DNA of 51,736 nt from the NCBI GenBank assembly GCA_027064005.1, contig JAMOQM010000051.1, positions 1 to 51,736 of the forward strand, in the 5' to 3' direction. Under the pieces are notes generated by a model, which saw only the letters and a list, made by a program, of their open reading frames with translations, had not been told where the DNA came from and did no database searches. Numbering within the stretch: position 1 is the first letter of the stretch; the number at the start of each line of letters is the position of its first letter. Of this stretch, positions 1 through 51,736 are shown one piece after another. The stretch comes from Candidatus Cloacimonadota bacterium. Lineage in GTDB: Bacteria > Cloacimonadota > Cloacimonadia > Cloacimonadales > JAMOQM01. The translations under genes and the position numbers were made by a program.

Positions 1-588
1 ATTTGCAAATTTCAATATTTCTTTTGCCGCTCTAACAGATGATTTTTCATCAGTTATTTCGATGTATTTTTTTATATTTTCTTTTTGAAATTCCAGCGTT
101 TTTTTATCATTAATAGCAGATTTGAAATTCTCTTTAAATTCAAAAAAAGTATTAAAAACAATCCCGGAATTCCAAAATTTATAATAAGGATTATTTTGCC
201 ATTTTATGCCGTGAGCATTAAAGAAAATACAAGGTTTCGGTTTACGTGCAATAAATTCATAAACCATACTGCTAACATCACCGATATGCATATCACTTAT
301 TGAAAGATAAGTCCCGTTTGTACTAAATTTACTGTCAAAATCAACGACAATATTGTCTGAAGAATAATCTTGAAAATCAATATTATAGCCAAATCTATTT
401 TTCCAGTGTGAAACCAAAAGATGCGGAGCAAAGATCAAATTATATTTCTCTTGTTTTGAAAAATATTCTAAAACATCTTTTGCATATTTTTTATAAGAAG
501 ATAATTCCGGTTCCCAATGGGGAGAATACAAAACGATTGGTAAATCTTTTTTGAACAATTTTTTCTTTAGCCTGAAGTTATATGGCAT
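1..588 (-). CDS. CDP-glycerol glycerophosphotransferase (TagB/F)-like protein, C-terminal half only; runs off the window edge; possibly a 5'-truncated pseudogene
   Basis: Hand translation from ATG 588: MPYNFRLKKKLFKKDLPIVLYSPHWEPELSSY...IFAPH...SDMHIGDVSSMVYEF...SSVRAAKEILKFAN. It has the family's YxPxW, PH and D-x-SS-x-x-x-EF motifs. An in-frame TAG lies directly before the ATG. Not in the ORF track because it is open at the edge. Confidence 0.7.
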   Translation of the reverse strand, partial: MPYNFRLKKKLFKKDLPIVLYSPHWEPELSSYKKYAKDVLEYFSKQEKYNLIFAPHLLVSHWKNRFGYNIDFQDYSSDNIVVDFDSKFSTNGTYLSISDMHIGDVSSMVYEFIARKPKPCIFFNAHGIKWQNNPYYKFWNSGIVFNTFFEFKENFKSAINDKKTLEFQKENIKKYIEITDEKSSVRAAKEILKFAN

Positions 589-750
589 CTACCAGTAGAT
601 TTTTTTCAGAGCCGTATTTTCCCCATGTGGATGTTTGCAGAATAGTAAATATTTTTTTGTTACTTTAATTTATTTGTTGAATAATTTTTCTGATAATACT
701 ATGCCTCTTTACAATCAATAGATTTAAGATCTTCGAATTTTATCTTTTGT

Positions 751-1788
751 TCATAATTCAAAAGTGTTTTTTATTTCTTCAGCTGCTCTTTTAGCTGCAT
801 TTCCATCAAGATTGTCAAGCATTATATTGTTCCATTTTATTCTCATATTTGATTTTTCAGTATTATTTTTTAATGAATATTTAATTGCATCAACACATTC
901 ATTAAAATTTTCAACACGTATAGATATTTCGTCAAGCATTGTAATAATTTCGTCAGATAATCTTTTAGCCTGATTAATTTTAAACGTTATAATTGGTTTA
1001 TTCAGGCTGCAAAATTCTGCGATAATCGAACTTGTATCTCCGACCATAAGATCCGAAACAGCAAGATAGGGAAGAATATTCTTATCTTTTATAAAAAAAA
1101 TATTTTTATTGTTAGCAATAGACAATTTATATTTATTTGATATCCAGGGATGAAGAGTAACTATAATATTATAATCATCGGATATTAAATCTAATTTTTT
1201 ATACCATTTTTCAATAGCAGACATACCTGATTTATCCCAGGTAGCAGAAAAAATTATTATAGGTTTAGTGTTTGGGAAAATTTTATTTTTTAATTTTTTT
1301 ATTGTCTGTGAATTTATTTCTCCGTTAAAAAGAGGATCAATTTTAGGAAAGCCAACATTAGCCCCATTTTTAATGCCGAGTTTTTCAGCTTGTCTTAATT
1401 CTGCTGATGAAGTAAATAAAAATTTATCAAAATATTTATATTTTTTTGAACTAATAAAATTTTTGAAATGATAAACTCCATGTCTCATTCCAATTTTTTT
1501 AATATTTTTTTCAGGAAACATATAAATATCGTGCCTTACCATAATTAACGATTTTGGGAAACAAGGCCAGAGCTTGGATTTAATATTATATTTTTCTAAT
1601 TCTTTTTTTACTTTTTTGTTTTTGGATATAATTTTAATCTCCGGAAGATATTTCAAAACAGGTTTAAAAATTAAATAATCTAGATAATCACCACAATAAA
1701 AAGCAATATCATTTTCTTTCTTAAAGAAATTTTTAGCATTCCAAATAAATCTGTAAGGGAGATAATATAAATAATATGAAAAAACCAT
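751..1788 (-). CDS. CDP-glycerol glycerophosphotransferase (TagB/F) family protein
   Basis: RHG, GFPKID, SATW, LHP and GDTSSIIAEF motifs. Confidence 0.8.
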   Translation of the reverse strand: MVFSYYLYYLPYRFIWNAKNFFKKENDIAFYCGDYLDYLIFKPVLKYLPEIKIISKNKKVKKELEKYNIKSKLWPCFPKSLIMVRHDIYMFPEKNIKKIGMRHGVYHFKNFISSKKYKYFDKFLFTSSAELRQAEKLGIKNGANVGFPKIDPLFNGEINSQTIKKLKNKIFPNTKPIIIFSATWDKSGMSAIEKWYKKLDLISDDYNIIVTLHPWISNKYKLSIANNKNIFFIKDKNILPYLAVSDLMVGDTSSIIAEFCSLNKPIITFKINQAKRLSDEIITMLDEISIRVENFNECVDAIKYSLKNNTEKSNMRIKWNNIMLDNLDGNAAKRAAEEIKNTFEL

Positions 1789-1794
1789 AATTGC

Positions 1795-2796
1795 TTAATA
1801 TTTGTTAATTATTTGTTTCAATACTTCATCGGGTAAAATCATCTTCATACAATTATGATGTGTCAAAGGACATTTTTTATGCCCATGATTACCACAAGGA
1901 CGACAATCCAAATCTTTTTCAAAAACATAATCGTTTTTTCTGAAAGGTGAATAACCAAATGATTTTACTGTAGGTCCAAAGAAAGCAAATACATCTGTTT
2001 TAACAGCATTTGCAATATGTAAAGCCCCGCTGTCATTACAAATCATTAAATTGCATTTTTCAATTATAGCAGCTGATAATAATATTGACGCCTTCCCTGC
2101 CAATATTAAGGTTTTATTTTTGGGAGCAATTTTTTCGCAGAGGTCTTGTTCTTGTTTGCTGCCAATGTAAACGAGATTAAATCCATTTTCTACTAATTTG
2201 TCTGATAGCTCTTTATAATATTTTTCAGGCCAACGTTTAGTGTCCCAAACTGAACCCGGGGCAATAGCAATTGTTTTGTCTTTATTGAAATTTTTTAATA
2301 ATCCGATAGCTTGATTTTTTGTTTCTTTATCTGGAAATAATTCCGTTTGAATATCAAATTTTTTATCAGAGAAAAATTTCAATAGGTCTAAATTTTTTTC
2401 TATTCTTCTAACATCATGTCTAAAAGAAGTTTTTTTTGTAAGAAATTTTGCTGCAGTGCCTCTGTCAAAACCTATACGTTCGGGAATATTTGCAAAAAAA
2501 GTCAGCATAGCTGTTGTAAACGAACTATGAGGTAATATTGCAAGGTTGTATTTGTTTTGTTTTATCTGTTTTAGTGTTTTAATAAAGTCCTTTAATTTAT
2601 TTTTTCTTTTATCAAAATAATAGATATTATTGATATCAGGATTATTGTCAAGAATGCCCTTTGATTGAGGAATTACCAAAACGTCAATATCAGAGTCAGG
2701 AAATATTTGTTTAAGACCTCTGATAAGCGGCGTTATTAAAATCACATCACCGAGAAAAGCTGTCTGAACTATTAATATTTTTTTATAATTTTTCAT
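1795..2796 (-). CDS. waaF: LPS heptosyltransferase II (GT9)
   Basis: TAFLGDVIL, APGSVWDTKRWP, NDSGALHIA, FFGPT, C-terminal CRPC..C..C. Confidence 0.8.
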   Translation of the reverse strand: MKNYKKILIVQTAFLGDVILITPLIRGLKQIFPDSDIDVLVIPQSKGILDNNPDINNIYYFDKRKNKLKDFIKTLKQIKQNKYNLAILPHSSFTTAMLTFFANIPERIGFDRGTAAKFLTKKTSFRHDVRRIEKNLDLLKFFSDKKFDIQTELFPDKETKNQAIGLLKNFNKDKTIAIAPGSVWDTKRWPEKYYKELSDKLVENGFNLVYIGSKQEQDLCEKIAPKNKTLILAGKASILLSAAIIEKCNLMICNDSGALHIANAVKTDVFAFFGPTVKSFGYSPFRKNDYVFEKDLDCRPCGNHGHKKCPLTHHNCMKMILPDEVLKQIINKY

Positions 2797-3868
2797 ATAA
2801 ATCTATGTTTTTTGCGATTGTTAATTCTATATCAAATTCTTTTACAGATTCTTTTGCTTGTTTAGAAAAATCAACCCTTAATTTTTCATCATCAATCAGT
2901 TTTAGAATAGCCGAAGCTAATTCTTTATAATTTTTTGGGGGTACCAACAATCCGTTTTCGTTATGATGAACAGCTTCCGGAATTCCGCCTGTTATTGTTC
3001 CAATCACGGGAAGTCCGATAGATTGTGCATCAAGAATGGAAGTTCCCAAACCTTCTTTTTTTGATGCCATTACAAAGATATCGAAATGTTTAATTATTTC
3101 GCCTACATTTGATTTATATCCCAAAAACAAAAATTTGTTGTTTAGGTTAAGATTCGAGGCTAATTCTTTAATTGTTTCTTCATTTTTCCCATCACCTAAA
3201 GAAATAAAAGTTACGTTATTTTTTTTACTTAGAACGATTCCCGCCGCTTTTAACAAATTAGGATAATCTTTATGACCAACCAAAGCGGCCACAGTTCCGA
3301 CAATAATCTCATCTTGTCCTATTTGATAATTTTTTCTAAAATTCTTCATCTTAGAAACTTCATCAAATTTATGAATATTTATCCCGGAATGAATTACCCG
3401 AAGTTTAGTTTTCGGAACACCATCTTCTAATAAAATCTTTTCAATTCCTTCTGAAATACAGACAATTTTTGAGACTAATTTTGTATTGTATTTAAAACGG
3501 CTAAAAGGATTATTTTTTAGATGGAAATCTACCCGTCTCACACCGATTATTTTAATTTTAGGATAAAATAATTTTGATAAAATCCCAATCGAAAGTGCGT
3601 GTGCAGAATGAGCGTGAAGAATATGATAATTATCTTTTTTACAAAGTGAGGCAATTTTGAAAGCGGAAATTATATCTATTTCTCCTCGCATTTTTATTTC
3701 ATTAAAAGGAAGTCTTTTCTCTTTAAAATATTTTGTTAGTTTGGATTTCGGTTGGCAAACAAATCTTGTTTTATATCCTCGTTTAAGCAGACCTTCAAAA
3801 AGATAAACTGCTTGTTGTTGACCACCTCGCCAGCCATATTCTGAATCTATATGCAAAATATTTTTCAT
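2783..3868 (-). CDS. GT4 family glycosyltransferase
   Basis: WRGGQQQ N-terminal motif; EGLGTSILDA, GGIPE. Confidence 0.85.
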   Translation of the reverse strand: MKNILHIDSEYGWRGGQQQAVYLFEGLLKRGYKTRFVCQPKSKLTKYFKEKRLPFNEIKMRGEIDIISAFKIASLCKKDNYHILHAHSAHALSIGILSKLFYPKIKIIGVRRVDFHLKNNPFSRFKYNTKLVSKIVCISEGIEKILLEDGVPKTKLRVIHSGINIHKFDEVSKMKNFRKNYQIGQDEIIVGTVAALVGHKDYPNLLKAAGIVLSKKNNVTFISLGDGKNEETIKELASNLNLNNKFLFLGYKSNVGEIIKHFDIFVMASKKEGLGTSILDAQSIGLPVIGTITGGIPEAVHHNENGLLVPPKNYKELASAILKLIDDEKLRVDFSKQAKESVKEFDIELTIAKNIDLYEKL

Positions 3869-4608
3869 TTATTTAATTCCCACAATCTGAAATATTTATA
3901 AGAAACACCAAATCCGGAAACAAATGAAATAAGCAAACCTGTTTTACCGTCCAAAAATCCTGCTTGTAAAAAATACATTTTTACGAATTTAAAAATTCCT
4001 CTAAAAACAGCATTTCCAATTGAAGATTTCCTGCCTTTTTGGAAAAGTCTTTCGGCTCCCAGTTCACTGTATTTTATCATTTTGTCTAAATGAGTTCGCA
4101 AGGTTGGGAATGAATAATGATAAATAACATCATAAATAATTCCTTTCTTTTCTTTTGTTTGAACTGATTCGTGAACAATTTTATCATTAAAAGAGGCAAA
4201 TCTTTTATTGAACAATCTTAGTGGAAAATCTTTATTCCAACCGCAATGTTTAACTTCTTTTCTAAGATAAAAAGAGGTTCGTTTTATTTTATAAGCTTTT
4301 TTATCAGGATTTTTCAAAATATCAATAATTTTATTTTTTAAATCTTCGGAAACTTCTTCATCGGCATCCAAAGATAAAACCCATTCATTGGATGTGGAAT
4401 CAATGGCAAATTGTTTTGTTTTGCCAAAACCCTGCCATTTTGTTTGAATAATTTTGCATTTATACAATCTACAAACGTTTAGCGTTAAATCAGTTGAGCC
4501 GGAATCAACCACTACTATTTCATCAGCCCATTGAACAGACGCTAAACAGCGACCAATATTTTTTTCTTCATTTTTGGTAATAATCGCGACAGATAGTTTA
4601 TTTTTCAT
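3865..4608 (-). CDS. GT2 family beta-glucosyltransferase (WaaE/KdtX-like)
   Basis: IITKNEE, VDSGSTD, LDADE, VHE, GFLDG motifs. Confidence 0.85.
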   Translation of the reverse strand: MKNKLSVAIITKNEEKNIGRCLASVQWADEIVVVDSGSTDLTLNVCRLYKCKIIQTKWQGFGKTKQFAIDSTSNEWVLSLDADEEVSEDLKNKIIDILKNPDKKAYKIKRTSFYLRKEVKHCGWNKDFPLRLFNKRFASFNDKIVHESVQTKEKKGIIYDVIYHYSFPTLRTHLDKMIKYSELGAERLFQKGRKSSIGNAVFRGIFKFVKMYFLQAGFLDGKTGLLISFVSGFGVSYKYFRLWELNK

Positions 4609-5626
4609 TCATAATTTCTCTTATTTTTTGATATGCTGCTTCCGGTGTTATTCCAAAAGTATTGTCATGAAAAGAATCATTTTCTTTATTACAAAGATGA
4701 TGATGAGTTTTAAAAACAGAAGCCGGTGACCAAGTTACAGTGTCAGTTGAACCAAACAACGCCAAAGTTTTAATGTTTGCAGTTGTTGAAAGATGGTTCA
4801 TTCCTCCATCATTACAAACCAATAACTCCGATTTTTTTAACAGTGCCAGAGCTTGATTAAATGTAGTTGGCAAAGCAATTATAGATTCTTCATTCATTTT
4901 ATTTTTGATTGATTTAACTAAATCTAATTCTGAAGGTCCCCATAACCAAATGATTGAAAATCCATCTTTAGCTAATTTATCGGCAAGTTGAGAATAGTAA
5001 TCAGGATTCCATATTTTCCATTTTAACGGACTGCCGGGAGAAAAGATCACTAATTTTTTATTACTTAAATTTTCTTTTTCCAGCCAATTATCGATATATT
5101 TCTCAGATTCTTTTGTAACATTACAATACAATTTATAAGGAACAAATTCAATTCCTAAAGGTTGTAAGATATCAAATTTTCGGGAAGCACTATATCGAAT
5201 CGGACCGCGAGAAGCTTTTAGATTATATGCCATATTCAATCTTCCATTAGCATAACCTACTCGAAATCTTGCTCCACTCAACCACGTAAATTGTTGAGAG
5301 CTTGGCTTATTTTGTTGATCAATTACAATGTCATATTTATTTTTCCTTATTTCCAAAATTTTCTTAATTCTATTCCAAACATAATATTTATCGTGTTTAT
5401 CTCCGGTCGTGATAATTTTATCAATAAAAGGATGATTTTTGAGAATTGCTGAATATTTTTTTTTAGTTAAATAATGAATCTCAGCGTGAATAAATTTTTT
5501 TTTCAATTCTTCAAAATAGGAAGTTGTTAAAAAAACATCACCAAATGGTCCAAGCTGAATTATCAAAATTTTCTTTATTGATTTCGGATTAAACTTTTTT
5601 ATAATCGACATATTCTTTTTCTTCAA
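4598..5626 (-). CDS. GT9 family heptosyltransferase
   Basis: GPFGDV, SPGS..WKIW, NDGGMNHL, LFGST; true start may be the second Met. Confidence 0.8.
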   Translation of the reverse strand: MKKKNMSIIKKFNPKSIKKILIIQLGPFGDVFLTTSYFEELKKKFIHAEIHYLTKKKYSAILKNHPFIDKIITTGDKHDKYYVWNRIKKILEIRKNKYDIVIDQQNKPSSQQFTWLSGARFRVGYANGRLNMAYNLKASRGPIRYSASRKFDILQPLGIEFVPYKLYCNVTKESEKYIDNWLEKENLSNKKLVIFSPGSPLKWKIWNPDYYSQLADKLAKDGFSIIWLWGPSELDLVKSIKNKMNEESIIALPTTFNQALALLKKSELLVCNDGGMNHLSTTANIKTLALFGSTDTVTWSPASVFKTHHHLCNKENDSFHDNTFGITPEAAYQKIREIMNEK

Positions 5627-5972
5627 AAAAATTCGAATTAAATTTTGTGTTAATATCTCTTTTTATAGCAGCTCTTTCATCATTTTCAAAATACACACTT
5701 CTAGCTAATTTAATAAACTCATCATCAAATTCTTGTTTGAATTCTTTTATGCGAATATTATCTTCAATTTCCCATAATTTGATATTTATTTTTTTTAATC
5801 GCATAAAAATTTCCGAGTCGGAAGTAATTCCAATTTCTTCCATCGATTTTTTTAAGGTATTATATTCATTACGAATATTAATTAATTTTTCTTCTGCTTT
5901 AATTCTTTCTAATTTTATCTCAAGAATTGTAACTTTATCAACCAGTTCACCTATCGAAATATCTATTTTCAC
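5589..5972 (-). CDS. DUF6165-like protein
   Basis: SIGELVDKVTILEIK...LWEIEDNIR...LARSVYFENDERA..K...EEKEY. Confidence 0.75.
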   Translation of the reverse strand: MKIDISIGELVDKVTILEIKLERIKAEEKLINIRNEYNTLKKSMEEIGITSDSEIFMRLKKINIKLWEIEDNIRIKEFKQEFDDEFIKLARSVYFENDERAAIKRDINTKFNSNFFEEKEYVDYKKV

Positions 5973-6043
5973 ATTAACTCCAACTAATTTTATTTATTAA
6001 GACAACAAAAATAAATAAGCTTTTCAAGCAATTTTTTTCTTTC

Positions 6044-6889
6044 TCATTTTAATTTTATAACTTCAATTTTGTCATTGCCCAAAGAATTATTAATTCCAAA
6101 TTTTGCGGAAAAATTTTTCTTATTGATTTCAATTTTACGTTTTTTATAGTAATCTTTATTTACTCTTTCTCCGTTATTATGAAATTCTTGATGCCAATGA
6201 TGAAGCGGATAAACATCTTTAAATGGGTTTATCGGACGGATTCCTGCGGCAAGCAATCTCCTCCCGAAATCATCATCTTCATTTCCCCAACCTATAAAAT
6301 TTTCATCATACCCGTTTATTTCCAAATAATCTTTTTTGAACATTCCTGTTATACCACCGCGAAATTTTGTTCCTTTTTTTTGTATTTTCAAACTTTGAAG
6401 GAACCGATTAAATTTATCTTTTCTGTATTGAAAAAGAATTTTATTTTTTTGAGATTCGGTAATAATATCTGAAAAATCTCCGCTTAAAAGATTCTCGAAA
6501 GTAATTTTCTTTGATTGTTCTTGATTTAACCTTATCGGATATCCGACGATGACATTTTTCTCGGAAATGGAGTTTACGAATTCTCGCAAAAATCCTGTGG
6601 AAAACATAAGATCCTGATCAACAAAAATTATATAATCACCTTCAGCAACTCTAACCGCATTATTTCTACATCGAGCCAACCTGAATCCTAAATCGGCTTG
6701 TTCAACGAACTTTATATTGAATTTAAAATCTTTTATTAAATCTTGTATCTCGGCAACAATATTTTCTGAAGATCCATCATCCGAAATAATTAACTCGTCA
6801 GGCGTAAAATCTTGTCCTTTTAAAGAGATAAGAAGATTTTTTAACAATTCAACTCTGTTATATGTTGTGATAATCAAAGATATTTTCAT
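6044..6889 (-). CDS. GT2 glycosyltransferase with galactosyltransferase-type C-terminal domain
   Basis: TTYNR, DDGS, DQD, GYDENFIGWGNEDDD, HHWH. Confidence 0.85.
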   Translation of the reverse strand: MKISLIITTYNRVELLKNLLISLKGQDFTPDELIISDDGSSENIVAEIQDLIKDFKFNIKFVEQADLGFRLARCRNNAVRVAEGDYIIFVDQDLMFSTGFLREFVNSISEKNVIVGYPIRLNQEQSKKITFENLLSGDFSDIITESQKNKILFQYRKDKFNRFLQSLKIQKKGTKFRGGITGMFKKDYLEINGYDENFIGWGNEDDDFGRRLLAAGIRPINPFKDVYPLHHWHQEFHNNGERVNKDYYKKRKIEINKKNFSAKFGINNSLGNDKIEVIKLK

Positions 6890-8121
6890 ACTTTCTCCAA
6901 CAAGAATTTAATATTATCATCAATTGAAAAAACATCTTTTCCCCAGATTTTATTCCGTAATTCAATTCTTTTTTTAGAAAAATCCAAATTATCGGAATCC
7001 TCAATAGCTTGAATTAATTCTTTAAATGAATTACATTTTTTCCCGACAATAATTCCATCATAATCAAAATACATTTTGCGACTTTTCAGCATATATTCAT
7101 CCAAATCAAAAGGGAAGAAAATTATTTCTTTATTTAGAAGAAGATAATCGAAAAATATCGATGAATAGTCAGAAATCAGAACATCTGTGAATGGTAAAAT
7201 CGGGTAAATATCGACTTTGCTGTCTAATAATTTTATATTTGAAAATTGAGATAAATTAATTATTTTTTTTGAAGTTGTCGGATGTAACTTTATCAAAAAT
7301 AGAAAGTTTTTGCCTTTCCCAAGTCTATCCAATTGTGCAAAATTGATTCCGGAGTCTTCAAAAAACTTTGATTTACCATCTCGAAATGTTGGAAGGTAAA
7401 CAAAGATTTTTCTATATTTAGATAAAGATTTAACCAGCTCAAAAGTTGCTTTCGATTCAAATCTTGATATTAATTTTAATAATTCCTCTTTAGGATATTT
7501 AAAAATAGAATTTCTCGGATATTCTCCGATTAGAACATTTTTTTCTTTTATTTTAAAAGCGGAAGTAAAGAATTTTTCCATATATTCGGAAGGAATTAGA
7601 AGAAAGTCGGGATGACGATAAAGTCCCGGAAATATGAGAGTTTTGACAAATTTTTCAAATTTATTTCTGTATTGAAATTTCCAGGCAATTTTCCCGAATT
7701 TAATATCGAATTCAATTTTTTTTAAAGGAACGCCGTGCCATAAATTTACAAATTTAGCTCCTCTGGAAAACCAATAAGAGACATCCTCAATATTTGTATT
7801 TGAAAAAATTATACTCGCTCGCAAAATAGAAAAAATGCCTTTGATACTTTTTTTGTAAAAAGCATTAATACCTTTAGATTTTAGAAAATTAAGATTAGCT
7901 TTTTTTCGAGTTATCCAAATAATTTTAATCTCGGGGTAATTTTTCTCTAAATAAAGATATAAGTATTTTGAATTATCTCCAAATCCCGCATTATACGTTC
8001 CAAATATCCAAGTATTTTTATCTCTTTTGACAAATCCGGACAGAAAATAAATCAAATATAGAGGATAATATTTGGATTTTTTTGCAATTACTTCAAGATG
8101 TTTAAGATTCATTGATTTCAT
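6886..8121 (-). CDS. CDP-glycerol:poly(glycerophosphate) glycerophosphotransferase (TagF-like)
   Basis: DNSKY, NLWHGVPLKKI, GEYPRN, YLPTFR, KLHP, SDYSSIFFDY. Confidence 0.85.
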   Translation of the reverse strand: MKSMNLKHLEVIAKKSKYYPLYLIYFLSGFVKRDKNTWIFGTYNAGFGDNSKYLYLYLEKNYPEIKIIWITRKKANLNFLKSKGINAFYKKSIKGIFSILRASIIFSNTNIEDVSYWFSRGAKFVNLWHGVPLKKIEFDIKFGKIAWKFQYRNKFEKFVKTLIFPGLYRHPDFLLIPSEYMEKFFTSAFKIKEKNVLIGEYPRNSIFKYPKEELLKLISRFESKATFELVKSLSKYRKIFVYLPTFRDGKSKFFEDSGINFAQLDRLGKGKNFLFLIKLHPTTSKKIINLSQFSNIKLLDSKVDIYPILPFTDVLISDYSSIFFDYLLLNKEIIFFPFDLDEYMLKSRKMYFDYDGIIVGKKCNSFKELIQAIEDSDNLDFSKKRIELRNKIWGKDVFSIDDNIKFLLEKV

Positions 8122-8275
8122 TTAAAGAATATTTAAAAACTTTGGATAACAAATTACCACTATTAAGAATTTGTTCTTTAGAAAAAAATTTTATTAAGTC
8201 TATAGATAATCCTAAATAAACTGCTTTTTTGAACCATGGTTTATTTTCCCAATACATCCAAATATTTTTATTCAT
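8102..8275 (-). pseudogene. Internally deleted remnant of a capsular-polysaccharide-synthesis/GT32-like glycosyltransferase (57 aa)
   Basis: MNKNIWMYWENKPWFKKAVYLGLSIDLIK...; the IWxYWE N-terminus is typical of the family. ATG overlaps the upstream TAA (TAATG) and the end overlaps the next start. Confidence 0.5.
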
Positions 8276-9843
8276 TAGACAAACACCGCCGTAATTTTCT
8301 TTGAAATTCCTTCCACAACTTTGGTCTCAAATTTCTTATTTTTATTGAAATTATAAATCAACATGTATCCCTCGTTCAAACCATAAGAATCCAAATAATC
8401 ACATAATTGCTCAATCCCATCGGAAAGATATTTTTCTCCATACCAAATTTTGAGTTCTATAACATATCTTTTGTCATTATAAGTTATGACCAAATCCATT
8501 TTTCGGTCTTCAGCGGTAACATTTTCTTTAAATAAAAATCCCTTCCCGTTAATAATTGGACGTAAAAATGACATCAATAATAATCGCCCGTTTTTTTCTA
8601 AAAATTTATTATCCTTGGAAGAATTATGTTCCTTCATAAATAGCTGAAATTTTTGTAAGATTAAGACAATGTTCAATTCATTATTTTCCGTAAATTTGGA
8701 AGAATTATATAAGTTTAAAGCCGATTCATTGGTTTTCTGTTTAGACAACATATAATCAATTATTCTAAATTCATATATTTTGTTACTTATATCACACTGC
8801 CCTGTTTTATTTTGAGAGAGAATGCCATAAATTTTCCCCTTATTAATTATTGGATCTCCAATGTTGAATCTATAATTTTCACCTTGAATTACAATATTAA
8901 AAACAAGATTATATAAATCATTATTATTTTCTAAATTTTTAGTTACATCATCAAAATTCGTGTTTGTATAAGCTCCATCAATTAAATACTTATATGCATT
9001 TTCCACATCATCAACAGTCCACGGCCGTTTATTTTCTCGTAAAATATTTTCATCGATAATCTTCCCCATTTGACTGATAAGAAAAGGATTACCGTTTGTA
9101 TAATAAAAAATTCTTTGAGCTATTTCGGAAATATTCATCAGGAAATTATGTTCATCAGCATAATCTTTTAGCATCGGAATAATTTCATCAACAGAAAACG
9201 CAAAATCAATTTCTAAATTCTCGGCAATATTCCACGGACTATTTAATTTTCTTTCCGCATCCGGACGTAATTTCAATTTTAAAGATTTTACATCGTGAAC
9301 CCCGAGAAGAATAACCGAATGAAAAGTAAGATCGTTTTCACTTTTCATCGCAAGATATTTATCTCTTAAAATTGCGAGAAAACTTATAAATACTTGATTA
9401 TTACTGGCTTTATCGACTTCATCAATTATTAAGACAACTTTCTTTTTTACTGAAGAAATCCACGTTGCAACAAATCTAGATAACTCTTTAAAACTGTGAA
9501 TGTTTCCGGCAGCTTCTTCCAGAAAATCAGCAAGTTTAGGTTGTTTAAAAAATAAACCTTTTGCAAATGTTTCTAAGACAGCCGGAGCAAATCTTTCTTC
9601 CGATTCAAAAGGGAGGTCGCCAATTCCTTCAAAACTAGTGGAAATTACCAGATAATCTTCTCGCTTTTCAAATTCTTTCTTCAAAAGATATTGCATCGTT
9701 GTTTTTCCAAATTGTCGCGGGAAATTTATAGCATAATAATATCCTTCTTCCACAAGATATTTACAGCGTGCAAATTTTTTCGAGACATCACACATATAAT
9801 GTTTTTCCGGAATACACAAACCGGTTGTATTAAATCTTTTCAT
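8275..9843 (-). CDS. AAA-ATPase-like protein with C-terminal PD-(D/E)XK nuclease domain, copy B
   Basis: Walker A PRQFGKTT, Walker B LIIDEVD, nuclease D-L...IELK. Confidence 0.85.
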   Translation of the reverse strand: MKRFNTTGLCIPEKHYMCDVSKKFARCKYLVEEGYYYAINFPRQFGKTTMQYLLKKEFEKREDYLVISTSFEGIGDLPFESEERFAPAVLETFAKGLFFKQPKLADFLEEAAGNIHSFKELSRFVATWISSVKKKVVLIIDEVDKASNNQVFISFLAILRDKYLAMKSENDLTFHSVILLGVHDVKSLKLKLRPDAERKLNSPWNIAENLEIDFAFSVDEIIPMLKDYADEHNFLMNISEIAQRIFYYTNGNPFLISQMGKIIDENILRENKRPWTVDDVENAYKYLIDGAYTNTNFDDVTKNLENNNDLYNLVFNIVIQGENYRFNIGDPIINKGKIYGILSQNKTGQCDISNKIYEFRIIDYMLSKQKTNESALNLYNSSKFTENNELNIVLILQKFQLFMKEHNSSKDNKFLEKNGRLLLMSFLRPIINGKGFLFKENVTAEDRKMDLVITYNDKRYVIELKIWYGEKYLSDGIEQLCDYLDSYGLNEGYMLIYNFNKNKKFETKVVEGISKKITAVFV

Positions 9844-9867
9844 TTCTCCCTCTAATATTTTTATTCA

Positions 9868-11430
9868 TTAGACAAACACCGCCGTAATTTTCTTTGAAAT
9901 TCCTTCCACAACTTTGGTCTCAAATTTCTTATTTTTATTGAAATTATAAATCAACATGTATCCCTCGTTCAAACCATAAGAATCCAAATAATCACATAAT
10001 TGCTCAATCCCATCGGAAAGATATTTTTCTCCATACCAAATTTTGAGTTCTATAACATATCTTTTGTCATTATAAGTTATGACCAAATCCATTTTTCGGT
10101 CTTCAGCGGTAACATTTTCTTTAAATAAAAATCCCTTCCCGTTAATGATTGGACGTAAAAATGACATCAATAATAATCGCCCGTTTTTTTCTAAAAATTT
10201 ATTATCTTTGGAAGAATTATGCTCCTTCATAAATAGCTGAAATTTTTTTAAAATAGTTAAAACATCCAATTTACCGTTCTTTATAAATCTTGCTGAAGTA
10301 TATTTCTCTCCGGGAGATGTTCTCGCTTTAGAAAGCAAATAATTTAAAATTCTGAACTCATATATTTTATTACTGATATCACATTGTCCATCAATGTTTT
10401 GTGAAAGAATACCATAAGTTTTACCTTTAATAATTACCGGATCTCCTAAATCAAAAGGAAAAATTTCACCTTCAATAACTATTCTCTCGGTTACTTTTCT
10501 CAAATCGGAATTGTTTTCCAAATTTTTATACATATCATCAAAATTGGTCGTTGTATAGCCAAGATTAATAATATATTTATATGCATTTTCCACATCATCA
10601 ACAGTCCACGGCCGTTTATTTTCTCGTAAAATATTTTCATCGATAATCTTCCCCATTTGACTGATAAGAAAAGGATTACCGTTTGTATAATAAAAAATTC
10701 TTTGAGCTATTTCGGAAATATTCATCAGGAAATTATGTTCATCAGCATAATCTTTTAGCATCGGAATAATTTCATCAACAGAAAACGCAAAATCAATTTC
10801 TAAATTCTCGGCAATATTCCACGGACTATTTAATTTTCTTTCCGCATCCGGACGTAATTTCAATTTTAAAGATTTTACATCGTGAACCCCGAGAAGAATA
10901 ACCGAATGAAAAGTAAGATCGTTTTCACTTTTCATCGCAAGATATTTATCTCTTAAAATTGCGAGAAAACTTATAAATACTTGATTATTACTGGCTTTAT
11001 CGACTTCATCAATTATTAAGACAACTTTCTTTTTTACTGAAGAAATCCACGTTGCAACAAATCTAGATAACTCTTTAAAACTGTGAATGTTTCCGGCAGC
11101 TTCTTCCAGAAAATCAGCAAGTTTAGGTTGTTTAAAAAATAAACCTTTTGCAAATGTTTCTAAGACAGCCGGAGCAAATCTTTCTTCCGATTCAAAAGGG
11201 AGGTCGCCAATTCCTTCAAAACTAGTGGAAATTACCAGATAATCTTCTCGCTTTTCAAATTCTTTCTTCAAAAGATATTGCATCGTTGTTTTTCCAAATT
11301 GTCGCGGGAAATTTATAGCATAATAATATCCTTCTTCCACAAGATATTTACAGCGTGCAAATTTTTTCGAGACATCACACATATAATGTTTTTCCGGAAT
11401 ACACAAACCGGTTGTATTAAATCTTTTCAT
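9868..11430 (-). CDS. AAA-ATPase-like protein with C-terminal PD-(D/E)XK nuclease domain, copy A
   Basis: Same motifs as copy B; differs only in residues ~289-400. Confidence 0.85.
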   Translation of the reverse strand: MKRFNTTGLCIPEKHYMCDVSKKFARCKYLVEEGYYYAINFPRQFGKTTMQYLLKKEFEKREDYLVISTSFEGIGDLPFESEERFAPAVLETFAKGLFFKQPKLADFLEEAAGNIHSFKELSRFVATWISSVKKKVVLIIDEVDKASNNQVFISFLAILRDKYLAMKSENDLTFHSVILLGVHDVKSLKLKLRPDAERKLNSPWNIAENLEIDFAFSVDEIIPMLKDYADEHNFLMNISEIAQRIFYYTNGNPFLISQMGKIIDENILRENKRPWTVDDVENAYKYIINLGYTTTNFDDMYKNLENNSDLRKVTERIVIEGEIFPFDLGDPVIIKGKTYGILSQNIDGQCDISNKIYEFRILNYLLSKARTSPGEKYTSARFIKNGKLDVLTILKKFQLFMKEHNSSKDNKFLEKNGRLLLMSFLRPIINGKGFLFKENVTAEDRKMDLVITYNDKRYVIELKIWYGEKYLSDGIEQLCDYLDSYGLNEGYMLIYNFNKNKKFETKVVEGISKKITAVFV

Positions 11431-11450
11431 TATTACTCCGTTTTGATGAA

Positions 11451-12395
11451 TTATCTTTTAATCAATTTGTAATTTTTAAATCCGCCGATATGATTTCCAT
11501 TTAAAAGATTTTGCTCTAAAATTGTTAAAAAACGATATTTTAGTTTTTCGTGTTTATGAAGTTCTCTATTTGGATTAGGCTTTCCGGAATATTGCAATTT
11601 ATCTTTCCAATTCATTCGAGAAATCATCTCTGTCATAACTTTAGGATGAGTTTCAGTAAAAACCGCTAATTTGTTCAAAGGACCGTAATCAAATTCCGAA
11701 GGAGTGTTTTTATACATTTCTTCAACTTTTTTATTCCCTTTATGAACCGTATCTAAAGCTTTTTTCTTGTTAATCATCAAATGTGGAGGTCTCACCCATC
11801 CATAATGAAAAATATACGCATCAACAGTCGCGACATTTAATTTATGAGTACCTTCTTTTTGGCGATAATTAATTCCGTCAAAATTAGGAATTCTTCTAAA
11901 AGATTGAGCCGATTCCCAAGAATGAATATCTTTATTATTTCTAATAATTCTAATCTCATTCGGATACCAACGATGAGAAATATGATAATGCTCGTAATCT
12001 CCCCAAAAATGACGATATTTAAAAAGAAGTCCTTCCACTTCTTTATCATCAAGTAAATCCTGACATCTTTGTTTTATAATTGGAAGATATTTTTCATGTA
12101 CAACTTCATCTGCCTGAAGATAAAATAACCAATCTCCGCTACAAGCATTTTTTGCAATATCTGTTTGATGAGCATTTTCCATACCACGCGGATATTTTTC
12201 CAAATCCCATTCCGTATCGATTATTTTTATTTTAGGATCGTTTATTGCTACAATTTTTTCTCTTGTATTATCATCACTTTTTCCAACAGCAACGACAAAT
12301 TCATCGCAAATCGGCAAAATTGATTTTATTGCTTCTGTAATCGGATAGTATAATTTTATTCCATTTTTAACGAACGAAAACCCGCTTATTTTCAT
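11451..12395 (-). CDS. GT2-like glycosyltransferase
   Basis: SDDNT, YLQADE, HYGWVR. Confidence 0.75.
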   Translation of the reverse strand: MKISGFSFVKNGIKLYYPITEAIKSILPICDEFVVAVGKSDDNTREKIVAINDPKIKIIDTEWDLEKYPRGMENAHQTDIAKNACSGDWLFYLQADEVVHEKYLPIIKQRCQDLLDDKEVEGLLFKYRHFWGDYEHYHISHRWYPNEIRIIRNNKDIHSWESAQSFRRIPNFDGINYRQKEGTHKLNVATVDAYIFHYGWVRPPHLMINKKKALDTVHKGNKKVEEMYKNTPSEFDYGPLNKLAVFTETHPKVMTEMISRMNWKDKLQYSGKPNPNRELHKHEKLKYRFLTILEQNLLNGNHIGGFKNYKLIKR

Positions 12396-14299
12396 TTATT
12401 CCTCTCATTTTCTTTTTTAACATTAAATTGCAAATTATAAAGTTCTTGGTATCTTTGGCAATTTTTTAGTAAATAATCATTTGTCCCCACATCTAAGATT
12501 TCTCCTTTATCCATAACCACAATTTTATCGCTTGAAAGGATAGTTGAAAGTCTGTGAGCAATAACTAATACTGTTCTGTTTTCCGTAATTTTGTCAATTG
12601 CAGCTTGCACTTTTTGTTCTGAATCTGTATCTAAGGAACTAGTTGCTTCATCAAAAATTATTATTTCAGGATTATTTAGAATTGATCTGGCGATACAAAT
12701 TCTTTGACGTTGTCCACCCGACAAATTTGTTGCTTTTGATGATAAAACTCGCTCGTATTTCCCCGGTAGATTTGAAATAAACTCGTGAGCGTTTGCAATT
12801 TTAGCTGCTTCAATTATTTGTTCTAAAGGTATTTCTTTATCAGCACCATATTGAATATTATTTCTTATTGTATCTGAAAAGAGAATTGATTCTTGAGTTA
12901 CGACTCCAAACATTTTTCTTAACGATTTTATCTCCATTTTTGTTATTGGAATTGAATCTATTAAAATCTCACCTTCATTCGGGTCAAACATTCTTAAAAG
13001 GAGATTAATTAAAGTTGTTTTTCCTGAACCTGAACTTCCGACAAAAGCTACTTTTTCACCTTTGTTTATCATTAAATTAATATTTTTTAAAACTAAATCT
13101 TTATCGTTATATGAAAAAGAGAGATTTTTAATCGCCAAATATTTATCAAAAGATTTTTTCTTAATAGGATTTGAAACCTCGAAAACCTCATTTTTTTGTT
13201 CAATAATATCATAAATCCTATTTAAAGAAACCAAGGCTTTTTTGATATTTGTATAAGCTTTTGTAATTTGTTTGAAAGGAGAAAGCATTGAAAAAGTTGT
13301 TAACAAAAACGCCATAAAACTTCCAAAAGTAAAAGAATCCTGATTGGTTAAAACAGCTTTTCCGCCGATTAGCATTATAAATGAACCGACCAAAATCGTA
13401 ATAAATTCACTAAAGGGCATATTTATGGCAGAATATAATTGAGCTTTTCTCCAAAATTTAAAATACCGATTATTTAAATCATTAAATTTTTTATTCTCAT
13501 AATCTTCTTTAGCAAAAATTTTTACAATCATGATATTATTTAAAATTTCTTCAATATTACTAAAAAGACTCGAAAATTGTTTTTGAATTCTTTTCGCATA
13601 TTTCTTTATTTTTGCACCGAGAAAATTTAAGCCCACCGCAAAAATCGGTAATATAGCTAAACTTATAATAAATAACCGACTATTAATTAATAACGCAATT
13701 CGCACTAAAACTAAAATAGAGAAAACATCGCGAATAATATTAACGGTAGCCATAATCAATTGGGAATTAACGATTTCTACATCATTAATAATTCTTACCA
13801 AAGAATCACCTACTTTATTTTTACTGAAAAAAGCTGCCGAAAGATGAGTGTATTTGTAAAAAATCTTGTTACGTAAATCTTTAATTGTTTTACCGCGAAG
13901 GTTTATAAACATAACTTTATTAAAATAATAGGTTAAATTCTTGAGAGTAAACAAAACAATAATTGTTACCACGATAAATTTAAGCAAGACATAAGAATCT
14001 GTTGATTTCATAATGTCTTCATAATTTATCAATAATGATTTATACGTAGAAAGATCAAAAGAAATTTTATGTACCTCAAAAAAGAGATGTGTTTGGTAAA
14101 TTATTGCGTGTAAAAAATCATTGGTATTTTTATACAATACCCCACCATCTTTAGGTGTAAAAACATAATCCAAAAGTGGTTTGACTAAAGTAACATTTAC
14201 CCCGCTAAACAAAGCGTAAATAAAAAGACTTATTACACCTAAAAGCATATAAATCCAATTTTTAAAAGCAATTTTATATAAACTTATTAATCGATTCAT
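12392..14299 (-). CDS. msbA: ABC exporter, lipid A flippase MsbA-like
   Basis: TM domain plus GSSGSGKT, LSGGQRQR, DEATSSLD, IAHRL; LPS gene context. Confidence 0.75.
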   Translation of the reverse strand: MNRLISLYKIAFKNWIYMLLGVISLFIYALFSGVNVTLVKPLLDYVFTPKDGGVLYKNTNDFLHAIIYQTHLFFEVHKISFDLSTYKSLLINYEDIMKSTDSYVLLKFIVVTIIVLFTLKNLTYYFNKVMFINLRGKTIKDLRNKIFYKYTHLSAAFFSKNKVGDSLVRIINDVEIVNSQLIMATVNIIRDVFSILVLVRIALLINSRLFIISLAILPIFAVGLNFLGAKIKKYAKRIQKQFSSLFSNIEEILNNIMIVKIFAKEDYENKKFNDLNNRYFKFWRKAQLYSAINMPFSEFITILVGSFIMLIGGKAVLTNQDSFTFGSFMAFLLTTFSMLSPFKQITKAYTNIKKALVSLNRIYDIIEQKNEVFEVSNPIKKKSFDKYLAIKNLSFSYNDKDLVLKNINLMINKGEKVAFVGSSGSGKTTLINLLLRMFDPNEGEILIDSIPITKMEIKSLRKMFGVVTQESILFSDTIRNNIQYGADKEIPLEQIIEAAKIANAHEFISNLPGKYERVLSSKATNLSGGQRQRICIARSILNNPEIIIFDEATSSLDTDSEQKVQAAIDKITENRTVLVIAHRLSTILSSDKIVVMDKGEILDVGTNDYLLKNCQRYQELYNLQFNVKKENERNK

Positions 14300-14380
14300 T
14301 ATTCCAACCTTTTTTTAATTATGACAAAAAAAATGCATTTATGTGTCAAACAAAATATCTTAATATTTTTGAGATACAAA

Positions 14381-15466
14381 CTATTTATTTTCTAAATATT
14401 GAGAAGGATTTACCGGTTTTCCTGATTTTCTAATTTCAAAATGAATTTCCGGTTGATTCACCGCACCACTTATTCCAACCTTTCCAATCACTTGACCTTT
14501 AATTACATCATCACCTTTTGAGATTAAAATACTTCCGCAATGAGCATAAATTGTTTTAAAACCGTTTAAATGATCGATAATTATTAGATTTCCCATACTA
14601 TTAAACCATTCACAAAAAACAATTTTTCCATTATCAACCGCTCTAATATTTGCACCTTCATTTGAAGCAATATCAACTCCATTATTTTGAAATTTTATTT
14701 TACCTTTTTTAATCAAACCGAATTGTTTAATAATTTTACCTTTCACCGGCCACGGAAGTTTAGATGAAGAAAACTTATAAGATTTTGAAGAATTTTTACT
14801 CATTAGATGGGCAATTAACGCCGATAGCTGTTTTACTTGATTATGAAGTTGAGCAATTTCTTTTTGCGAATCCGTCATTTTGCCAAGAATCTTTTTCTTT
14901 TCGGAATTCAATTTAGAAATTTTATGAGAAAGACTAGCTATTTTTTGGCGATATTGTTTTTCTTTCAATTCTAATTTTTTATATTCATTTTTTTCTTTAT
15001 TGAAATTCTTGTCATAACTTTTAATATTTATTTTTAATTTATCAATATCTATTTTTGATTTATCGACAAAAGAATTCAAAAAGAAAGTATCCTCATTTTT
15101 ATAAAAATATTTATTCAAATAGAGATGATAAAATTCCTGATTAAAATTATAGGCGATTACATTCAATTGTTTCTCCGTTTTAATTTTATTCTCTAAATAC
15201 TTTTCCATATTTTTCTTTGATATTTTTTTCTTCTTTAAGATTGTTTTAGCTTTTTGAAGATTTGATTGCTTAATATTAGAAATTTTCCCAAGCTGATTTT
15301 TTACTTTTTTCGCTTTCTTTTCTGTTTTTGTTTTCAAAGATTCCAATTTTTCTATTTCCGCTTTAATAATTTTTAATCTATTCTTTTTTATTGAGATGTT
15401 TTGTCCAAAAAGATTTACACTTAGAAAAAAAAAGACGATCCAAAAAAATGTAATGTTTTTTTTCAA
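14381..15466 (-). CDS. envC: EnvC-like murein hydrolase activator (coiled coil + M23 domain)
   Basis: Signal peptide, long coiled coil, LPWPVKG, NNGVDI, YAH, IHFEIR. Confidence 0.65.
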   Translation of the reverse strand: MKKNITFFWIVFFFLSVNLFGQNISIKKNRLKIIKAEIEKLESLKTKTEKKAKKVKNQLGKISNIKQSNLQKAKTILKKKKISKKNMEKYLENKIKTEKQLNVIAYNFNQEFYHLYLNKYFYKNEDTFFLNSFVDKSKIDIDKLKINIKSYDKNFNKEKNEYKKLELKEKQYRQKIASLSHKISKLNSEKKKILGKMTDSQKEIAQLHNQVKQLSALIAHLMSKNSSKSYKFSSSKLPWPVKGKIIKQFGLIKKGKIKFQNNGVDIASNEGANIRAVDNGKIVFCEWFNSMGNLIIIDHLNGFKTIYAHCGSILISKGDDVIKGQVIGKVGISGAVNQPEIHFEIRKSGKPVNPSQYLENK

Positions 15467-15478
15467 AATTTTAAATAA

Positions 15479-17146
15479 CTATTTATGGTAAATATTTTTA
15501 ATTGCATCAATATCGACATCTTCTTTTTTATATTTGACATTAAAGAATTTCTCAAAATATTCAAAGATATAATTACTATCTATCAAAACATCCAAAATAC
15601 TAGAATCAATTTCATTATTGCTTGCCATTTTTGCCAAAATTGTTAAAGTTTCCATGATTGTCTTACCTTTTTTATAAGGTCTATCCGTAGCAGTTAAGGC
15701 TTCAAAAATATCGGCGATTGCAATAATCCTAGCCGGAAAAGGAATTTGCTCTGCCGTATAGTGAAAAGGATAACCTTTACCATTCAATTTTTCATGATGT
15801 AAAGAAGCATAAATCGGGATATTTTTGTATTTTTTCGGGAAAGTTAATGAGGATAAAATATTGTAGCTGGTTTGAGCGTGTTCCTGCATTTTCCCAATTT
15901 CATCTTTAGTGAGCGTACCTTTCCTTACCGATAATTTTTCATATTCATCATCTGTTAAAATCCGATATTCTGTATCATTAGAGAAATATCTAAATTTATA
16001 TATTTCCTCTAATTCTTGAACAAATTCATCGCTCATAAATTCAGCTCCGCTGTTCATTATATTAATAAAAACTTTAAATATTTCAATCTCTTTCACTATT
16101 TTATCAAATTTTTTTAAAGGTTCATTTTTCAGTTCAGCAATTTCTTTATCCTTTTTCACAATATTGATAATTAAGTTACACCTTTCTTCAACAACAGAGA
16201 TTCCATCAATAACCGCCTCTAACTTTGTTGATTTATCCATAATAAATTCCGGAGTAATTATTTTCCCAAAATCATGCATTAAAGCAGCTAATCGAATTTC
16301 TTGAATTTCATCTTGAGAAAATGTTTTATTTGGGAAAATCTTTTTATCATTTTGAATAACGTTCACTAATTCTTTGGAAATAACCCCAACTCTTTGGATA
16401 TGAGCACCGGTATATTTTGATTTCCGGTCAATAGCCTGAGCAATAGATGAAACAAATTGAAGAATAAGACTTTCCAACCCTTTAATTAATTGGCGGTTGT
16501 TTAAAGCAATTCCAGCTAAAGAAGCCAATGAGTTTATGACATGAATATCTTCATTGGAAAAAACATCAATTTCGCCATTTTCATTTATTGGATTTATCAA
16601 TTGAATTACACCAATTACATCATTTTCATGACTTTTTAGCGGTAAAGCCAATACCGATTTCGTTCTATAATTATTTTTTTTATCGTATCGTTTTGTTCCG
16701 GTAGTTACAAATTGAGTTTGTTTATAAATATCATCATAACACTTAATTTCTCCGGTATGAGCAACATAAGCAGCTTGAGTCTTCATCAAAGGAGAAGAAT
16801 TCTCGTCAAATAAAGGAATTGGCATCCAATTCAAATTTCCTTTCAAACGAGAAAGATTGATCTCTAAAGTTTTGTTATAGACAACTTCAAAATTCAAATA
16901 TTTTTTATTCTCAGAAAGCGTATAAATTGTTGCTCCATCAGCATTTGTAAAAAATAATGATTCCTGAAGAATCATATCAAAAATATCATCCAATTCTTTT
17001 TTTGAGGAAAGTGAAAGTCCAATTTCAGTCAATCTATCAATATGTTTAAATTGTCGTTTTGAAAAAGTATTTATTTCTTTGACTACATTATTTAGCATCA
17101 GATTCAGTTTTTTATTACTACTCAGATTAATCATTTTTTTCTCCAT
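15479..17146 (-). CDS. GAF + HD-GYP cyclic-di-GMP phosphodiesterase
   Basis: GAF (YRTKSVLALPL...GVIQLIN); HDFGK, HHEKLNGKGYP, ADIFEALTA.DRPYK. Confidence 0.85.
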   Translation of the reverse strand: MEKKMINLSSNKKLNLMLNNVVKEINTFSKRQFKHIDRLTEIGLSLSSKKELDDIFDMILQESLFFTNADGATIYTLSENKKYLNFEVVYNKTLEINLSRLKGNLNWMPIPLFDENSSPLMKTQAAYVAHTGEIKCYDDIYKQTQFVTTGTKRYDKKNNYRTKSVLALPLKSHENDVIGVIQLINPINENGEIDVFSNEDIHVINSLASLAGIALNNRQLIKGLESLILQFVSSIAQAIDRKSKYTGAHIQRVGVISKELVNVIQNDKKIFPNKTFSQDEIQEIRLAALMHDFGKIITPEFIMDKSTKLEAVIDGISVVEERCNLIINIVKKDKEIAELKNEPLKKFDKIVKEIEIFKVFINIMNSGAEFMSDEFVQELEEIYKFRYFSNDTEYRILTDDEYEKLSVRKGTLTKDEIGKMQEHAQTSYNILSSLTFPKKYKNIPIYASLHHEKLNGKGYPFHYTAEQIPFPARIIAIADIFEALTATDRPYKKGKTIMETLTILAKMASNNEIDSSILDVLIDSNYIFEYFEKFFNVKYKKEDVDIDAIKNIYHK

Positions 17147-17345
17147 TATAAAATTTCTTTATCTCAAAAAAAATCTTAATTATTATTTTTTTTACAGCCT
17201 TTATGTCAAACAAATTATATCCTGTGATTAATAGATAGAGAACCTTTTCCTGAATATAATTTTTGATATTATACTTTTTTACTTAGATATTTTCACCTTT
17301 CCCTGAAAAATAAATTTACATATCTTATTCTAAAATAAAATTTAG

Positions 17346-17373
17346 TTTAGTTTTCAAAAATTTGTAACGATAG
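17346..17373 (+). promoter_or_regulatory. Putative sigma-28 (FliA) promoter of the orf-flagellin operon
   Basis: TTTAGTTT-N12-AACGATAG versus consensus TAAAGTTT-N11-GCCGATAA; RBS AGGAG follows. Confidence 0.4.
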
Positions 17374-17389
17374 AGAATTAGGAGTAAAA

Positions 17390-18169
17390 ATGAATTACAA
17401 TGATACTGATTTTATTAAAGATGTTTCCGAATTAACAAAAATTAAATTTGTCGGAACTGATAAAGATGCTCCGAAAAAACGTAAAAATAAAAGGAATCAA
17501 CATCCCAAAAAAGAAAAGAAAGAATCATTTGCTTCTGAATTAGAAGAAGACTTAAATAAAGAAACCGGCGAAAAAAATAATCTAAATATCGGAATTAAAG
17601 TTCTTGAAAAAAGAAATTCGGAACTATCGGCATTATCGGATATGATTAGGAATGAAAATTATGACGAAAATTTGATTCAAAGGAAAATCTTAAAAAGTGA
17701 TAGAGATTTATACGAAATAAGTTCCGATTCACCGTTATTACCTAATGAAAAAGATTTAGAAAAAGATGACTTGGAAAAATTACAGCAATTAGATAGATAT
17801 TACGCACGTTATGAAAAGCTTACAAATGAACAAAAAGAAACAATTATTAAAGAAGATTTTGACCTATTAAATAAACTATTCTCCGAAAAAAACACAATTT
17901 TAGCAAAAATACAAACCCTACAAAATACAATCAATTACGAAAAAATTGCCCACTCTGAAGAAAAAAAAATTAAAGCAAACATCATCCTTTCCGATATTCA
18001 TAATAGGATGAACGGAGTTATTCAAATCGAAGACGAAAATAACTCCAGATTATGTTCTTTAAAAAATGAAATGAAAGTTGCTCTGGGAAAAATCCATAAA
18101 GGTTCCCAAATGATTGCTAAGTACGGCAATAAACATATTTCATCTCATTTTATAGATAAAAAAACATAG
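17390..18169 (+). CDS. Hypothetical protein; C-terminal half resembles FlgN/FliT-type flagellar chaperones
   Basis: Helical LTxEQKE.I..EDFD.L..L..EK pattern; directly upstream of the flagellins. Confidence 0.45.
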   Translation: MNYNDTDFIKDVSELTKIKFVGTDKDAPKKRKNKRNQHPKKEKKESFASELEEDLNKETGEKNNLNIGIKVLEKRNSELSALSDMIRNENYDENLIQRKILKSDRDLYEISSDSPLLPNEKDLEKDDLEKLQQLDRYYARYEKLTNEQKETIIKEDFDLLNKLFSEKNTILAKIQTLQNTINYEKIAHSEEKKIKANIILSDIHNRMNGVIQIEDENNSRLCSLKNEMKVALGKIHKGSQMIAKYGNKHISSHFIDKKT

Positions 18170-18181
18170 ATTTTTTTAAAA

Positions 18182-18210
18182 GGCAAGGATGCCGAATTTT
18201 TCAAGGAGGA
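18182..18210 (+). promoter_or_regulatory. CsrA-binding hairpin + SD of flagellin 1
   Basis: GGCA-AGGA-TGCC stem-loop, then CAAGGAGGA. Confidence 0.75.
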
Positions 18211-18213
18211 AAA

Positions 18214-19188
18214 ATGTCATTGAATGTTCATAATAATATGAGCGCACAAATCGCTTCGTATTATCTTCAGAAAAACTACAACAGCATGGGAAAATCCATC
18301 GAACATTTATCTTCAGGATTAAGAATTAACAACGCCGGTGATGATCCTCAAGGAAAAGCCTTAAGCGAAATGTTAAAAAGTAGAGCAAATGTTTTAGATA
18401 AAGGCATAACAAATATCCAAATGGCAATTTCAGTTTCACAAACAGCAGAAGGTTCTTTAAGTATAATTGATGAAAAACTAATCCGAATGAAAGAACTCGC
18501 AGAACAATCAGCAACCGGAACTTATAACAATACTCAGCGATTAATGTTAAATTCAGAATTCAATGAAATGGCTGCTGAAATCGATAGAATCGCCAATAGC
18601 ACAAATTTATCCGGATTAAAATTATTGGATGGTAATATTTCAACTTCAACAAAATATACTGCAAATAACGGTTGGTACAAAGCTGATTCCGATTCTTATT
18701 CGACCGGAGATTCAAAAGATGTTTATGCCCATTTTACTAAAAACGAAAAATTAAAAGTACATTTCGGACAAACAAACAGCAGTGCCGAAGATTACTACTA
18801 TATTCATTTAAAAGATATGACAACAAATGGCTTGTTTCACGATTTTATTGATCCAACTGATTCAACCAAAAATACAATTTCAAAAGTCATGGCAATTTCT
18901 TCATCAGCTTCAGCTCAATTAGCTCTTGAACAAATTAATTCTGCCATGGTTTATAAGGAAGAAGAGCGTTCCCATTTGGGAGCAATTCAAAATCGTTTAG
19001 AAACTTCGTTAAATCATTTAGAAATAACTAAAGAACAAGTCGAAAGAACCGACTCTATATTATCGGATGTAGATGTGGCGACAGAAATGTCGAATTTCAC
19101 AAAATTCCAAGTTCTTACTCAAAGTGCAACGTCGATGTTGGCTCAGGCAAACGCCCTGCCACAGATGGTTTTAAAACTTTTAGCTTAA
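18214..19188 (+). CDS. fliC: Flagellin (divergent paralog 1)
   Basis: LSSGLRINNAGDD, QTAEG, LGAIQNRLE, DVDVATEM, LAQAN. Confidence 0.92.
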   Translation: MSLNVHNNMSAQIASYYLQKNYNSMGKSIEHLSSGLRINNAGDDPQGKALSEMLKSRANVLDKGITNIQMAISVSQTAEGSLSIIDEKLIRMKELAEQSATGTYNNTQRLMLNSEFNEMAAEIDRIANSTNLSGLKLLDGNISTSTKYTANNGWYKADSDSYSTGDSKDVYAHFTKNEKLKVHFGQTNSSAEDYYYIHLKDMTTNGLFHDFIDPTDSTKNTISKVMAISSSASAQLALEQINSAMVYKEEERSHLGAIQNRLETSLNHLEITKEQVERTDSILSDVDVATEMSNFTKFQVLTQSATSMLAQANALPQMVLKLLA

Positions 19189-19283
19189 GAATTATTTAGA
19201 CCTTTATACAAGAACATACACGTGCATAGCCAAAAATTAGGTTAGAAGGCTCTCGTATTATTCATAATTAATACAAAAAATAA

Positions 19284-19320
19284 ATGCAAGGATGCATAAA
19301 AAAAACAATTCAGGGAGGAT
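19284..19320 (+). promoter_or_regulatory. CsrA-binding hairpin + SD of flagellin 2
   Basis: ATGCA-AGGA-TGCAT stem-loop, then CAGGGAGGA. Confidence 0.75.
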
Positions 19321-19323
19321 ATT

Positions 19324-20313
19324 ATGTCTTTAGTAATTAACCATAACCTTATGTCTATGAACACTGCGAGAAATTTAAACAATTCGTATAATAGTTTGGC
19401 AAAATCCGTACAAAGATTATCTACAGGTATGAGAATCAATTCTGCTGCCGATGATGCCGCCGGATTGGCTATTAGAGAAGGAATGAGATCTGATATTTCA
19501 GCACTGAATCAAGGTGTAAGAAATGCTCAAGATGGTATTTCGATGATTCAAACTGCAGAAGGAGCTCTCGGGGTAGTTGATGAAAAACTAATTCGTATGA
19601 AAGAGTTGGCAGAACAAGCTGCAACCGGTACTTATACAAACGCTCAAAGATTAATCATTCATTCGGAATTTTCTGCAATGGCTGCAGAAATAGACAGAAT
19701 CGCAACTTCCACAGATTTCAACGGTGTAAAATTATTGGACGGTAACGTTTCCGTAGCCGGAAATGGTGGTCAATGGACAGCCAATAATACATGGAGTGCA
19801 ACAGAAGGATTGTGGACAAATAGTAGCGGATGGAAAGAAGTTACCGGCAATGCAACCAATGGCAATATTACAGGTGGAGTGAAAATTCACTTTGGTGCCG
19901 GAAATAATCGTGCCGAAGATTATTACTTTGTTCGTTTAGGAGATATGAGAACGACTTCATTATTCGCAAGTAGCGGAACAACTGTCAGCTCAGCAACTAG
20001 TGCAGCCAATACAATTGCGGTATCAACACAACATGCAGCTCAAATAGCTCTTGAACAATTGAATACAGCAATGACAAGAAAAGAAAACATGCGAGCATCA
20101 CTTGGTGCTGTTCAAAATCGTCTTGAAAACACTATTTCGAACATTTCAATTCAGTCTGAGAATTTACAAGCTTCCGAGTCTCGTATTTCTGATGTTGATG
20201 TAGCAACAGAAATGACGAATTTCACAAGAAATCAAGTATTGACTCAATCAGCTGTAGCAATGCTTTCCCAAGCAAACTCATTACCTCAAATGGCATTGAG
20301 ATTACTCGGATAA
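19324..20313 (+). CDS. fliC: Flagellin (paralog 2)
   Basis: LSTGMRINSAADDAAGLAI, LGAVQNRLE, SRISDVDVATEM, LSQANSLPQ. Confidence 0.95.
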   Translation: MSLVINHNLMSMNTARNLNNSYNSLAKSVQRLSTGMRINSAADDAAGLAIREGMRSDISALNQGVRNAQDGISMIQTAEGALGVVDEKLIRMKELAEQAATGTYTNAQRLIIHSEFSAMAAEIDRIATSTDFNGVKLLDGNVSVAGNGGQWTANNTWSATEGLWTNSSGWKEVTGNATNGNITGGVKIHFGAGNNRAEDYYFVRLGDMRTTSLFASSGTTVSSATSAANTIAVSTQHAAQIALEQLNTAMTRKENMRASLGAVQNRLENTISNISIQSENLQASESRISDVDVATEMTNFTRNQVLTQSAVAMLSQANSLPQMALRLLG

Positions 20314-20339
20314 ATTAGAAAAACAGCATTTAATTATAC

Positions 20340-20364
20340 AGGGGAATAAAAAATTCCCCTTTTT
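20340..20364 (+). terminator. Intrinsic terminator after flagellin 2
   Basis: AGGGGAAT-aaaaa-ATTCCCCT-TTTT. Confidence 0.8.
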
Positions 20365-20413
20365 AATATAAACAATTTAACAATTATGAAAACGAATACT
20401 ACGAAAGTCAGTA

Positions 20414-20422
20414 TGTTATAAT
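20414..20422 (+). promoter_or_regulatory. Putative extended -10 sigma70 promoter of flagellin 3
   Basis: TG-T-TATAAT, downstream of the fla2 terminator and just 5' of the structured leader. Confidence 0.45.
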
Positions 20423-20438
20423 TTTATGACGTGTAGGT

Positions 20439-20560
20439 TAGTTCCTCATTTTTTTGGTTCGGTAAAATAGTCTGGTAAAACAATAGAAATGCTGAGATGA
20501 TAAATTAAGGATTAGTCCTTAACTTGGCAAGGATGCCACTAACCGATCAAGGAGGAATTA
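20439..20560 (+). promoter_or_regulatory. Structured 5' leader of flagellin 3 (anti-SD long hairpin with embedded CsrA site)
   Basis: Nested pairings 20439-47/20552-60, 20454-63/20542-50, 20468-77/20534-41, 20490-96/20523-29, 20505-11/20516-22. Alternative CsrA hairpin TGGCA-AGGA-TGCCA at 20525-38. Confidence 0.7.
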
Positions 20561-21549
20561 TGTCACTCGTAATAAACCACAATATGATGGCCATGAATTC
20601 AGCAAGAAACTTAAACAAGTCTTATAACAGTTTGTCTAGGTCAGTTCAACGCTTATCAACAGGAATGAGAATCAATTCGGCAGCAGATGATGCAGCAGGA
20701 TTGGCAATTCGTGAAGGTATGCGTTCGGATATCGCGTCATTGAATCAAGGTGTAAGAAATGCTCAAGACGGTATTTCATTGATTCAGACGGCAGAAGGTG
20801 CACTCGGTGTTGTTGATGAAAAACTCATTCGTATGAAAGAGTTGGCTGAACAAGCAGCAACCGGTACCTATACTAATGCTCAGAGATTAATTATCCATTC
20901 TGAATTTTCTGCAATGGCTGCAGAAATTGACAGAATCGCAACTTCAACGGATTTTAACGGTGTTAAGTTGTTAAACGGTAATGTTTCCGTAGCAGGTAGT
21001 GGAGGTAGTTGGACAACCAACAATACATGGAGTGCAACTGAAGGAATGTGGACAAATAGCAGCGGATGGAAAGAAGCTAACGGTACTGCAGCCAATGGAA
21101 ACATAAAAGGTGGAGTAAAAATTCACTTTGGAGCAGGAAATAACCGTGCAGAAGATTACTATTTCGTAAGAATTGGCGATATGAGAACAACATCATTATT
21201 TGCAGCAACCGGAACAGCTGTTAGTTCGGCAACTTCAGCGGCAAATACAATTGCAGTTTCAACTCAACATGCAGCTCAAATGGCTCTTGAACAATTGAAT
21301 ACGGCAATGACAAGAAAAGAGAACATGCGTGCTTCTCTCGGTGCTGTTCAAAATCGTCTTGAAAACACTATTTCAAACATTTCGATTCAGTCTGAAAATT
21401 TACAAGCTTCCGAGTCTCGTATTTCTGATGTTGATGTAGCAACAGAAATGACGAATTTCACAAGGAATCAAGTATTGACTCAGTCTGCTGTAGCAATGCT
21501 TTCACAAGCAAACTCGTTACCACAAATGGCACTTAGACTTATCGGATAG
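20560..21549 (+). CDS. fliC: Flagellin (paralog 3)
   Basis: Near-identical to paralog 2. Start set to ATG 20560 (SD GGAGG, MSLVINHN) rather than TTG 20524. Confidence 0.95.
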   Translation: MSLVINHNMMAMNSARNLNKSYNSLSRSVQRLSTGMRINSAADDAAGLAIREGMRSDIASLNQGVRNAQDGISLIQTAEGALGVVDEKLIRMKELAEQAATGTYTNAQRLIIHSEFSAMAAEIDRIATSTDFNGVKLLNGNVSVAGSGGSWTTNNTWSATEGMWTNSSGWKEANGTAANGNIKGGVKIHFGAGNNRAEDYYFVRIGDMRTTSLFAATGTAVSSATSAANTIAVSTQHAAQMALEQLNTAMTRKENMRASLGAVQNRLENTISNISIQSENLQASESRISDVDVATEMTNFTRNQVLTQSAVAMLSQANSLPQMALRLIG

Positions 21550-21588
21550 TTAGGTTCGGAAGAGATAGCACTATCACAGTAAAATTTC

Positions 21589-21617
21589 TCAAAAGGAGAA
21601 ACTCTTTTGAACATTTT
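21589..21617 (+). terminator. Possible weak terminator after flagellin 3
   Basis: TCAAAAG(G)AG-aaa-CTCTTTTGA followed by ACATTTT. Confidence 0.45.
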
Positions 21618-21640
21618 GGAAACACTCTGTAAAAAGTCTA

Positions 21641-21669
21641 TTGACAAAAAACTATTCGGCGAGTAAATT
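21641..21669 (+). promoter_or_regulatory. Sigma70 promoter with no downstream ORF
   Basis: TTGACA-17 nt-TAAATT. Confidence 0.65.
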
Positions 21670-21674
21670 AAGAT

Positions 21675-21797
21675 AAAGAAAACGAAGTAAATGTGATCTT
21701 GGCAAATCTACTGTGGCAATGTCATAGGGAACTATGATGTTGAGAGTGCTAGGCTAACCGAACCAGATGGGTAGGTACAAATCTGCCCATCATTTTT
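21675..21797 (+). ncRNA. Putative ~120-nt small RNA complementary to the flagellin-3 leader and 3' UTR
   Basis: Promoter, internal 11-bp hairpin with GGAA loop (21717-42), terminator, no ORF, and GC-richer than its flanks. Confidence 0.6.
21766..21797 (+). terminator. Intrinsic terminator of the putative sRNA
   Basis: GATGGGTAGGT-acaa-ATCTGCCCATC-ATTTTT; U-tract on the + strand only. Confidence 0.75.
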
Positions 21798-21826
21798 AAA
21801 TATGCACAAAAAATGTTCTAATGTTT

Positions 21827-22723
21827 TTATATTAGTTTTTTCTTAAATAAATGTATTTTATCGTAAACGACAAAACCATTTCGAGAAAAAGCTTTAATCA
21901 TAGGATTGTTGCAAAAATCTGTTTCAGCAATAATCCTTTTTTTATTTTTTAACTTTTCAATTGAATGTAGTATTAGTTCGTCGATAAATCTATTTCCTCT
22001 CATTTTAGGAATAATCCCGATATAACTTATTGAACCGGTGTCTTTATTTTCTATTTGAGAAATTATTAAGCCCACCAATTTATTTTTCCAAAAAGCCAAT
22101 TCCCATAAATTTGGAATAAAATTTTGAGATTTCAACTCTTTAAAATACTCTATTGAAGATTTTTTTGAGCCATATTTTTTATGATATTCAATATCTTCAT
22201 TATCCAAGGAATTTGAACTAATTTTTCGGAGGGTCCGGATAAAAGTTTCTTCTCCAACAAGATTAATGGATTTAAAATCAAAATTTTCAAAATCACTTTT
22301 TTGTCTTGTTTCTAAAATTAATTTCAATTTAGTTTGAGTTTTTTTGAAATTAGAAGCTTCTAAAATTTCCATAATATTTTCAAAGAAAGGAGTATTACTT
22401 TCAGAAAAATAAAATTCTATTTCACTAAATTTATTTTTGCTTAAAATATTATTAATAGCTTTCATTAAAAAAAACAACCCGTAAAGCTTTAAAAATTTCT
22501 TATCGATTGAAGCAAAATTATAAATTAAAGCGATTTTATCGTTTTCCGGTTCAACACAAAAAATCAATCCTAGAATCGGTTTATTTTCTAAATAAAATGT
22601 TAAGATTAAATCATTTTGGGTATAAGATTTATCAATCAAATAATTTATTTCACTTTTAGATATCACTTTCGCTAAAAAAAGATAATCTTTAATTTGACCT
22701 GTTTTAATCAGAGAATTTTCCAA
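21827..22723 (-). CDS. GNAT family acetyltransferase
   Basis: C-terminal ISYIGIIPKMRGN and N.PM..AF...GF motifs. Confidence 0.7.
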   Translation of the reverse strand: MENSLIKTGQIKDYLFLAKVISKSEINYLIDKSYTQNDLILTFYLENKPILGLIFCVEPENDKIALIYNFASIDKKFLKLYGLFFLMKAINNILSKNKFSEIEFYFSESNTPFFENIMEILEASNFKKTQTKLKLILETRQKSDFENFDFKSINLVGEETFIRTLRKISSNSLDNEDIEYHKKYGSKKSSIEYFKELKSQNFIPNLWELAFWKNKLVGLIISQIENKDTGSISYIGIIPKMRGNRFIDELILHSIEKLKNKKRIIAETDFCNNPMIKAFSRNGFVVYDKIHLFKKKLI

Positions 22724-22950
22724 AATATTACCTCATATTCAAAATTATTTGGTTTCCATATTTACACATTAAATCAAACTATTTTGTGATTTCATCTGTC
22801 AAATAAATTTTCTATAATCTTACAGATAATGACAACGAAGACAGTTCAAAAAGAAATAGTTTATTAAATATATTGACGAGGAATTGCCAAATTGAAAAAA
22901 TAAATTAGTCTTGACGTATTTATAATACCAAAGTCAATTCAAAAAAATAT

Positions 22951-23568
22951 TTGGAGTTAATTATGGTTCAGGAAATCTTTAAAGCTTTCAGCAACGCAGT
23001 AAAATTAATCACTGAATTTACCTCTGACAAAAACAATATTCAAAAGACATTAGATATATCATTTGAAATTGCCGAAGCATTTAAGCGTGGCAATAAAGTT
23101 TTAGTTTGTGGAAATGGTGGAAGCATGGCAGATGCTGATCATTTCGCTGAAGAATTTACCGGTCGTTTTAGATCAAATAGAGAAGCATTACCGGTTATTT
23201 CTTTATCAAATTCCTCCCATTTAAGTTGCGTCTCAAATGACTTTGGTTTCAAATATGTTTTCGCACGAGAAATTGAAGCTTTCGGAAAACCGGGCGACAT
23301 TTTAATCGGATTATCAACAAGCGGGAATTCTGAAAATATTGTTTTAGCACTTAGAAAAGCACAAAAAATGGGATTAAAAACGATAGGATTATTAGGGAAA
23401 AACGGTGGAGAAGCGAGACATTTTTCTGATATGGGATTTATTATCCAAGGAGAAACATCCGATAGAATCCAAGAGGTTCACATGACAATTCTTCATATAA
23501 TAATTGAAGGTGTTGAGAGAATTTTGTTCCCTGAACTTTATCCTGTAAAAAATCAAGAGGTTGAGTAA
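22951..23568 (+). CDS. gmhA: D-sedoheptulose 7-phosphate isomerase
   Basis: CGNGGS.ADA.H...E, SNDFG, STSGNS, RIQEVH; likely start ATG 22963. Confidence 0.92.
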   Translation: MELIMVQEIFKAFSNAVKLITEFTSDKNNIQKTLDISFEIAEAFKRGNKVLVCGNGGSMADADHFAEEFTGRFRSNREALPVISLSNSSHLSCVSNDFGFKYVFAREIEAFGKPGDILIGLSTSGNSENIVLALRKAQKMGLKTIGLLGKNGGEARHFSDMGFIIQGETSDRIQEVHMTILHIIIEGVERILFPELYPVKNQEVE

Positions 23569-24572
23569 TGCAAAAAATAGCGGCAATTGATATAGGTTCC
23601 TATCAAATAAAAATACTTTTTGGTGAAAAAACGAAAGAAGGTGAATTTGTCGGACACGCATATTCTTTTGCATATCCGGCTTTTAGTGATTTAGACCCTC
23701 TTAAAGAAAAAATAATTTACGATTCTTTTTATGAGAAGAATCAGCATTTCATTATCGAAATATTAAAAATGATTAAAGATAAATATCTGAAAAATAGCAA
23801 AAATATTGCCTCCTTTAATTCCAAATTTGGAAAAATCTTTGTTGAAGTTATTGAGACTGAAAGTAAAAAGAAACTAAAATTAAAAGGCGATATTTATTCC
23901 GAAAAATTAATGAGTGAAAACTGTTATGCCGCTTCAAAAATAATCGGTTATAACAAAGTTACTAAAAAAGGTGAGATGTTAATTTATTCTTATCAAATAG
24001 ATCAATTTAGACAATTTCAATCAATTTTAGAAGACAGTGAAATAAAGATTGATGAGATAGATTTCGATTCCTTAAGTCTGGTTAATTTTTTAGAAAACTA
24101 TTTTACTATAAATGATAATGCTTTGGTTATTGATTGCAGTGCAAGTAAAACTACCTTTATTTATTATAGCCAAAAAAGATTAAAATACATCGATGTTCAA
24201 GATTTTAAAAGTGATGATATTTTTTATCGAATGAGTCTTAGAACAGGAGAAAAATTCCACAAGTTAAAACAATTTTTATTTAGTGATAACAATCCTTATG
24301 ATAAGATAGTTGAATTGGATACTCAAGATCTTTTATCTCCATATATCAGAAGAATTCAAGCCTATCTTAGAAAGTTAAACATAAAACAAGAATTTAAGAT
24401 ATATTTAACCGGCGGATCAATTTTAATCCCGGATTTTGTAACTCATTTACAATCTGTCCTTGAAAAAGATGTTGATATCTTATATCCCGGCAGAGTTTTA
24501 CCTTATGTTACATTTCACCAACCTGAGCAATTATTTGCCAATGTATCAGGATTATTAATGAGGAAATTATGA
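23568..24572 (+). CDS. PilM/FtsA-like actin-fold protein
   Basis: AIDIGSYQIK, LVIDCSASKT, IYLTGGS. Confidence 0.6.
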   Translation: MQKIAAIDIGSYQIKILFGEKTKEGEFVGHAYSFAYPAFSDLDPLKEKIIYDSFYEKNQHFIIEILKMIKDKYLKNSKNIASFNSKFGKIFVEVIETESKKKLKLKGDIYSEKLMSENCYAASKIIGYNKVTKKGEMLIYSYQIDQFRQFQSILEDSEIKIDEIDFDSLSLVNFLENYFTINDNALVIDCSASKTTFIYYSQKRLKYIDVQDFKSDDIFYRMSLRTGEKFHKLKQFLFSDNNPYDKIVELDTQDLLSPYIRRIQAYLRKLNIKQEFKIYLTGGSILIPDFVTHLQSVLEKDVDILYPGRVLPYVTFHQPEQLFANVSGLLMRKL

Positions 24573-25156
24573 GTAGATATTCATTAGATTTAAACGAGAA
24601 AAAATCATCTTCAAAAACAAATTTATACATTTTTATAGGAGTTTTTGTTGTTTCATTAATATTAATTTTTTCTATAGGTTATTTATTGAAGCATAAAAAA
24701 ACACAAATTACACCTAAAAAGACAATCACAAAAGTAGCAAAAAAATCATCGCAAAAACAACAAAACGCACCGAAAGTTAAATCAAACAAAATAGAAAAAA
24801 AAGCGAAAAAAATATCTAAAAAGAAAATAGAAAAACCGGTAAAAAAACATCCGAAGAAGATTGTAAAAAAAACAAAATTAAAACCGAAAAAATATCTGAA
24901 AAAAAATAGAAAGACATATACAAAGAAAAAAAATGTAAATAATATCTTATTCAAGAATGACTTAAATGGAGCTAAAATTTCAGGTGTTGCGTTGGCAAAA
25001 GGTATTTCACCAACTGTATTTATCAAACAAAATGGTTCGACAAAAACATATCATATTGGCGATAAATTTGAAAATTATACCATTAAAGAAATTCATCGAA
25101 CCTATATTTTAGTTGTTAACGGAGCTAAGGTTGTTCATCTAAATTATCTTCAATAG
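24569..25156 (+). CDS. Bitopic membrane protein, Lys-rich linker + PilP/GspC-like C-terminal domain
   Basis: One TM; ISGV....P.VFI......YHIGD.F..Y.IKEI....ILV pattern. Confidence 0.5.
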   Translation: MSRYSLDLNEKKSSSKTNLYIFIGVFVVSLILIFSIGYLLKHKKTQITPKKTITKVAKKSSQKQQNAPKVKSNKIEKKAKKISKKKIEKPVKKHPKKIVKKTKLKPKKYLKKNRKTYTKKKNVNNILFKNDLNGAKISGVALAKGISPTVFIKQNGSTKTYHIGDKFENYTIKEIHRTYILVVNGAKVVHLNYLQ

Positions 25157-25157
25157 A

Positions 25158-26570
25158 ATGAAATTTTATTTTACTTTATTTTTTCTGACATTTTCATTAA
25201 TAATTTTTGGAGCTGAATCACATCTAACCGATATCAGATTTGGCTCTTATAATAATAAAGAATTAATTTTAGCAAAAAACAAAAATGCCAACAAAACACG
25301 CTTCATTTTTGAATCTGATAAAAAATTAGTTTATGTTACAAAATTCGAAAACAACAAGTTTTTTATAGAAATTTCAAATTGCCAACGAAATCCCAAATCC
25401 GGCAAATATAAGATTAATAACGGCTTAGTTTCAGAGCTTTTATTTAACAATATAAAAAACAATATTTCCATCATAATTAAATTTGAAGGAACTTATCGGA
25501 AATCAAAAATTTTCTCAGTAAAAAATCCCAATAGATTAATCCTTGATTTATACGGAACACCCAACCTTAAGTTAAAAAAAGAGCCGATCTTAAAACCAAA
25601 ATCAACTTCTCAAAAAAAAAACAATAAGACAATTTCCTTTAAAAATTCTGAAAAGTTATACCTAAATTTAAACGATGTTCCAATTAGAAATATTATCAAA
25701 TTCTTCTCGGATTCCTGTAAAGATGATATTATTGCCGATAATTCCGTACGGGGAAAAGCAAGTTTAAGCATAAAAAATCAGACTTTAAAAACCGCCTTTG
25801 ATTTGTTTCTTATTTCTGAAAATCTTGAACTTATCAATCGTGAAGGAATTTTTTTGGTTAAGAAATTTAATTCGGAAGTAAAAGAAAACTCGGGAAATTC
25901 AATCTTAATAAAATATGCAAATCCTCAAAATATTTGCAAAATTCTCAATAATAAATTTGGAACAAATGATTTTTTGACTGATGACTTAAATCACAGCATT
26001 ATCATTCCTGAAAACATCGACACGCAAAAAATTGCTGATCTGATAAAAAAATACGATAGATTGATTTCCCGAAAAGTTAACTTTATTTCCGGATTTATTT
26101 CAGTAAAAGATTTGGCAAAAATTTCTTTAAATAATGAAAAGAAATACGCTCTTTTAGATAAAAATAAAACGCCGTTAATTCGATATCAAAGTAAAATATC
26201 CCAAAATTTATATTCTTCCATCACAAATAAAATTGATTTTTCAAAAAATAAATTTATTAATTCCGGATTTATTTTCCCACATAAAATTTCGATTAAAAGC
26301 GGTCCTGAAATAGCAATAAAATACTTCGGTGAAAATGACATTTTTTCATCATTAAAAATAAATTGGAATATCCTAACCAAAAAATATTCTAAAGTTGTTC
26401 AAGATAAAATTTATATAGAAAATCCTGATAATAAAAATATTCTCATTTGGAACAACTCATTTACAAAAAATCTTAAATTTGACAATTGGAATTTTGACAA
26501 TATTTCCTATCTAAAAGCAAAAAAAATGATTCCTGTTATTCTAATAGAATTTGAAAAAACTGAGAGGTAA
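25158..26570 (+). CDS. AMIN + secretin N0/N-domain protein with short divergent C-terminus (PilQ-like)
   Basis: Signal peptide; NPNRLILDL (AMIN); LNLNDVPIR...V.GK.SL (N0); IKYANP...NHSIII (N domain). Confidence 0.55.
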   Translation: MKFYFTLFFLTFSLIIFGAESHLTDIRFGSYNNKELILAKNKNANKTRFIFESDKKLVYVTKFENNKFFIEISNCQRNPKSGKYKINNGLVSELLFNNIKNNISIIIKFEGTYRKSKIFSVKNPNRLILDLYGTPNLKLKKEPILKPKSTSQKKNNKTISFKNSEKLYLNLNDVPIRNIIKFFSDSCKDDIIADNSVRGKASLSIKNQTLKTAFDLFLISENLELINREGIFLVKKFNSEVKENSGNSILIKYANPQNICKILNNKFGTNDFLTDDLNHSIIIPENIDTQKIADLIKKYDRLISRKVNFISGFISVKDLAKISLNNEKKYALLDKNKTPLIRYQSKISQNLYSSITNKIDFSKNKFINSGFIFPHKISIKSGPEIAIKYFGENDIFSSLKINWNILTKKYSKVVQDKIYIENPDNKNILIWNNSFTKNLKFDNWNFDNISYLKAKKMIPVILIEFEKTER

Positions 26571-26572
26571 AA

Positions 26573-27034
26573 TTGGAAATAATAGACTTCTTTTCAGAAA
26601 AATGTATTGTAAAATTAGATACTGAAGACAAGTTTGAATCTTTAAAAATTTTGGTTAATTTACTTTCAAAAAGCGACAAAGTAACTAATCAAAAGGCATT
26701 AGAAAAAGCAATTATCGATCGGGAAAATTTGATGAGTACCGGAATTGGATACGGAATTGCCATTCCTCACGCTCGTGAGAAATCAGTAAAAGATTTTATT
26801 ATTGCTTTAGGAATTCACAAAAATGGTATTTCCTATGAATCGATTGATGATAAACCTGTTCATCTAATTTTTATGATTGCATCACCGGAAAACAAAAATC
26901 GCGAATACATTATAATTATGTCTAAATTGAGTGTTATTTTGAAAGATACTGAATTACGAGAAAAGATTTTAGCTTCTGATTCCGAAAAAGAGATTTACCA
27001 AATTATTAGAAATAAATTAGCAACTTCAGAATAA
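26573..27034 (+). CDS. ptsN: PTS IIA (Ntr/fructose-type) protein
   Basis: RE..MSTGIG.GIAIPHAR, DDKPV.LIF. Confidence 0.75.
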   Translation: MEIIDFFSEKCIVKLDTEDKFESLKILVNLLSKSDKVTNQKALEKAIIDRENLMSTGIGYGIAIPHAREKSVKDFIIALGIHKNGISYESIDDKPVHLIFMIASPENKNREYIIIMSKLSVILKDTELREKILASDSEKEIYQIIRNKLATSE

Positions 27035-27035
27035 A

Positions 27036-28004
27036 CTAATTGATGTGGTAAATTCGAACTTCTCCTTGATTATCCCCTAAATATATTCTATTATTTTTTG
27101 ACAAAACGCAATTTTGCTCGGTTCCTATTTGCAGATTATCAATTGAAGACATTAAAGAGTTGCTGATATCTACAACATTTAAGCCACTATTTGCGGTTGC
27201 AATATACAATTTCCCATCCTTATAAGAAAGATTTCGAACTTGGTCAAAAAAGGTTAATCTGTCTTTCTGAACTAATGTGTCATTTTCAATGTCGTATTTA
27301 ATTAACTCATTTCCTGAACCGGTATAAATTTCATTATTAACAAAAATTACATCAAAAACATTTTCGGAAAAAATCGAATTTTCAAGCGATAAAGTATTAT
27401 TTTCAATTTTATATAAATGCAAACCGGAATTTGTTCCACAAATTATTTCATTGCTTGAGATGAATTTTGCACATAAGAAAATTTCTCCGGCAAAAGATTT
27501 TTCATCAAGAAGTGAAGGTGAATAATTATTGCTGACATCAAATAATTTTACTCCTCCGGAACCATCGGCAATTACAACTTCATTATCATATCTGTCCAAA
27601 TAAAAAGCGTTACTCGTTTGATAATGGGATAATTCTTCGGGGAATATAAAATTGTCTAAACTAATAACTCTCAAACCGCCGGTATCGTCAGCAACATAAA
27701 CAATGTCATCTTTTTTATTTAAGGAATAAGCAGTGTCAAAAGTATTCAAAGTGCAGACAAATTCAGGATAATCAATATCAAAAATATCATAGATTTGCAC
27801 TCCGTTTTGTCCGTCGGCAATATAAAGTAAATCTCCGTAAATTTTTAAATCGTAAACAACGCCTGCAGTTTTTATTGTAGAATGTAAAGAATAGGTTTCT
27901 GAATCGTCAGGATTTGAATTTGGTCCGGTTTGATAAAAATTACAACCAATGACCAATAAGAATAATCCCGCGAGTAATGATTTTCTCATTGCAATCTCCT
28001 TCAT
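27036..28004 (-). CDS. LVIVD-repeat lipoprotein
   Basis: Lipobox VIGC; repeated YIADG..GV.I.DI units. Confidence 0.7.
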   Translation of the reverse strand: MKEIAMRKSLLAGLFLLVIGCNFYQTGPNSNPDDSETYSLHSTIKTAGVVYDLKIYGDLLYIADGQNGVQIYDIFDIDYPEFVCTLNTFDTAYSLNKKDDIVYVADDTGGLRVISLDNFIFPEELSHYQTSNAFYLDRYDNEVVIADGSGGVKLFDVSNNYSPSLLDEKSFAGEIFLCAKFISSNEIICGTNSGLHLYKIENNTLSLENSIFSENVFDVIFVNNEIYTGSGNELIKYDIENDTLVQKDRLTFFDQVRNLSYKDGKLYIATANSGLNVVDISNSLMSSIDNLQIGTEQNCVLSKNNRIYLGDNQGEVRIYHIN

Positions 28005-28013
28005 TTAGAAAAA

Positions 28014-28049
28014 TCAGGGATTATTTTCATCATTAAAAATAATCCCTGA
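28014..28049 (-). terminator. Hairpin/terminator downstream of ptrB
   Basis: TCAGGGATTATTT...AAATAATCCCTGA inverted repeat. Confidence 0.6.
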
Positions 28050-28058
28050 AAAATTTCC

Positions 28059-30125
28059 TTATTTTTTACTTAAATGAATAATAAATGCATATTCAAAAGC
28101 AATATCTTTATAAAAACTATATCTTCCTGATGCACCGGCATGTCCGGCATTCATATCCATCTGAAGTAAAATCTTTGATTTTCCAAGGTTATTTTCCTGT
28201 AATTTCGCTGTCCATTTTAAAGGTTCCCAATACCCAACCCGAGTATCATTGAAACTTGTTGTAATTAAAATATTTGGATATTTTTGCTTCTTAACATTAT
28301 CATAAGGTGAATAAGATTTTATATAGTCAAAATACTTCTTTATTTTTGGATTTCCCCATTCGTCATATTCTCCGGCTGTTAAAGGCAAAGATTCGTCTAA
28401 CATGGTATTTAAAACATCTACAAAAGGAACTTCCGCCAAAATTCCTTTAAATAAATCCGGCCTCATATTAGCGATAGCTCCCATCACCATTCCGCCGGCA
28501 CTTCCACCTTCTGCAAAAAGCAAATTTGCATTGGTATATTTTTCATGAATAAGAAATTCCGCACAGTTTATGAAATCATTAAAAGTATTTTTCCTGTTGA
28601 GCATTTTCCCTTGATCATGCCAATATTTTCCCATCTCTCCCCCACCTCTAATGCTGGCATCCGCCCAAATAAAACCGCGATCCATTAAAGCTAATCTTGA
28701 TGATGAAAAATAAGGATCTTCGCAATCTCCGTAAGAACCGTAAGCATATAGAAGCAAAGGGTTTTTACCGTCCAACTTTATTCCTTTTTTATAAACCAAT
28801 TTGATAGGAATTTTTACACCGTCTTTTGTTGGTGCGTAAATACATTTTTCAACATAATTTTTAGGATTGTAATTGTTAACTTTATCCTTTTTCAAAAGTT
28901 TAATTTTCTTTGTCTTCATATTTATTAGGCAAATTTTTTCAGGATTAAGATAAGTCTCGTAACTAAATCTAAAATTTTGCGTATCATAATCATAATTTGA
29001 TCCTTGAGAAATTGAATAGAGTTTTTCTTTTATTGGAATAAAATATTTTTCCTTTGTCTTTAAATTCATGATTCGGATTTTTTGCATTCCATTTTCTCGA
29101 ATTGAAAAGACAAAAAAGTCTTTGAACAAACTAAAATCATTCAAAATAACATTTTTTTGAGAAGGGAAAATAGTCTCGTATTTATGATTTTTTAAATCGA
29201 CTACTTTTAGCAATTTATAATCAGGTGCGTTCTCATTTGTTTTGATAAAGAAATTATTTTCATGATGGTCAATAACATAATCGACTTTATCTTTTTGTTT
29301 TTGGAAAAGCGTAAATTCTTCTTCAGGATGATTAATATTTAGATAATAACACTTTGAAGTTAGTTTGCCGGAATCTCCCAAAATAATATATTTTTTGTCC
29401 GATGTTTTAAATATCCAAATTACAAATTTGTCATTATTTTCAGAAAAAATTTGTTTCGAGTTTCCATCTTTATACAGATATAATTTATCACTTCTAAATT
29501 GATCATTTACAGTAACATAATAAAATGATTTATTGTCGTTCAGCCAAACAAAATCATCAACAGCTTTTGCTTTTTCTTCTATTTTACCGGTGTTTAAATC
29601 TTTAATATAAAGAGTATATCTTTCATTTCCTTTGGTATCGACAGTGAAAGCCAATTTGTTTTGATCGGGACTAATTTTATAAAATCCAACTTCGTAAAAT
29701 TTATATTTTTTTGACTCTTCATTCGGGTTAAAAAGTTCTTCCGGCTTTGCGTCAAGTGACTTAAATTTTCTATAGTAAATATAGTATTGAAGACCTTTAA
29801 CACTTTCGAAGTAATAATAATAATCACCTCGTTTAACAGGATAAGAAAGATCATTCTCCTGAATATGAGAAAGGGATTCTTGATAAATTGAATCTTGCAA
29901 AGATGTTAAAGATTCTAATGTTTTGGCAGTAAAATTATTCTCGGCATTGATGAATTTTAGCACTTCCGGATTTTCTTTATTTTTCATCCAATGATAGTCA
30001 TCATAAAATTCTTTTCCATTATTTTTGAAAATAAATCTTTTTTTAGTAGCTTTTGGATAATTTGGTAAGGCATTAAGCAGTGAGCTTAATAGTAGCGCAT
30101 AAATAGTTAGTTTTAACAGTCTCAT
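28059..30125 (-). CDS. ptrB: Oligopeptidase B (S9A), secreted
   Basis: YGSYG, RGGGEMG, GGSAGG, NDTRV, AGH; signal peptide. Confidence 0.88.
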   Translation of the reverse strand: MRLLKLTIYALLLSSLLNALPNYPKATKKRFIFKNNGKEFYDDYHWMKNKENPEVLKFINAENNFTAKTLESLTSLQDSIYQESLSHIQENDLSYPVKRGDYYYYFESVKGLQYYIYYRKFKSLDAKPEELFNPNEESKKYKFYEVGFYKISPDQNKLAFTVDTKGNERYTLYIKDLNTGKIEEKAKAVDDFVWLNDNKSFYYVTVNDQFRSDKLYLYKDGNSKQIFSENNDKFVIWIFKTSDKKYIILGDSGKLTSKCYYLNINHPEEEFTLFQKQKDKVDYVIDHHENNFFIKTNENAPDYKLLKVVDLKNHKYETIFPSQKNVILNDFSLFKDFFVFSIRENGMQKIRIMNLKTKEKYFIPIKEKLYSISQGSNYDYDTQNFRFSYETYLNPEKICLINMKTKKIKLLKKDKVNNYNPKNYVEKCIYAPTKDGVKIPIKLVYKKGIKLDGKNPLLLYAYGSYGDCEDPYFSSSRLALMDRGFIWADASIRGGGEMGKYWHDQGKMLNRKNTFNDFINCAEFLIHEKYTNANLLFAEGGSAGGMVMGAIANMRPDLFKGILAEVPFVDVLNTMLDESLPLTAGEYDEWGNPKIKKYFDYIKSYSPYDNVKKQKYPNILITTSFNDTRVGYWEPLKWTAKLQENNLGKSKILLQMDMNAGHAGASGRYSFYKDIAFEYAFIIHLSKK

Positions 30126-30219
30126 TTTTCCTCTTTTCTCATTATTATGAATAATTTAGATATAATTATTCTAATTTCTTGTTTCTGATATAGAGGAATC
30201 GCGTCAATAATAAATAATG

Positions 30220-31590
30220 TTAAAAGCGTTTTCTATTTGTTTCAATTTTGAAGTTGGTCTTTTTTTTATTAGAAATGGAGAGATTAAGCATTTTTGTTCC
30301 GGGAGTATAATCGACAAATGATATTTTATCCAGAGTTGTTATTTTGTTCAAAATCCTAGAAATTTTATCAACCGATTCAATAACAGATTCAAAATATTTT
30401 GCATTTTTTCCCATAAAATAGCTTTCATCTTTAATTTTTAGAAGTTCCATTGTACCTTTAATTACCATCAAAGGTTGATTTATCTCATGATTTGTCGAGA
30501 TAGCTAAAGCAAGAGCAGTATTCCTTTTTTCTGAAATAAGTAATTCTTTTTGCATTTCTTGTAATTTTTGGTAAGCGTCATTTAATTCGTCATATGCTTT
30601 TTTCAAAGTTGAGTGTTTAAGTAAATTTATCTCTTTTTGATTATCTTCTAAGATTGAGCAATGTTTGGATTGAATAGACTCAACTAACCGCATTTTTTTC
30701 ACATTATAGATATATTTATAAATAGCGTTATATTTTTTCAAATATTTTAATGAATTTTGTAAGTCGTCATTATTTTCGTAAATTTTTGACACTTCAAAAT
30801 AAATTTCCAATAAGTCTTCATAAGATTTTATTTTAAGAACAATTTCTATAGATTTGAAATAATATTCTAAAGATTTTTCCCAATGCCCTTTTACCTTTTC
30901 TAATCTGCCAAAATTATGGTAAAAATAAATTTTATCGCTTAAATATTCATCATCAAGATAATATTTCTCGGCTTCTAATAAACTTTCTTCAGCTTTTTCA
31001 ATGTTATCCACAGAAAGATACGCTTCACTAATGTTTAATAAAACTGCCCCAACATTTCTGTCATTATTACAAGCAATAAAATAATCTTTTGCTTTTAAAA
31101 AATATTTTAGACAAGTACTATCTTTAGTTTTTAAATATATTGTCCCCAAGTTATTATAAATCATTCCGATTTCTTTAGCTTCTCCTAAATCTTCATAAAT
31201 TGCCAATGCTAAAAAATAAAAATCTTCCGCTTGTTTAAATAAATATAAGCGATTATAGGAATTCCCTAATTGTCTTAAGCTGAAAGCTTCGTTAAACTTA
31301 TCATTTAGTTTTGAAAAAATGGTTTGAGCATGATAGAAATTTTCAATAGCTTTCTCAAAATTAGCTAAGGAAATATATTCTAATCCTATTTTATTATAGA
31401 TTATGCCTTGAAAATTCAGATCTTGAAGTTTGATAGAAAGCGAAAGAGCTTTATTAAGCGTTTCAAAAAAAATATCTTTTTGTCCTAAATCTAAATATGA
31501 TTCAGCTAATTTGATAAAAAGTTCAATTTTTTGGCGAGAATTATTCGTCAGCTGTATCTTTTCATTGATTTGAGAAATAATATTTTCCAT
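30220..31590 (-). CDS. TPR protein with HisKA (DHp) domain and no HATPase domain
   Basis: TPR repeats; NHEINQPL; protein ends about 85 aa after the His. Confidence 0.75.
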   Translation of the reverse strand: MENIISQINEKIQLTNNSRQKIELFIKLAESYLDLGQKDIFFETLNKALSLSIKLQDLNFQGIIYNKIGLEYISLANFEKAIENFYHAQTIFSKLNDKFNEAFSLRQLGNSYNRLYLFKQAEDFYFLALAIYEDLGEAKEIGMIYNNLGTIYLKTKDSTCLKYFLKAKDYFIACNNDRNVGAVLLNISEAYLSVDNIEKAEESLLEAEKYYLDDEYLSDKIYFYHNFGRLEKVKGHWEKSLEYYFKSIEIVLKIKSYEDLLEIYFEVSKIYENNDDLQNSLKYLKKYNAIYKYIYNVKKMRLVESIQSKHCSILEDNQKEINLLKHSTLKKAYDELNDAYQKLQEMQKELLISEKRNTALALAISTNHEINQPLMVIKGTMELLKIKDESYFMGKNAKYFESVIESVDKISRILNKITTLDKISFVDYTPGTKMLNLSISNKKKTNFKIETNRKRF

Positions 31591-31804
31591 AATAAGCCTT
31601 ATTATAATTTAGATTTAATTTTTTTTTCATACGATTTTGACATTAATAATAATAAAACAATAATTCCCTTTAAATTATGTCAAAAATCAATTTAATTGAA
31701 ATTATGTCAACATCTTTCTTTTCAACGTTTGAAAACCGCATATCTACGTGATATTTCAAAACATTAATACTATTCTCGAAAAAAAAATCACCTAACTTGA
31801 ACTT

Positions 31805-33346
31805 TTATTTCTTTTTTGATTTTTCCTTAATCATATTTCTGCATATTTTTTCAACTTCTCGAAAATTAACTTTCCCGCTTCCCATCATCGGTAACTCATC
31901 AATAAGAAAAAATTCTTTAGGAATAGAAATTGGCGGTAAATTTTTTGATATTTTTTTAATAATCTTTCTTTTATTAATTTCATGAGTCGTAATAGCTGCA
32001 ACAAGGTCAGCACCTTTAACCGGATTAGGAACTTCAACAACACAACAAAGGTTATCATCATCCAAAACTTTATTTATCTCGTCTTCAACCGCGGCAAGAG
32101 AAACCATTTCTCCTCCAATTTTTACAAATCTTCTCAATCGCCCTTTATGATAAAGATAACCGTCTTCATCCAAATATCCCATATCTCCGGTATCATACCA
32201 ATCATTGTGAATATGCAAAGATGTTTCTTCAATATCTCCGAAATATCCCTTCATAACCAAATCACCTTTCACTAAAATTTTACCGATTCGATTAGGTGGT
32301 AAAAGCTCATCCGTTTCAATACTAATTATTTTCACCGATACGCCTTCCAAAGTTTTCCCAATACTTTCCGCTCTTTGGTTTAAAGGTGTATTGGATGAAA
32401 TTACCGGACTTGTTTCCGTTGTACCATATCCTTCCAAAATATCCAAATTGTGTCGATTCTTATAATCTTCTCTGATTTGATTAGGCAATTTATCAGCTCC
32501 GGAAATTGCAACCCGAATATTTTTAAATGTATTTTCGTGAGATCTTCTTAAATATCCGTGATAAAAAGAAGGTGTGCCGACTAAAACCGAAACGGGATAT
32601 TCTTCAATTGATTTTATGATTGATTTGTAGTCCAAAGGATTAACGTGAGCAACAATTGTAGAACCCATAATTATTGGTAACCAAAAAGTAACCGTTAAAC
32701 CAAAAACATGAAATAAGGGTAAATTACCGAGGAAGAAATCTTCTCCCGTTAAAGGAAATGCAGGTGGAATATATTTTACGTTATGACCAATATTTTTATG
32801 AGAAAGTTGGACTATTTTGGGATCTTTTTCACTTCCACTGGTAAATAAAATATGGGCATTATCTTCCTCTTTAGTTTTTGGAAAAATACCGCACAATAAT
32901 CTTTGGGGCAATTTTGATTTTGTAAATGCCAACAACTTATCTGATTTTGTAATGGTTGCAGCAATGTCCTCAATATAAATCATTCCGCTAACCGGTTTGA
33001 TATTTAATTTCGCTATTAATTTTTTGCTGGTAATGATGGTTTTAAAATAACATTTATATTGGGCATACAATGAATTTTTTATAGCTCCGGTTGAATAATT
33101 TATCATTACCGGTACTTTACCTGCCATTTGAGTTGCCAAAACGGAAATGTACGCTCCGGCAGAAGTCGGAATCATTATCCCTATATTTTTCTCTTCAAAT
33201 TTTTTTATTTTTTTTGAAAACAATATCGAGGCAATAAGTAATTGTGAATAGGTAGTCTCTTTTTTTGTTGAATAATCAACTACCGCAATTTTATCTTTCA
33301 TCTTTAATGCTGTTTTTATAAATTCTCTATACAATATCATAAACAT
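31805..33346 (-). CDS. AMP-dependent acyl-ACP synthetase (Aas C-terminal-like)
   Basis: FTSGSEKDPK, LPLFHVFG, EGYGTTE, YDTGD, KIGGEMVSL, GSGK. Confidence 0.85.
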   Translation of the reverse strand: MFMILYREFIKTALKMKDKIAVVDYSTKKETTYSQLLIASILFSKKIKKFEEKNIGIMIPTSAGAYISVLATQMAGKVPVMINYSTGAIKNSLYAQYKCYFKTIITSKKLIAKLNIKPVSGMIYIEDIAATITKSDKLLAFTKSKLPQRLLCGIFPKTKEEDNAHILFTSGSEKDPKIVQLSHKNIGHNVKYIPPAFPLTGEDFFLGNLPLFHVFGLTVTFWLPIIMGSTIVAHVNPLDYKSIIKSIEEYPVSVLVGTPSFYHGYLRRSHENTFKNIRVAISGADKLPNQIREDYKNRHNLDILEGYGTTETSPVISSNTPLNQRAESIGKTLEGVSVKIISIETDELLPPNRIGKILVKGDLVMKGYFGDIEETSLHIHNDWYDTGDMGYLDEDGYLYHKGRLRRFVKIGGEMVSLAAVEDEINKVLDDDNLCCVVEVPNPVKGADLVAAITTHEINKRKIIKKISKNLPPISIPKEFFLIDELPMMGSGKVNFREVEKICRNMIKEKSKKK

Positions 33347-33572
33347 TACTCCTTATTTTTCGATGAGTTATAAATTTTTTCCATCCCAAATTGTCAAATA
33401 TTTTACAAAAAATGAACGCAATTCATTTTAGGATTTAAAATATTCTTCTTTAAAATTGTTATTTTGTTTTGATAGAATATATCCTTTTTTATGTAAACTT
33501 TATTGATTAATAAAACCTCTACGCATCTAGCCAGAATTCTAAAAGAACACATAAATTAAGACATTTATAAAA

Positions 33573-33661
33573 GTAGAACAATCTGCCGGATTGTTTATTT
33601 AATTCCTCAACCTGCTAAAATCTTCTTAGAAAGTAGAGACGCTCAAATTGGGCGTCTCTAC
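33573..33661 (+). repeat. GTAG-type REP doublet
   Basis: GTAG-AACAATC-tgccg-GATTGTT, linker, then GTAGAGACGC-tcaaattgg-GCGTCTCTAC. Confidence 0.8.
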
Positions 33662-33747
33662 TATGTAAAAAAGTCAAGAAAAAGCTTGTATTTATATGAG
33701 CCACCTATAATTTGTAAGTTACAAAAAGACAAAAACAGATTGCGAAA

Positions 33748-33810
33748 GTAGAACAATTTGCCAAATTGTTTATTAAATTCTTCAACCTGTTAAAATCTTC
33801 TTAGAAAGTT
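33748..33810 (+). repeat. Second copy of the REP unit (partial)
   Basis: GTAG-AACAATTT-gcc-AAATTGTT plus the same linker TCAACCTGTTAAAATCTTCTTAGAAAGT. Confidence 0.8.
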
Positions 33811-33912
33811 GACAATCTTTTGAAAAATTTCGGGGGGATGCAAGTTCCGAATAAATATTTTGACAGATATCTTAAAAAATCTTCTTCAGAAATAATTAAA
33901 AGGGAGTTAATC

Positions 33913-36825
33913 ATGAAGATTTCAGAATTAAGAAAATATGAGCAGATTTTAATTACGGATATTGGCAGTACAACAACCAAAGCCATTTTTATAAAAAATG
34001 AGAACGATAATTTTGTTTTTAAAGATGTTATTAATTTTCCGACAACTGTTGAAAAACCTTCAGAAGATGTCAAAATTGGAGTTTTTAATGCGATAAAGGA
34101 AATTGAAAAACAACATAATGTCCAAATTCTTAAACAAGATTCAGAGCCTGCGAATATGAGATTTAAAGACAACACTTTATATTTAACAACTAGCAGTGCG
34201 GGCGGTGGTTTACAGATATTGGTGATTGGTTTAACTTTATTTGATTCTGCCGGAACTGCGGCAAGAGCGGCTTTGGGAGCCGGTGGAATTATTCTGGAAA
34301 CCTTTGCAATTGATGATAAAAGGACGATTCTTCAGCAAATGCAGATGATGAAAATTATGCGTCCTGATATTATTCTTATGAGTGGGGGAATTGATCACGG
34401 AGCAATTTCTTCCATAATTAGATTGGCGGAAATTATCAGATTATCTTCTCCCAAACCAAAATATTTTGGTAACAAAATTCCCTTTATTTTTGCAGGAAAC
34501 GTGGATGTGAGAAATTTTATATCGCAAATGTTTTCTGATATTTTTGAACTCCACATTGTTCCAAATCTCCGTCCGACAATGAATACTGAAAATGTTCTTC
34601 CAACCCGGGAATTAATTCATCATCTTTTTTTAAACAATGTTATGGAACAAGCTCCCGGTTATTCCGGATTGAAGAAAATTATGACCGAAGATATTTTACC
34701 AACCCCGCTTGGAGTTATGAAAAGTCTCAATTTATTGAATAAAAAGCATCAAATTAATTCACTTGCTGTGGATATTGGAGGAGCAACGACCGATGTTTTT
34801 TCAGGTATAAACGGTGATTATTTTAGAACTGTCAGTGGAAATTACGGAATGAGTTACAGCATCTCAAACGTGATGAAAGATGCTTCTTTTGAGAATTTGG
34901 CAAAATGGATTCCTGATTCTATTAATGAGAATTATATTAGAAATTATATCTCCGATAAAATGCTATATCCGACTTTTGTTCCGAAAAATGAAAAACAAAA
35001 AATCATAGAAAATGCGATTGCCCGTGAATCAATAAAAATGTCTTTTGCACAGCATATTGAGATGAATTTTAAGAAAAATCAGATGGGATTTTTGGAAAAA
35101 TTAAAACTGATCGGTCAAGATATGAATAAAATTACCGACACTTTTTATTATGAAAAATCTCAGGAAAAAAAGAAGTTACAAAAAAATGATTTCGATTTAG
35201 TGATAGGAATGGGCGGTATTTTTTCTCATATTAATTCTTCAAAACAGGCTTTGATTACGATTATTGATGGTTTCCAACCGGAAGGAATTACCGAAATTTG
35301 GATTGATAAATATTTTGCTTCTCCTCATATTGGGAAATTAGCTGAAGTTAATGAAGAAGTAGCTCTTGATTTTTTGCAAAACGATTTGATGCAAAAATTA
35401 GGATATCATATTAAACCGATATATCAAGCTTCCAAAAAAGTGAAAATTCTGATGAAAGTGATTATTAATGATGAAGAAACGCTGGAAATTTATCCAAACA
35501 AAATTCTTTATTTGAACGAAGAAGGCAATAAAATAAACTTGAAATTTTATCCCCGAAAAGGCGTATTTTTATCATCATCAAAAAAATCTTACGAATTAAA
35601 TACCGATTTACCAATAATGATTGATACCAGAAAAGAATATAATTTTGATGATGAAAATAAGGCGTTGAATTTGTATTCTTCAGAAAATGAGGATGATTTG
35701 GAATCTGATTTCATCAAATTTATTTCTCATTCGGAAATTAAAAAAGGTGATTTGAATTTGGATGTTGAACTTCCTTACGATGGAGTAATTCTTGTTGAAA
35801 AAGGTCAGCAAGTTACTCCGGAAAATATTATCGGGGAAAATCTTTTTAATCCGCCGAAAATTTATATTTTAACCTTATTTAATCGCCCTCGTTTGCCTCT
35901 AACGCCTGAAAATATTCATGATTCGATTTTGGTGTCCGAAGGTGATTCCATAAAAGCCGGGCAGAAATTGGTTTTTATAAAAGATCTGACTTTTTCAGAT
36001 AATTTCAAAGGCAATACTTCTACTTTTGTTTCACCGGTGAGAGGTACAATTGAGAAAATTGATTTTGATTCCGGAACAATTGTCATGAGAGAAATTCAAG
36101 ATTATTCTTCAAAAATGTATAAAATAAAAATTGCGGAACGACTTGGAATTAAACCTAAATTAATCAAAAATTATACAAAACGGGAAGTTGGAGATTTTGT
36201 TTATTCCGGTGAAATTCTTGCAAAAAAAATCATTGATAACAAAACGCCGGTTATTGTCGAAGCACCTTCAACCGGGTCAATAAAAAAAATCGATCGGGAA
36301 AATGGAATTCTTTACCTTCAATATGATAAAAAACCGCACCGTAAAAATTCTTTGATTTATGGCAAAATAGAAAATGTTATCCCCAAAAAATCAGCAAGGA
36401 TTTCATTTAAGGGATATGAAATTTATGGAATCATCGGATTTGGTAAAGAAGTTTCCGGAGAATTGCTTTTTCATAATAATGAATTTGATGAGCGAATTCA
36501 AGATAAAATTTTGGTTATTCCTCATAAAATTACCAAAGAAGAAATCAGGAAAATGATTGATTTTAAGGTTAAAGGCGTTATTGTTTCATCAATTAATAAT
36601 TCGGATCTTATTGATTTTATTGGATTTGAAGTGGGTGTTGCTTTAACCGGAAACGAAGATTTACCTTTCAGTATCATAATCACGGAAGGTTTTGGTAATT
36701 TTAAAATGGATAAAAATTTAGAAGATTTTTATCGAAATAATGCTCAAAAATGGTGTTATCTAAATCCTCATACTCAGATTCGAGCCGGAGTAATTCGACC
36801 GAAAATTGTGATTCAGGATATCTAA
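33913..36825 (+). CDS. GlmL/MutL (mutase reactivase)-like ATPase fused to a barrel-sandwich-hybrid repeat domain
   Basis: TDIGSTTTKA, SSAGGGL, GGIDHG, DIGGATTDVFS; C-terminal V..GD.V..G..LA repeats, TQIRAGV.RP. Start set to ATG 33913 (SD GGGAG). Confidence 0.7.
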   Translation: MKISELRKYEQILITDIGSTTTKAIFIKNENDNFVFKDVINFPTTVEKPSEDVKIGVFNAIKEIEKQHNVQILKQDSEPANMRFKDNTLYLTTSSAGGGLQILVIGLTLFDSAGTAARAALGAGGIILETFAIDDKRTILQQMQMMKIMRPDIILMSGGIDHGAISSIIRLAEIIRLSSPKPKYFGNKIPFIFAGNVDVRNFISQMFSDIFELHIVPNLRPTMNTENVLPTRELIHHLFLNNVMEQAPGYSGLKKIMTEDILPTPLGVMKSLNLLNKKHQINSLAVDIGGATTDVFSGINGDYFRTVSGNYGMSYSISNVMKDASFENLAKWIPDSINENYIRNYISDKMLYPTFVPKNEKQKIIENAIARESIKMSFAQHIEMNFKKNQMGFLEKLKLIGQDMNKITDTFYYEKSQEKKKLQKNDFDLVIGMGGIFSHINSSKQALITIIDGFQPEGITEIWIDKYFASPHIGKLAEVNEEVALDFLQNDLMQKLGYHIKPIYQASKKVKILMKVIINDEETLEIYPNKILYLNEEGNKINLKFYPRKGVFLSSSKKSYELNTDLPIMIDTRKEYNFDDENKALNLYSSENEDDLESDFIKFISHSEIKKGDLNLDVELPYDGVILVEKGQQVTPENIIGENLFNPPKIYILTLFNRPRLPLTPENIHDSILVSEGDSIKAGQKLVFIKDLTFSDNFKGNTSTFVSPVRGTIEKIDFDSGTIVMREIQDYSSKMYKIKIAERLGIKPKLIKNYTKREVGDFVYSGEILAKKIIDNKTPVIVEAPSTGSIKKIDRENGILYLQYDKKPHRKNSLIYGKIENVIPKKSARISFKGYEIYGIIGFGKEVSGELLFHNNEFDERIQDKILVIPHKITKEEIRKMIDFKVKGVIVSSINNSDLIDFIGFEVGVALTGNEDLPFSIIITEGFGNFKMDKNLEDFYRNNAQKWCYLNPHTQIRAGVIRPKIVIQDI

Positions 36826-36840
36826 AAATAGAAAAAACAA

Positions 36841-36868
36841 CGGACAGTTTTCAGGCTGTCCGATTTAA
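36841..36868. terminator. Terminator between convergent genes
   Basis: CGGACAGT-tttcag-GCTGTCCG with an A-rich 5' side and ATTT 3'. Confidence 0.65.
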
Positions 36869-36934
36869 ATTGTTTCCAAAATTGAGGTGATTAAAAAAAC
36901 AATAAAAATGTTAATAATATTTTATTTTACATCA

Positions 36935-39478
36935 TTATCTTTTTGTTTTAATTTTTTCTTTCAACTCTTTTGCACCGCTGAAATCTTCCTCAAAAAGCAA
37001 AAGCCGGTCGATATATTCTTCCGCTTTTTCATAATTTCCCAATTCATAATTAATTCCGGAAGCATTAAAGAGCATATTCAAATTTGCGGGATGAAGTTCT
37101 AAATATTCTTCAATTCTTAAGCTGATTTTAGAGAATTTACCGGTTGCAAAGGAAGCAGAGTTTAATCCAAAAAGAGCATTTAAATTTTCAGGATTTTTCA
37201 GCAGAATTTTATTAAAGATTTCCATCGATTCATCAATGAGATTTCGAGATTGCAAGCACAAAGCTTTTCCGTATAAAGCGGATTCATTCTCAGAATTATT
37301 TCTTAAAATATAATCAAATTGTTTTTCTGCCGATTCAGTATCACCGATTACCAAATAATAAGTTCCCAATCCAATGAGAGCTTCGGTAAAATCTTTATCG
37401 ATATTTATCGCTTCTTCAAAAGAAGATTTTGCTTTATCAAAAGCTTGAGTTTTAAGATAAAGCCTTCCTTTTTGAGTAAGAATTTCGCAAATTAATAAGT
37501 CATTATTTATAGAATCAAGCGGAATATTTTCCAATAAACTTAAAGATTCTGCAATTGATTTTTCTTTTTCCAAAGCAATAGATTTAAGCCAAACAGTTTC
37601 CAAATCATCAAAAATCATATCACAAAAAACTTCCATTGATTCCCAATTTTCATTTTGCCAAAAATAATAAATCAGGTCTTTAATATTTTCAGGATTATTG
37701 GGATCGTCTTCAATTTTATCTCTTAATTCCGATTCGGTTTGATTTATTTTTCGTCGCAAAGATTTTTTTTGAGGTTGAGAGTTATCAAGATGAATTTCAC
37801 TTTGATGATAAGATTGGCGTTCAATTTTTTCTTCTTTATAAATTAAAGCATCGTGGGCAATTTTTATATCCAAATGTTTGATTTTCATTACTTTAATAAT
37901 TTCGAGCCAAGTTAATTCATCATTATTAATGTCTTCCAATTCTGAAATTTTTGGAAGGTTAGATTTTAGAATTGCAAACGCTGTATAATTTTGAGGAATA
38001 TTTATCTTTGTTTCAACTCCGACTGAGGAATAAGTTAATTGCAAAGCTGTGATTTTTAGAGTTTGATTTTGCTCAAAACGATAATGAGAAGTTAAGTTTT
38101 GCGGATCCCAAATATTAGCTTTAGAAATTAACGGAAGCAAGAGCCCGATATTTTCATCATAAGTAAAATGATTTGTTAAAAATGCCGGGAACATCGGAGA
38201 AAGAATCCAATCACCATCAATAAAGATGAGTTTTTCATTGTTAGATAATTTTACCGCTTCTAAGAAATCTGCTAAAACAGAATCTGTTTGAGGGACAACT
38301 TTTCTCGAAGAAATTTCATCTTTTGTGATAAATATCAATTCGTAGTCAAAATCATAAAGGTCGATAATTTTGTTAATATTAGATGGATTCCTAAAGATAA
38401 TTGTGCCTTTTTGAGAATTGTCTTCCAGAATTTCTAATGATTTTTTCACTACTTTTTCCGCACTTGTTCCATCTTTAACAGAGATAAATTGCTCAGCTAT
38501 TTTCTTTTGTTCTTCGGTCATAACCGGATTCATAAAAGAATTAAAAATAATCTGCGGTAATTTATTTATTTGCGAAAAACGTGTACCGACATTTCTAAAA
38601 CGATATTCCAAATTATTTTCATTATGATTAGGATAGCGAATTTGGTCCGGACTATCAAACAAAATAACAGGTTTATCCAAAGAAATAAATTCATAAATAA
38701 CGGAAGAAACATCGGTTAACAAAATGTCCGCTAATTGGAAATATGGGGTGATATCCAAATCATCAGCAAAATATGTGTTTTTATTTTCAAAAGCAATATT
38801 TCGATACATTTCTTTCCAATCTTCAGAAGATGCTCCGTGTAATTTGATTATGAGATTTATATAAGTTGGAATTAACTCTCTGATTTTATTTCCCAAATGT
38901 GGCAAAAGGCTTAATTCAGGATTAAAAGTTGGGGCGAATAAGAGAGTTTTATTATTGGGATCCAATCCGAGAGATGCTAATTTTTCCGGAATATTTTCTT
39001 TGTTTCTAAGATTATCTAATTTTGGCATTCCGGTAACTTCAATAGGTTTGAATACTTGTTTTTCAAGAATTTTTTTATGAATAGTCCCGGGCACACAAAT
39101 TAAATCTGCACAATTTTCTCTTTTTGAGATGGGAGATTCGGAAAAAAACCAACCTTTGGAAATAGTTCCATGTCCCAAATTGACAATCTTTCCTAATCCT
39201 TCCACATATTGATAACTGAAGTCTGCGATGAAAGTTATATCCGGTTTATATTCATAAGGATTTGTAATCCACGTAACGGGGAAATCTATATATTTTTTGA
39301 GAGTTTCCGAACGAAGTCCCCAACCGGCGAAACTATTCTCAGACGCTTGATATTGAAAACTGCTAACCCCGATTTCGCCTAATGAATTTGTATAAATGTA
39401 TTTCATCACATTCATTAAGATTGGAATGTGTAATTCGCGTTCTACAAAGAATAAGAATTTTTTACTTTGATTTTCCAT
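36935..39478 (-). CDS. TagB/F-like glycerophosphotransferase domain + degenerate GT-like region + TPR repeats
   Basis: GHGTISKG, TGMPKLD, FAPTFN, KLH, TDVSSVIYEF; C-terminal TPRs. Confidence 0.75.
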   Translation of the reverse strand: MENQSKKFLFFVERELHIPILMNVMKYIYTNSLGEIGVSSFQYQASENSFAGWGLRSETLKKYIDFPVTWITNPYEYKPDITFIADFSYQYVEGLGKIVNLGHGTISKGWFFSESPISKRENCADLICVPGTIHKKILEKQVFKPIEVTGMPKLDNLRNKENIPEKLASLGLDPNNKTLLFAPTFNPELSLLPHLGNKIRELIPTYINLIIKLHGASSEDWKEMYRNIAFENKNTYFADDLDITPYFQLADILLTDVSSVIYEFISLDKPVILFDSPDQIRYPNHNENNLEYRFRNVGTRFSQINKLPQIIFNSFMNPVMTEEQKKIAEQFISVKDGTSAEKVVKKSLEILEDNSQKGTIIFRNPSNINKIIDLYDFDYELIFITKDEISSRKVVPQTDSVLADFLEAVKLSNNEKLIFIDGDWILSPMFPAFLTNHFTYDENIGLLLPLISKANIWDPQNLTSHYRFEQNQTLKITALQLTYSSVGVETKINIPQNYTAFAILKSNLPKISELEDINNDELTWLEIIKVMKIKHLDIKIAHDALIYKEEKIERQSYHQSEIHLDNSQPQKKSLRRKINQTESELRDKIEDDPNNPENIKDLIYYFWQNENWESMEVFCDMIFDDLETVWLKSIALEKEKSIAESLSLLENIPLDSINNDLLICEILTQKGRLYLKTQAFDKAKSSFEEAINIDKDFTEALIGLGTYYLVIGDTESAEKQFDYILRNNSENESALYGKALCLQSRNLIDESMEIFNKILLKNPENLNALFGLNSASFATGKFSKISLRIEEYLELHPANLNMLFNASGINYELGNYEKAEEYIDRLLLFEEDFSGAKELKEKIKTKR

Positions 39479-40698
39479 TAATTTTCTTCCTTAACATCGT
39501 TTTTTAAAAGATTAAACCAGTCTGTAAGATGGGTATATTTTCCGATTGTACGATAATAATCAATATCCAAACCTTCTAAATCTTCATAAGTTTTTGCTTC
39601 TTTAAAATTAACAAAATAATTTGCAAAATGAATTGCTGAAAGCGGACCAAAATCTTTACTAATATAACTACTCGGTTCGTGATGATATAAAACAGCTTCG
39701 ACAATATCATCAGGCAATCCCCAAATTCCTAATAAATAAGCCGCAACTTCGGCGTGATTTATATCCAAACTTTCTTTTTCAACTTTCCAAAGAGCGATAT
39801 TTTCATGTTTGGCTTTATCTAAAATTGGGGCATAATCATCTTTAAAACTATTGAGAATTACCAATTGACCAAAATCATGCAACAATCCGCTAACATAAAC
39901 GGAGTCAATGAAATCAACTCGATCTTCATATTCCATAATTTTAATTGCATTTTTGGCAACTTCTCGGGAGTGATATTCTAATTTTTTTACACTAAAATCA
40001 TCAACTTGTTTGTAAGAATTATTAAAGAAAACTTCTACGTATAAAACTAAAGCTCGCAAAGTATTCATTCCCAAAAATATAGCAGCTTGGTGGGGAGTTG
40101 TAATTTCACCTTTATGAGCAAGCATTGCACTGTTGGCAATTTGCAATACTTTTGTAGTTAAAGAAATATCTTTTGCGATAAGATCACCAATTGTTTTAAT
40201 CGGAACATTTGGAATTTGGAATTGACTCAACAATTTCATATAAACTTCAGGAATTATGGGAATGCTGTCCAATTTACCAATAATTTCTTGCATACCTTTT
40301 TTTTCAAGGAGAGATAAATTTCTTACCGCACTATTAACTATTTTTAGAAAAAAATCAGGGCGAAAATCTTTTTTAATAACTTGGTGGGCGACATCTATTC
40401 CTTGTAAAATAAAATCTTTATCATTTAAATCTGTGAAAAATATTCTAACAATTGTCGGATATTCGTATTTTATTTCTTTCATTAATGAAAAAGAATCCTG
40501 GTTGTTTAACATTAAATCGGCAATCACAACGTTGATATCTTTTTTAATTAATATTTGCATGATTTTGTCGTAATCATTTTCATAATAAATATCAAAATTT
40601 ATATCGGCAATCTTTAATGTTTTTTTTATGTCTTTGTAAATACTCTTTTTATCTGCGATAACCAAAAAAACTAATTTCTTCATTTTAAGAAAATTCAT
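39478..40698 (-). CDS. REC-HDOD signalling protein
   Basis: VVIADL (REC); KVLQIANSA, GLLHDFG, HAEV, WGLP, YHHEP (HDOD). Confidence 0.85.
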   Translation of the reverse strand: MNFLKMKKLVFLVIADKKSIYKDIKKTLKIADINFDIYYENDYDKIMQILIKKDINVVIADLMLNNQDSFSLMKEIKYEYPTIVRIFFTDLNDKDFILQGIDVAHQVIKKDFRPDFFLKIVNSAVRNLSLLEKKGMQEIIGKLDSIPIIPEVYMKLLSQFQIPNVPIKTIGDLIAKDISLTTKVLQIANSAMLAHKGEITTPHQAAIFLGMNTLRALVLYVEVFFNNSYKQVDDFSVKKLEYHSREVAKNAIKIMEYEDRVDFIDSVYVSGLLHDFGQLVILNSFKDDYAPILDKAKHENIALWKVEKESLDINHAEVAAYLLGIWGLPDDIVEAVLYHHEPSSYISKDFGPLSAIHFANYFVNFKEAKTYEDLEGLDIDYYRTIGKYTHLTDWFNLLKNDVKEEN

Positions 40699-40768
40699 TG
40701 CAACTCCGGATTAATCCTTGTTATTTTCCAAAATCAACGTAAGGTGAGATTTATGAAAAAGAGAAAAT

Positions 40769-40800
40769 ATCATCACCCAATTTGACTATTGGCTGATGAT
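40769..40800 (-). terminator. Possible terminator hairpin
   Basis: ATCATCA-CCCAAT...ATTGG-CTGATGAT imperfect inverted repeat; T-rich tail on the minus strand. Confidence 0.45.
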
Positions 40801-40823
40801 AAAGTTCTATTAATTGTCTGTTG

Positions 40824-41798
40824 TTATTTATAAGATCCAAAATATTTCATAAATTGAGCTCTTTCATATATTAGAGAATTTTCTTGTTTTGATGAACTAA
40901 GTTTTCCTCTGAAATCATTTATTGAAGTGTAATCGTTTTCTTCAGCCCATTTGCTAATATCATTAAGCATTTCTTGAATAAATTCAGGTCCTTTTTCATA
41001 AATTGCAGAAACAACTTCTACGGCTTTTGCTCCCGTTAAAATAGATTTTACAACTCCGGCACCATCGTGAATACCGTTTGTTGCAACTAAATCACATTTA
41101 ACCTGATGAGACAAAATGGCAATCCATCTTAAAGTATTAAATAAATCCGAAGAATTGCTAAAGATGTTTGAAGGTTTTATTTCCAAGGTATTCAAATCAA
41201 TATCCGGACTGAAAAATCTATTGAACATAACAATCCCGGCTAAATCTGTTTTAGAAAGTTTTACCACCATTTTTGCTAAAGATGAAAAATAGCTTCCAAT
41301 CTTGATTGAGAAAGGTATTGTAATTTCTTTTTTAACATTTTTTACAATATCAAAATAAAGCTTTTCGACTTCTTCAGAAGAAGTATTAACATCGGTTGGC
41401 AACACAAAAACGTTTAATTCCAAAGCATCTGCTCCGGCATCTTCAATTTTTTTGGCATAATCAGTCCAACCATCTGCATTACTGCAATTTATGCTGGCAA
41501 TTATAGGGATAGAGACTTCTTTTTTTGCATCTCGAATAAGATCAAGATGTTTGTTTATGTTGTGGCTTTTAGTAAAATAAGAAAGATATTCTTGACCTTC
41601 ACTATAATTTGAGTCTCCTGACAATGAATCAATTTCACTTAAAATTTGTTCTTCAAATAATGATTTTAACACTACTGCCGCAGCACCATGTTTTTCTAAA
41701 TTTTTAATTTTTTCAACGGAATCTACTAATCCACAACTGCCAATTATTATGGGATTTTTTAAATTCAGTCCCATATATTTTGTCGATAAATCAACCAT
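40824..41798 (-). CDS. Dihydroorotate dehydrogenase-like flavoprotein
   Basis: YMGLNLKNP, VLKSLFEEQI, ALELN, FNRF, ERAQFMK. Confidence 0.8.
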   Translation of the reverse strand: MVDLSTKYMGLNLKNPIIIGSCGLVDSVEKIKNLEKHGAAAVVLKSLFEEQILSEIDSLSGDSNYSEGQEYLSYFTKSHNINKHLDLIRDAKKEVSIPIIASINCSNADGWTDYAKKIEDAGADALELNVFVLPTDVNTSSEEVEKLYFDIVKNVKKEITIPFSIKIGSYFSSLAKMVVKLSKTDLAGIVMFNRFFSPDIDLNTLEIKPSNIFSNSSDLFNTLRWIAILSHQVKCDLVATNGIHDGAGVVKSILTGAKAVEVVSAIYEKGPEFIQEMLNDISKWAEENDYTSINDFRGKLSSSKQENSLIYERAQFMKYFGSYK

Positions 41799-42047
41799 AT
41801 TTTCCTCCGAGTTATCTTCATTTACTTTAAATTTTATCTATTATTCAATTTTTTAAAAATCAAATTGAAATTAAATGGTCTTTTTAATTCGTCAAGGCAA
41901 AATATTTTAGAGGGTTAAATCAATTAAAAAATAAGGATTTGCTTCTGATAATATTGCTTTTTTCAGAGACCACAAAATGATATTTTTTGGGTTAAAACTA
42001 TCATAATTTAGTTTTCTTTGTGAAATATATCTTTAGAATTTTTTATC

Positions 42048-42824
42048 TTAAATTTTTATTTCATCATTAAGTTTTTGTTCTACAATATTTTTTAATTTTA
42101 AAATTGAAGATGAATGTATTTGGCAAACTCTGGACTCCGAAACTTCGAGGATTTTCCCAATTTCTTTGAGAGATAACTCTTCATAATAATATAATGAAAT
42201 GACTAATTTTTCTCTATCGCTCAGTTGATCAATACCTTCTAATAAAATAGCTTTTACTTTTTCTTTATGCATTTGTTTTTGAACATCGGCAGAATCATCA
42301 GATACCACATCTTTAAGAGTAAGATTTTCACCGTCGCCTTTTGAAGAAATATTTTCATCCAATGATGATAAAAACATCGGTCCTAGATTATCTGTTATTT
42401 GATTGTATTGCTCAATAGAGATATCCATTTCTTCAGCTATTTCGCTATCGGAAGGGGTTTGTCCGGTTGAATCATAAAGATATTTTATTGCTGCTTTAAT
42501 TTTCTTATGCTTTTCTCTAATTGAACGAGGTACCCAGTCTGTTTTGCGTATTTCATCGACAATTGCACCTTTAATTCTCAAAGTACCAAAAGTTGAGAAT
42601 TCATATCCTTTATTAATGTCAAAACGGTCGATTGCTTCTAATAATCCCACCAATCCCGCAGAATACAAATCATCTAATTCTAAAAGATTAGAGGTGTACA
42701 TATTAAGTTTATTAGCTAAATAATGAACAAGAGGTAAATACTTTGAAACCAATTGCTCGTATAATTCAGGTCTTTTTGTTTTTTTATATAAAATCCATAA
42801 TTTTTTTTCTTCAGGACTCATCAT
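42048..42824 (-). CDS. fliA: RNA polymerase sigma-28 (FliA/WhiG)
   Basis: RIKGAIVDEIRKTDWVPRS, LYYYEEL.LKEIG..L.VSESRVCQIH. Confidence 0.93.
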   Translation of the reverse strand: MMSPEEKKLWILYKKTKRPELYEQLVSKYLPLVHYLANKLNMYTSNLLELDDLYSAGLVGLLEAIDRFDINKGYEFSTFGTLRIKGAIVDEIRKTDWVPRSIREKHKKIKAAIKYLYDSTGQTPSDSEIAEEMDISIEQYNQITDNLGPMFLSSLDENISSKGDGENLTLKDVVSDDSADVQKQMHKEKVKAILLEGIDQLSDREKLVISLYYYEELSLKEIGKILEVSESRVCQIHSSSILKLKNIVEQKLNDEIKI

Positions 42825-42855
42825 TTACTCCAGTTCCGGTTAAATTTTTTAAAAT

Positions 42856-43128
42856 TTAAGCAAGTTCTTCAATTTCTTCTGTTTCCCCAATATTTTCTTT
42901 AGGAAGTTCTTTGGCAATAATTTTCCATTCAGAAGTCGAATAAGTTATTCTCCAGATAAAGAAAACAACATTCATAACAATGTAAGAAAAAATGTAAGTG
43001 ATAACTCCACGAATAAAAGATTCAATAAGATCTGCTTGAAAGAAAAGGTAGTTTGAAAAAAAGGTTATAAATAGCATGATTATAGATATAGCTGTAACAA
43101 AAGCTTTAATCTGAATCTTTGCTATCAT
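42856..43128 (-). CDS. Small 2-TM hypothetical protein in the flhF-flhG-fliA operon
   Basis: Two hydrophobic stretches; tight operon spacing. Confidence 0.6.
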   Translation of the reverse strand: MIAKIQIKAFVTAISIIMLFITFFSNYLFFQADLIESFIRGVITYIFSYIVMNVVFFIWRITYSTSEWKIIAKELPKENIGETEEIEELA

Positions 43129-43131
43129 AAT

Positions 43132-43950
43132 TTATTCCTTTTTATCTCCTTTTAGAATCATCATTGCAACATTATGTATGGAAGCTGAAGATTTTGAACG
43201 AGGTCTTTTTACTAAAATCGGTACCTGTTCTTTTACTGCTTCCTGCAAATAATGATCAAACATTATATTTCCCAGATAGTTAACTTTTTTATTCAAAAAA
43301 TGTTGAACAATAAGGTTAACTTTGTTAAAGATATTTTTACCTTCTTCTTCGGTTTGAACCATATTTATCACTAAATTAATATCGGGATGAGAAATTCTAT
43401 AAAACAATATTTTAATCATTGCGTAAGCATCGGTTATTGCTGTAGGTTCCGGGGTTGTAATGATAATTACTTTGTCAGAATTTACCACAAAATCTACCGA
43501 ATAATCCGAGATGCCGGCACCGGTATCAATAAGAATATAATCGAATTTCTTTCTCAAATCATTATACGCCTGAATCAATGCTCTTTGATAGCGTTTTGAA
43601 TTTGTCAAAACTTCTAAATTACCCGAAGAAGCGGGTAATATTTTTAATCCTTTCGGTCCATCTAAAAGCAAATCTTCAACTTCAATAAGATCATCCATCA
43701 AATTTGTGAGCGTATATTTTGGATAAACACCCAGCAAAATATCAATATTAGAAAGGTTCATGTCCGCATCAATTAATAAAACCTTTTTACCTCTTATCGA
43801 CATTGCAATCCCTAAGTTTAGAATAAAATTAGATTTTCCTACGCCACCTTTACCGCTGGTGATAGAAATTAATTTTGCAAATTTTTCTTTATTTTTATTT
43901 TTAGCATTTTTAGCGAAATTTTGTAACGATATTGATTGATTAAATTCCAT
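43132..43950 (-). CDS. flhG: FlhG/FleN MinD-family ATPase
   Basis: SGKGGVGKS, IDTGAG, PEPTAITDAYA; between flhF and fliA. Confidence 0.9.
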   Translation of the reverse strand: MEFNQSISLQNFAKNAKNKNKEKFAKLISITSGKGGVGKSNFILNLGIAMSIRGKKVLLIDADMNLSNIDILLGVYPKYTLTNLMDDLIEVEDLLLDGPKGLKILPASSGNLEVLTNSKRYQRALIQAYNDLRKKFDYILIDTGAGISDYSVDFVVNSDKVIIITTPEPTAITDAYAMIKILFYRISHPDINLVINMVQTEEEGKNIFNKVNLIVQHFLNKKVNYLGNIMFDHYLQEAVKEQVPILVKRPRSKSSASIHNVAMMILKGDKKE

Positions 43951-45085
43951 ATTTACCTCTTAAAATCATTGTGGCAATGTCTTTTCTATCAGCCAGTGCA
44001 ATATCTTCAGGAATATTTTGTCCGAATGTCAGATAGGAAATAGATTTATCAAATTCTTTGCAGATATTTAAAATGTCTCCATAATTACTAATCTCATCAA
44101 TTTTTGTAAAGATGATATTTTTAAATGGTATTATTCCAAAAGTTTTAATAGCATCTCGGAGCATTTCATTTTTATACGTAATATTTAAAACTAAATGAAT
44201 CTCATCAGCGTGAGAAAATCTAATTAAATCTTTCAATTGAATCATTCTTTTCATATCTTTGGGATTAATTCCCGGAGTGTCAATAAGCACCAAATCGGCA
44301 TTTCTAAATTTTTTAGATTTTTCAAGGAATTCATTAGGATTATATATGGGCTCAAAAGGAATATTGGCGATTTCAGCGAAAGCTTTAAGTTGTTCCATTG
44401 CGGCAATTCGATAAGTATCAGCTGAAATAAGAACAACTTTTCTGTCGTAATTATATTTATAAAGAGCCGCTAATTTGGCAATTGTGGTTGTTTTCCCAAC
44501 GCCTGTCGGACCGATAATAGGAACGTAAACGGGAGCTCCTTTCATAAATCTGATTGGACCGGATACTTGAATATTATTTTTTAATTTGAGAATAATTTTA
44601 TTGTCGATTAAGTCATTATCAAGGAAATCTTCACCTTTGAGATTGAGCATTAGTTCATCCACTAATTGATTGGAAATAGTTGGACTAATTCCGCCGGCAA
44701 TCATTGTCTTTACTTTATTTTGCAATAGTTTTGGAATATGTGGAAGACTTTGATATCTGATATGATTGACCAACAAATCAATTTGATCTCCGATCATATC
44801 CAAATCTTTTTGCATAGCTTCAAATTGAACATTTTTAAGAGAAGAAGATTCTCTGTTTTTTCTTGATACTTTTTCTAAAGTTTGGCTAAATTTTGGTTTC
44901 GAATCGATCTGGTTATCAACTTTTTTCTCAATGGCAGCAGTAATCTCAAATGCTTGTTTCCATTCAGGATTTTCCGGTTCTTTAATAGTTTTTGAACTCA
45001 GAATTATCGCATCATCACCAAATTCTTTCTTTATTTGAGCTAATGCTGATTGCATTGATCGGGCAACAAATTTCTTTATTCTCAT
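43940..45085 (-). CDS. flhF: Flagellar biosynthesis SRP-GTPase FlhF
   Basis: GPTGVGKTTTIAKLAA, DTYRIAA, DTPG, TKIDE, GQNIPEDI. Confidence 0.93.
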   Translation of the reverse strand: MRIKKFVARSMQSALAQIKKEFGDDAIILSSKTIKEPENPEWKQAFEITAAIEKKVDNQIDSKPKFSQTLEKVSRKNRESSSLKNVQFEAMQKDLDMIGDQIDLLVNHIRYQSLPHIPKLLQNKVKTMIAGGISPTISNQLVDELMLNLKGEDFLDNDLIDNKIILKLKNNIQVSGPIRFMKGAPVYVPIIGPTGVGKTTTIAKLAALYKYNYDRKVVLISADTYRIAAMEQLKAFAEIANIPFEPIYNPNEFLEKSKKFRNADLVLIDTPGINPKDMKRMIQLKDLIRFSHADEIHLVLNITYKNEMLRDAIKTFGIIPFKNIIFTKIDEISNYGDILNICKEFDKSISYLTFGQNIPEDIALADRKDIATMILRGKYGI

Positions 45086-45344
45086 CGACTTTCCTTATTT
45101 AATATTTTTATTATGAGATTCTTTTTCCAAAATAAATAATGTATAACAACTTGTCCAGTTTTTCATTATTTCAACAATAAAGTTTTAAGTTAAGATGAAT
45201 GTGAAATTTTTAATAGACATAATTTATTACGAATTATTTCTTGATTATCAAAAAACGAATATTTTCATTCTAATTTGAGAAACTTAATTCTCTGAATGTG
45301 AGCAATTAGAGTGTTTTTTAAATAAAAATATTTTGGAGGATAAA

Positions 45345-47420
45345 TTGTTATATAAAGATTTTCTTTTTGAATTGGGAGTTGAAGAAATCCCGGCAGGTTT
45401 TATTGCGGAAGCTATTAGAAAAATGGAAGATTATTTTAAATCTTTTTTAGAAGAAGAGAAATTAGCTTTTTCCGAGATAATTATGTATTCTACTCCACGT
45501 CGATTTGCTATCCAAATTAAAGGTGTGCAAGAAAAACAAGATGATGAAATCATAGAAAAAGTTGGACCTGCAAAAAGAGTTGCTTTTGATTCTGAAGGGA
45601 AATTGAGCCGAGCCGGACAAGGTTTTTTGCGAGGAGCCAAAGCTAAAGAAGATAATTTATTTATCAAAGAAACAAAAAAAGGCGAATACATCGCTGTTAA
45701 AATTGAGAAAAAAGGTGAATTGGCAAAAGTGCTTCTCAAAAAAGCGATTCTTGATTTTATTAACAATCTTTCGTTTCCGAAATCAATGAGATGGTATAAT
45801 TATAAACTTAATTTTGCACGACCTATTAGATGGATTTTAGTCCTTTTGGATAACGAAATTATTGAGATGAAATTGAATAATCTTTCTTCATCAAATAAAT
45901 CTTTTGGTAATAGATTTCAAAAAATACCTAATGAAATAAGTATCGAAAATCCTAAAAATTATGAAGAAAATCTTGAAAAAGTTTATGTAATTCCTAATAG
46001 AAATAAACGAAAAAAGATGATCAAAACTCAACTAACGAAGCTTTTTGAAAATTCTGATAATCACTATATTGAAGATGACAGATTGCTTGAAATAGTTACT
46101 GATTTAGTTGAATATCCGACATCTATAATCGCTTCTTATGATGAAAAATATCTTAAACTTCCTCAAAAAATAATTACTTCTACTTTGACTCAACATCAGA
46201 AATATTTTGCGGTAGCTGATAAAAATAATAAGTTAACGTATAATTTTGTTTTTATCTCAAATGGTAATCCTGAATTTAGCGAGATTATTAAATTAGGTAA
46301 TGAAAAAGTCATCAGAGCAAGATTAGAAGATGCGGAATTTTTCTTTAATGAAGATACTAAAGAACCGTTTGAAAATTTTGTTCCGAAATTGAGCAATGTT
46401 CTGTTTCAATCTGATTTAGGTACTTTGTTGGAAAAAACAAAAAGGATTGAAAAAATAGCCGGATTTTTATGTGAAACTTTAGATTTTTCTCAAAAAGAAA
46501 AAGTGCTGAGAAGTGCATATCTTTGTAAAGCCGATTTGGTTTCTCAAATGCTTGGCGAGAAAGAATTTACCAAATTACAAGGTTATGTCGGGATGAATTA
46601 CGCTCTTTTTAGTAATGAAGATAAAGATGTTTCTAAAGCTATTTATGAACATTATATGCCACGCGGGGAAAACGATTCTTTGCCTTCAAATGAAATTAGT
46701 GCTTTGTTAGCTATTTCCGATAAATTGGATACTGTTTGCGGAATAATCGGTGTTGGATTGCTTCCTTCCGGTTCAAAAGATCCTTTCGCTTTGAGAAGAG
46801 CGGCAAATGGAATTGTCCAAATAATTGATGCTTTTAATTTTGAACTTAACTTGAAATCAATAATTGATTTTGCTTTTGAAACTTTGGGGGATAAAGTAAA
46901 ATCCGATACTGAGAAAGAAAAAGTTTATACTTTTTTCAATCAAAGAGTACTCTGGCTTCTTAAACAAAAAAATATTGATTCTGATATTATTAAAAGTATC
47001 ACTCACATTGATGCTTCCGAAATTGTTGATTTAAAACAAAGAGCCGAAGATATCCAAAAATTTAAAGAAAGAGATGATTTTAATCAATTGGTTTTGGGAT
47101 TCAAACGCGTCTCAAATATTATTTCCAAAAATCCGCAATCCGGAAATCCGGAAGAAAAATACTTAGAAGATGTTGAGGAAAAAAATCTCTATCAAAAATA
47201 TATCTCAACGAAAAACGAAATAGAATCAGAATTGAAACATAAAAATTATTCCAAAGTAATGAGTATTCTGGTTGAATTCAGACCAATTATTGATGACTTT
47301 TTTGATAATGTTTTAGTAAATACTGATAATGAAAATATAAAATTAAACAGATATCGATTGCTGGGAAGAATTCGAGATTTGTTTTTGAATGTCTCTGATT
47401 TAGCTGAAATTAACGAATAA
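45345..47420 (+). CDS. glyS: Glycine-tRNA ligase beta subunit
   Basis: FELGVEEIP, TPRR, HQKYF, ARL.DA.FF, GSKDPFALRRAA. Start set to TTG 45345 (SD GGAGG). Confidence 0.95.
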   Translation: MLYKDFLFELGVEEIPAGFIAEAIRKMEDYFKSFLEEEKLAFSEIIMYSTPRRFAIQIKGVQEKQDDEIIEKVGPAKRVAFDSEGKLSRAGQGFLRGAKAKEDNLFIKETKKGEYIAVKIEKKGELAKVLLKKAILDFINNLSFPKSMRWYNYKLNFARPIRWILVLLDNEIIEMKLNNLSSSNKSFGNRFQKIPNEISIENPKNYEENLEKVYVIPNRNKRKKMIKTQLTKLFENSDNHYIEDDRLLEIVTDLVEYPTSIIASYDEKYLKLPQKIITSTLTQHQKYFAVADKNNKLTYNFVFISNGNPEFSEIIKLGNEKVIRARLEDAEFFFNEDTKEPFENFVPKLSNVLFQSDLGTLLEKTKRIEKIAGFLCETLDFSQKEKVLRSAYLCKADLVSQMLGEKEFTKLQGYVGMNYALFSNEDKDVSKAIYEHYMPRGENDSLPSNEISALLAISDKLDTVCGIIGVGLLPSGSKDPFALRRAANGIVQIIDAFNFELNLKSIIDFAFETLGDKVKSDTEKEKVYTFFNQRVLWLLKQKNIDSDIIKSITHIDASEIVDLKQRAEDIQKFKERDDFNQLVLGFKRVSNIISKNPQSGNPEEKYLEDVEEKNLYQKYISTKNEIESELKHKNYSKVMSILVEFRPIIDDFFDNVLVNTDNENIKLNRYRLLGRIRDLFLNVSDLAEINE

Positions 47421-47439
47421 ATAAAAAAAGGAGAATCAA

Positions 47440-48435
47440 ATGGATATTTTAGAAAGTTTTAAAGCAAAAGCAAAATCCCTGCACGGAACAATTGTTTTAC
47501 CGGAAGCTTGGGATGTAAGAATGTTGAAAGCTACCGAAGCACTTTTAAAAGAAGAAATTTGTAAAGTTGTATTGCTCGGAAAAGAAAACGAAGTCTTTGA
47601 ATTAGCAAAAGAAAATGGCATTATTGTCGATGGAGCTCAAGTAATTGATCCTGAAAATTATGATAAAATTAACGAGTTTGAAGAATTCTTTTTTGAAAAA
47701 CGAAAGAAAAAAGGAATTACTAAAGAACAAGCAGCTGAAATCGTTCGAAAACCTTTATTTTTCGGGGCACTTCTCGTAAAATTCAATTTAGTTAACGGAA
47801 TGGTTGCCGGAGCAGCAAATACGACCGGAGATGTTTTAAGAGCCGCTCTTCAAGTTGTGGGTGTAACTCCCGGTTTAAAAACAGTTTCCAGCTCATTTAT
47901 TATGGTTATCCCTGATTTTATGGGTGAAGATAAAGTAATGCTTTTCTCTGATTGTGCAGTTGTTCCGAATCCGACTGCTGAACAATTGGCTGATATTGCC
48001 AAAAGTACTGCAAAAACCAGAAGAGCTCTTTTGGGTGATGAACCTAAAGTTGCCTTATTATCATTTTCTACAAAAGGCAGTGCCAAACATGAGTTGGTGG
48101 ATAAAGTTTTGGAAGCTAAATCTATTCTTGAAAAAGATAAAGTTGATTTTGACTTTGATGGCGAACTTCAACTTGATGCTGCCATTGTTCCTAAAGTTGC
48201 TGCTTCAAAAGCACCGGGAAGTAGTGTTGCCGGGAATGCAAATGTGCTAATATTCCCTGATTTACAAGCCGGAAATATTGGCTATAAATTAACTCAAAGA
48301 TTAGCCAAAGCTGAAGCGATTGGACCTGTAATTCAAGGATTAGCCGCTCCGATATGTGACCTATCAAGAGGCTGTTCCTGGGAAGATATTTATAATACTG
48401 CCTCATTGGTATTATTGATGTCACAAAATAAATAG
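47440..48435 (+). CDS. pta: Phosphate acetyltransferase
   Basis: SFSTKGS, DGELQLDAA, FPDLQAGNIGYK, DLSRG. Confidence 0.95.
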   Translation: MDILESFKAKAKSLHGTIVLPEAWDVRMLKATEALLKEEICKVVLLGKENEVFELAKENGIIVDGAQVIDPENYDKINEFEEFFFEKRKKKGITKEQAAEIVRKPLFFGALLVKFNLVNGMVAGAANTTGDVLRAALQVVGVTPGLKTVSSSFIMVIPDFMGEDKVMLFSDCAVVPNPTAEQLADIAKSTAKTRRALLGDEPKVALLSFSTKGSAKHELVDKVLEAKSILEKDKVDFDFDGELQLDAAIVPKVAASKAPGSSVAGNANVLIFPDLQAGNIGYKLTQRLAKAEAIGPVIQGLAAPICDLSRGCSWEDIYNTASLVLLMSQNK

Positions 48436-48519
48436 TTGATAGTGTGAAAAATAAATAAATAAATTTGCTTTTCAAAACAATTTATTTATTATCTTATAAA
48501 CTAAAACTTAGGAGATTAA

Positions 48520-48876
48520 ATGGAACATTTAACAGCAGATACTTTTAAAGAAAAAGTATTTAATTATGAAAAAAATAAAGATTGGACTTTTGAAGGAAAT
48601 ATCCCTTGTATTATTGATTTTTACGCTGATTGGTGCGGACCTTGTAAAATGGTAGCACCTGTTTTAGAAGAATTATCAAAAGAATATGAAGGTAAAGTAA
48701 ATATTTACAAAGTTGACACTGAAGCACAACAAGAATTGGCCGGACTTTTTGGCATTAGAAGTATTCCTTCAATTCTTTTTGTTCCAATGGGTGAACAACC
48801 TCAAATGGCAATGGGTGCTCTTCCAAAAGAATCTATTGAAGATGCAATCAAAAACGTTCTTAAAGTTGAAAAATAA
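48520..48876 (+). CDS. trxA: Thioredoxin
   Basis: DFYADWCGPCK, IRSIP. Confidence 0.93.
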   Translation: MEHLTADTFKEKVFNYEKNKDWTFEGNIPCIIDFYADWCGPCKMVAPVLEELSKEYEGKVNIYKVDTEAQQELAGLFGIRSIPSILFVPMGEQPQMAMGALPKESIEDAIKNVLKVEK

Positions 48877-48877
48877 G

Positions 48878-50350
48878 CTAATTTGAATTATTTTCAAAAA
48901 CCCGTTTCGGCGGGTTTTTTTGTTTTTTAAGCAATATAGCAATTCCAAATAATAAAAATAATCCCATCATAAATATTGGCTTTCTGTAATTCATAACTTC
49001 ATATTTAAAAGGCATTGAACTTAATTTAATTACCACCATTTTAAAGAAAAACATCAAACTATAAAAAGCCGATTGATAGACATTTAAGATGAATTGGAAA
49101 TTCGGGAGAGCTAAAATCAAAAGAGCTGTTGAAAGAATTATCCCGAAAAAAGGTATTCCGAAAATATTCGCAATAATCCCATTCAAATTAAATTGTCCGA
49201 AATTATAAATAGTAATCGGTGATAAAAATAAGGTGAGAATTGCACTTGTTTGAATTATTTCGAGAAAGTTTATCAAAATATTTAGAATCTTATTTTCATG
49301 AGATTTGAATTTGAAAGGGATAAAATTAATGAGGACAATTACAGCGGTAAATGACATTTGAAATCCAACCGAGAATATTTCTTTGGGATTTATAATTGTG
49401 ATTATGAGAAAAGCAATGGCGATAATTTGATTTTTATTTATCGGTCTTTCAAGAATTTTAGAGATATAAAAAACGATAATCATTATTGATGCTCTGGTTA
49501 CGGAAGCACTCCAATTGCATATTGCTGCATAAAAAATCAACAATATTATTGAAGCGATTCTGGCGTAATTTCTATTCGGAAAGATTATTTTGAAAAAAAT
49601 GTAAAAGATAAAAGAAATCATTCCAACATGTAAACCACTGACTGCAAGTAAATGACTCATCCCGGAATTTTGGAGAATTTTTTTCCAAAATCTGATTCTT
49701 CCTTTATCTCCGGTAATAATTGCTTTTACGAATTCTGAATTTTTACCAAATCTTTCTTTAATCCTATATTTAAGAGTTTCTTTTAGTTTTTGAACCCAAT
49801 TTTTGAAGTAGTTATTTTTATGAGAAATCAAAACAATTGGAGTAATATTTTCGGCAATAGCTTCAATATCTTGATTCTGAAGATATTTTATTTGAGATGG
49901 TTTTTTGCAATATTTCTTTAAGTTTTTAACTCTAAAAATTGCTTGGATAAAGTCACCGTTTTTTAAAAATTGGTTATCAGTTTCTAAATAAATTTTCCCT
50001 TCGGCTTTACAGCCGGCAATTTCCAATATTTTTGCTTTGTATTTTAATGAATGATTTTTGATGATAGGAAAAGAATCTATTTCTAATATTATTTTTTGAG
50101 TTATCTCATCTTTGTTTTTAAGAATATTTGAAATAGAAATTTCAGACTTTGGAATTCCAACTCGTAAACCGCCTAAAATAAAAATCAAAATAAGAATTGT
50201 TATCTTTCTGAATCTTTTATAAATCAGAAAAATACTAAAAGCAATAAACAAAACAATTAGGATATAAAAATTTACTAATTTACCACTTAGAATACCGAAT
50301 CCCCAAAAAATTGCCGGTAAAACTAAAGGTGATGGCAATTCCTTTTCCAC
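48878..50350 (-). CDS. comEC: ComEC/Rec2 competence channel (no metallo-beta-lactamase domain)
   Basis: SHLLAVSGLHVG, SVTRA.IM, GFQMSF. Confidence 0.85.
   Translation of the reverse strand: MEKELPSPLVLPAIFWGFGILSGKLVNFYILIVLFIAFSIFLIYKRFRKITILILIFILGGLRVGIPKSEISISNILKNKDEITQKIILEIDSFPIIKNHSLKYKAKILEIAGCKAEGKIYLETDNQFLKNGDFIQAIFRVKNLKKYCKKPSQIKYLQNQDIEAIAENITPIVLISHKNNYFKNWVQKLKETLKYRIKERFGKNSEFVKAIITGDKGRIRFWKKILQNSGMSHLLAVSGLHVGMISFIFYIFFKIIFPNRNYARIASIILLIFYAAICNWSASVTRASIMIIVFYISKILERPINKNQIIAIAFLIITIINPKEIFSVGFQMSFTAVIVLINFIPFKFKSHENKILNILINFLEIIQTSAILTLFLSPITIYNFGQFNLNGIIANIFGIPFFGIILSTALLILALPNFQFILNVYQSAFYSLMFFFKMVVIKLSSMPFKYEVMNYRKPIFMMGLFLLFGIAILLKKQKNPPKRVFENNSN
48896..48921 (+). 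terminator. trxA terminator embedded in the 3' end of comEC
   Basis: AAAAACCCGT-ttcg-GCGGGTTTTT-T. Confidence 0.75.
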
Positions 50351-50365
50351 AAAGCCCCCAACAAT

Positions 50366-50842
50366 CTACAAAATCTTGATTAATTTCTCCTTAATGTCAT
50401 CAAAATGACTTCCTTGCCAATAAATTTTACCACATTTTTTACACACGAAAAAGTCTTTATTATTTTCAAAAACATATTTCGGAACTTTTTCTTTAACAAA
50501 TTCAGCTTTTGCCGGTTCTAAAATTCTATTACACAAACTGCATCTTGTTGCAAAATAATCTTCTTTGAATTCTATTATTCCTTTCAGCTCTTCTAATTGT
50601 TTTTCATAAAAAACAGACTTAATCAAAATAATCCTATATTTGGATGTTTGTTTCGATTCTTTAGGACTGCGAGTTAAAATTATTCGCCTATCTTTAGCCG
50701 CAATTCTTAAAACATTATGAAAAGATATTTTTGGATAAAGAACTGCATCATATCCCAATAATCTCAAAAATTTAGCAAGTTTGCCAAGATTATCTCTAAG
50801 AATGAATTTCGGTTTTGCTCTATTTTTTTCTTGATTAATCAC
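50366..50842 (-). CDS. Mut7-C RNase domain protein
   Basis: LGKLAKFLRLLGYD, RCSLCN, C..CGKIYWQGSH. Confidence 0.85.
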   Translation of the reverse strand: MINQEKNRAKPKFILRDNLGKLAKFLRLLGYDAVLYPKISFHNVLRIAAKDRRIILTRSPKESKQTSKYRIILIKSVFYEKQLEELKGIIEFKEDYFATRCSLCNRILEPAKAEFVKEKVPKYVFENNKDFFVCKKCGKIYWQGSHFDDIKEKLIKIL

Positions 50843-51515
50843 GCGAACCCCTCAATACTAACAATCTGATTAATTGAACTAATGCCATTAATGTGGCTGC
50901 AATATAAGTCAATGCTGCCGCATTTAAAACAGCTCTGGCTCCTTTCATTTGATTATTCTCAATTAAAAAAGAATCTTTTAATTCAACCAAAGCTCGATGA
51001 GAAGCATCAAATTCCACCGGAAGTGTTACTAAATGAAAAATAAGAGCCGCACTGAAAAAAATTATTCCCAAATCCATTAAAAACGGCATCCCGAAGAATA
51101 ATCCGACCAAAAATAAAGGAAATGCAGCAGAAGAACCAAAACTTGCCACCGGAACTATTTGATTCCTGAGTATCAACGGCAAATATTTTTTTGAATGCTG
51201 TAATGCATGACCTGTTTCATGAGCCGCAATACTTACGGATGAAATTGAGTCTCCGTAAAAAACATCATTTGATAGATGTAATTCTCGTTTTTGCGGATCA
51301 TAATGATCAGAAAGAGTACCGTCTATAGGTAAAATGGCAATATCATTCAAATTATTTTTATCCAAAATATATCTTGCTACTTCTTCGCCTGTTTTACCGG
51401 AATTATTTCTTACTTTCAGATATTTTTGATAATTACCTTTGACTTTTGATTGAGCATAAAATGCTAAAATCATAACAGGTATCAACAACATAAATGTAGG
51501 ATCGTAAAAAAACAT
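50835..51515 (-). CDS. Membrane zinc metallopeptidase (YugP-like)
   Basis: LSDHYDP, AAHETGHALQH, TLPVEFDAS, AAALTY. Confidence 0.88.
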   Translation of the reverse strand: MFFYDPTFMLLIPVMILAFYAQSKVKGNYQKYLKVRNNSGKTGEEVARYILDKNNLNDIAILPIDGTLSDHYDPQKRELHLSNDVFYGDSISSVSIAAHETGHALQHSKKYLPLILRNQIVPVASFGSSAAFPLFLVGLFFGMPFLMDLGIIFFSAALIFHLVTLPVEFDASHRALVELKDSFLIENNQMKGARAVLNAAALTYIAATLMALVQLIRLLVLRGSRD

Positions 51516-51667
51516 AATTTCCTCCCTTTGAATTTATATAAAAATATAAGCCTTTTCTTTGTCAAAATATTCATTAATAAAAATAACTCAAAAGAAGTAA
51601 ATTAGTTTCATTTTTTTTCATTGATAATGTTTTTTCAAAATTACAAAAGCCAAAAGCGGATTGGAGA

Positions 51668-51736
51668 GTAGAACAATCCGCCGGATTGTTTATTTAATTC
51701 CTCAACCTGTTAAAATCTTTTTAGAAAGTAGAGACG
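51668..51736 (+). repeat. Third copy of the GTAG REP doublet, cut by the window edge
   Basis: GTAGAACAATCCGCCGGATTGTT...TCAACCTGTTAAAATCTTTTTAGAAAGTAGAGACG. Confidence 0.8.

Follow-up and report, generated by a model that had tools for sequence, protein, structure and literature searches.

ATPases of the Cdc6/Orc1 clade joined to a C-terminal restriction-endonuclease fold have been described as a widespread class of effectors, and Orc/Cdc6 ATPases have been placed in conflict systems (PMC10853773). A similar plan, in which an N-terminal AAA-type ATPase is followed by a C-terminal PD-(D/E)XK nuclease, is found in the DUF1703 family (PF09820 with PDDEXK_9, PF08011). In a study of Cardinium cCpun, this family was described as present in multiple paralogs, with partial copies at contig borders; its patchy occurrence points to horizontal transfer, recombination within the genes was reported among the paralogs with RDP4, and the paralogs are widely diverged (mean identity 39%), without homogenisation (PMC6387759). 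In the target-recognition shuffling of HsdS, conserved flanks surround a domain-sized centre that is exchanged by homologous recombination, and old versions recur in different backgrounds. Duplicated bacterial genes can also undergo concerted evolution by gene conversion, as exemplified by tufA and tufB, such that paralogs within a genome are closer to each other than to their orthologs over part of their length. The original paper on Orc/Cdc6 NTPases with a C-terminal REase is reportedly that of Zhang et al. in 2016.

Here we describe two adjacent genes, A and B, in a window of 51,736 nucleotides (the whole stretch of DNA analysed), from Candidatus Cloacimonadota bacterium (assembly GCA_027064005.1, contig JAMOQM010000051.1). 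Both HsdS shuffling and tuf-type concerted evolution may have a counterpart in this pair, which shares the ATPase-nuclease order of the DUF1703 proteins. The likeness of A and B to the Orc/Cdc6 NTPase-REase effectors, relatives of the CR-effectors, is by description only (PMC10853773).

Results

A tandem gene pair with a divergent centre

The open reading frame listing places both genes on the minus strand, with gene B (positions 9868-11430; 520 aa) as the upstream and gene A (8275-9843; 522 aa) as the downstream copy. Their nucleotide alignment (1569 columns) falls into three blocks. Columns 1-854, corresponding to codons 1-284 and to the predicted AAA+ base and lid, contain no differences, positions 8990-9843 of gene A being identical to 10577-11430 of gene B. 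Columns 855-1189 differ at 118 of 335 positions (6-nt indel counted; ~64% identity), which at the protein level amounts to 48 differences in 113 aligned residues and a 2-aa indel. This segment, referred to here as the cassette, occupies 8655-8989 in gene A (335 nt, aa 285-397; A-type) and 10248-10576 in gene B (329 nt, 2 aa shorter; B-type), and is predicted to consist of a winged helix (8722-8967, about aa 293-374, in A; 10315-10554 in the alternative form carried by B) and the linker to the nuclease. The 3' shared block (8261-8654 in A, 9854-10247 in B) comprises 380 coding nucleotides, which encode the predicted PD-(D/E)XK nuclease, and a tail of 14 nt beyond the stop codon (8261-8274 = 9854-9867). 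In the last 380 alignment columns there are three differences, at columns 1215, 1230 and 1290 (8629, 8614 and 8554 in A; 10222, 10207 and 10147 in B), all of them synonymous (codons 405 GAA/GAG, 410 AAG/AAA and 430 ATT/ATC) and no more than 101 nt from the cassette border.

If the 121 differences were spread evenly along the genes, the probability of finding at least 118 of them in the 335-column block would be 7e-83. Such a block structure, with its sharp borders, is far from what chance would give. The mosaic reported in the initial annotation is thus reproduced, its divergent centre at the coordinates given there.

Between the copies lies a unique junction of 10 nt (9844-9853; AGAGGGAGAA on the gene strand), which is Shine-Dalgarno-like and just 5' of the gene A ATG. 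These 10 nt are unlike those preceding gene B, and the simple copying of a single segment in the recent past would thus not give this pair.

The GC content across 8-12 kb (0.26-0.32) is that of the neighbouring DNA, with no compositional island. A promoter and terminator scan returned no excess over the shuffled expectation (27 versus 25.2 and 1 versus 1.8), and the pair is not bordered by terminal repeats of ≥10 nt, whether inverted or direct.

The duplication is present in independent sequencing runs

The draft genome is fragmented into 153 contigs, an exact 854-nt repeat is hard for short reads to resolve and a third paralog is split over two contig ends. An artefact might thus be suspected, in which a mixed population carried two alleles of one gene and these were misassembled as a tandem repeat. 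Four public runs from four studies argue against this. Cassettes A and B were recovered as separate contig pieces in all four runs, and contigs spanning junction position 9848 in three (X1, X6 and X7), two of which come from other studies and strains; indeed the X6 and X7 contigs carry C>T at position 9848 together with other differences, and these mark them as different strains. Contig depths in X1, which are not copy numbers, were 74.7 and 75.9 for the unique flanks, 69.7 for cassette A, 60.1 for cassette B and 110.7-122.3 for the shared pieces, and X2, X6 and X7 were alike. In all four runs the shared pieces have ~2x the depth of the unique flanks and each cassette ~1x, a pattern of contig depths that fits two copies per genome. 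This evidence consists of contigs in which SNP bubbles had been popped, and is blind to strain changes common to both copies. The junction, moreover, has its own ribosome-binding site. Separate centres in every run, together with a junction bridged in three of the four, show that this is a real tandem duplication and not a set of collapsed alleles: A and B are a genuine tandem pair of paralogous genes. A collapsed or chimeric assembly, the outcome against which the initial annotation had cautioned, is already largely refuted and retains only the slightest probability.

In X2 no contig crosses the junction, which is a gap in cover and not evidence. Some contig joints in X6 and X7, which skip 53 or 120 nt or, in one case, ‘goes back 1499' with 88 letters between, were considered as rearrangements and rejected; they have the appearance of contigs from diverged strains that were aligned to a target present in two copies. 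Loose contig ends at the cassette borders could represent further cassette variants or unrelated organisms.

Predicted domain architecture

In the AlphaFold model of the gene A protein (pLDDT 84.1), an AAA+ base and lid that resemble those of Orc1/Cdc6 (aa 1-267) are followed by a predicted winged helix (~293-374), a linker and a predicted PD-(D/E)XK domain (~412-522), and the swapped cassette is accordingly predicted to be the winged helix with its linker. The domain order of the AAA+ initiator clade (base, helical lid, C-terminal winged helix) is present in the predicted structures. The full model aligned with PABY2304 (2qen; Z 15.7, rmsd 4.5, 316 residues aligned, model 2-363 on chain 1-350), with Orc1/Cdc6 (2qby_A; Z 15.5, 317 aligned, model 1-369 on chain 20-389) and with the archaeal ATPase SSO1545 (2fna; Z 14.4), and also with the transposition ATPases MuB (8xvb; Z 14.6) and TnsC (Z 13.6-14.1). 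Proteins of the initiator clade contact DNA through a helical insert that separates their strands 2 and 3, for which the four helices (77-132) between strands E64-70 and E135-141 of the model are at most a candidate.

When the cassette model was compared alone (the cassette B domain model has a pLDDT of 80.9), all 50 of the VIA matches listed were winged-helix proteins or domains, the best among those listed being CzrA (Z 8.0, rmsd 3.0, 77 aligned), and the winged-helix domains of Orc1 (chain 282-389) and PABY2304 (223-350) matched with Z 5.9 and 5.5. The suggestion in the initial annotation that the exchanged segment is a winged helix is therefore borne out as a structural prediction, with a best Z of only 8.0. 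Foldseek returned no match to the isolated cassette at E≤0.001, the winged-helix list being that of the wide VIA search, and when PDB sequences were searched with a profile the best match was an insignificant one to a sugar-binding protein (E 0.4). Within the putative recognition helix (aa 331-338) only three positions differ between A and B, and changed DNA specificity is thus not evident; most of the winged-helix differences are in helix 308-318 and in the linker (369-397).

A large family of ATPase-nucleases

The family that includes A and B, in which ATPase and nuclease are joined in one polypeptide, is uncharacterised and very large, at least 4896 of its proteins having been found at E≤1e-10 among 8000 candidates scored. 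Pfam AAA_35 (PF14516) was matched by gene B (33.8 bits; cut-off 27) but went unlisted for gene A at E≤0.001 despite the identity of residues 1-284, and AAA-ATPase_like (PF09820) reached 25.0 bits in A and 26.0 in B against a cut-off of 26.1. Precomputed matches to one or both of these families accompany most of the 120 homologs listed. The isolated C-terminal 131 aa scored 19.9 bits against PDDEXK_3 (E 0.001; cut-off 22), a threshold passed by all five homologs tested (23.8-28.1 bits), and 14.5 bits against PDDEXK_9 (E 0.037), below its cut-off of 25.5. The pair thus falls just below the PF09820 cut-off and short of PF08011, in contrast with DUF1703 proteins, and AAA_35 (as matched by gene B) with PDDEXK_3 appears to provide the better fit. 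NCBIfam holds no family for either protein.

The motifs of both flanking modules are intact, in agreement with their initial assignment to an AAA ATPase and a PD-(D/E)XK nuclease, and the following are invariant across 110 aligned homologs, coordinates again being on the minus strand: Walker A G46-K47-T48 (9700-9708 in A, 11287-11295 in B), Walker B D141-E142 (9418-9423; 11005-11010), and the PD-(D/E)XK residues D450 (8494-8496; D448 in B, 10087-10089) and E463-L-K465 (8449-8457; E461-L-K463 in B, 10042-10050). The nuclease motif is accompanied in the model by elements predicted to form its alpha-beta-beta-beta-alpha-beta core (H412-431, E436-438, E451-455, E458-466, H470-486 and E491-497).

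The same cassette swap occurs in relatives

Protein trees of 27 sequences were compared for the cassette and the N-terminal region. In the cassette tree A groups with P0003 and P0006 (support 86/71), within a 16-member clade (97/91), and B with P0007 and P0019 (94/86). The N-terminal tree has A and B as sisters with identical sequence, and joins P0003 to P0007 (94/89) and P0006 to P0019 (95/78). Flanks, therefore, cluster by lineage and cassettes by type, and the two cassette types recur with the same borders in other lineages, in agreement with the earlier proposal that the central segment is exchanged. P0006 and P0007, for example, have no differences at aa 179-284 and 392-522 but 40 at aa 285-391, and P0118 and P0120, whose longest contigs are listed as equal in length, are 0.92 identical in the N-terminal part, 0.42 in the middle and 0.93 in the C-terminal part. 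A second block, aa 38-178, also reassorts, with the cassette types, among P0003, P0006 and P0007. The presence of the same two-version swap in distant relatives suggests that recombination reassorts the winged-helix module within the family, and these trees, with moderate support (83-97), lean towards concerted evolution of the flanks.

The relatives named above (P0003, P0006, P0007, P0019, P0118 and P0120) are known here as proteins alone, their partners not being tied to one genome, and none is among the 11 loci of the metagenome scan, which yielded distant relatives only (35-46%), or the 10 loci of the genome scan. Tandem copies with patchy identity were found in other phyla (loci L024, L013, L014 and L026/L028).

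Cassette age and genomic setting

The A and B cassettes differ with pS 0.683 and pN 0.256 (dN/dS ~0.17), which marks the cassettes as old, near saturation at synonymous sites and under purifying selection, and not as subject to rapid diversification. Set against a 5' flank without a single difference in 852 nt, this pS calls for an exchange, by recombination or gene conversion, where cassette and flanks meet, as the initial annotation had argued; its suggestion that the system may be diversifying finds no support, as there are two old cassette types only, and tblastn of the assembly revealed no spare cassettes, finding only the split third paralog (43-57%), which is broken over two contig ends, and one weak match. 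Across the family residues 81-120 are more variable than the cassette, which is not the most variable part of the protein; K302, G340 and E358 are its invariant positions.

The pair sits in a glycosyltransferase operon. Of the 232 genomes examined from the phylum, only 5 contain a match at E≤1e-30, the closest relatives being in other phyla, and one MAG contains 15 matches, many at contig ends. These traits resemble those of conflict genes, and the related DUF1703 family likewise has expanded paralogs that recombine within the gene (PMC6387759). This distribution, the operon and the attached nuclease do not fit a replication initiator. On the nuclease core alone (residues 448-518) there is a match to PADLOC PDC-S54 (profile positions 299-366 of 410; E 2e-5, 22 bits), and membership was rejected because the match does not extend over most of the 410-position profile; PDC-M29B gave a weak partial match, again on the nuclease core. 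The 50,697 phage records searched contain no homolog, and the literature search found no paper on this cassette pattern.

Discussion

The explanation we favour for the A/B pair, and regard as on balance probable, is an ancient dimorphism of two cassette types whose flanks have been homogenised by gene conversion between the tandem copies. Conversion would keep the flanks identical within the genome, and its tracts would end at the cassettes, whose nucleotide identity of ~64% would be too low for pairing; a selective advantage of carrying both versions may contribute. The main rival, a possible but distinctly less likely history, is that a recent duplication left young flanks and that one centre was then replaced by an allele imported from another strain or lineage, by homologous recombination with crossovers in the conserved flanks. 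Natural transformation could deliver the DNA, and a ComEC-type competence gene is present in the window (48878-50350). This history would explain why flank divergence is zero or near zero and why the three synonymous differences adjoin the 3' border, as expected where an imported tract ends; members of the family also pass between phyla, and the reassortment of the cassette and aa 38-178 in P0003, P0006 and P0007 would also be expected from exchange between genomes. Against the imported allele, however, no close or recent donor was found in a search of 5.8 billion proteins, in which the nearest B-type cassette is 72% identical, about as close as, and no closer than, the flanks are to the same proteins. 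Furthermore, the diverged strains X6 and X7 already carry both cassettes and the junction, and the arrangement is thus older than their split. The unlike 10 nt that precede the two genes also count against this route.

Conserved flanks around a variable centre are reminiscent of HsdS or shufflon targets, and it could be proposed that the specificity domain is changed by programmed variation, through a shufflon or invertible element, a DGR or pilin-like silent cassettes; indeed, homologous recombination across the direct repeats could leave a single copy, either A or B. This is very improbable. There is no recombinase, integrase, transposase or reverse transcriptase among the window's 42 open reading frames, and the repeats are direct, not inverted, on which grounds invertible or shufflon phase variation was rejected. 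A DGR target was likewise rejected, the window having no reverse transcriptase and the substitutions being of all types (among others A>G 19, A>T 17, T>A 15 and T>C 13), with no adenine bias. The lack of further cassette copies in the assembly and the low dN/dS also speak against variation of this kind. A bolder proposal, which we consider doubtful, is that the protein is a modular nucleic-acid sensor-nuclease programmed by recombination, in which two elements predicted to contact DNA, the winged helix (285-397) and the helical insert of the ATPase (38-178), exist as discrete ancient alleles, reassorted between paralogs and genomes at conserved borders to give combinatorial specificities. If so, tandem pairs would be retained for the simultaneous presence of two specificities or for the formation of mixed rings, and HsdS-like logic would operate in a single-polypeptide immune nuclease of the Orc/Cdc6 type.

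Compared with the Cardinium DUF1703 paralogs (PMC6387759), A and B have identical flanks, and exchange is limited to a domain-sized cassette with conserved borders. Orc1/Cdc6, PABY2304 and SSO1545 share the predicted fold and the order of AAA+ base, lid and winged helix, but sequence identity is 10-15%, and the genes described here have a C-terminal PD-(D/E)XK domain fused and are patchy and multi-copy, unlike a universal replication gene. The structural likeness to MuB and TnsC is not accompanied by a transposase, inverted terminal repeats or target duplications around the pair. The comparison with HsdS made in the initial annotation stands in part: conserved flanks and a domain-sized swapped centre are common to both, whereas neither A nor B contains an HsdS (Methylase_S) domain, none is encoded among the 42 open reading frames of the window, which also lack HsdM and HsdR, and there is no methylase partner, invertase or inverted silent copy. 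Here the variable unit is a predicted winged helix inside an ATPase-nuclease, and the likeness is one of functional analogy only. With respect to tufA and tufB, the pair differs in that the repeats are direct and adjacent, and that the central domain, of two ancient types, escapes homogenisation.

The analogy with Orc1/Cdc6, MuB and TnsC makes ATP-dependent assembly of the protein on DNA probable. The winged helix would then touch the DNA or govern specificity, be it for a partner or in regulation, and the PD-(D/E)XK nuclease would cut. The pair would then be one enzyme in two specificities, most likely with a role in genetic conflict, and a function in target specificity or defence is a plausible prediction.

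The pattern explains why short-read assemblies break at such genes, and, on the gene conversion reading, A and B provide a compact bacterial case of concerted evolution with an escaping domain. As they are otherwise alike, bar three synonymous sites, the two genes are natural chimeras for a clean experiment. This study suggests that in these ATPase-nucleases a predicted winged-helix module is swapped as a unit while the catalytic modules stay constant, making it the part that most likely sets target or partner specificity.

Two intact genes with shared ends and alternative central cassettes

Genes A (8275-9843, minus strand, 522 aa) and B (9868-11430, minus strand, 520 aa) are intact reading frames on the same strand, separated by 24 nt, that encode identical ATPase and nuclease parts joined by alternative cassettes with a predicted winged helix. 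In their nucleotide alignment of 1569 columns, columns 1-854 contain no difference, columns 855-1189 contain 118 differing columns including a 6-nt indel (8655-8989 versus 10248-10576), and the final 380 columns contain only three differences, all synonymous, in codons 405, 410 and 430. The repeat extends 14 nt beyond the stop codon. The differences are thus concentrated in the centre (hypergeometric p = 7e-83), and the initial annotation, which had described identical ends, a diverged centre and sharp borders, proved accurate in all particulars when reading frames and alignment were inspected. Differences are significantly fewer in the 5' flank than in the 3' flank (Fisher p 0.025), and the three in the latter all lie within 101 nt of the cassette border, which is compatible with several exchange events having staggered ends.

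The window is an entire contig of a draft assembly (153 contigs, 2.40 Mb, 30.8% GC), and an assembly artefact therefore needed consideration. As a check on the duplication, contigs from four public sequencing runs (X1, X2, X6 and X7, each from a different study) were placed on 8000-11700. Cassettes A and B were present as separate contig pieces in all four runs (8625-9019 and 10218-10606 in X1), and the unique junction at 9848 was bridged by a contig in X1, X6 and X7, X2 having no cover there. At the junction X1 carries the same letter as the window, and X6 and X7 carry C>T; these two runs represent other strains, as many positions differ from the window, and the source sample itself may be one of X1 and X2; that run would then not be independent. 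Per-contig depths, which are not copy numbers and were counted as supporting only, agree with two copies per genome: in X1 depth was 74.7 and 75.9 over the flanks, 69.7 over cassette A, 60.1 over cassette B and 110.7-122.3 over the shared pieces, the corresponding values being 69.1 and 76.8, 67.8, 61.8 and 112.2-130.3 in X2, and 15 and 15.2, 16, 24.5, and 39.4 and 41.1 in X7. The junction also holds a Shine-Dalgarno-like sequence of gene A's own, unlike that preceding gene B. Given the separate cassettes, the bridged junction and its own Shine-Dalgarno-like sequence, it is very unlikely that the tandem arrangement is an artefact.

The cassette is predicted to be a winged helix

The N-terminus of the proteins matches Pfam AAA_35 and AAA-ATPase_like. 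The isolated C-terminal 131 aa match PDDEXK_3 slightly below the cut-off (E 0.001), which was passed by all five homologs tested. Both copies contain Walker A (G46-K47-T48), Walker B (D141-E142) and D450...E463-L-K465, residues that are invariant among 110 aligned homologs. An AlphaFold model built on the 110-homolog alignment (pLDDT 84.1, pTM 0.78) most closely matched the archaeal ATPase PABY2304 (Z 15.7, rmsd 4.5, 316 residues aligned, model residues 2-363), followed by Orc1/Cdc6 (2qby_A, Z 15.5, model residues 1-369 on chain residues 20-389) and then by MuB, TnsC, ORC subunits and STAND proteins. In the matched chains a winged helix comes after the ATPase lid. Residues 184-203 of both proteins (approximately 9235-9294 in gene A) form a loop of very low model confidence (pLDDT under 50) that holds the family-invariant D184, N201, S202, W204 and N205; it may be functional and stay disordered unless bound to DNA or part of an oligomer.

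The cassette region of gene B (aa 270-408) was also folded alone, on a 24-sequence alignment (pLDDT 80.9). The 50 matches listed in an all-against-all structural search were all winged-helix proteins or domains; among these the best was CzrA (Z 8.0, rmsd 3.0, 77 residues aligned), and they include the winged-helix domains of Orc1 (Z 5.9), PABY2304 (Z 5.5) and ORC2 (Z 5.4). Foldseek returned no match for the cassette model alone at E<=0.001. As a Z of 8 is modest and Foldseek found no match, the winged helix is termed predicted only. The structure prediction thus lends support to the winged helix guessed at in the initial annotation, and the cassette (aa 285-397) is predicted to comprise this domain (approximately aa 293-374) and a linker to the nuclease (aa 375-397).

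The two cassettes are old and constrained

Of the 65.0 synonymous sites in the cassette 44.4 differ (pS 0.683), which with a pN of 0.256 gives a dN/dS of about 0.17; the 5' flank has 0 differences in 852 nt and the 3' flank a pS of 0.042. These values indicate that the two cassettes are old, functional alternatives and not products of rapid diversification. The substitutions between them display no adenine bias, and no additional cassette copies were found in the window's assembly. The proposal that the system is diversifying is therefore not upheld.

Of 8000 candidates scored, 4896 proteins matched at E<=1e-10, which makes the family a very large one. Trees of the N-terminal part, cassette and C-terminal part, built from 27 sequences (62-100% identity), conflict with one another. 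In the N- and C-terminal trees A and B come out as sisters with identical sequences; in the cassette tree A groups with the homologs P0003 and P0006 (86/71), within a 16-member clade (97/91), and B with P0007 and P0019 (94/86). The N-terminal tree instead pairs P0003 with P0007 (94/89) and P0006 with P0019 (95/78). P0006 and P0007 have no differences at aa 179-284 or aa 392-522 and 40 at aa 285-391, mostly at positions that also separate A from B. Both cassette types thus occur elsewhere with the same borders. A more distant pair, P0118 and P0120 (about 49% identical to A/B), for both of which the longest contig on record measures 12,447, shares 0.92 identity in the N-terminal part, 0.42 in the middle and 0.93 in the C-terminal part. 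Flanks that sort by lineage and cassettes that sort by type carry the apparent signature of an old A/B duplication homogenized within genomes. It could be argued that cassette alleles were instead reassorted between genomes, which would yield similar trees, the relatives having been compared as proteins alone. A donor search with the B cassette alone found nothing above 72% identity (P0007), and the cassette was no closer than the flanks to the same proteins. Recombination at the cassette borders, as originally suggested, is borne out by the nearly identical flanks, the age of the cassettes and the recurrence of the borders in other lineages. Over 5995 pairs the mean identity of the cassette is 0.12 below that of the flanks; variability within the family peaks at aa 81-120, not in the cassette.

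Tandem copies and a second exchanged block in the family

At 4 of 21 homolog loci (L013, L014, L024 and L026) a second copy lies directly next to the first on the same strand. The L024 pair, from a Verrucomicrobiota metagenome-assembled genome (MAG), is about 70% identical over 1140 nt and about 95% thereafter. L026, from a Planctomycetota MAG, starts with the 3' end of an upstream copy, and the same MAG holds a copy at a contig end (L028) whose identity to L026 is 97-100% over nt 1-120, 45-80% over nt 121-540 and 95-100% over nt 541-960. The pattern between L026 (106-1677) and L028 (4001-4978) is a swap of another block, at about aa 41-180. P0006 and P0007 differ in this same second block (aa 38-178), and P0003, P0006 and P0007 represent three of the four possible combinations of second block and winged-helix cassette. 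The second block is predicted to cover the helical region that separates strands 2 and 3 of the ATPase, a position occupied in Orc1/Cdc6 by the DNA-contacting initiator-specific motif, of which it may be the equivalent.

Some copies outside the window appear to be decayed or rearranged. At L030:4001-4487 an internal deletion joins aa 1-45 straight to aa 389-509, and the copy at L027:4001-5393 is split between two overlapping frames and contains a stop. A Victivallales MAG (G233) contains 15 matches; many of these lie at contig ends, and at least 6 are contig-end fragments, which would likewise fall into this class.

Genomic context and distribution

The operon that contains the pair is long, runs on the minus strand and also encodes glycosyltransferases (GT9, GT2, GT1), glycerophosphotransferases and an MsbA-like ABC transporter. 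There is no GC shift at the pair, no repeats flanking it were found, and none of the window's 42 ORFs encodes a recombinase, transposase or reverse transcriptase. The nearest homologs with DNA also adjoin glycan-synthesis genes, as in window 751-14299: downstream of L024 come a hexapeptide transferase and a glycosyltransferase, L025 has GT61, radical SAM and GT9 genes upstream, and genes for an HD protein and an MptE-like protein come after L026. More distant loci are near Fic, a transposase (L013) or ParE (L015). The 153 nt that separate gene A from the downstream glycerophosphotransferase gene are filled by a putative 51-codon ORF (8102-8257, minus strand), which overlaps the start of the latter gene. 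Elsewhere in the window are three tandem plus-strand flagellin genes (Flagellin_N and Flagellin_C; 18214-19188, 19324-20313 and 20524-21549); the second and third are about 83-100% identical over most of their length and 50% in the first 30 residues, and the first is about 23-77% identical to both.

Within the phylum a match at E<=1e-30 was found in 5 of 232 genomes, the best full-length match being 47% identical. The nearest relatives with DNA come from MAGs that bear the labels Verrucomicrobiota, Victivallales and Planctomycetota, which indicates horizontal movement of the gene. It was present in 16 of 72,556 plasmid records and in none of 50,697 phage records. The window's own assembly holds a diverged third paralog split over two contig ends (L004, C108:35981-36190, plus strand; L003, C27:60181-60702, minus strand), 57% identical over aa 2-71 and 43% over aa 344-513, its middle 270 residues being absent from the assembly. 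A Candidatus Cloacimonadota-labelled MAG of the same order as the window's genome (G005) has a copy truncated to aa 1-201 and 75% identical (L006), with which the locus L029 is listed; its label suggests the same phylum for the window's genome.

Discussion

Gene conversion between the adjacent copies would hold the flanks identical and, the cassettes being about 64% identical, could cross them only by way of a long mismatched tract; selection for retaining both cassette versions may contribute. By analogy with Orc1/Cdc6, MuB and TnsC, the proteins would assemble on DNA in an ATP-dependent manner, the winged helix would contact DNA or a partner, and the nuclease would do the cutting. According to PMC10853773, fusions of Orc/Cdc6-clade NTPases with restriction-endonuclease-fold domains form a widespread class of effectors in conflict systems, and PMC6387759 describes the related DUF1703 family as having expanded by paralogs that recombine within genes. 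A conflict or defence role, which the initial annotation had raised, is our best guess at function, albeit a tentative one to which we give somewhat less than an even chance.

The likening of the cassette to an HsdS specificity segment holds as an analogy only. The putative recognition helix (aa 331-338) differs between A and B at only three positions, which counts against a simple DNA-specificity reading; most changes lie in helix 308-318, the loop after it (320-328) and the linker stretch 369-397. The cassette may instead set the docking of the winged helix on the ATPase or nuclease, or the pairing of subunits.

The architecture of the family, recombination among the paralogs of a sister family and the process of gene conversion were already known. 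New, within the literature searched, are a domain-sized, predicted winged-helix cassette with two ancient alleles whose borders are conserved, and the occurrence of both alleles side by side in tandem genes with homogenized flanks.

Follow-up and report, generated by a model that had tools for sequence, protein, structure and literature searches.

The flagellin-3 gene (fla3) lies in a 51,736-nucleotide stretch of DNA, here called the window, from a Cloacimonadota bacterium whose genome has a G+C content of 31%. Its product matches the Pfam domains Flagellin_N (3.5e-40) and Flagellin_C (2.3e-26) and is 92% identical to flagellin-2. The features of the locus, with the helices of the predicted leader structure labelled P0 to P4, are as follows.

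20340..20360, + strand: terminator-like hairpin (8 pairs, 4 of them G-C) followed by a T run (TTTTT), 3' of flagellin-2
20414..20422, + strand: TGTTATAAT, an extended -10-like motif and candidate promoter on the basis of its sequence; transcription would start near 20429
20439..20447, + strand: 5' strand of P0, the anti-SD tract UAGUUCCUC (5' arm of helix 1 of the original prediction); pairs with 20552-60 at probability 0.85-1.0
20453..20463, + strand: 5' strand of P1, which closes the leader domain (5' arm of helix 2 of the original prediction); from the MFE fold and compensatory changes
20470..20498, + strand: P2, local hairpin, 20470-77 with 20490-98 and G20494 bulged; from the MFE fold, probability 0.5-0.6
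20478-89, + strand: P2 loop AAACAAUAGAAA, counterpart of the conserved CAGYAGAU block of relatives
20505..20522, + strand: P3, hairpin UUAAGGA-UUAG-UCCUUAA (apex of the original prediction), probability about 1.0
20525..20538, + strand: P4, CsrA-type hairpin with loop AGGA (20530-33), presumed CsrA site 1, probability 0.89
20542..20551, + strand: 3' strand of P1, immediately 5' of the SD; from the MFE fold and comparison
20549..20555, + strand: Shine-Dalgarno (SD) sequence AAGGAGG, presumed CsrA site 2, with GGA at 20551-53; read from the sequence
20552..20560, + strand: 3' strand of P0, comprising GAGG of the SD, the spacer and the A of AUG; from the MFE fold and pair probabilities
20560..21549, + strand: fla3 coding sequence, 329 aa, with ATG at 20560-62

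The putative terminator at 20340-60 sets fla3 apart from the flagellin genes upstream, and because of it the earliest possible transcription start for fla3 would be 20361. No such element is present in the shorter spacer that precedes class-1 leaders in related flagellin arrays, class 1 being the flagellin leader class of Cloacimonadales defined in the present analysis. In these relatives the leaders occupy spacers of ~135 nt between flagellin genes, with neither a terminator nor a clear promoter, so that co-transcription of the flagellin genes fits.

The original prediction placed a TGnTATAAT promoter just upstream of the leader, and the motif is indeed present at 20414-22. However, TGNTATAAT occurs 4 times in the window versus 4.5 times expected by chance, and the 24 intergenic and 177 coding occurrences of TGnTATAAT genome-wide amount to no enrichment between genes or upstream of starts. 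Promoters of this genome combine a strong TTGACA -35 element (145 exact sites collected) with a weak, A/T-rich -10 element ending in T. We found no TTGACA-like -35 element at the proper distance from the motif, and near the leader ATGACG-N16-ATTTTT is the sole -35-like match. A sigma-28 promoter for fla3 was rejected, the nearest CGAATA and TAAA being 3 nt too distant for the consensus spacing; orf259, upstream of fla1, has a plausible sigma-28 promoter. Upstream of the class-1 leaders there is no consistent TTGACA, and UGAGG was discarded as a -35 element, its spacers of 8-16 nt (mostly 12-14) to a TAGATT-like hexamer being unfit for sigma-70. In one metatranscriptome run (X1, contigs only, word share 0.09) searched with 19200-21700, nothing covered 20292-20627; the contigs that did match were short pieces less than 90% alike and one of 266 nt, ~99% alike, in the 3' part of fla3.

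Folding of the leader (20429-20575) gave a minimum free energy of -35.3 kcal/mol (z = -2.32), with 2 of 200 shuffled sequences equally stable; this energy lies between the 1% and 5% quantiles for the 5' regions of the genome. The original prediction had described five nested helices forming one long rod. Its ten strings are all at the positions given for them and every pair in the five helices is standard, and three of the helices stand: the MFE fold retains helix 1, helix 2 (with an extra U-G pair and the bulge shifted by one base) and the apex hairpin. Helices 3 and 4 do not, giving way in a multibranch structure to local hairpins at 20470-77:20490-98 and 20525-29:20534-38. In the ensemble, helix 1 has a pairing probability of about 1.0 (0.85-1.0 across its pairs), helix 2 of about 0.55, with competition from a neighbouring register, and the apex hairpin of about 1.0, versus 0.03-0.09 for helix 3 and about 0.10 for helix 4. 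The rod, at -29.2 kcal/mol, is a legitimate suboptimal fold 6.1 kcal/mol above the minimum. The CsrA site that the rod was said to hide is displayed by a GGA hairpin that forms at 0.89 within the SD-masked fold; the fold thus does not exclude that hairpin, and the proposed bistability between an SD-masked and a CsrA-hairpin state is not supported.

The helix that masks the SD, P0, comprises 9 pairs between 20439-47 and 20552-60. As originally predicted, the SD and the A of AUG are paired with the upstream anti-SD, here in all folds of RNAs that begin at 20439 or earlier, and the layout recurs in relatives. P0 survives extension of the RNA at its 3' end, and its probability in silico is 0.91-0.98 from 25 to 65 °C; in these predictions the helix does not melt as that of an RNA thermometer would. 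A 5' end at 20448 or later raises the predicted SD exposure to 0.1-0.6. In the complete leader the SD is predicted to be unpaired with a probability of only 0.05-0.07. We dropped SD exposure as stand-alone evidence, fla3 being undistinctive in its genome: the value of 0.07 is at the 11th percentile among 870 SD-bearing open reading frames, the genome median is 0.36, and SD pairing is commonplace at 31% G+C. The evidence from folding of the single sequence is thus modest, and the comparative evidence is stronger.

A covariance model built without the window assigned 52.4 bits (E 2e-10) to the fla3 leader (20453-20563), 29.3 bits to the fla1 leader and 10.9 bits to the fla2 leader. Of the 151 genomes of the order, 20 carry the structured leader before flagellin genes, and these 20 belong to families that also gave flagellin matches; 68 flagellin loci of other phyla yielded 1 weak match. 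As judged by these sequence matches, the leader was found only in flagellated families of Cloacimonadales, where the class precedes the downstream flagellin genes, and the fla3 leader is a member. The only member of the window's own family among the comparison genomes was G000.

For P1, aligning 33 leaders by sequence alone gave pairing in 84.2% of 297 cells, with 6 of 9 pairs changing on both sides, a level of pairing that slid controls (at most 51.5%) did not attain and that 0 of 500 shuffles reached, although this figure, like the Wilcoxon figures, overstates independence because the compared leaders are akin to one another. In the window's own register, which RNAalifold recovers, 90.5% of cells pair, and P1 is present in 31 of the 33 single-sequence MFE folds. 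The window itself carries a C-G pair in P1 where relatives carry U-A. When 47 distinct leaders were aligned to the model, an alignment fitted to the model's structure and hence biased towards it, 92.9% of P1 was paired with 6 of 8 pairs covarying, and 84.5% of cells in P3 paired with all 9 pairs changed on both sides (slid controls, at most 42%). Conservation and covariation of the predicted helices P1 and P3 are thereby shown. P4 pairs in just 62-64% of cells across relatives and has little covariation; all 16 aligned leaders share its GGA without change, and the SD block is likewise invariant in relatives. The P2 stem, mapped onto the relatives' alignment, is 32.9% paired with no column-wise conservation; the alignment is poor in this region, so the stem is taken solely from single-sequence folds. 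The best-conserved unpaired block is CAGYAGAU; of the 29 leaders in which the motif is present in strict form, 18 have it within a hairpin loop.

The predicted masking of the SD also recurs. Most related leaders have a pyrimidine anti-SD tract 0-5 nt 5' of P1, and the duplex of the SD with the 30 nt 5' of P1 was stronger than in shuffles at p<=0.05 in 12 and at p<=0.2 in 28 of 33 leaders, a test that is not strict, the leaders being mutually related. In the larger set of 47, the anti-SD duplex averages -6.1 kcal/mol versus -4.0 kcal/mol in a control segment and is the stronger of the two in 38 leaders, with the end of the tract mostly 1-4 nt ahead of P1; in five leaders with no separate tract, P1 runs directly into AAGG of the SD. 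No relatives closer than 80% flagellin identity in the genome collection, or 78% in the metagenome collection, were found, and with the closest flagellins 78-80% identical, P0 of the window's sequence was beyond a fine-scale covariation test. An upstream GAGG:CCUC hairpin was considered as an anti-anti-SD and rejected, being weak (-1 to -9 kcal/mol; z +1.2 to -2.6 in 32 of 33 leaders).

Against Rfam release 15, including its flagellar and c-di-GMP motifs, the whole window had 0 matches that reached a gathering score, and at E up to 10 there were only 4 chance-level matches to unrelated families over 17100-20700. We found no published description of the leader in the full-text literature, as judged by titles and the openings of abstracts. 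The leader is thus a candidate RNA family absent from Rfam.

The genome encodes the proteins of a CsrA-FliW system. CsrA (87 aa, 77 bits) and FliW (151 aa, 134 bits) both exceed the Pfam cut-offs, and their genes share a contig with flgK and a flgL-like gene in a flgK-csrA-flgL-fliW cluster. Three features of hag- and flaA-type leaders are present: a GGA in a hairpin loop, a GGA overlapping the SD, and genomic csrA and fliW. The GGA of P4 and that of the SD are 20 nt apart, a distance that one CsrA dimer could span, its bridging range being given as 10-63 nt in the available part of PMC7652899. The GCAAGGAUGC hairpin recurs upstream of fla1 (18182-93) and fla2 (19285-96). By analogy, we infer that CsrA binds the fla3 leader.

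These observations suggest the following mechanism. P1 (20453-63 with 20542-51) would close a multibranch domain enclosing P2, P3 and P4, and P0 would prolong P1 across a small internal loop. With P1 and P0 closed, all of 20542-60 would be paired, the SD and the initial A of AUG among it, so that ribosome loading would be intrinsically hindered. P4 would display AGGA in its loop in the fashion of a CsrA site, giving with the GGA of the SD an arrangement by which a CsrA dimer blocks initiation in the hag, flaA and glgC mRNAs, and the CsrA-FliW partner switch would act together with the RNA structure on translation of flagellin-3. Given the structured SD mask, the paired GGA sites and the genomic csrA and fliW, flagellin-3 synthesis would be gated at translation. 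We judge the SD-masking leader of fla3 to be real and conserved, and to contain presumed CsrA sites as well. That it is a class member in which flagellin-3 translation is gated by RNA structure and a CsrA-FliW switch is the reading that we favour, with confidence a little above even; masking is the best explanation, even though masking by about -8 kcal/mol is unexpected where large amounts of the protein are required.

The closing helices may instead serve mainly RNA stability or processing rather than translational gating, which we regard as unlikely. For fla3 itself, pairing in the 5' region would shield a flagellin mRNA with a long lifetime, and few 5' regions of the genome fold as stably as this leader; in relatives, a leader between tandem flagellin genes may be cut to give separate stable mRNAs, in keeping with spacers that have neither terminator nor clear promoter. 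Stability alone, however, leaves unexplained that P1 is extended towards the SD, whether by a separate tract or by a direct run into AAGG.

Another possibility, to our minds distinctly unlikely, is that transcription starts within or after the anti-SD, for example from the weak pair ATGACG (20426-31) and ATTTTT (20448-53), in which case P0 would never form and the leader would be a hag-like CsrA target with one site in the hairpin and one at the SD. The TGnTATAAT motif carries no statistical weight, the genome's promoters have a strong -35 and a weak A/T-rich -10 element, and the match at 20426-53 is the sole -35-like one nearby. But ATGACG differs at 2 positions from TTGACA, which was seen exactly at 145 collected sites, and a start near 20460 would remove most of the 5' strand of P1, a helix conserved with compensatory changes, the window's own C-G pair among them. 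In addition, the window has kept the anti-SD tract even though its upstream context has been replaced by a terminator and a new spacer. We infer that the anti-SD is located inside the fla3 transcript.

It is also improbable, in our estimation, that the domain senses a signal other than CsrA and that P0 and P1 are thereby opened or locked, the signal being a protein or small ligand at the junction or CAGYAGAU loop, or ribosomes translating a micro-ORF across the anti-SD. Conservation of the CAGYAGAU block, and its frequent position in a hairpin loop, would suit such a sensor. A micro-ORF of this kind, spanning the anti-SD and ending at the P1 boundary, is present in 19 of 45 leaders versus 10.7 +/- 2.7 in shuffles, although the kinship of the leaders inflates the P value, and the window has one of 14 codons (20426-20470). 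On the other side, no Rfam family matches, and the micro-ORFs have no SD and encode unconserved peptides, their stops being part of a conserved U(A)GAUUGG block; the AUG of the window's micro-ORF lies outside any transcript starting at 20429. To the broader statement that a factor-bound junction or CAGYAGAU loop, or micro-ORF ribosomes, rather than CsrA alone, decide SD release, we give a small chance. If the sensor reading is true, the flagellin genes of a tandem array would be switched individually at translation.

Finally, the rod of five nested helices that would hide the SD and the CsrA hairpin and alternate with a CsrA-hairpin form is very improbable: in addition to the folding results, across 16 related leaders the cells of helices 3 and 4 are paired in 41.4% of cases (slid controls 21-33%), a level matched by 89 of 500 shuffles, and relatives conserve the local hairpins instead.

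Control of flagellin by CsrA and FliW is known in Bacillus, Campylobacter and a few others, with short and simple leaders. The work on CsrA-FliW control of hag is reportedly that of Yakhnin in 2007 and Mukherjee in 2011, and the study of RsmA at the psl leader is said to be that of Irie in 2010. In the available portion of PMC7652899, the Bacillus subtilis hag flagellin mRNA under CsrA-FliW control has two CsrA sites, one overlapping the SD. The SD-masking leader of fla3 resembles it as a flagellin mRNA with two presumed CsrA sites, one of them at the SD, and with csrA and fliW beside late flagellar genes; it differs in that the sites lie within a ~110-nt domain closed by a conserved long-range helix and the anti-SD, and in that the predicted fold already masks the SD without protein. 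The Campylobacter jejuni flaA leader, as far as the accessible text of PMC4894983 describes it, is 45 nt long with two simple stem-loops, the SD in the second loop and ANGGA in the hairpin loops; compensatory changes support its structure, and FliW antagonises CsrA. Both are flagellin leaders with a GGA in a hairpin loop and support from compensatory changes, whereas the fla3 SD is predicted to lie in a helix with its partner ~105 nt upstream.

Three further systems are described in the same portion of PMC7652899. In the Pseudomonas aeruginosa psl leader, an SD:anti-SD helix surrounds a loop GGA and RsmA binding stabilises the masked form. The fla3 topology would, by analogy, allow a CsrA-family protein to stabilise the mask, but psl is a single imperfect hairpin on a non-flagellin mRNA, and the corresponding "loop" of fla3 is a multibranch domain with two further hairpins. 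In Escherichia coli glgC, one CsrA dimer bridges a high-affinity GGA hairpin just upstream and a lower-affinity site at the SD. The fla3 leader likewise has an upstream GGA hairpin and a GGA in the SD at a bridgeable spacing; the closing helix and anti-SD predicted for it are absent from glgC. In E. coli ymdA and moaA, structure sequesters the SD, and CsrA opens the structure and activates translation. The fla3 SD is likewise predicted to be sequestered, with candidate CsrA sites within or beside the structure, but here CsrA could act in either direction. A different likeness is offered by isoform-specific SD sequestration in B. subtilis, in which, in the part of PMC8208050 available, a long 5' UTR carries the masking segment: as in that case, SD masking in fla3 would depend on the position of the transcription start, although a second promoter for fla3 is at most hypothetical.

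The recurring layout, as read from sequence, points to a built-in brake on flagellin synthesis. An uncultured phylum shows a much larger flagellin leader, conserved with covariation, that joins two presumed CsrA sites, a predicted intrinsic SD mask and a conserved loop and is repeated in tandem arrays before the genes downstream of the first. A working mask would raise the question of what opens it for a protein made in very large amounts, and would provide an example from nature in which RNA structure and a CsrA-family protein converge on one ribosome-binding site.

Three tandem flagellin genes are recognized by Pfam in the window:

18214-19188, + strand, fla1, flagellin
19324-20313, + strand, fla2, flagellin
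20560-21549, + strand, fla3, flagellin

fla3 and fla2 are 92% identical. Because a hairpin resembling an intrinsic terminator follows fla2 (20340-60), the 246-nt spacer 5' of fla3 must either carry a transcription start of its own or receive read-through. The nearest named flagellin loci belong to Candidatus Cloacimonadota / Cloacimonadales (73-80% identity), and the next-nearest to Desulfovibrionaceae (~60%). A 259-aa ORF without a Pfam match (orf259, 17390-18169) ends 44 nt 5' of fla1. Relatives keep the two genes in synteny, and there the upstream ORF has a conserved C-terminal end, ...HFIDTTK. Immediately 5' of orf259 lies a sigma-28-like candidate promoter, TTAGTTTT ... AACGATAG (17343-17369), judged against the sigma-28 consensus. 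orf259, fla1 and fla2 may form a single late flagellar operon terminating at the 20340 terminator. A GAF plus HD / HD_5 (HD-GYP-like) protein (15479-17146, - strand) adjoins the cluster, is transcribed away from it and may be a motility-linked cyclic-di-GMP phosphodiesterase. The 3' part of fla3 (21253-21518) is matched, with 3 differences, by a single 267-nt contig of a metatranscriptome run from a hydrothermal vent; that sample may contain this organism or a near relative, and contigs cannot show expression.

The fla3 leader was originally predicted to form a rod of five nested helices hiding both the Shine-Dalgarno sequence (SD) and the CsrA site. The strings quoted for this rod all occur where they were placed, and all of its pairs are standard. 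As the preferred fold it fails, being 6.1 kcal/mol costlier than the minimum free energy (MFE) structure of 20429-20575 (-35.3 kcal/mol, z = -2.32; 2 of 200 shuffles equally good). That structure retains the first helix, which pairs an anti-SD with the SD (P0, 20439-47 with 20552-60; ensemble probability about 1.0), the second, closing helix (P1, as 20453-58 and 20460-63 with 20542-51) and the apex hairpin (P3, 20505-11 with 20516-22). The third and fourth helices (ensemble probability 0.03-0.10) are replaced by local hairpins:

20470-77 with 20490-98, P2, local hairpin
20525-29 with 20534-38, P4, GGA hairpin with an AGGA loop, ensemble probability 0.89

Nor does the SD-masking fold hide or exclude the CsrA hairpin, since P4 forms at this probability alongside the first helix. 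From this ensemble, the fla3 SD is predicted to be masked while the CsrA hairpin stays displayed. The unpaired probability of the fla3 SD, 0.07, is at the 11th percentile of 870 SD-bearing ORFs of the genome (median 0.36), and the MFE falls between the 1% and 5% quantiles of the genome's leaders. Because predicted SD pairing is common in this A+T-rich genome (30.8% G+C), the single-sequence evidence is suggestive, not decisive.

Flagellin arrays of same-order relatives carry three kinds of leader, and we define class 1 as the kind found 5' of downstream genes in an array. Class-1 leaders share with that of fla3 a 5' GAUUGGUUUGGU block, an internal CAGYAGAU, a hairpin, a GGA hairpin and AACCAAUCAAGGAGG before the AUG. 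The first and last of these blocks pair with each other to form P1. On a MAFFT alignment of 33 leaders made from sequence only, P1 is paired in 84.2% of cells, with two-sided changes at 6 of its 9 pairs; none of 500 shuffles reached the observed pairing, and slid controls gave at most 51.5%. RNAalifold finds P1 and no other helix on this alignment, and in 31 of 33 MFE folds of single sequences P1 is the helix that closes the leader. The 5' arm nearly repeats itself (AUUGGU UUGGU), so that P1 (alignment columns 83-94 with 197-207) has two possible registers: one stops short of GGAGG by 2 nt, and the other directly abuts it. Both can form in most leaders; the window mainly allows the second, abutting register, which is the one originally predicted. 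In that register 90.5% of cells are paired, and RNAalifold selects it on 16 leaders, the window giving C-G where others have U-A. Across 47 distinct covariance-model matches, on an alignment fitted to the model, the paired fraction is 92.9% for P1, 84.5% for P3 (9 of 9 pairs covarying) and only 62% for P4. The third and fourth helices of the rod are paired in 41.4% of cells in relatives, a figure reached by 89 of 500 shuffles. The CAGYAGAU block (ACAAUAGAA in the window, 20481-20489) is the best-conserved unpaired part of class-1 leaders, and lies in a hairpin loop in single-sequence folds of 18 of the 29 leaders carrying the strict motif.

When 150 nt of upstream sequence is included in the fold, 27 of 33 class-1 leaders have an SD predicted to be less than 0.40 unpaired. 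The SD is predicted to pair with a pyrimidine tract (CCUC, CUCC, UCUC or similar) immediately 5' of P1; five leaders (L023a, L030b, L004a, L009a, L003b) have no separate tract, and P1 extends directly into the AAGG of the SD. Duplexes of the SD 9-mer with the 30 nt before P1 reach p<=0.05 against shuffles in 12 of 33 leaders and p<=0.2 in 28. The 47 distinct matches, two of whose rows (L028:1366 and the window's fla1 leader) fall outside class 1, average -6.1 kcal/mol for this duplex versus -4.0 for a control taken 70-105 nt upstream, and their tract mostly ends 1-4 nt before P1. The duplex beats its control in 38 of 47, and -5 kcal/mol or better is reached by 34 leaders versus 12 controls (Wilcoxon P 2.7e-5, statistics that overstate independence because the leaders are related). 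The tract is variable in sequence, with position and target kept. From this, and from the conservation of P1, sequence comparison identifies the first and second helices, and not the third and fourth, as the conserved part of the original fold.

A covariance model built on P1, P3 and P4 matched 20 of 151 genomes from the order, exclusively in families whose DNA also matched the flagellin leader and gene start. By family of sampled genomes, matches occurred in f2 (8/8), f7 (7/9) and f5, f6, f10 and f13 (1/1 each), with none in f4 (0/54), f11 (0/54) or f12 (0/12). A phylum-wide search matched 14/151 genomes, including 0/21 in f14-f17, families present in that sample only. In metagenomes, 14 of 16 Cloacimonadota-like loci matched (16 matches in total) and none of four Desulfovibrio-like loci did; 68 flagellin loci of other phyla yielded one weak match. 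A model built without the window scored its fla3, fla1 and fla2 leaders at 52.4, 29.3 and 10.9 bits. Two weaker matches (339-447 and 1736-1840; 32 and 31 bits) fall on L042, a contig titled Fibrobacteria bacterium GUT31 and so assigned by its label to a different phylum; both have TTCACA-N17-TAATTT immediately 5' of the P1 arm and lack the anti-SD tract. Either the contig is mis-binned, or these leaders are a variant in which transcription begins at P1.

The promoter originally proposed for fla3, TGTTATAAT, is present at 20414-22. Motifs of this TGnTATAAT type number 4 in the window versus 4.5 expected, occur genome-wide at equal density between (24) and within (177) genes, and are not enriched upstream of starts; by these counts the motif carries no statistical weight. 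Promoters of this genome are marked instead by an exact TTGACA some 57 nt 5' of the start codon (145 such sites were gathered); the accompanying -10 is weak and A/T-rich and ends in T. Exact TTGACA 50-100 nt 5' of starts occurs 115 times on the forward strand versus 11 on the reverse, and neither TATAAT nor the Bacteroidota-type TAnnTTTG is enriched upstream of genes. Upstream of fla3 there is no good TTGACA, the best candidates being TTAACA at 20377 and ATGACG at 20426. In predicted folds, P0 is intact if transcription starts between the terminator and 20439 or reads through from fla2, and SD exposure is 0.1-0.6 for starts at 20448 or later. We consider it quite likely that fla3 RNA contains both P1 and the anti-SD, because P1 is conserved and the tract is retained in a rebuilt upstream context.

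In all three window leaders a GCAAGGAUGC hairpin lies 18-24 nt 5' of the SD's GGA. Genes for CsrA (87 aa) and FliW (151 aa) are present in the genome, in a cluster ordered flgK, csrA, flgL-like gene, fliW. As described in two papers, a hairpin site plus an SD site let CsrA block ribosome binding in hag, flaA and glgC, and FliW antagonizes CsrA (PMC7652899, PMC4894983). The former adds that sites 10-63 nt apart are within reach of a single bridging CsrA dimer, that RsmA stabilizes an SD:anti-SD hairpin in psl, and that CsrA opens an SD-masking hairpin in ymdA (PMC7652899). The fla3 leader shares the predicted pair of sites with hag, flaA and glgC, and has the topology of psl; the direction of putative CsrA action cannot be told from sequence. 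Unlike fla3, the fla1 leader (18197-18214) has its SD in the loop of a local hairpin of classic CsrA-site shape, UUUUUC-AAGGAG-GAAAAA, whose last A is that of the AUG; relatives of this type have CAUC-AAGGAG-GAUG. A second conserved type (class 2), CUUUnnACAAGnACAUAnnGUGAUG ... ACAAGGAUG ... SD, is found in the fla2 leader (19201-19231), L003, L009, L020, L027 and others; it precedes the gene immediately upstream of class-1 genes, and in several relatives a sigma-28-like promoter, TAAAGT-N15-CGATAT, lies 5' of it.

The analysis shows the complementarity and its preference in the ensemble, P1 and P3 that are conserved and covary, an anti-SD that recurs, GGA motifs that do not vary, and both csrA and fliW in the genome. 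We propose that the leader would fold hairpin by hairpin as each is made, P1 and P0 closing over 20542-60 once the 3' strand emerges. CsrA could hold the exposed P4 loop and either compete for the SD or lock it; flagellin export would free FliW, which would lift the CsrA part of the block. Candidate openers of the intrinsic mask, as leads only, are (i) a factor at the conserved CAGYAGAU loop, (ii) processing and (iii) ribosomes on a micro-ORF across the anti-SD. A micro-ORF over the anti-SD with its stop at the P1 boundary occurs in 19 of 45 leaders versus 10.7 +/- 2.7 in shuffles (ATG 20426 to TAG 20468-70 in the window); those of related leaders have 5-10 codons, no SD and no conserved peptide. 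The excess may be a by-product, because the stop codon belongs to the conserved U(A)GAUUGG block.

No Rfam family matches the leader, and the titles and abstract openings returned by a full-text literature search include no work on Cloacimonadota flagellin leaders and no anti-SD in a flagellin leader. We rate the fla3 leader, on its predicted fold, as a flagellin leader of the CsrA type that has grown into a multibranch domain, one that is conserved and masks the SD. CsrA-type flagellin leaders are already known; what would be new is their conserved SD-masking multibranch enlargement.

Follow-up and report, generated by a model that had tools for sequence, protein, structure and literature searches.

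Why should the 3′ untranslated region (UTR) of a flagellin gene carry sequences complementary to an RNA encoded just downstream of it? Flagellin is among the costliest proteins of a motile cell and, to our knowledge, the post-transcriptional balancing of tandem flagellin paralogues is little understood. In the stretch of Cloacimonadota DNA analysed here (51,736 nt, hereafter the window), a sequence-only reading had described three 7-mers directly after the flagellin-3 gene, each complementary to a putative small RNA (sRNA) further downstream, and had offered two explanations for them, namely that the flagellin-3 mRNA sponges this sRNA or that a read-through transcript folds in cis.

A tripartite complementary site follows the flagellin-3 gene

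The flagellin-3 open reading frame ends at position 21549, and the site therefore begins 4 nt past the stop codon (Table 1). The three 7-mers lie where they had been reported and are, in antiparallel order, exact reverse complements of segments in the core of the downstream RNA: GGTTCGG (21553-59) of CCGAACC (21758-64), TAGCACT (21566-72) of AGTGCTA (21745-51) and CACAGTA (21575-81) of TACTGTG (21709-15). In the third helix (H3), the U at 21580 is opposite a lineage-specific core A at 21710. Within the 51.7-kb window CCGAACC, AGTGCTA, CACAGTA and TACTGTG are each present as a single copy, TAGCACT as three copies and GGTTCGG as two, the second of which is located at 20456 in the flagellin-3 leader. 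When the 51 nt following the stop codon were subjected to dinucleotide shuffling, three ordered 7-mer complements to the core were obtained in none of 20000 shuffles (two complements in 26, one in 2082 and none in 17892). For the stop-to-core interval against the core without hairpin 1, RNAduplex gave a duplex energy of -35.7 kcal/mol, which was reached by none of 1000 shuffles (mean -16.9, sd 2.8; z = -6.66). The tripartite complementarity is real and lies far beyond chance.

Co-folding of this region had been put forward as a check, and the predicted fold of 21550-21800 contains exactly these three helices around the internal hairpin (MFE -72.7, z -5.67, 0/200 shuffles), with the hairpin looping out to give the three-way junction that had been proposed. 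The pair probabilities of the three helices were 0.87-1.0, both in this segment and in the context of 21300-21830. The variable spacer that forms the large loop of the junction contains a weak A/U-rich hairpin with a short U stretch (UUUU) at about 21589-21612.

That the repeats arose by chance, or serve at the level of DNA, for instance in recombination or inversion, is highly improbable. Each repeat is only 7 nt long and the surrounding sequence is A/T-rich, but the ordered trio was never produced by shuffling, other families have the site as well, with compensatory changes, and its partner carries covariation-supported RNA hairpins (see below). Moreover, no recombinase is encoded nearby, the neighbouring gene being a convergent one coding for a GNAT acetyltransferase.

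Table 1. Features of the flagellin-3 locus and of the downstream RNA module in the window.
Feature	Position	Strand	Evidence or remark
Flagellin-3 leader site complementary to core	20456..20485	+	Duplex -30.1 kcal/mol, z -3.79, 0/300 shuffles; MFE pairing in whole mRNA
Flagellin-3 CDS, last of three-gene tandem array	20560..21549	+	Flagellin_N 3.5e-40, Flagellin_C 2.3e-26; ORF list
H1 5′ strand, GGUUCGG	21553..21559	+	Location, fold, pair probability, shuffle test
H2 5′ strand, UAGCACU	21566..21572	+	Location, fold, pair probability, shuffle test
H3 5′ strand, CACAGUA	21575..21581	+	Location, fold, pair probability, shuffle test
Variable spacer, large loop of junction	21582..21703	+	Fold; length and sequence not conserved
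Core segment S3, AAAUCUACUGUGG, 3′ strand of H3	21704..21716	+	Alignment; nearly invariant across the phylum
Core hairpin 1, loops out of junction	21717..21742	+	Covariation
Core segments S2 and S1, GAGUGCUAGGCUAACCGAACC, 3′ strands of H2 and H1	21743..21765	+	Alignment
Core hairpin 2 (21766-21791), then U run	21766..21797	+	Best-scoring terminator-like match
Possible tail if transcription continues	21798..21841	+	UAUGCAC (21801-07) complementary to GUGCAUA (19222-28) in flagellin-2 leader; weak evidence in window

The core is a conserved RNA module tied to flagellin genes

The downstream partner of the site (21696-21797) is a functional RNA module with two covariation-supported hairpins. Across both hairpins, 98.6% of the alignment cells are paired and nine pairs have changed on both sides, values that none of 500 shuffles reached; in hairpin 2, changes on both sides were found in 8 of the 12 pairs. 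The single strands of the core, AAAUCUGCUGUGG (S3) and GAGUGCUAGGCUAACCGAACC (S2 and S1), are nearly invariant, and CUAGGCUAACCGAACC is invariant in the 20 aligned core sequences. A scan of the whole window with the Rfam 15 covariance models gave no match at gathering score, and the five matches obtained at E ≤ 10 over 20300-21900 were at chance level, with none overlapping 21550-21800.

Among known RNA classes, an identity as 6S RNA or SRP RNA was rejected, these RNAs being encoded on contigs C85 and C3, respectively. A protein sponge of the CsrB/RsmZ type was likewise rejected: the core alignment contains no repeated GGA loops, and it is the flagellin leaders that have GGA hairpins. A search for Hfq (PF17209) in the genome to which the window belongs, 100% complete by marker genes, gave no match, and the module seems to be Hfq-independent.

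In a DNA search of 40 relatives, window positions 21696-21771 were matched at 74-82% identity in 14, and a gapped pattern retrieved 16 metagenome contigs as well as 19 genome records, of which 18 bear the title Cloacimonadota or Cloacimonadales and one that of Fibrobacteria. The covariance model of the core (R1) had matches in 14 of 151 sampled genomes of the phylum, and a Flagellin_N match was present in 15 genomes of this sample, with the same family denominators as in the R1 scan. Of the 15 flagellin-bearing genomes 14 have the RNA, compared with none of the 136 that lack flagellin, so that every genome with the RNA also carries flagellin; the one exception among the 15, G139, is 91% complete and consists of 200 contigs. 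In all 37 loci (the window, the 19 genome records, locus L054 of genome G012 and the 16 metagenome contigs), the core follows the final gene of a tandem flagellin array and shares its strand, at a distance of 64-620 nt from the flagellin stop codon. In the short f7-type loci only 64-74 nt separate stop codon and core, and the core is therefore part of the flagellin 3′ UTR in these loci. Taken together, this points to an RNA family without earlier description that is tied to flagellin across the flagellated members of the phylum. Among the papers listed by full-text searches on flagellin and flagellin UTRs in Cloacimonadota, titles and the beginnings of abstracts revealed no such RNA.

The upstream site recurs in several lineages with compensatory changes

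To follow the site through the loci, the duplex energy of each upstream site was compared with dinucleotide shuffles (cut-off p ≤ 0.05), with hand-set core segments for the window and L026. Seven of the 16 metagenome loci were tested, near-duplicates of genome loci (L063, L065, L068, L070-L074 and L076) having been dropped. Conservation of the three 7-mers, which had been named as a check on the original observation, was borne out in part: the site was significant in 11 of the 28 loci tested and weak or absent in the short form of family f7. Eight of 21 genome loci showed a significant site, namely the window (z -6.7), L054 (-5.4), L029 (-4.4), L032 (-4.05), L031 (-2.8), L034 (-2.25), L025 (-2.0) and L033 (-1.9), as did three of the seven metagenome loci, L075 (-5.8), L067 (-3.7) and L061 (-2.3). 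The site was not significant in the remaining four metagenome loci tested (L062, L064, L066 and L069) or in the other 13 genome loci, which comprise L021, L023, L026, L027, L030, L035 and all seven f7-type loci tested (L022, L024, L028, L036, L037, L038 and L039). L023 and L028 were borderline (p about 0.07), and the site of L035, despite its non-significance, pairs perfectly with S2 and S3 over 7+7 bp.

The layout of the site, S1′-S2′-S3′, repeats across lineages, for example as GUUCGG-AA-GGCUUAGCA-AC-CCACAGC in L067 and as CGGUCGGUUAG-UUGA-CUUGU-A-CACAGCAG in L054, and the site-core complementarity recurs in several of them with compensatory changes. The core variant UCUACUGUG (A for G in UCU[A/G]CUGUG) was confined to three loci (the window, L032 and L075), and in each of them the site has a U opposite this A; with G-cores, C or U is found at this position. 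In L054, the core reads ACAAG where others read GUGCU, and the site of this locus reads CUUGU. The compensatory evidence consists of few events, because the core must stay constant in order to match several leaders (see below). L032 and L075 possibly belong to related lineages. Of its own family, the window was the sole representative among the sequence sets covered.

The core is also complementary to the leaders of distal flagellin genes

Because the flagellin-3 leader, too, contains a stretch complementary to the core (20456-20485; z -3.79, 0/300 shuffles), the gene is bracketed by two core-complementary sites, one in its leader and one in its 3′ UTR, in agreement with the sequence-only reading. 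The leader site is located at -106 to -72 relative to the ATG and does not cover the Shine-Dalgarno sequence AAGGAGG (20549-55). The leaders of distal paralogues carry AUUGGUUUGGUUAGCCUA...ACAG(C/U)AGAUU at about -110 to -72 from the ATG, a sequence that matches S1/S2 and S3 in reverse complement. When 24 leaders from six genomes were analysed in silico, 10 paired with the core at energies found in 0/300 shuffles and three more at energies found in 1/300; for all six first-gene leaders of these genomes the complementarity to the core was not significant. When the sequences ahead of the leader-type sites were inspected by eye for a sigma-28 promoter, CCGATAT-like and TAATAG-like candidate -10 elements were seen, which do not fix a start site.

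In nine of the 11 leaders folded, the sequence at the very 5′ end, GAUUGGUU, pairs with AACCAAUC just ahead of the Shine-Dalgarno sequence, and the sixth leader of genome G016 contains a covarying form of this helix (GGUUCG with CGAACU). According to these folds, pairing of the core would be in competition with a leader helix whose end adjoins the Shine-Dalgarno sequence. The leaders further show a GGA hairpin in addition to AAGGAGG, which we take to be the pattern of CsrA-controlled flagellin leaders, and genes for CsrA and FliW are present on contig C88.

The 3′ site matches the core better than the flagellin leader of the respective genome does, both in the window (-35.7 vs -30.1) and in L054 (-36.1 vs -31.4), an argument that the site itself is under selection. 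When the complete flagellin-3 mRNA (20400-21830) was folded, the MFE was -387.8, compared with -375.0 when the three helices were enforced; in the MFE structure, bases of the leader site 20456-20485, and not those of the 3′ site, pair with 21709-15, 21747-51 and 21758-64, thereby circularising the mRNA. In these models the alternative pairings of the core are close competitors, which would fit a switch but does not demonstrate one.

The lack of an intervening terminator favours folding in cis

Of 21 loci scanned for terminators between flagellin stop codon and core, 15 had no terminator-like hairpin, and the other six had only weak ones that lack a clean U run. In the window, no terminator-like site was called within 21550-21765, and the sole terminator-like match after flagellin-3 consists of hairpin 2 and its U run; flagellin-2 is followed by a clean terminator at 20340-60. 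The core thus has the arrangement of a 3′-UTR-borne sRNA, being located on the same strand downstream of a flagellin stop codon in 37/37 loci with no convincing terminator in between. In two metatranscriptome runs (shares 0.12 and 0.05), reads covered parts of the flagellin coding sequences only and none fell within 21522-21900, so that these runs are silent on transcript ends. Since no convincing terminator separates the site from the module, one cis-folding transcript is the best reading, and of the two explanations offered earlier the cis fold of a read-through transcript fits better than the sponge does.

We consider the chances to be slightly better than even that one transcript folds in cis, and that its leader-like site acts as a lid which closes the three-way junction and masks the pairing segments of the module. 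The flagellin-3 transcript, or one starting just upstream of the site, would run through 21553-81, the spacer and the module (21696-21797) and end at or past hairpin 2, and the three 7-mers would be the 5′ strands of three long-range helices within one RNA molecule. S3, S2 and S1 would be the segments by which the module recognises the complementary leader sites, situated roughly 70-110 nt ahead of the start codon in distal flagellin paralogues, and the folded-back leader-like site would cover all three of them as an intramolecular lid (anti-seed). Such a lid would compete with the real leaders, including that of flagellin-3 itself, for the module, which may be active only once the lid has been removed or displaced through processing, decay of the upstream part or a stronger leader. 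Co-transcription and masking are steps that we infer, as is any effect on flagellin expression. Given that the site is not significant in many loci, the lid is not essential to the module. The whole-mRNA MFE, which favours pairing of the core with the 5′ leader over pairing with the 3′ site, speaks against the cis lid.

Alternatively, the flagellin-3 mRNA could end just past the site and the core could be a separate sRNA with its own promoter, in which case the site in the 3′ UTR would titrate the sRNA away from the leaders and provide negative feedback proportional to the flagellin-3 mRNA. The complementarity fits pairing in trans equally well, and a target-mimic sequence complementary to the pairing region is present. 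In the window, L054, L032 and L075, this sequence is located 3-28 nt past the stop codon, where the site of a 3′-UTR sponge is expected, and in L054 about 560 nt, including decayed flagellin sequence, lie between site and core. Both the weak hairpin with UUUU at about 21589-21612 and a sigma-70-like promoter match (TTGACA-17-TAAATT, 10 of 12 positions, 21641-69) are found between site and core, so separate transcripts are possible in the window. However, this match is one of 24 promoter-like matches, compared with 24.9 expected in shuffles, i.e. it is at chance level, and the aligned loci contain no conserved promoter motif upstream of the core. In addition to the lack of a terminator-like site in 21550-21765, the predicted fold places the U stretch inside a hairpin, the core of the f7 form sits within the flagellin 3′ UTR itself and, on read-through, the intramolecular partner would take the site first. 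Hence, we regard a sponge acting in trans as unlikely.

Relation to known systems

The system nearest by function is FliX of E. coli, an sRNA that is cut from the fliC 3′ UTR and forms many chimeras with the 5′ part of fliC (eLife 2023, PMC10578931). As described there, FliX resembles the module in being an RNA at the 3′ end of a flagellin message that interacts with flagellin mRNA (in silico in our case), and the two share no sequence or Rfam relation. According to the same report, FliX binds Hfq and pairs inside coding sequences, whereas for the module no Hfq gene was found in the window's genome and the complementarity, of 20-35 bp, lies in leaders. A built-in complementary lid, for which the module has a candidate, is not described in the PMC10578931 passages on FliX.

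A pairing of 3′ UTR with 5′ UTR is described for the icaR mRNA of Staphylococcus aureus (PLoS Genet 2013, PMC3868564). With icaR as outlined there, the locus shares that the core, located in the flagellin-3 3′ UTR, is complementary in silico to the leader of the same mRNA. The icaR 3′ UTR reportedly covers the Shine-Dalgarno sequence and triggers cleavage by RNase III. Unlike this, the leader site of the module lies 72-106 nt ahead of the start codon, where the module would compete with a helix adjoining the Shine-Dalgarno sequence rather than cover the latter, and a second, nearer complementary site is present in the flagellin-3 3′ UTR. Bacterial sponges and decoys such as SroC and 3′ETS-leuZ mimic the target site of an sRNA and act in trans from another transcript. 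The site described here shares with them a target-like sequence able to occupy the pairing region of an sRNA, but here mimic and pairing region are most likely parts of one molecule. The sRNAs CJnc230 and CJnc170 of Campylobacter jejuni are tied to the flagellar gene hierarchy (Nat Commun 2024, PMC11187230); they differ from the module in locus and sequence, the relation having been checked by the negative Rfam scan only.

While 3′-UTR-borne sRNAs, 5′-3′ UTR pairing and target mimics are known kinds, a putative intramolecular target mimic on an RNA family absent from Rfam would be new. If true, the locus would be a clear example from nature of an sRNA that carries its target mimic within the same molecule, and would supply a testable model for 5′-3′ communication inside a bacterial mRNA.

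The module probably originated from a decayed flagellin copy

Read as codons, the core has the sequence TCT GCT GTG GCA ATG ... ATG GCA TTG AGA GTG CTA GGC TAA, and its translation (S-A-V-A-M ... M-A-L-R-V-L-G-stop) is that of a flagellin C-terminus. Many hairpin-1 loops retain CAGGCAAAT, which corresponds to the flagellin residues Q-A-N. When the core was aligned to the last 72 nt of the adjacent flagellin gene, the score was reached by at most one of 500 shuffles in 6 of 12 loci; in the window this alignment is weak, 41 of 500 shuffles reaching the score. A weak second match of R1 (26 bits) coincides with the 3′ end of flagellin-2 (20236-20336 of the window). Ahead of the core, at a distance of 75-130 nt, many loci carry (G)UCUCUCGUAAU(A/C)AAC, a motif that resembles the start of flagellin genes, AUGUCACUCGUAAUAAAC, and in most cases lacks the AUG. 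Downstream of the L075 site come ACCAAUCAUAGGAUG, a decayed form of the ACCAAUCAAGGAGG...AUG of the leaders, and then the start-like UCUCUCGUAAAAU.

By its sequence, the DNA that follows the last flagellin gene resembles a further flagellin gene with an internal deletion, the site corresponding to its leader and the core to its 3′ end. The earlier account did not include this apparent combination of a leader-like site and a 3′-end-like core from one decayed flagellin copy. We conclude that a flagellin copy with an internal deletion is the probable source of both parts, its 3′ coding end having given rise to the module and its leader to the 7-mer site. Pseudogene-derived sRNAs have precedent; our own search of the literature on such sRNAs returned nothing useful. 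If true, the locus would represent a pseudogene converted to a regulatory RNA.

The core as a small protein or conserved open reading frame was considered and rejected: in the flagellin-like frame of the window a TAG directly follows ...GCA ATG TCA, the indels are lineage-specific and the f7 form contains an extra G. The core is also far more constant than the adjacent real flagellin 3′ ends and, with its reading frame broken, is therefore selected as RNA and not as protein.

An origin of this kind could also mean that the site is merely the undecayed leader of a dead flagellin copy, complementary to the core as all such leaders are, or that the helices form a compact 3′ end that slows exonucleases. 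The resemblance of the region to an internally deleted flagellin gene would fit such a leftover, as would ACCAAUCAUAGGAUG and the start-like UCUCUCGUAAAAU of L075, the flagellin-start-like motif ahead of the core in many loci, the alignment of the core to the flagellin end beyond shuffles in 6/12 loci and the many lineages without the site. Neutral decay, however, is expected to erode a 29-nt site, whereas the site of the window is a perfect 7+7+7 match that surpasses the real leader although all other leader features are gone. The same holds for L054, where a lineage-specific compensatory S2′ was found in addition. A leftover or purely structural role of the site therefore appears doubtful.

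More tentatively, and with a probability that we place well below even, the cis lid may be part of a larger circuit in which an internally deleted flagellin gene has turned riboregulator, its 3′ coding end being the module that binds the leaders of the paralogues and its decayed leader the lid, which together would form a self-titrating, paralogue-balancing circuit alongside CsrA/FliW. In such a circuit, the module would compete with the leader helix ending beside the ribosome-binding site, and the last flagellin mRNA would switch among pairing of the module with the lid, with its own leader (circularised mRNA) and, in trans, with other leaders. In the window, where the lid begins 4 nt past the stop codon, terminating ribosomes could open the lid and would thereby link the freeing of the module to flagellin-3 translation.

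Sequences beyond the module

For the region downstream of hairpin 2, complementarity between leaders and tails was assessed by counting the longest exact complements, as RNAduplex of 170-nt leaders against 110-nt tails was too noisy. The possible tail in the window and its match to the flagellin-2 leader are listed in Table 1. In relatives, the core is followed by a CAUCAC-rich tail and by a strong terminator with a U run 64-127 nt past the core.

A core-complementary site in the leaders of distal flagellin genes

The leaders of distal flagellin paralogues, in the window and at loci L056–L060, carry a conserved site, AUUGGUUUGGUUAGCCUA...ACAG(C/U)AGAUU, which lies at about -110 to -72 relative to the ATG and is complementary to the core, the conserved RNA module 3' of the last flagellin gene. 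Predicted leader-core duplexes reached energies met by none of 300 shuffles in 10 of 24 leaders, and among the 24 leaders compared the site was absent from the first gene of each flagellin array.

Most relatives have, in addition, a CAUCAC-rich tail 3' of hairpin 2 of the core, and a motif complementary to this tail, GAUCUUUUACAAG.ACAUA.GUGAUG, occurs in the second flagellin gene's leader (L056–L060). These matches are lineage-specific, extending over 9 nt in genome G021, 10 nt in G005 and 11 nt in G004, and the cognate tail and leader formed the best pair in three of six genomes. The counterpart in the window differs, with UAUGCAC following the core and its complement GUGCAUA in the flagellin-2 leader (Table). 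This complementarity suggests that the tail is a second pairing region, serving a second class of flagellin leader.

Table. Window coordinates of the features discussed
Feature	Position
259-aa ORF, just 5' of flagellin-1	17390–18169
GUGCAUA	19222–19228
Start-like motif, flagellin-2 leader region	19240–19262
Distal flagellin leader	20452–20556
Core-complementary leader site	20456–20485
Core	21696–21797
UAUGCAC	21801–21807
334-aa ORF	23568–24572

A predicted leader helix next to the Shine-Dalgarno sequence

In 9 of the 11 leader folds, taken from the window and L056–L060, the extreme 5' end, GAUUGGUU, was paired with AACCAAUC, which in flagellin leaders lies directly 5' of the Shine-Dalgarno sequence; one leader carries a covarying version of this helix. 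A GGA hairpin is also present in the flagellin leaders of the same set. Genes for CsrA and FliW are located on contig C88 of the window's own genome, and a search of that genome found no Hfq gene.

Possible flagellin fragments, short reading frames and reach of the core

The flagellin-2 leader region contains GGTTAG followed by GGCTCTCGTATTATTC, which is similar to the flagellin start motif and may be another flagellin fragment within the array. At locus L054, the 620-nt interval from flagellin stop to core includes one more decayed 3' end of a flagellin copy (CAATTGGCATGAAGACTTATCGGATAG). Two remnants seem to stand in series here, with the strong site belonging to the first. A Pfam search gave no match for either the 259-aa or the 334-aa ORF.

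Five short-form (f7-type) loci are missing the upstream site that pairs with core segments S1–S3 (L022, L039, L062, L064 and L069). In such loci a Shine-Dalgarno-like GAGGUG or AAGGAGG and an AUG are found 40–70 nt 5' of the core, opening a stretch of roughly 30 codons that spans both S3 and hairpin 1 and mostly ends at the UAG within GGUGCUAGG; which frame is used in its middle part varies between members. This stretch may represent a small ORF whose translation unfolds the core, or it may be a product of chance.

The same core was found 3' of a flagellin gene, with S2 altered to GAAGAACUAGG, in a record labelled Fibrobacteria bacterium (L026); either this label is wrong or the RNA extends past Cloacimonadota.

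Follow-up and report, generated by a model that had tools for sequence, protein, structure and literature searches.

The small RNA (sRNA) FliX of Escherichia coli, according to its published account, is a sigma-28-dependent RNA that originates at the 3′ end of fliC, the flagellin message (PMC10578931). That account has FliX pairing with fliC and lowering fliC message levels, through predicted sites that are internal to the coding sequence, and reports its detection together with its targets on Hfq by RIL-seq (PMC10578931). A second pertinent RNA is CJnc230 (FlmE) of Campylobacter jejuni, which is described as encoded downstream of the hook gene flgE and as targeting flgM, which it represses, and Cj1387c (PMC11187230). 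Its description includes production both by processing and from its own promoter, as well as effects that were shown experimentally (PMC11187230). Furthermore, sRNA genes that were born from rearranged or degraded genes have been described in enteric bacteria (PMC4350180).

Here we examine what is probably a new regulatory RNA of the flagellum, judging from its distribution and complementarity, in a Candidatus Cloacimonadota (Cloacimonadales) genome. The window, by which we mean the whole stretch of 51,736 nucleotides that was analyzed, carries three tandem flagellin genes recognized by Pfam matches (fla1, 18214-19188; fla2, 19324-20313; fla3, 20560-21549) upstream of the unit of interest, and the next gene after the unit is convergent and encodes a GNAT acetyltransferase (Pfam). 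A sequence-only reading of this region had noticed a unit that lacks an open reading frame (ORF) and consists of TTGACA-17-TAAATT, an 11-bp hairpin with a GGAA loop, and a terminator, and all of these elements are indeed present. The features are as follows.

20235-20335, + strand: 3′ end of fla2, a weak match of the RNA covariance model that is evidence of common descent
20448-20498, + strand: 5′ part of the fla3 leader, with degenerate motifs A (core 20455-20463) and B (20480-20498); proposed target
20526-20559, + strand: remainder of the fla3 leader, with a hairpin (GGCAAGGAUGCC, 20526-20537), a 3′ arm (AACCGAUCAA, 20541-20550) that pairs with motif A, and the ribosome-binding site AGGAGG (20550-20555)
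20560-21549, + strand: fla3, the last flagellin of the array (Pfam Flagellin_N and Flagellin_C); the RNA is within or beyond its 3′ untranslated region (UTR)
21641-21669, + strand: candidate sigma-70-like promoter TTGACA-17-TAAATT (consensus scan, 10 of 12 matches), 27 nt upstream of the conserved RNA core
21696-21791, + strand: conserved RNA core, one copy of the new RNA family
21696-21716, + strand: anti-B, the 5′ unpaired block AUCUUGGCAAAUCUACUGUGG, antisense to flagellin-leader motif B
21717-21742, + strand: hairpin P2, with a conserved base (CAAUGUC/GAUGUUG, eight bp) and a variable tip, which in the window copy carries the GGAA loop (21728-21731)
21746-21772, + strand: anti-A, the 3′ unpaired block GUGCUAGGCUAACCGAACCAGAUGGGU, antisense to flagellin motif A (21749-21766) and to the flgI-operon leader site (21757-21772)
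21766-21797, + strand: hairpin P3 (21766-21791, 11 pairs) and U-run (ATTTTT), intrinsic-terminator-like

No ORF of at least 20 amino acids is present on the + strand of the unit, whose sole ORF (25 amino acids) is on the − strand. A small protein was also dropped as an explanation given that the reading frame differs among copies of the RNA and that the length of the hairpin tip changes by other than multiples of three. The predicted minimum free energy (MFE) of the segment 21676-21800 is −37.9 kcal/mol (z = −3.9; 1 of 200 shuffles as low), and the single-sequence fold contains the 11-bp GGAA-loop hairpin at 21717-21742 plus the terminator hairpin. The TTGACA-17-TAAATT site is weak on its own and should be regarded only as a candidate promoter of the RNA; 24 promoter-like sites were found over the whole 6-kb region versus 24.9 expected in shuffles. 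Some relatives carry, as judged by eye, a CTGACT-17-TAATCA-like sequence at the equivalent relative position. A scan for terminators found no strong one between the fla3 stop (21549) and P3. Contigs assembled from RNA libraries (2 RNA of 15 runs) match parts of the fla3 coding sequence only.

The suggestion that the unit belongs to no known RNA family agrees with our searches. Rfam 15 (4227 families) produced no match at gathering score in the whole window, and none of the five matches at E ≤ 10 over positions 17000-23000 overlaps 21641-21797. Likewise, ARAGORN called no tRNA or tmRNA. SRP RNA, 6S RNA, tmRNA, and tRNA were dropped as identities on the basis of the absent Rfam and ARAGORN matches and the variable hairpin tip. 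Literature searches that combined Cloacimonadota with flagellin and Cloacimonetes with small RNA found no report of such an RNA.

Conservation, position, and co-occurrence with flagella are established by genome comparison. Among 40 relatives that belong to other families of the order, 14 match positions 21696-21771 at 74-82% identity, each with a single match, and the exact two-block pattern is found among one-genome-per-species GTDB representatives in 18 contigs, all of which are titled Cloacimonadota or Cloacimonadales. Alignment A1 comprises 18 distinct RNA copies over about 110 columns, and its invariant blocks are AUCU(G/A)CUGUGGCAAUGUC and CUAGGCUAACCGAACC. Nearly every one of columns 11-30, which correspond to anti-B, is invariant in the 18 distinct copies, as is CTAGGCTAACCGAACC within the anti-A block (18/18). 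A covariance model (R1) has strong matches (E ≤ 2.8e-19) in 16 of the 41 genomes of the order, and these are exactly the 16 that carry flagellin (PF00669); the 25 flagellin-less genomes yielded no match other than a marginal one of 22 bits (E 0.006). Similarly, an even sample of the phylum (151 genomes, overlapping the 41-genome set) has the RNA in 14 of its 15 flagellin-bearing members and in 0 of the 136 others. The lone flagellin-bearing genome without a match (G139) is 91% complete and is distributed over 200 contigs.

Each genome has a single copy of the RNA, shortly after its last flagellin gene. Specifically, in 31 of 33 loci (representing 18 distinct RNA sequences) it shares the strand of the final flagellin of the array and follows that gene by 68-446 nt, and the other two loci have less than 140 nt of upstream DNA present. 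The genes downstream of the RNA are unrelated and lie on either strand (convergent in 5 of 12 loci examined, as in the window), and they include genes for a sigma factor, a glycosyltransferase, a sigma-54 activator, a radical SAM protein, and endonuclease III. Therefore, the RNA is not the leader of a downstream gene, and a 5′ leader or riboswitch of that kind, for which no conserved same-strand gene is available, was dropped. Judged by these comparisons, positions 21696-21791 of the + strand are a copy of a new RNA family that, in the genomes searched, is confined to flagellated Cloacimonadales. As a regulatory RNA, it would be the first to be described from the uncultured phylum Cloacimonadota.

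The alignment also establishes the structure and strand of the RNA. Hairpins P2 and P3 together are paired in 98.5% of 330 cells and include eight pairs that change on both sides; neither value is reached in any of 500 shuffles, and slid controls are only 31-52% paired, with the caveat that the genomes are related and that shuffle and permutation counts therefore overstate independence. Seven of the 12 pairs in the aligned P3 change on both sides. The tip of P2 varies in sequence and length between genomes while its pairing is retained. Moreover, columns 97:104 in P3 are G-U in 17 of 17 distinct rows, and columns 29:57 in P2 are U-G in 11 rows and U-A in 6, which fits the + strand only. A conserved G-U pair would be A-C on the opposite strand, and therefore the RNA is read from the + strand. 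The covariation in orthologous loci that the sequence-only reading would expect is thus found in P2 and P3 and, as described below, again in three columns of a duplex with the flgI leader.

Some elements of the single-sequence fold did not endure in the alignment. A helix P1 (CUUGGC with GCUAGG) lacks compensatory support and was not retained by RNAalifold. The GGAA loop, which had been proposed as a binding site for CsrA, lies within the variable tip of P2 and is present solely in the window copy, so this role is not upheld by conservation. A CsrA sponge of the CsrB/RsmZ type, which would carry several conserved GGA loops, was likewise rejected, with the one GGAA being in the variable tip. 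The loop GGGACGCU that caps P3 in most copies is missing from the window copy.

The sequence-only reading had further proposed that two arms of the unit are complementary, in colinear order, to the fla3 leader. Both pairings are present. Of the 19 positions at which 21696-21714 (AUCUUGGCAAAUCUACUGU) faces 20480-20498, 16 pair, two of them as G-U, and 21757-21765 (ACCGAACCA) matches 20455-20463 (UGGUUCGGU) with full complementarity (9 of 9). The words CTTGGCAA and CTAACCGA are common to the unit and the 3′ arm of the fla3 leader, as had been noticed, but CUUGGCAA is not conserved in other leaders. A genome-wide rank of this leader had been proposed as a check. In an ungapped two-site colinear scan of both strands of the 2.4-Mb genome (4,791,932 positions), the fla3 leader scores 55, but 108 positions score at least 55 and the leader ranks only about 26th among distinct places. 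Judged within the genome of the window alone, the fla3 pairing thus exceeds chance only weakly, and the case that the pairing is real comes from comparison with the sequences of other genomes.

We inspected 39 upstream regions of flagellin genes. In arrays with four or more visible genes, the last two or three flagellins carry two leader motifs that are without counterparts before the first one or two genes. Motif A is about GAUUGGUU(U/C)GGUUAGCCUAG, and motif B is about ACAG(C/U)AGAUUUGCC, or ACAG(C/U)AGAUUU(GCC) as it is elsewhere written. These motifs are the reverse complements of the two invariant blocks of the RNA and occur in colinear order, such that the antisense arms first seen against one leader are now seen against two conserved motifs in many genomes. 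By the same token, the idea that a single flagellin paralog is the target did not survive, both because the last two or three flagellins carry the motifs and because the leader of the flgI operon holds a stronger site, which covaries.

Predicted energies of the duplexes between the RNA and the leaders range from −22 to −33 kcal/mol for motif A and from −15 to −33 kcal/mol for motif B. Relative to shuffled RNA segments, the median z values are −3.5 and −2.5, respectively, which is modest per genome. Using fixed windows, the motif A core has 145 Watson-Crick, 36 G-U, 1 A-C, and 5 other combinations among 187 cells, counts that are partly forced by an anchoring pattern that fixed 9 of 11 positions, and motif B has 119 Watson-Crick, 12 G-U, 2 A-C, and 35 other combinations among 168 cells. 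The window's own fla3 leader forms 11 Watson-Crick and 4 G-U pairs over 16 positions of motif A, and 11 Watson-Crick and 2 G-U pairs over 16 positions of motif B, a pairing that is weaker than in most other genomes. When 20 leaders are folded at MFE, roughly 15 of them pair the 5′ half of motif A with AACCAAUC, which lies immediately 5′ of the ribosome-binding site, and therefore the RNA would compete with that arm of the leader. This arrangement bears out the proposal that the RNA mimics the strand that it would displace. Each of fla1, fla2, and fla3 is preceded by a hairpin with a GGA loop and by a ribosome-binding site of the AAGGAGG type, and by reference to Bacillus subtilis hag the GGA hairpin is a putative CsrA site. 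As a separate observation, when a leader is paired with the final part of the flagellin gene before it, the duplex energies are equally low, but these were calculated with a 100-nt partner without a matched control and are given no weight here.

Stronger comparative evidence comes from a second locus. The best non-self match to the 3′ block in a flagellar context is located about 50 nt before flgI on another contig, where the window's genome has the tight operon flgI-flgJ-flgN-flgK-csrA-flgL-fliW. A sense-strand site, (G)CCCAU(C/U)(C/U)GGUU(C/U)GGU, is present in 16 of 16 flgI loci from 15 genomes at 89-175 nt before the start of the Pfam match, and the antisense orientation is present in 0 of the 16. 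The site complements ACCGAACC(A/G)(G/A)AUGGGC(G), which comprises the linker and the 5′ arm of P3. Over a 16-nt window in all 15 genomes, the 240 positions include 231 Watson-Crick, 6 G-U, 1 A-C, and 2 other combinations, so 237 positions can pair, and three columns change on both sides. At two variable positions, the RNA and the leader are AG and CU in 7 genomes, GG and CC in 3, GA and UC in 1, and AA and UU in 1, with only G-U intermediates (GG with UC or CU) in 3 genomes. The third column changes from G-C to A-U in 2 genomes. In 10,000 permutations of the labels, the Watson-Crick count averages 218.8 and never attains the observed value, a result for which related genomes overstate independence. 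In a single-contig genome (G013), flgI is about 400 kb from the RNA.

Thus, a conserved unpaired seed in the RNA is complementary to messages from other loci, compensatory change included, as expected for a trans-acting sRNA. Only rarely does sequence comparison by itself reveal, as it does here, an sRNA that covaries with a target encoded elsewhere in the genome. The surroundings of the flgI site are also of interest. In 5 of the 15 genomes, including that of the window, TGGCAC-N5-TTGC occurs about 75-85 nt upstream of the site and resembles a promoter of the sigma-54 type. In most of the 15, as judged by eye, the site is followed by a terminator-like GGGG...CCCC hairpin and U-run. The duplex uses the 5′ arm of P3, and the terminator hairpin of the RNA would have to open for it to form. 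Blocking the site in folding calculations changes the mean unpaired probability of the flgI ribosome-binding site from 0.35 to 0.43, with a rise in 6 leaders, a fall in 3, and no change in 6.

The origin of the RNA is also evident from its relatives. The only other match of the covariance model in the window's genome is the fla2 3′ end (E 5.8e-4; 26.1 bits, E 3e-5), and the corresponding nhmmer match (E 4.9e-4) ends at the fla2 stop codon. When the A1 sequence profile is used, 15 true copies are followed by weak matches, and the 10 best of these (E 4.9e-4 to 1.9) are without exception sense-strand matches that terminate at the stop codon of a flagellin gene; of the 17 weak matches in total, 11 behave in this way. 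These matches are colinear with the profile from positions ~4-15 to ~72-73, and pairwise alignments of the RNA with flagellin 3′ ends show 54-68% identity. Within anti-B, AAAUCUGCUGUGGCAAUG aligns with the flagellin codons for ...QSAVAM, and GAUGGCAUUGAGAGUGCUAGGCUAA aligns with the codons for ...QMALRLLG-stop, such that GGCUAA in the anti-A block is the relic of the flagellin Gly and stop codons. By this alignment evidence, the RNA is a relic of the last ~70 nt and terminator of a flagellin gene that was located at the end of the tandem array. This descent, which the sequence-only reading missed, makes the family a clear-cut case of an sRNA that arose from a piece of a gene belonging to the very family that it would target.

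Several other explanations deserve consideration alongside this one. The sequence-only reading favored a DsrA-type activator of fla3. In the DsrA-rpoS system, the sRNA imitates the downstream arm of a leader helix by binding to the upstream one, and DsrA needs Hfq. By analogy, the RNA would pair with the inhibitory 5′ arm of the fla3 leader and free both the ribosome-binding site and the CsrA hairpin, which is a sub-case of RNA-based regulation with a fixed sign and a single target. The arm in question is otherwise bound near the ribosome-binding site in about 15 of 20 leaders, and in the window's fla3 leader the unpaired probability of the ribosome-binding site is predicted to rise from 0.28 to 0.60 when both sites are blocked. 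However, this release is not general: of 20 flagellin leaders, 6 show an increase in this value, 3 a decrease, and 11 no change (mean 0.46 free versus 0.52 blocked), and the closing helix of most leaders adjoins the ribosome-binding site and does not cover it. With several targets rather than one, and no Hfq gene found in the genome, we regard this account as unlikely. A purely cis-acting element, in which the RNA is the 3′ UTR of the last flagellin message and contacts its own 5′ leader in the manner of icaR or hbs without trans action, is a still less probable alternative. It would accommodate the start of the RNA core at about 55-75 nt after the flagellin stop in 5 of 15 loci (L002, L007, L012, L013, and L015), an arrangement repeated in further loci, as well as the lack of a strong terminator between fla3 and the RNA in the window and the constant presence of motifs A and B in the leader of the last flagellin of the array. 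It does not account for the motifs in the leader of the second-to-last flagellin or for the distant flgI operon, whose leader has the site that covaries best, and loci with long spacers (260-446 nt) have a promoter-like sequence of their own before the RNA.

The shared motifs might instead be double-stranded DNA sites, such as the operator of a flagellar regulator, set one way round ahead of the flagellin and flgI genes and the opposite way round at the end of the array, with RNA complementarity as a by-product. The motifs are conserved at fixed places near promoters, and GTCTCTCGTAATCAAC, which occurs before the RNA in some genomes, recurs ahead of the flgI site in inverted orientation, as one to three copies, a pattern that proteins binding to DNA could well explain. 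However, the motifs are not palindromic, and the copy at the end of the array is set between two covarying hairpins that fit the + strand only. The differences among sites are mostly those that RNA tolerates, with G-U outnumbering A-C by 6 to 1 at flgI and by 48 to 3 among the departures from Watson-Crick pairing at flagellin leaders (motifs A and B together). The four dinucleotide states of the flgI site track those of the RNA, which is hardly possible for a protein site, and we consider a DNA-level explanation very improbable. Finally, the homology to flagellin 3′ ends described above, seen both in the 10 best weak nhmmer matches that end at flagellin stops and in the degree of identity, could suggest a decaying and functionless remnant of a truncated flagellin gene. 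Yet the blocks are invariant across seven families while live flagellin 3′ ends vary freely, compensatory changes maintain the hairpins, the length of the tip varies other than by threes, and the RNA is present in 16 of 16 flagellated genomes. Given that the RNA blocks are far better conserved than the ends of live genes and that the hairpins covary, the RNA is therefore not merely decaying, and we give this possibility almost no credence.

The explanation we prefer, and which we consider to be likely, is that the RNA is a trans-acting, base-pairing sRNA of the flagellar regulon that was born from a flagellin 3′ end and has the flagellin and flgI leaders as its targets. The family arose from the last ~70 nt and terminator of an end-of-array flagellin gene that was kept as RNA. 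Positions 21696-21791 of the + strand would encode a regulatory RNA of ~100-120 nt, produced from a promoter of its own, as the end portion of the last flagellin transcript, or by both routes. We infer that this RNA is transcribed, that its pairings form in the cell, and that they have some effect. In this proposed mechanism, P2, with its free-to-vary tip, and P3, which serves as terminator, would hold three invariant unpaired stretches. Stretches of this kind would pair with the last flagellin leaders at their 5′ ends, through motifs A and B, of which motif A would otherwise form a closing helix with the sequence immediately upstream of the ribosome-binding site. The third stretch would pair with the leader of flgI-flgJ-flgN-flgK-csrA-flgL-fliW just before the terminator-like hairpin.

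The RNA would in this way tie the output of the flagellin locus to the operon for the hook-filament junction and the CsrA/FliW translation switch. The sign of the regulation is not predictable from folding, and the models predict no general unmasking of ribosome-binding sites. Our favored guess is that the RNA remodels the 5′ ends of the leaders and alters stability or termination and read-through, rather than simply unmasking the ribosome-binding site. A search for an Hfq gene (PF17209) gave 0 matches in the 100%-complete genome, which fits with long duplexes of 16-20 bp that need no chaperone. A more specific scheme, offered tentatively and as something we would not yet expect to prove correct, is that the RNA is the RNA arm of a flagellin-CsrA-FliW checkpoint, in which a truncated flagellin paralogue turned regulator, produced from or along with the last flagellin gene, pairs with the flgI leader immediately before its terminator hairpin to set read-through of the operon and, in parallel, pairs with the last flagellin leaders at their 5′ ends, all without a chaperone. 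If this were true, then transcription of filament genes would feed back on their own translational regulators without an RNA chaperone. The RNA would connect three subjects that are generally treated separately, namely tandem flagellin paralogues whose leaders differ, the CsrA/FliW switch, and a flagellar operon preceded by a sigma-54-like promoter, and the natural compensatory variants within the 16-20 nt duplexes offer testable sites.

Several of these characteristics invite comparison with the systems noted at the outset. As with FliX as described, the RNA is located at a flagellin 3′ end, has complementarity to a flagellin message, and would act on other operons too; FliX is itself part of the late flagellar regulon. 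The position at the 3′ end of a flagellin unit with a shared terminator is seen in 31 of 33 loci, and in the window no strong terminator was found between fla3 and P3. Unlike the published picture of FliX, the Cloacimonadota RNA has its sites in 5′ leaders rather than in coding sequence, and no Hfq gene was found. It also appears to be the relic of a lost gene copy rather than the UTR of a live gene, and it belongs to another phylum. The likeness to CJnc230 as reported is that each is encoded directly after a flagellar structural gene and that CJnc230 targets messages for flagellar regulators. In contrast to what is reported for CJnc230, the RNA described here follows flagellin rather than flgE, is unrelated in sequence, and is known from sequence alone. 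The sRNAs of enteric bacteria described as born from older genes share with it an origin from pre-existing genomic sequence, but the gene that gave rise to the Cloacimonadota RNA was a paralogue within the family of its targets, and the RNA has stayed conserved in seven or more families, which distinguishes it from those cases as they are described.

The resemblance to DsrA-rpoS is also partial, in that the leader helices mostly stop beside the ribosome-binding site, with no general opening predicted, and the genome has no Hfq gene that we could find. With the hag-CsrA-FliW system of B. subtilis, the Cloacimonadota locus shares leaders that carry a GGA hairpin and AAGGAGG, as well as csrA and fliW genes in a flagellar operon. 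To our knowledge, no RNA partner is known in the hag-CsrA-FliW system, whereas in Cloacimonadota the operon for CsrA and FliW has a leader to which an RNA encoded at the flagellin locus is antisense. Taken together, the Cloacimonadota RNA would work like FliX and CJnc230 but belongs to no described family. It differs from both, beyond the fact that no Hfq was found, in its origin as the relic of a gene and in its targets, which are 5′ leaders that include that of the csrA/fliW operon.

Among the RNA copies, the one that diverges most, from a relative (genome G012, locus L054), differs from the others in its P2 hairpin and elsewhere.

G012:C19:20935-21047, most divergent RNA copy

The base of P2, the hairpin with the variable tip, carries a compensatory change in which AAAUG/CAUUU replaces CAAUG/CAUUG, and CUAGG has become CAAGG. 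The extended 5′ block of this copy, UUGGCUAAAUCUGCUG, pairs at 15 of 16 positions with motif B of the G012 flagellin leader. Many flagellin leaders also hold an extra conserved hairpin, UAUAAGAC-NNNN-GUCUUAUA, placed 3′ of motif B and 5′ of the GGA hairpin near the ribosome-binding site.

L003, L010, L016, L025, L027, L028 and L029, flagellin leaders with this hairpin
L002, L012 and L019, flagellin leaders with a variant form

Another sequence element occurs near both the RNA and the flgI site, which is the complement of the RNA's 3′ block in the flgI operon leader. The motif GTCTCTCGTAAT(C/A)AAC lies approximately 70-90 nt 5′ of the RNA core in five loci (L003, L009, L010, L011 and L014), and one to three copies of its reverse complement are located upstream of the flgI site in L038-L040. 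This motif could serve as a binding site for a protein, or as an additional block for base pairing. In the window's own genome, the RNA's target motif has weak look-alikes by score, which form a repeat on both sides of a small ORF, upstream of an oxidoreductase-like gene.

Contig C103, 1040-1790, repeat of about 80 nt with inverted arms (…CAACTAACAAATCGAAC…GTTGGTTTTGTTAGTCTAGTTCGTTG…), present three to four times

Several features adjoin or belong to the flagellin array in the window.

15479-17146 (-), GAF + HD/HD_5 (HD-GYP-like) protein gene adjoining the array
17390-18169 (+), 259-aa ORF immediately upstream of the array
20270-20313 and 21510-21549, sigma-28-like flagellin gene ends

The GAF + HD/HD_5 protein, encoded in a motility neighborhood, is a possible cyclic-di-GMP phosphodiesterase. 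A Pfam search with the 259-aa ORF returned zero matches. Because relatives with 36-43% identity precede the arrays in L019, L021, L023 and L028, this ORF is a conserved companion of the array.

The sigma-28 consensus is TAAA-N15-GCCGATAA, and in every locus the flagellin genes finish in codons (CAAAUGG...N...UCGGUUAA or CUCGGAUAA) that resemble it with correct spacing. Because the leader of the following gene begins within about 20-40 nt of such an end, the 3′ end of each flagellin gene may contain the promoter for the next unit, and at L002, L007 and similar loci that unit may be the RNA itself.

The flgI operon of the window's own genome (L052) lies on another contig.

Contig C88, about 560-700, flgI operon upstream region and leader

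Upstream is TGGCAC-N5-TTGC, which we take to be sigma-54-like. The leader ends, 5′ of the ribosome-binding site, in a GGGG...CCCC hairpin and a run of eight U residues, an arrangement that is like an attenuator.
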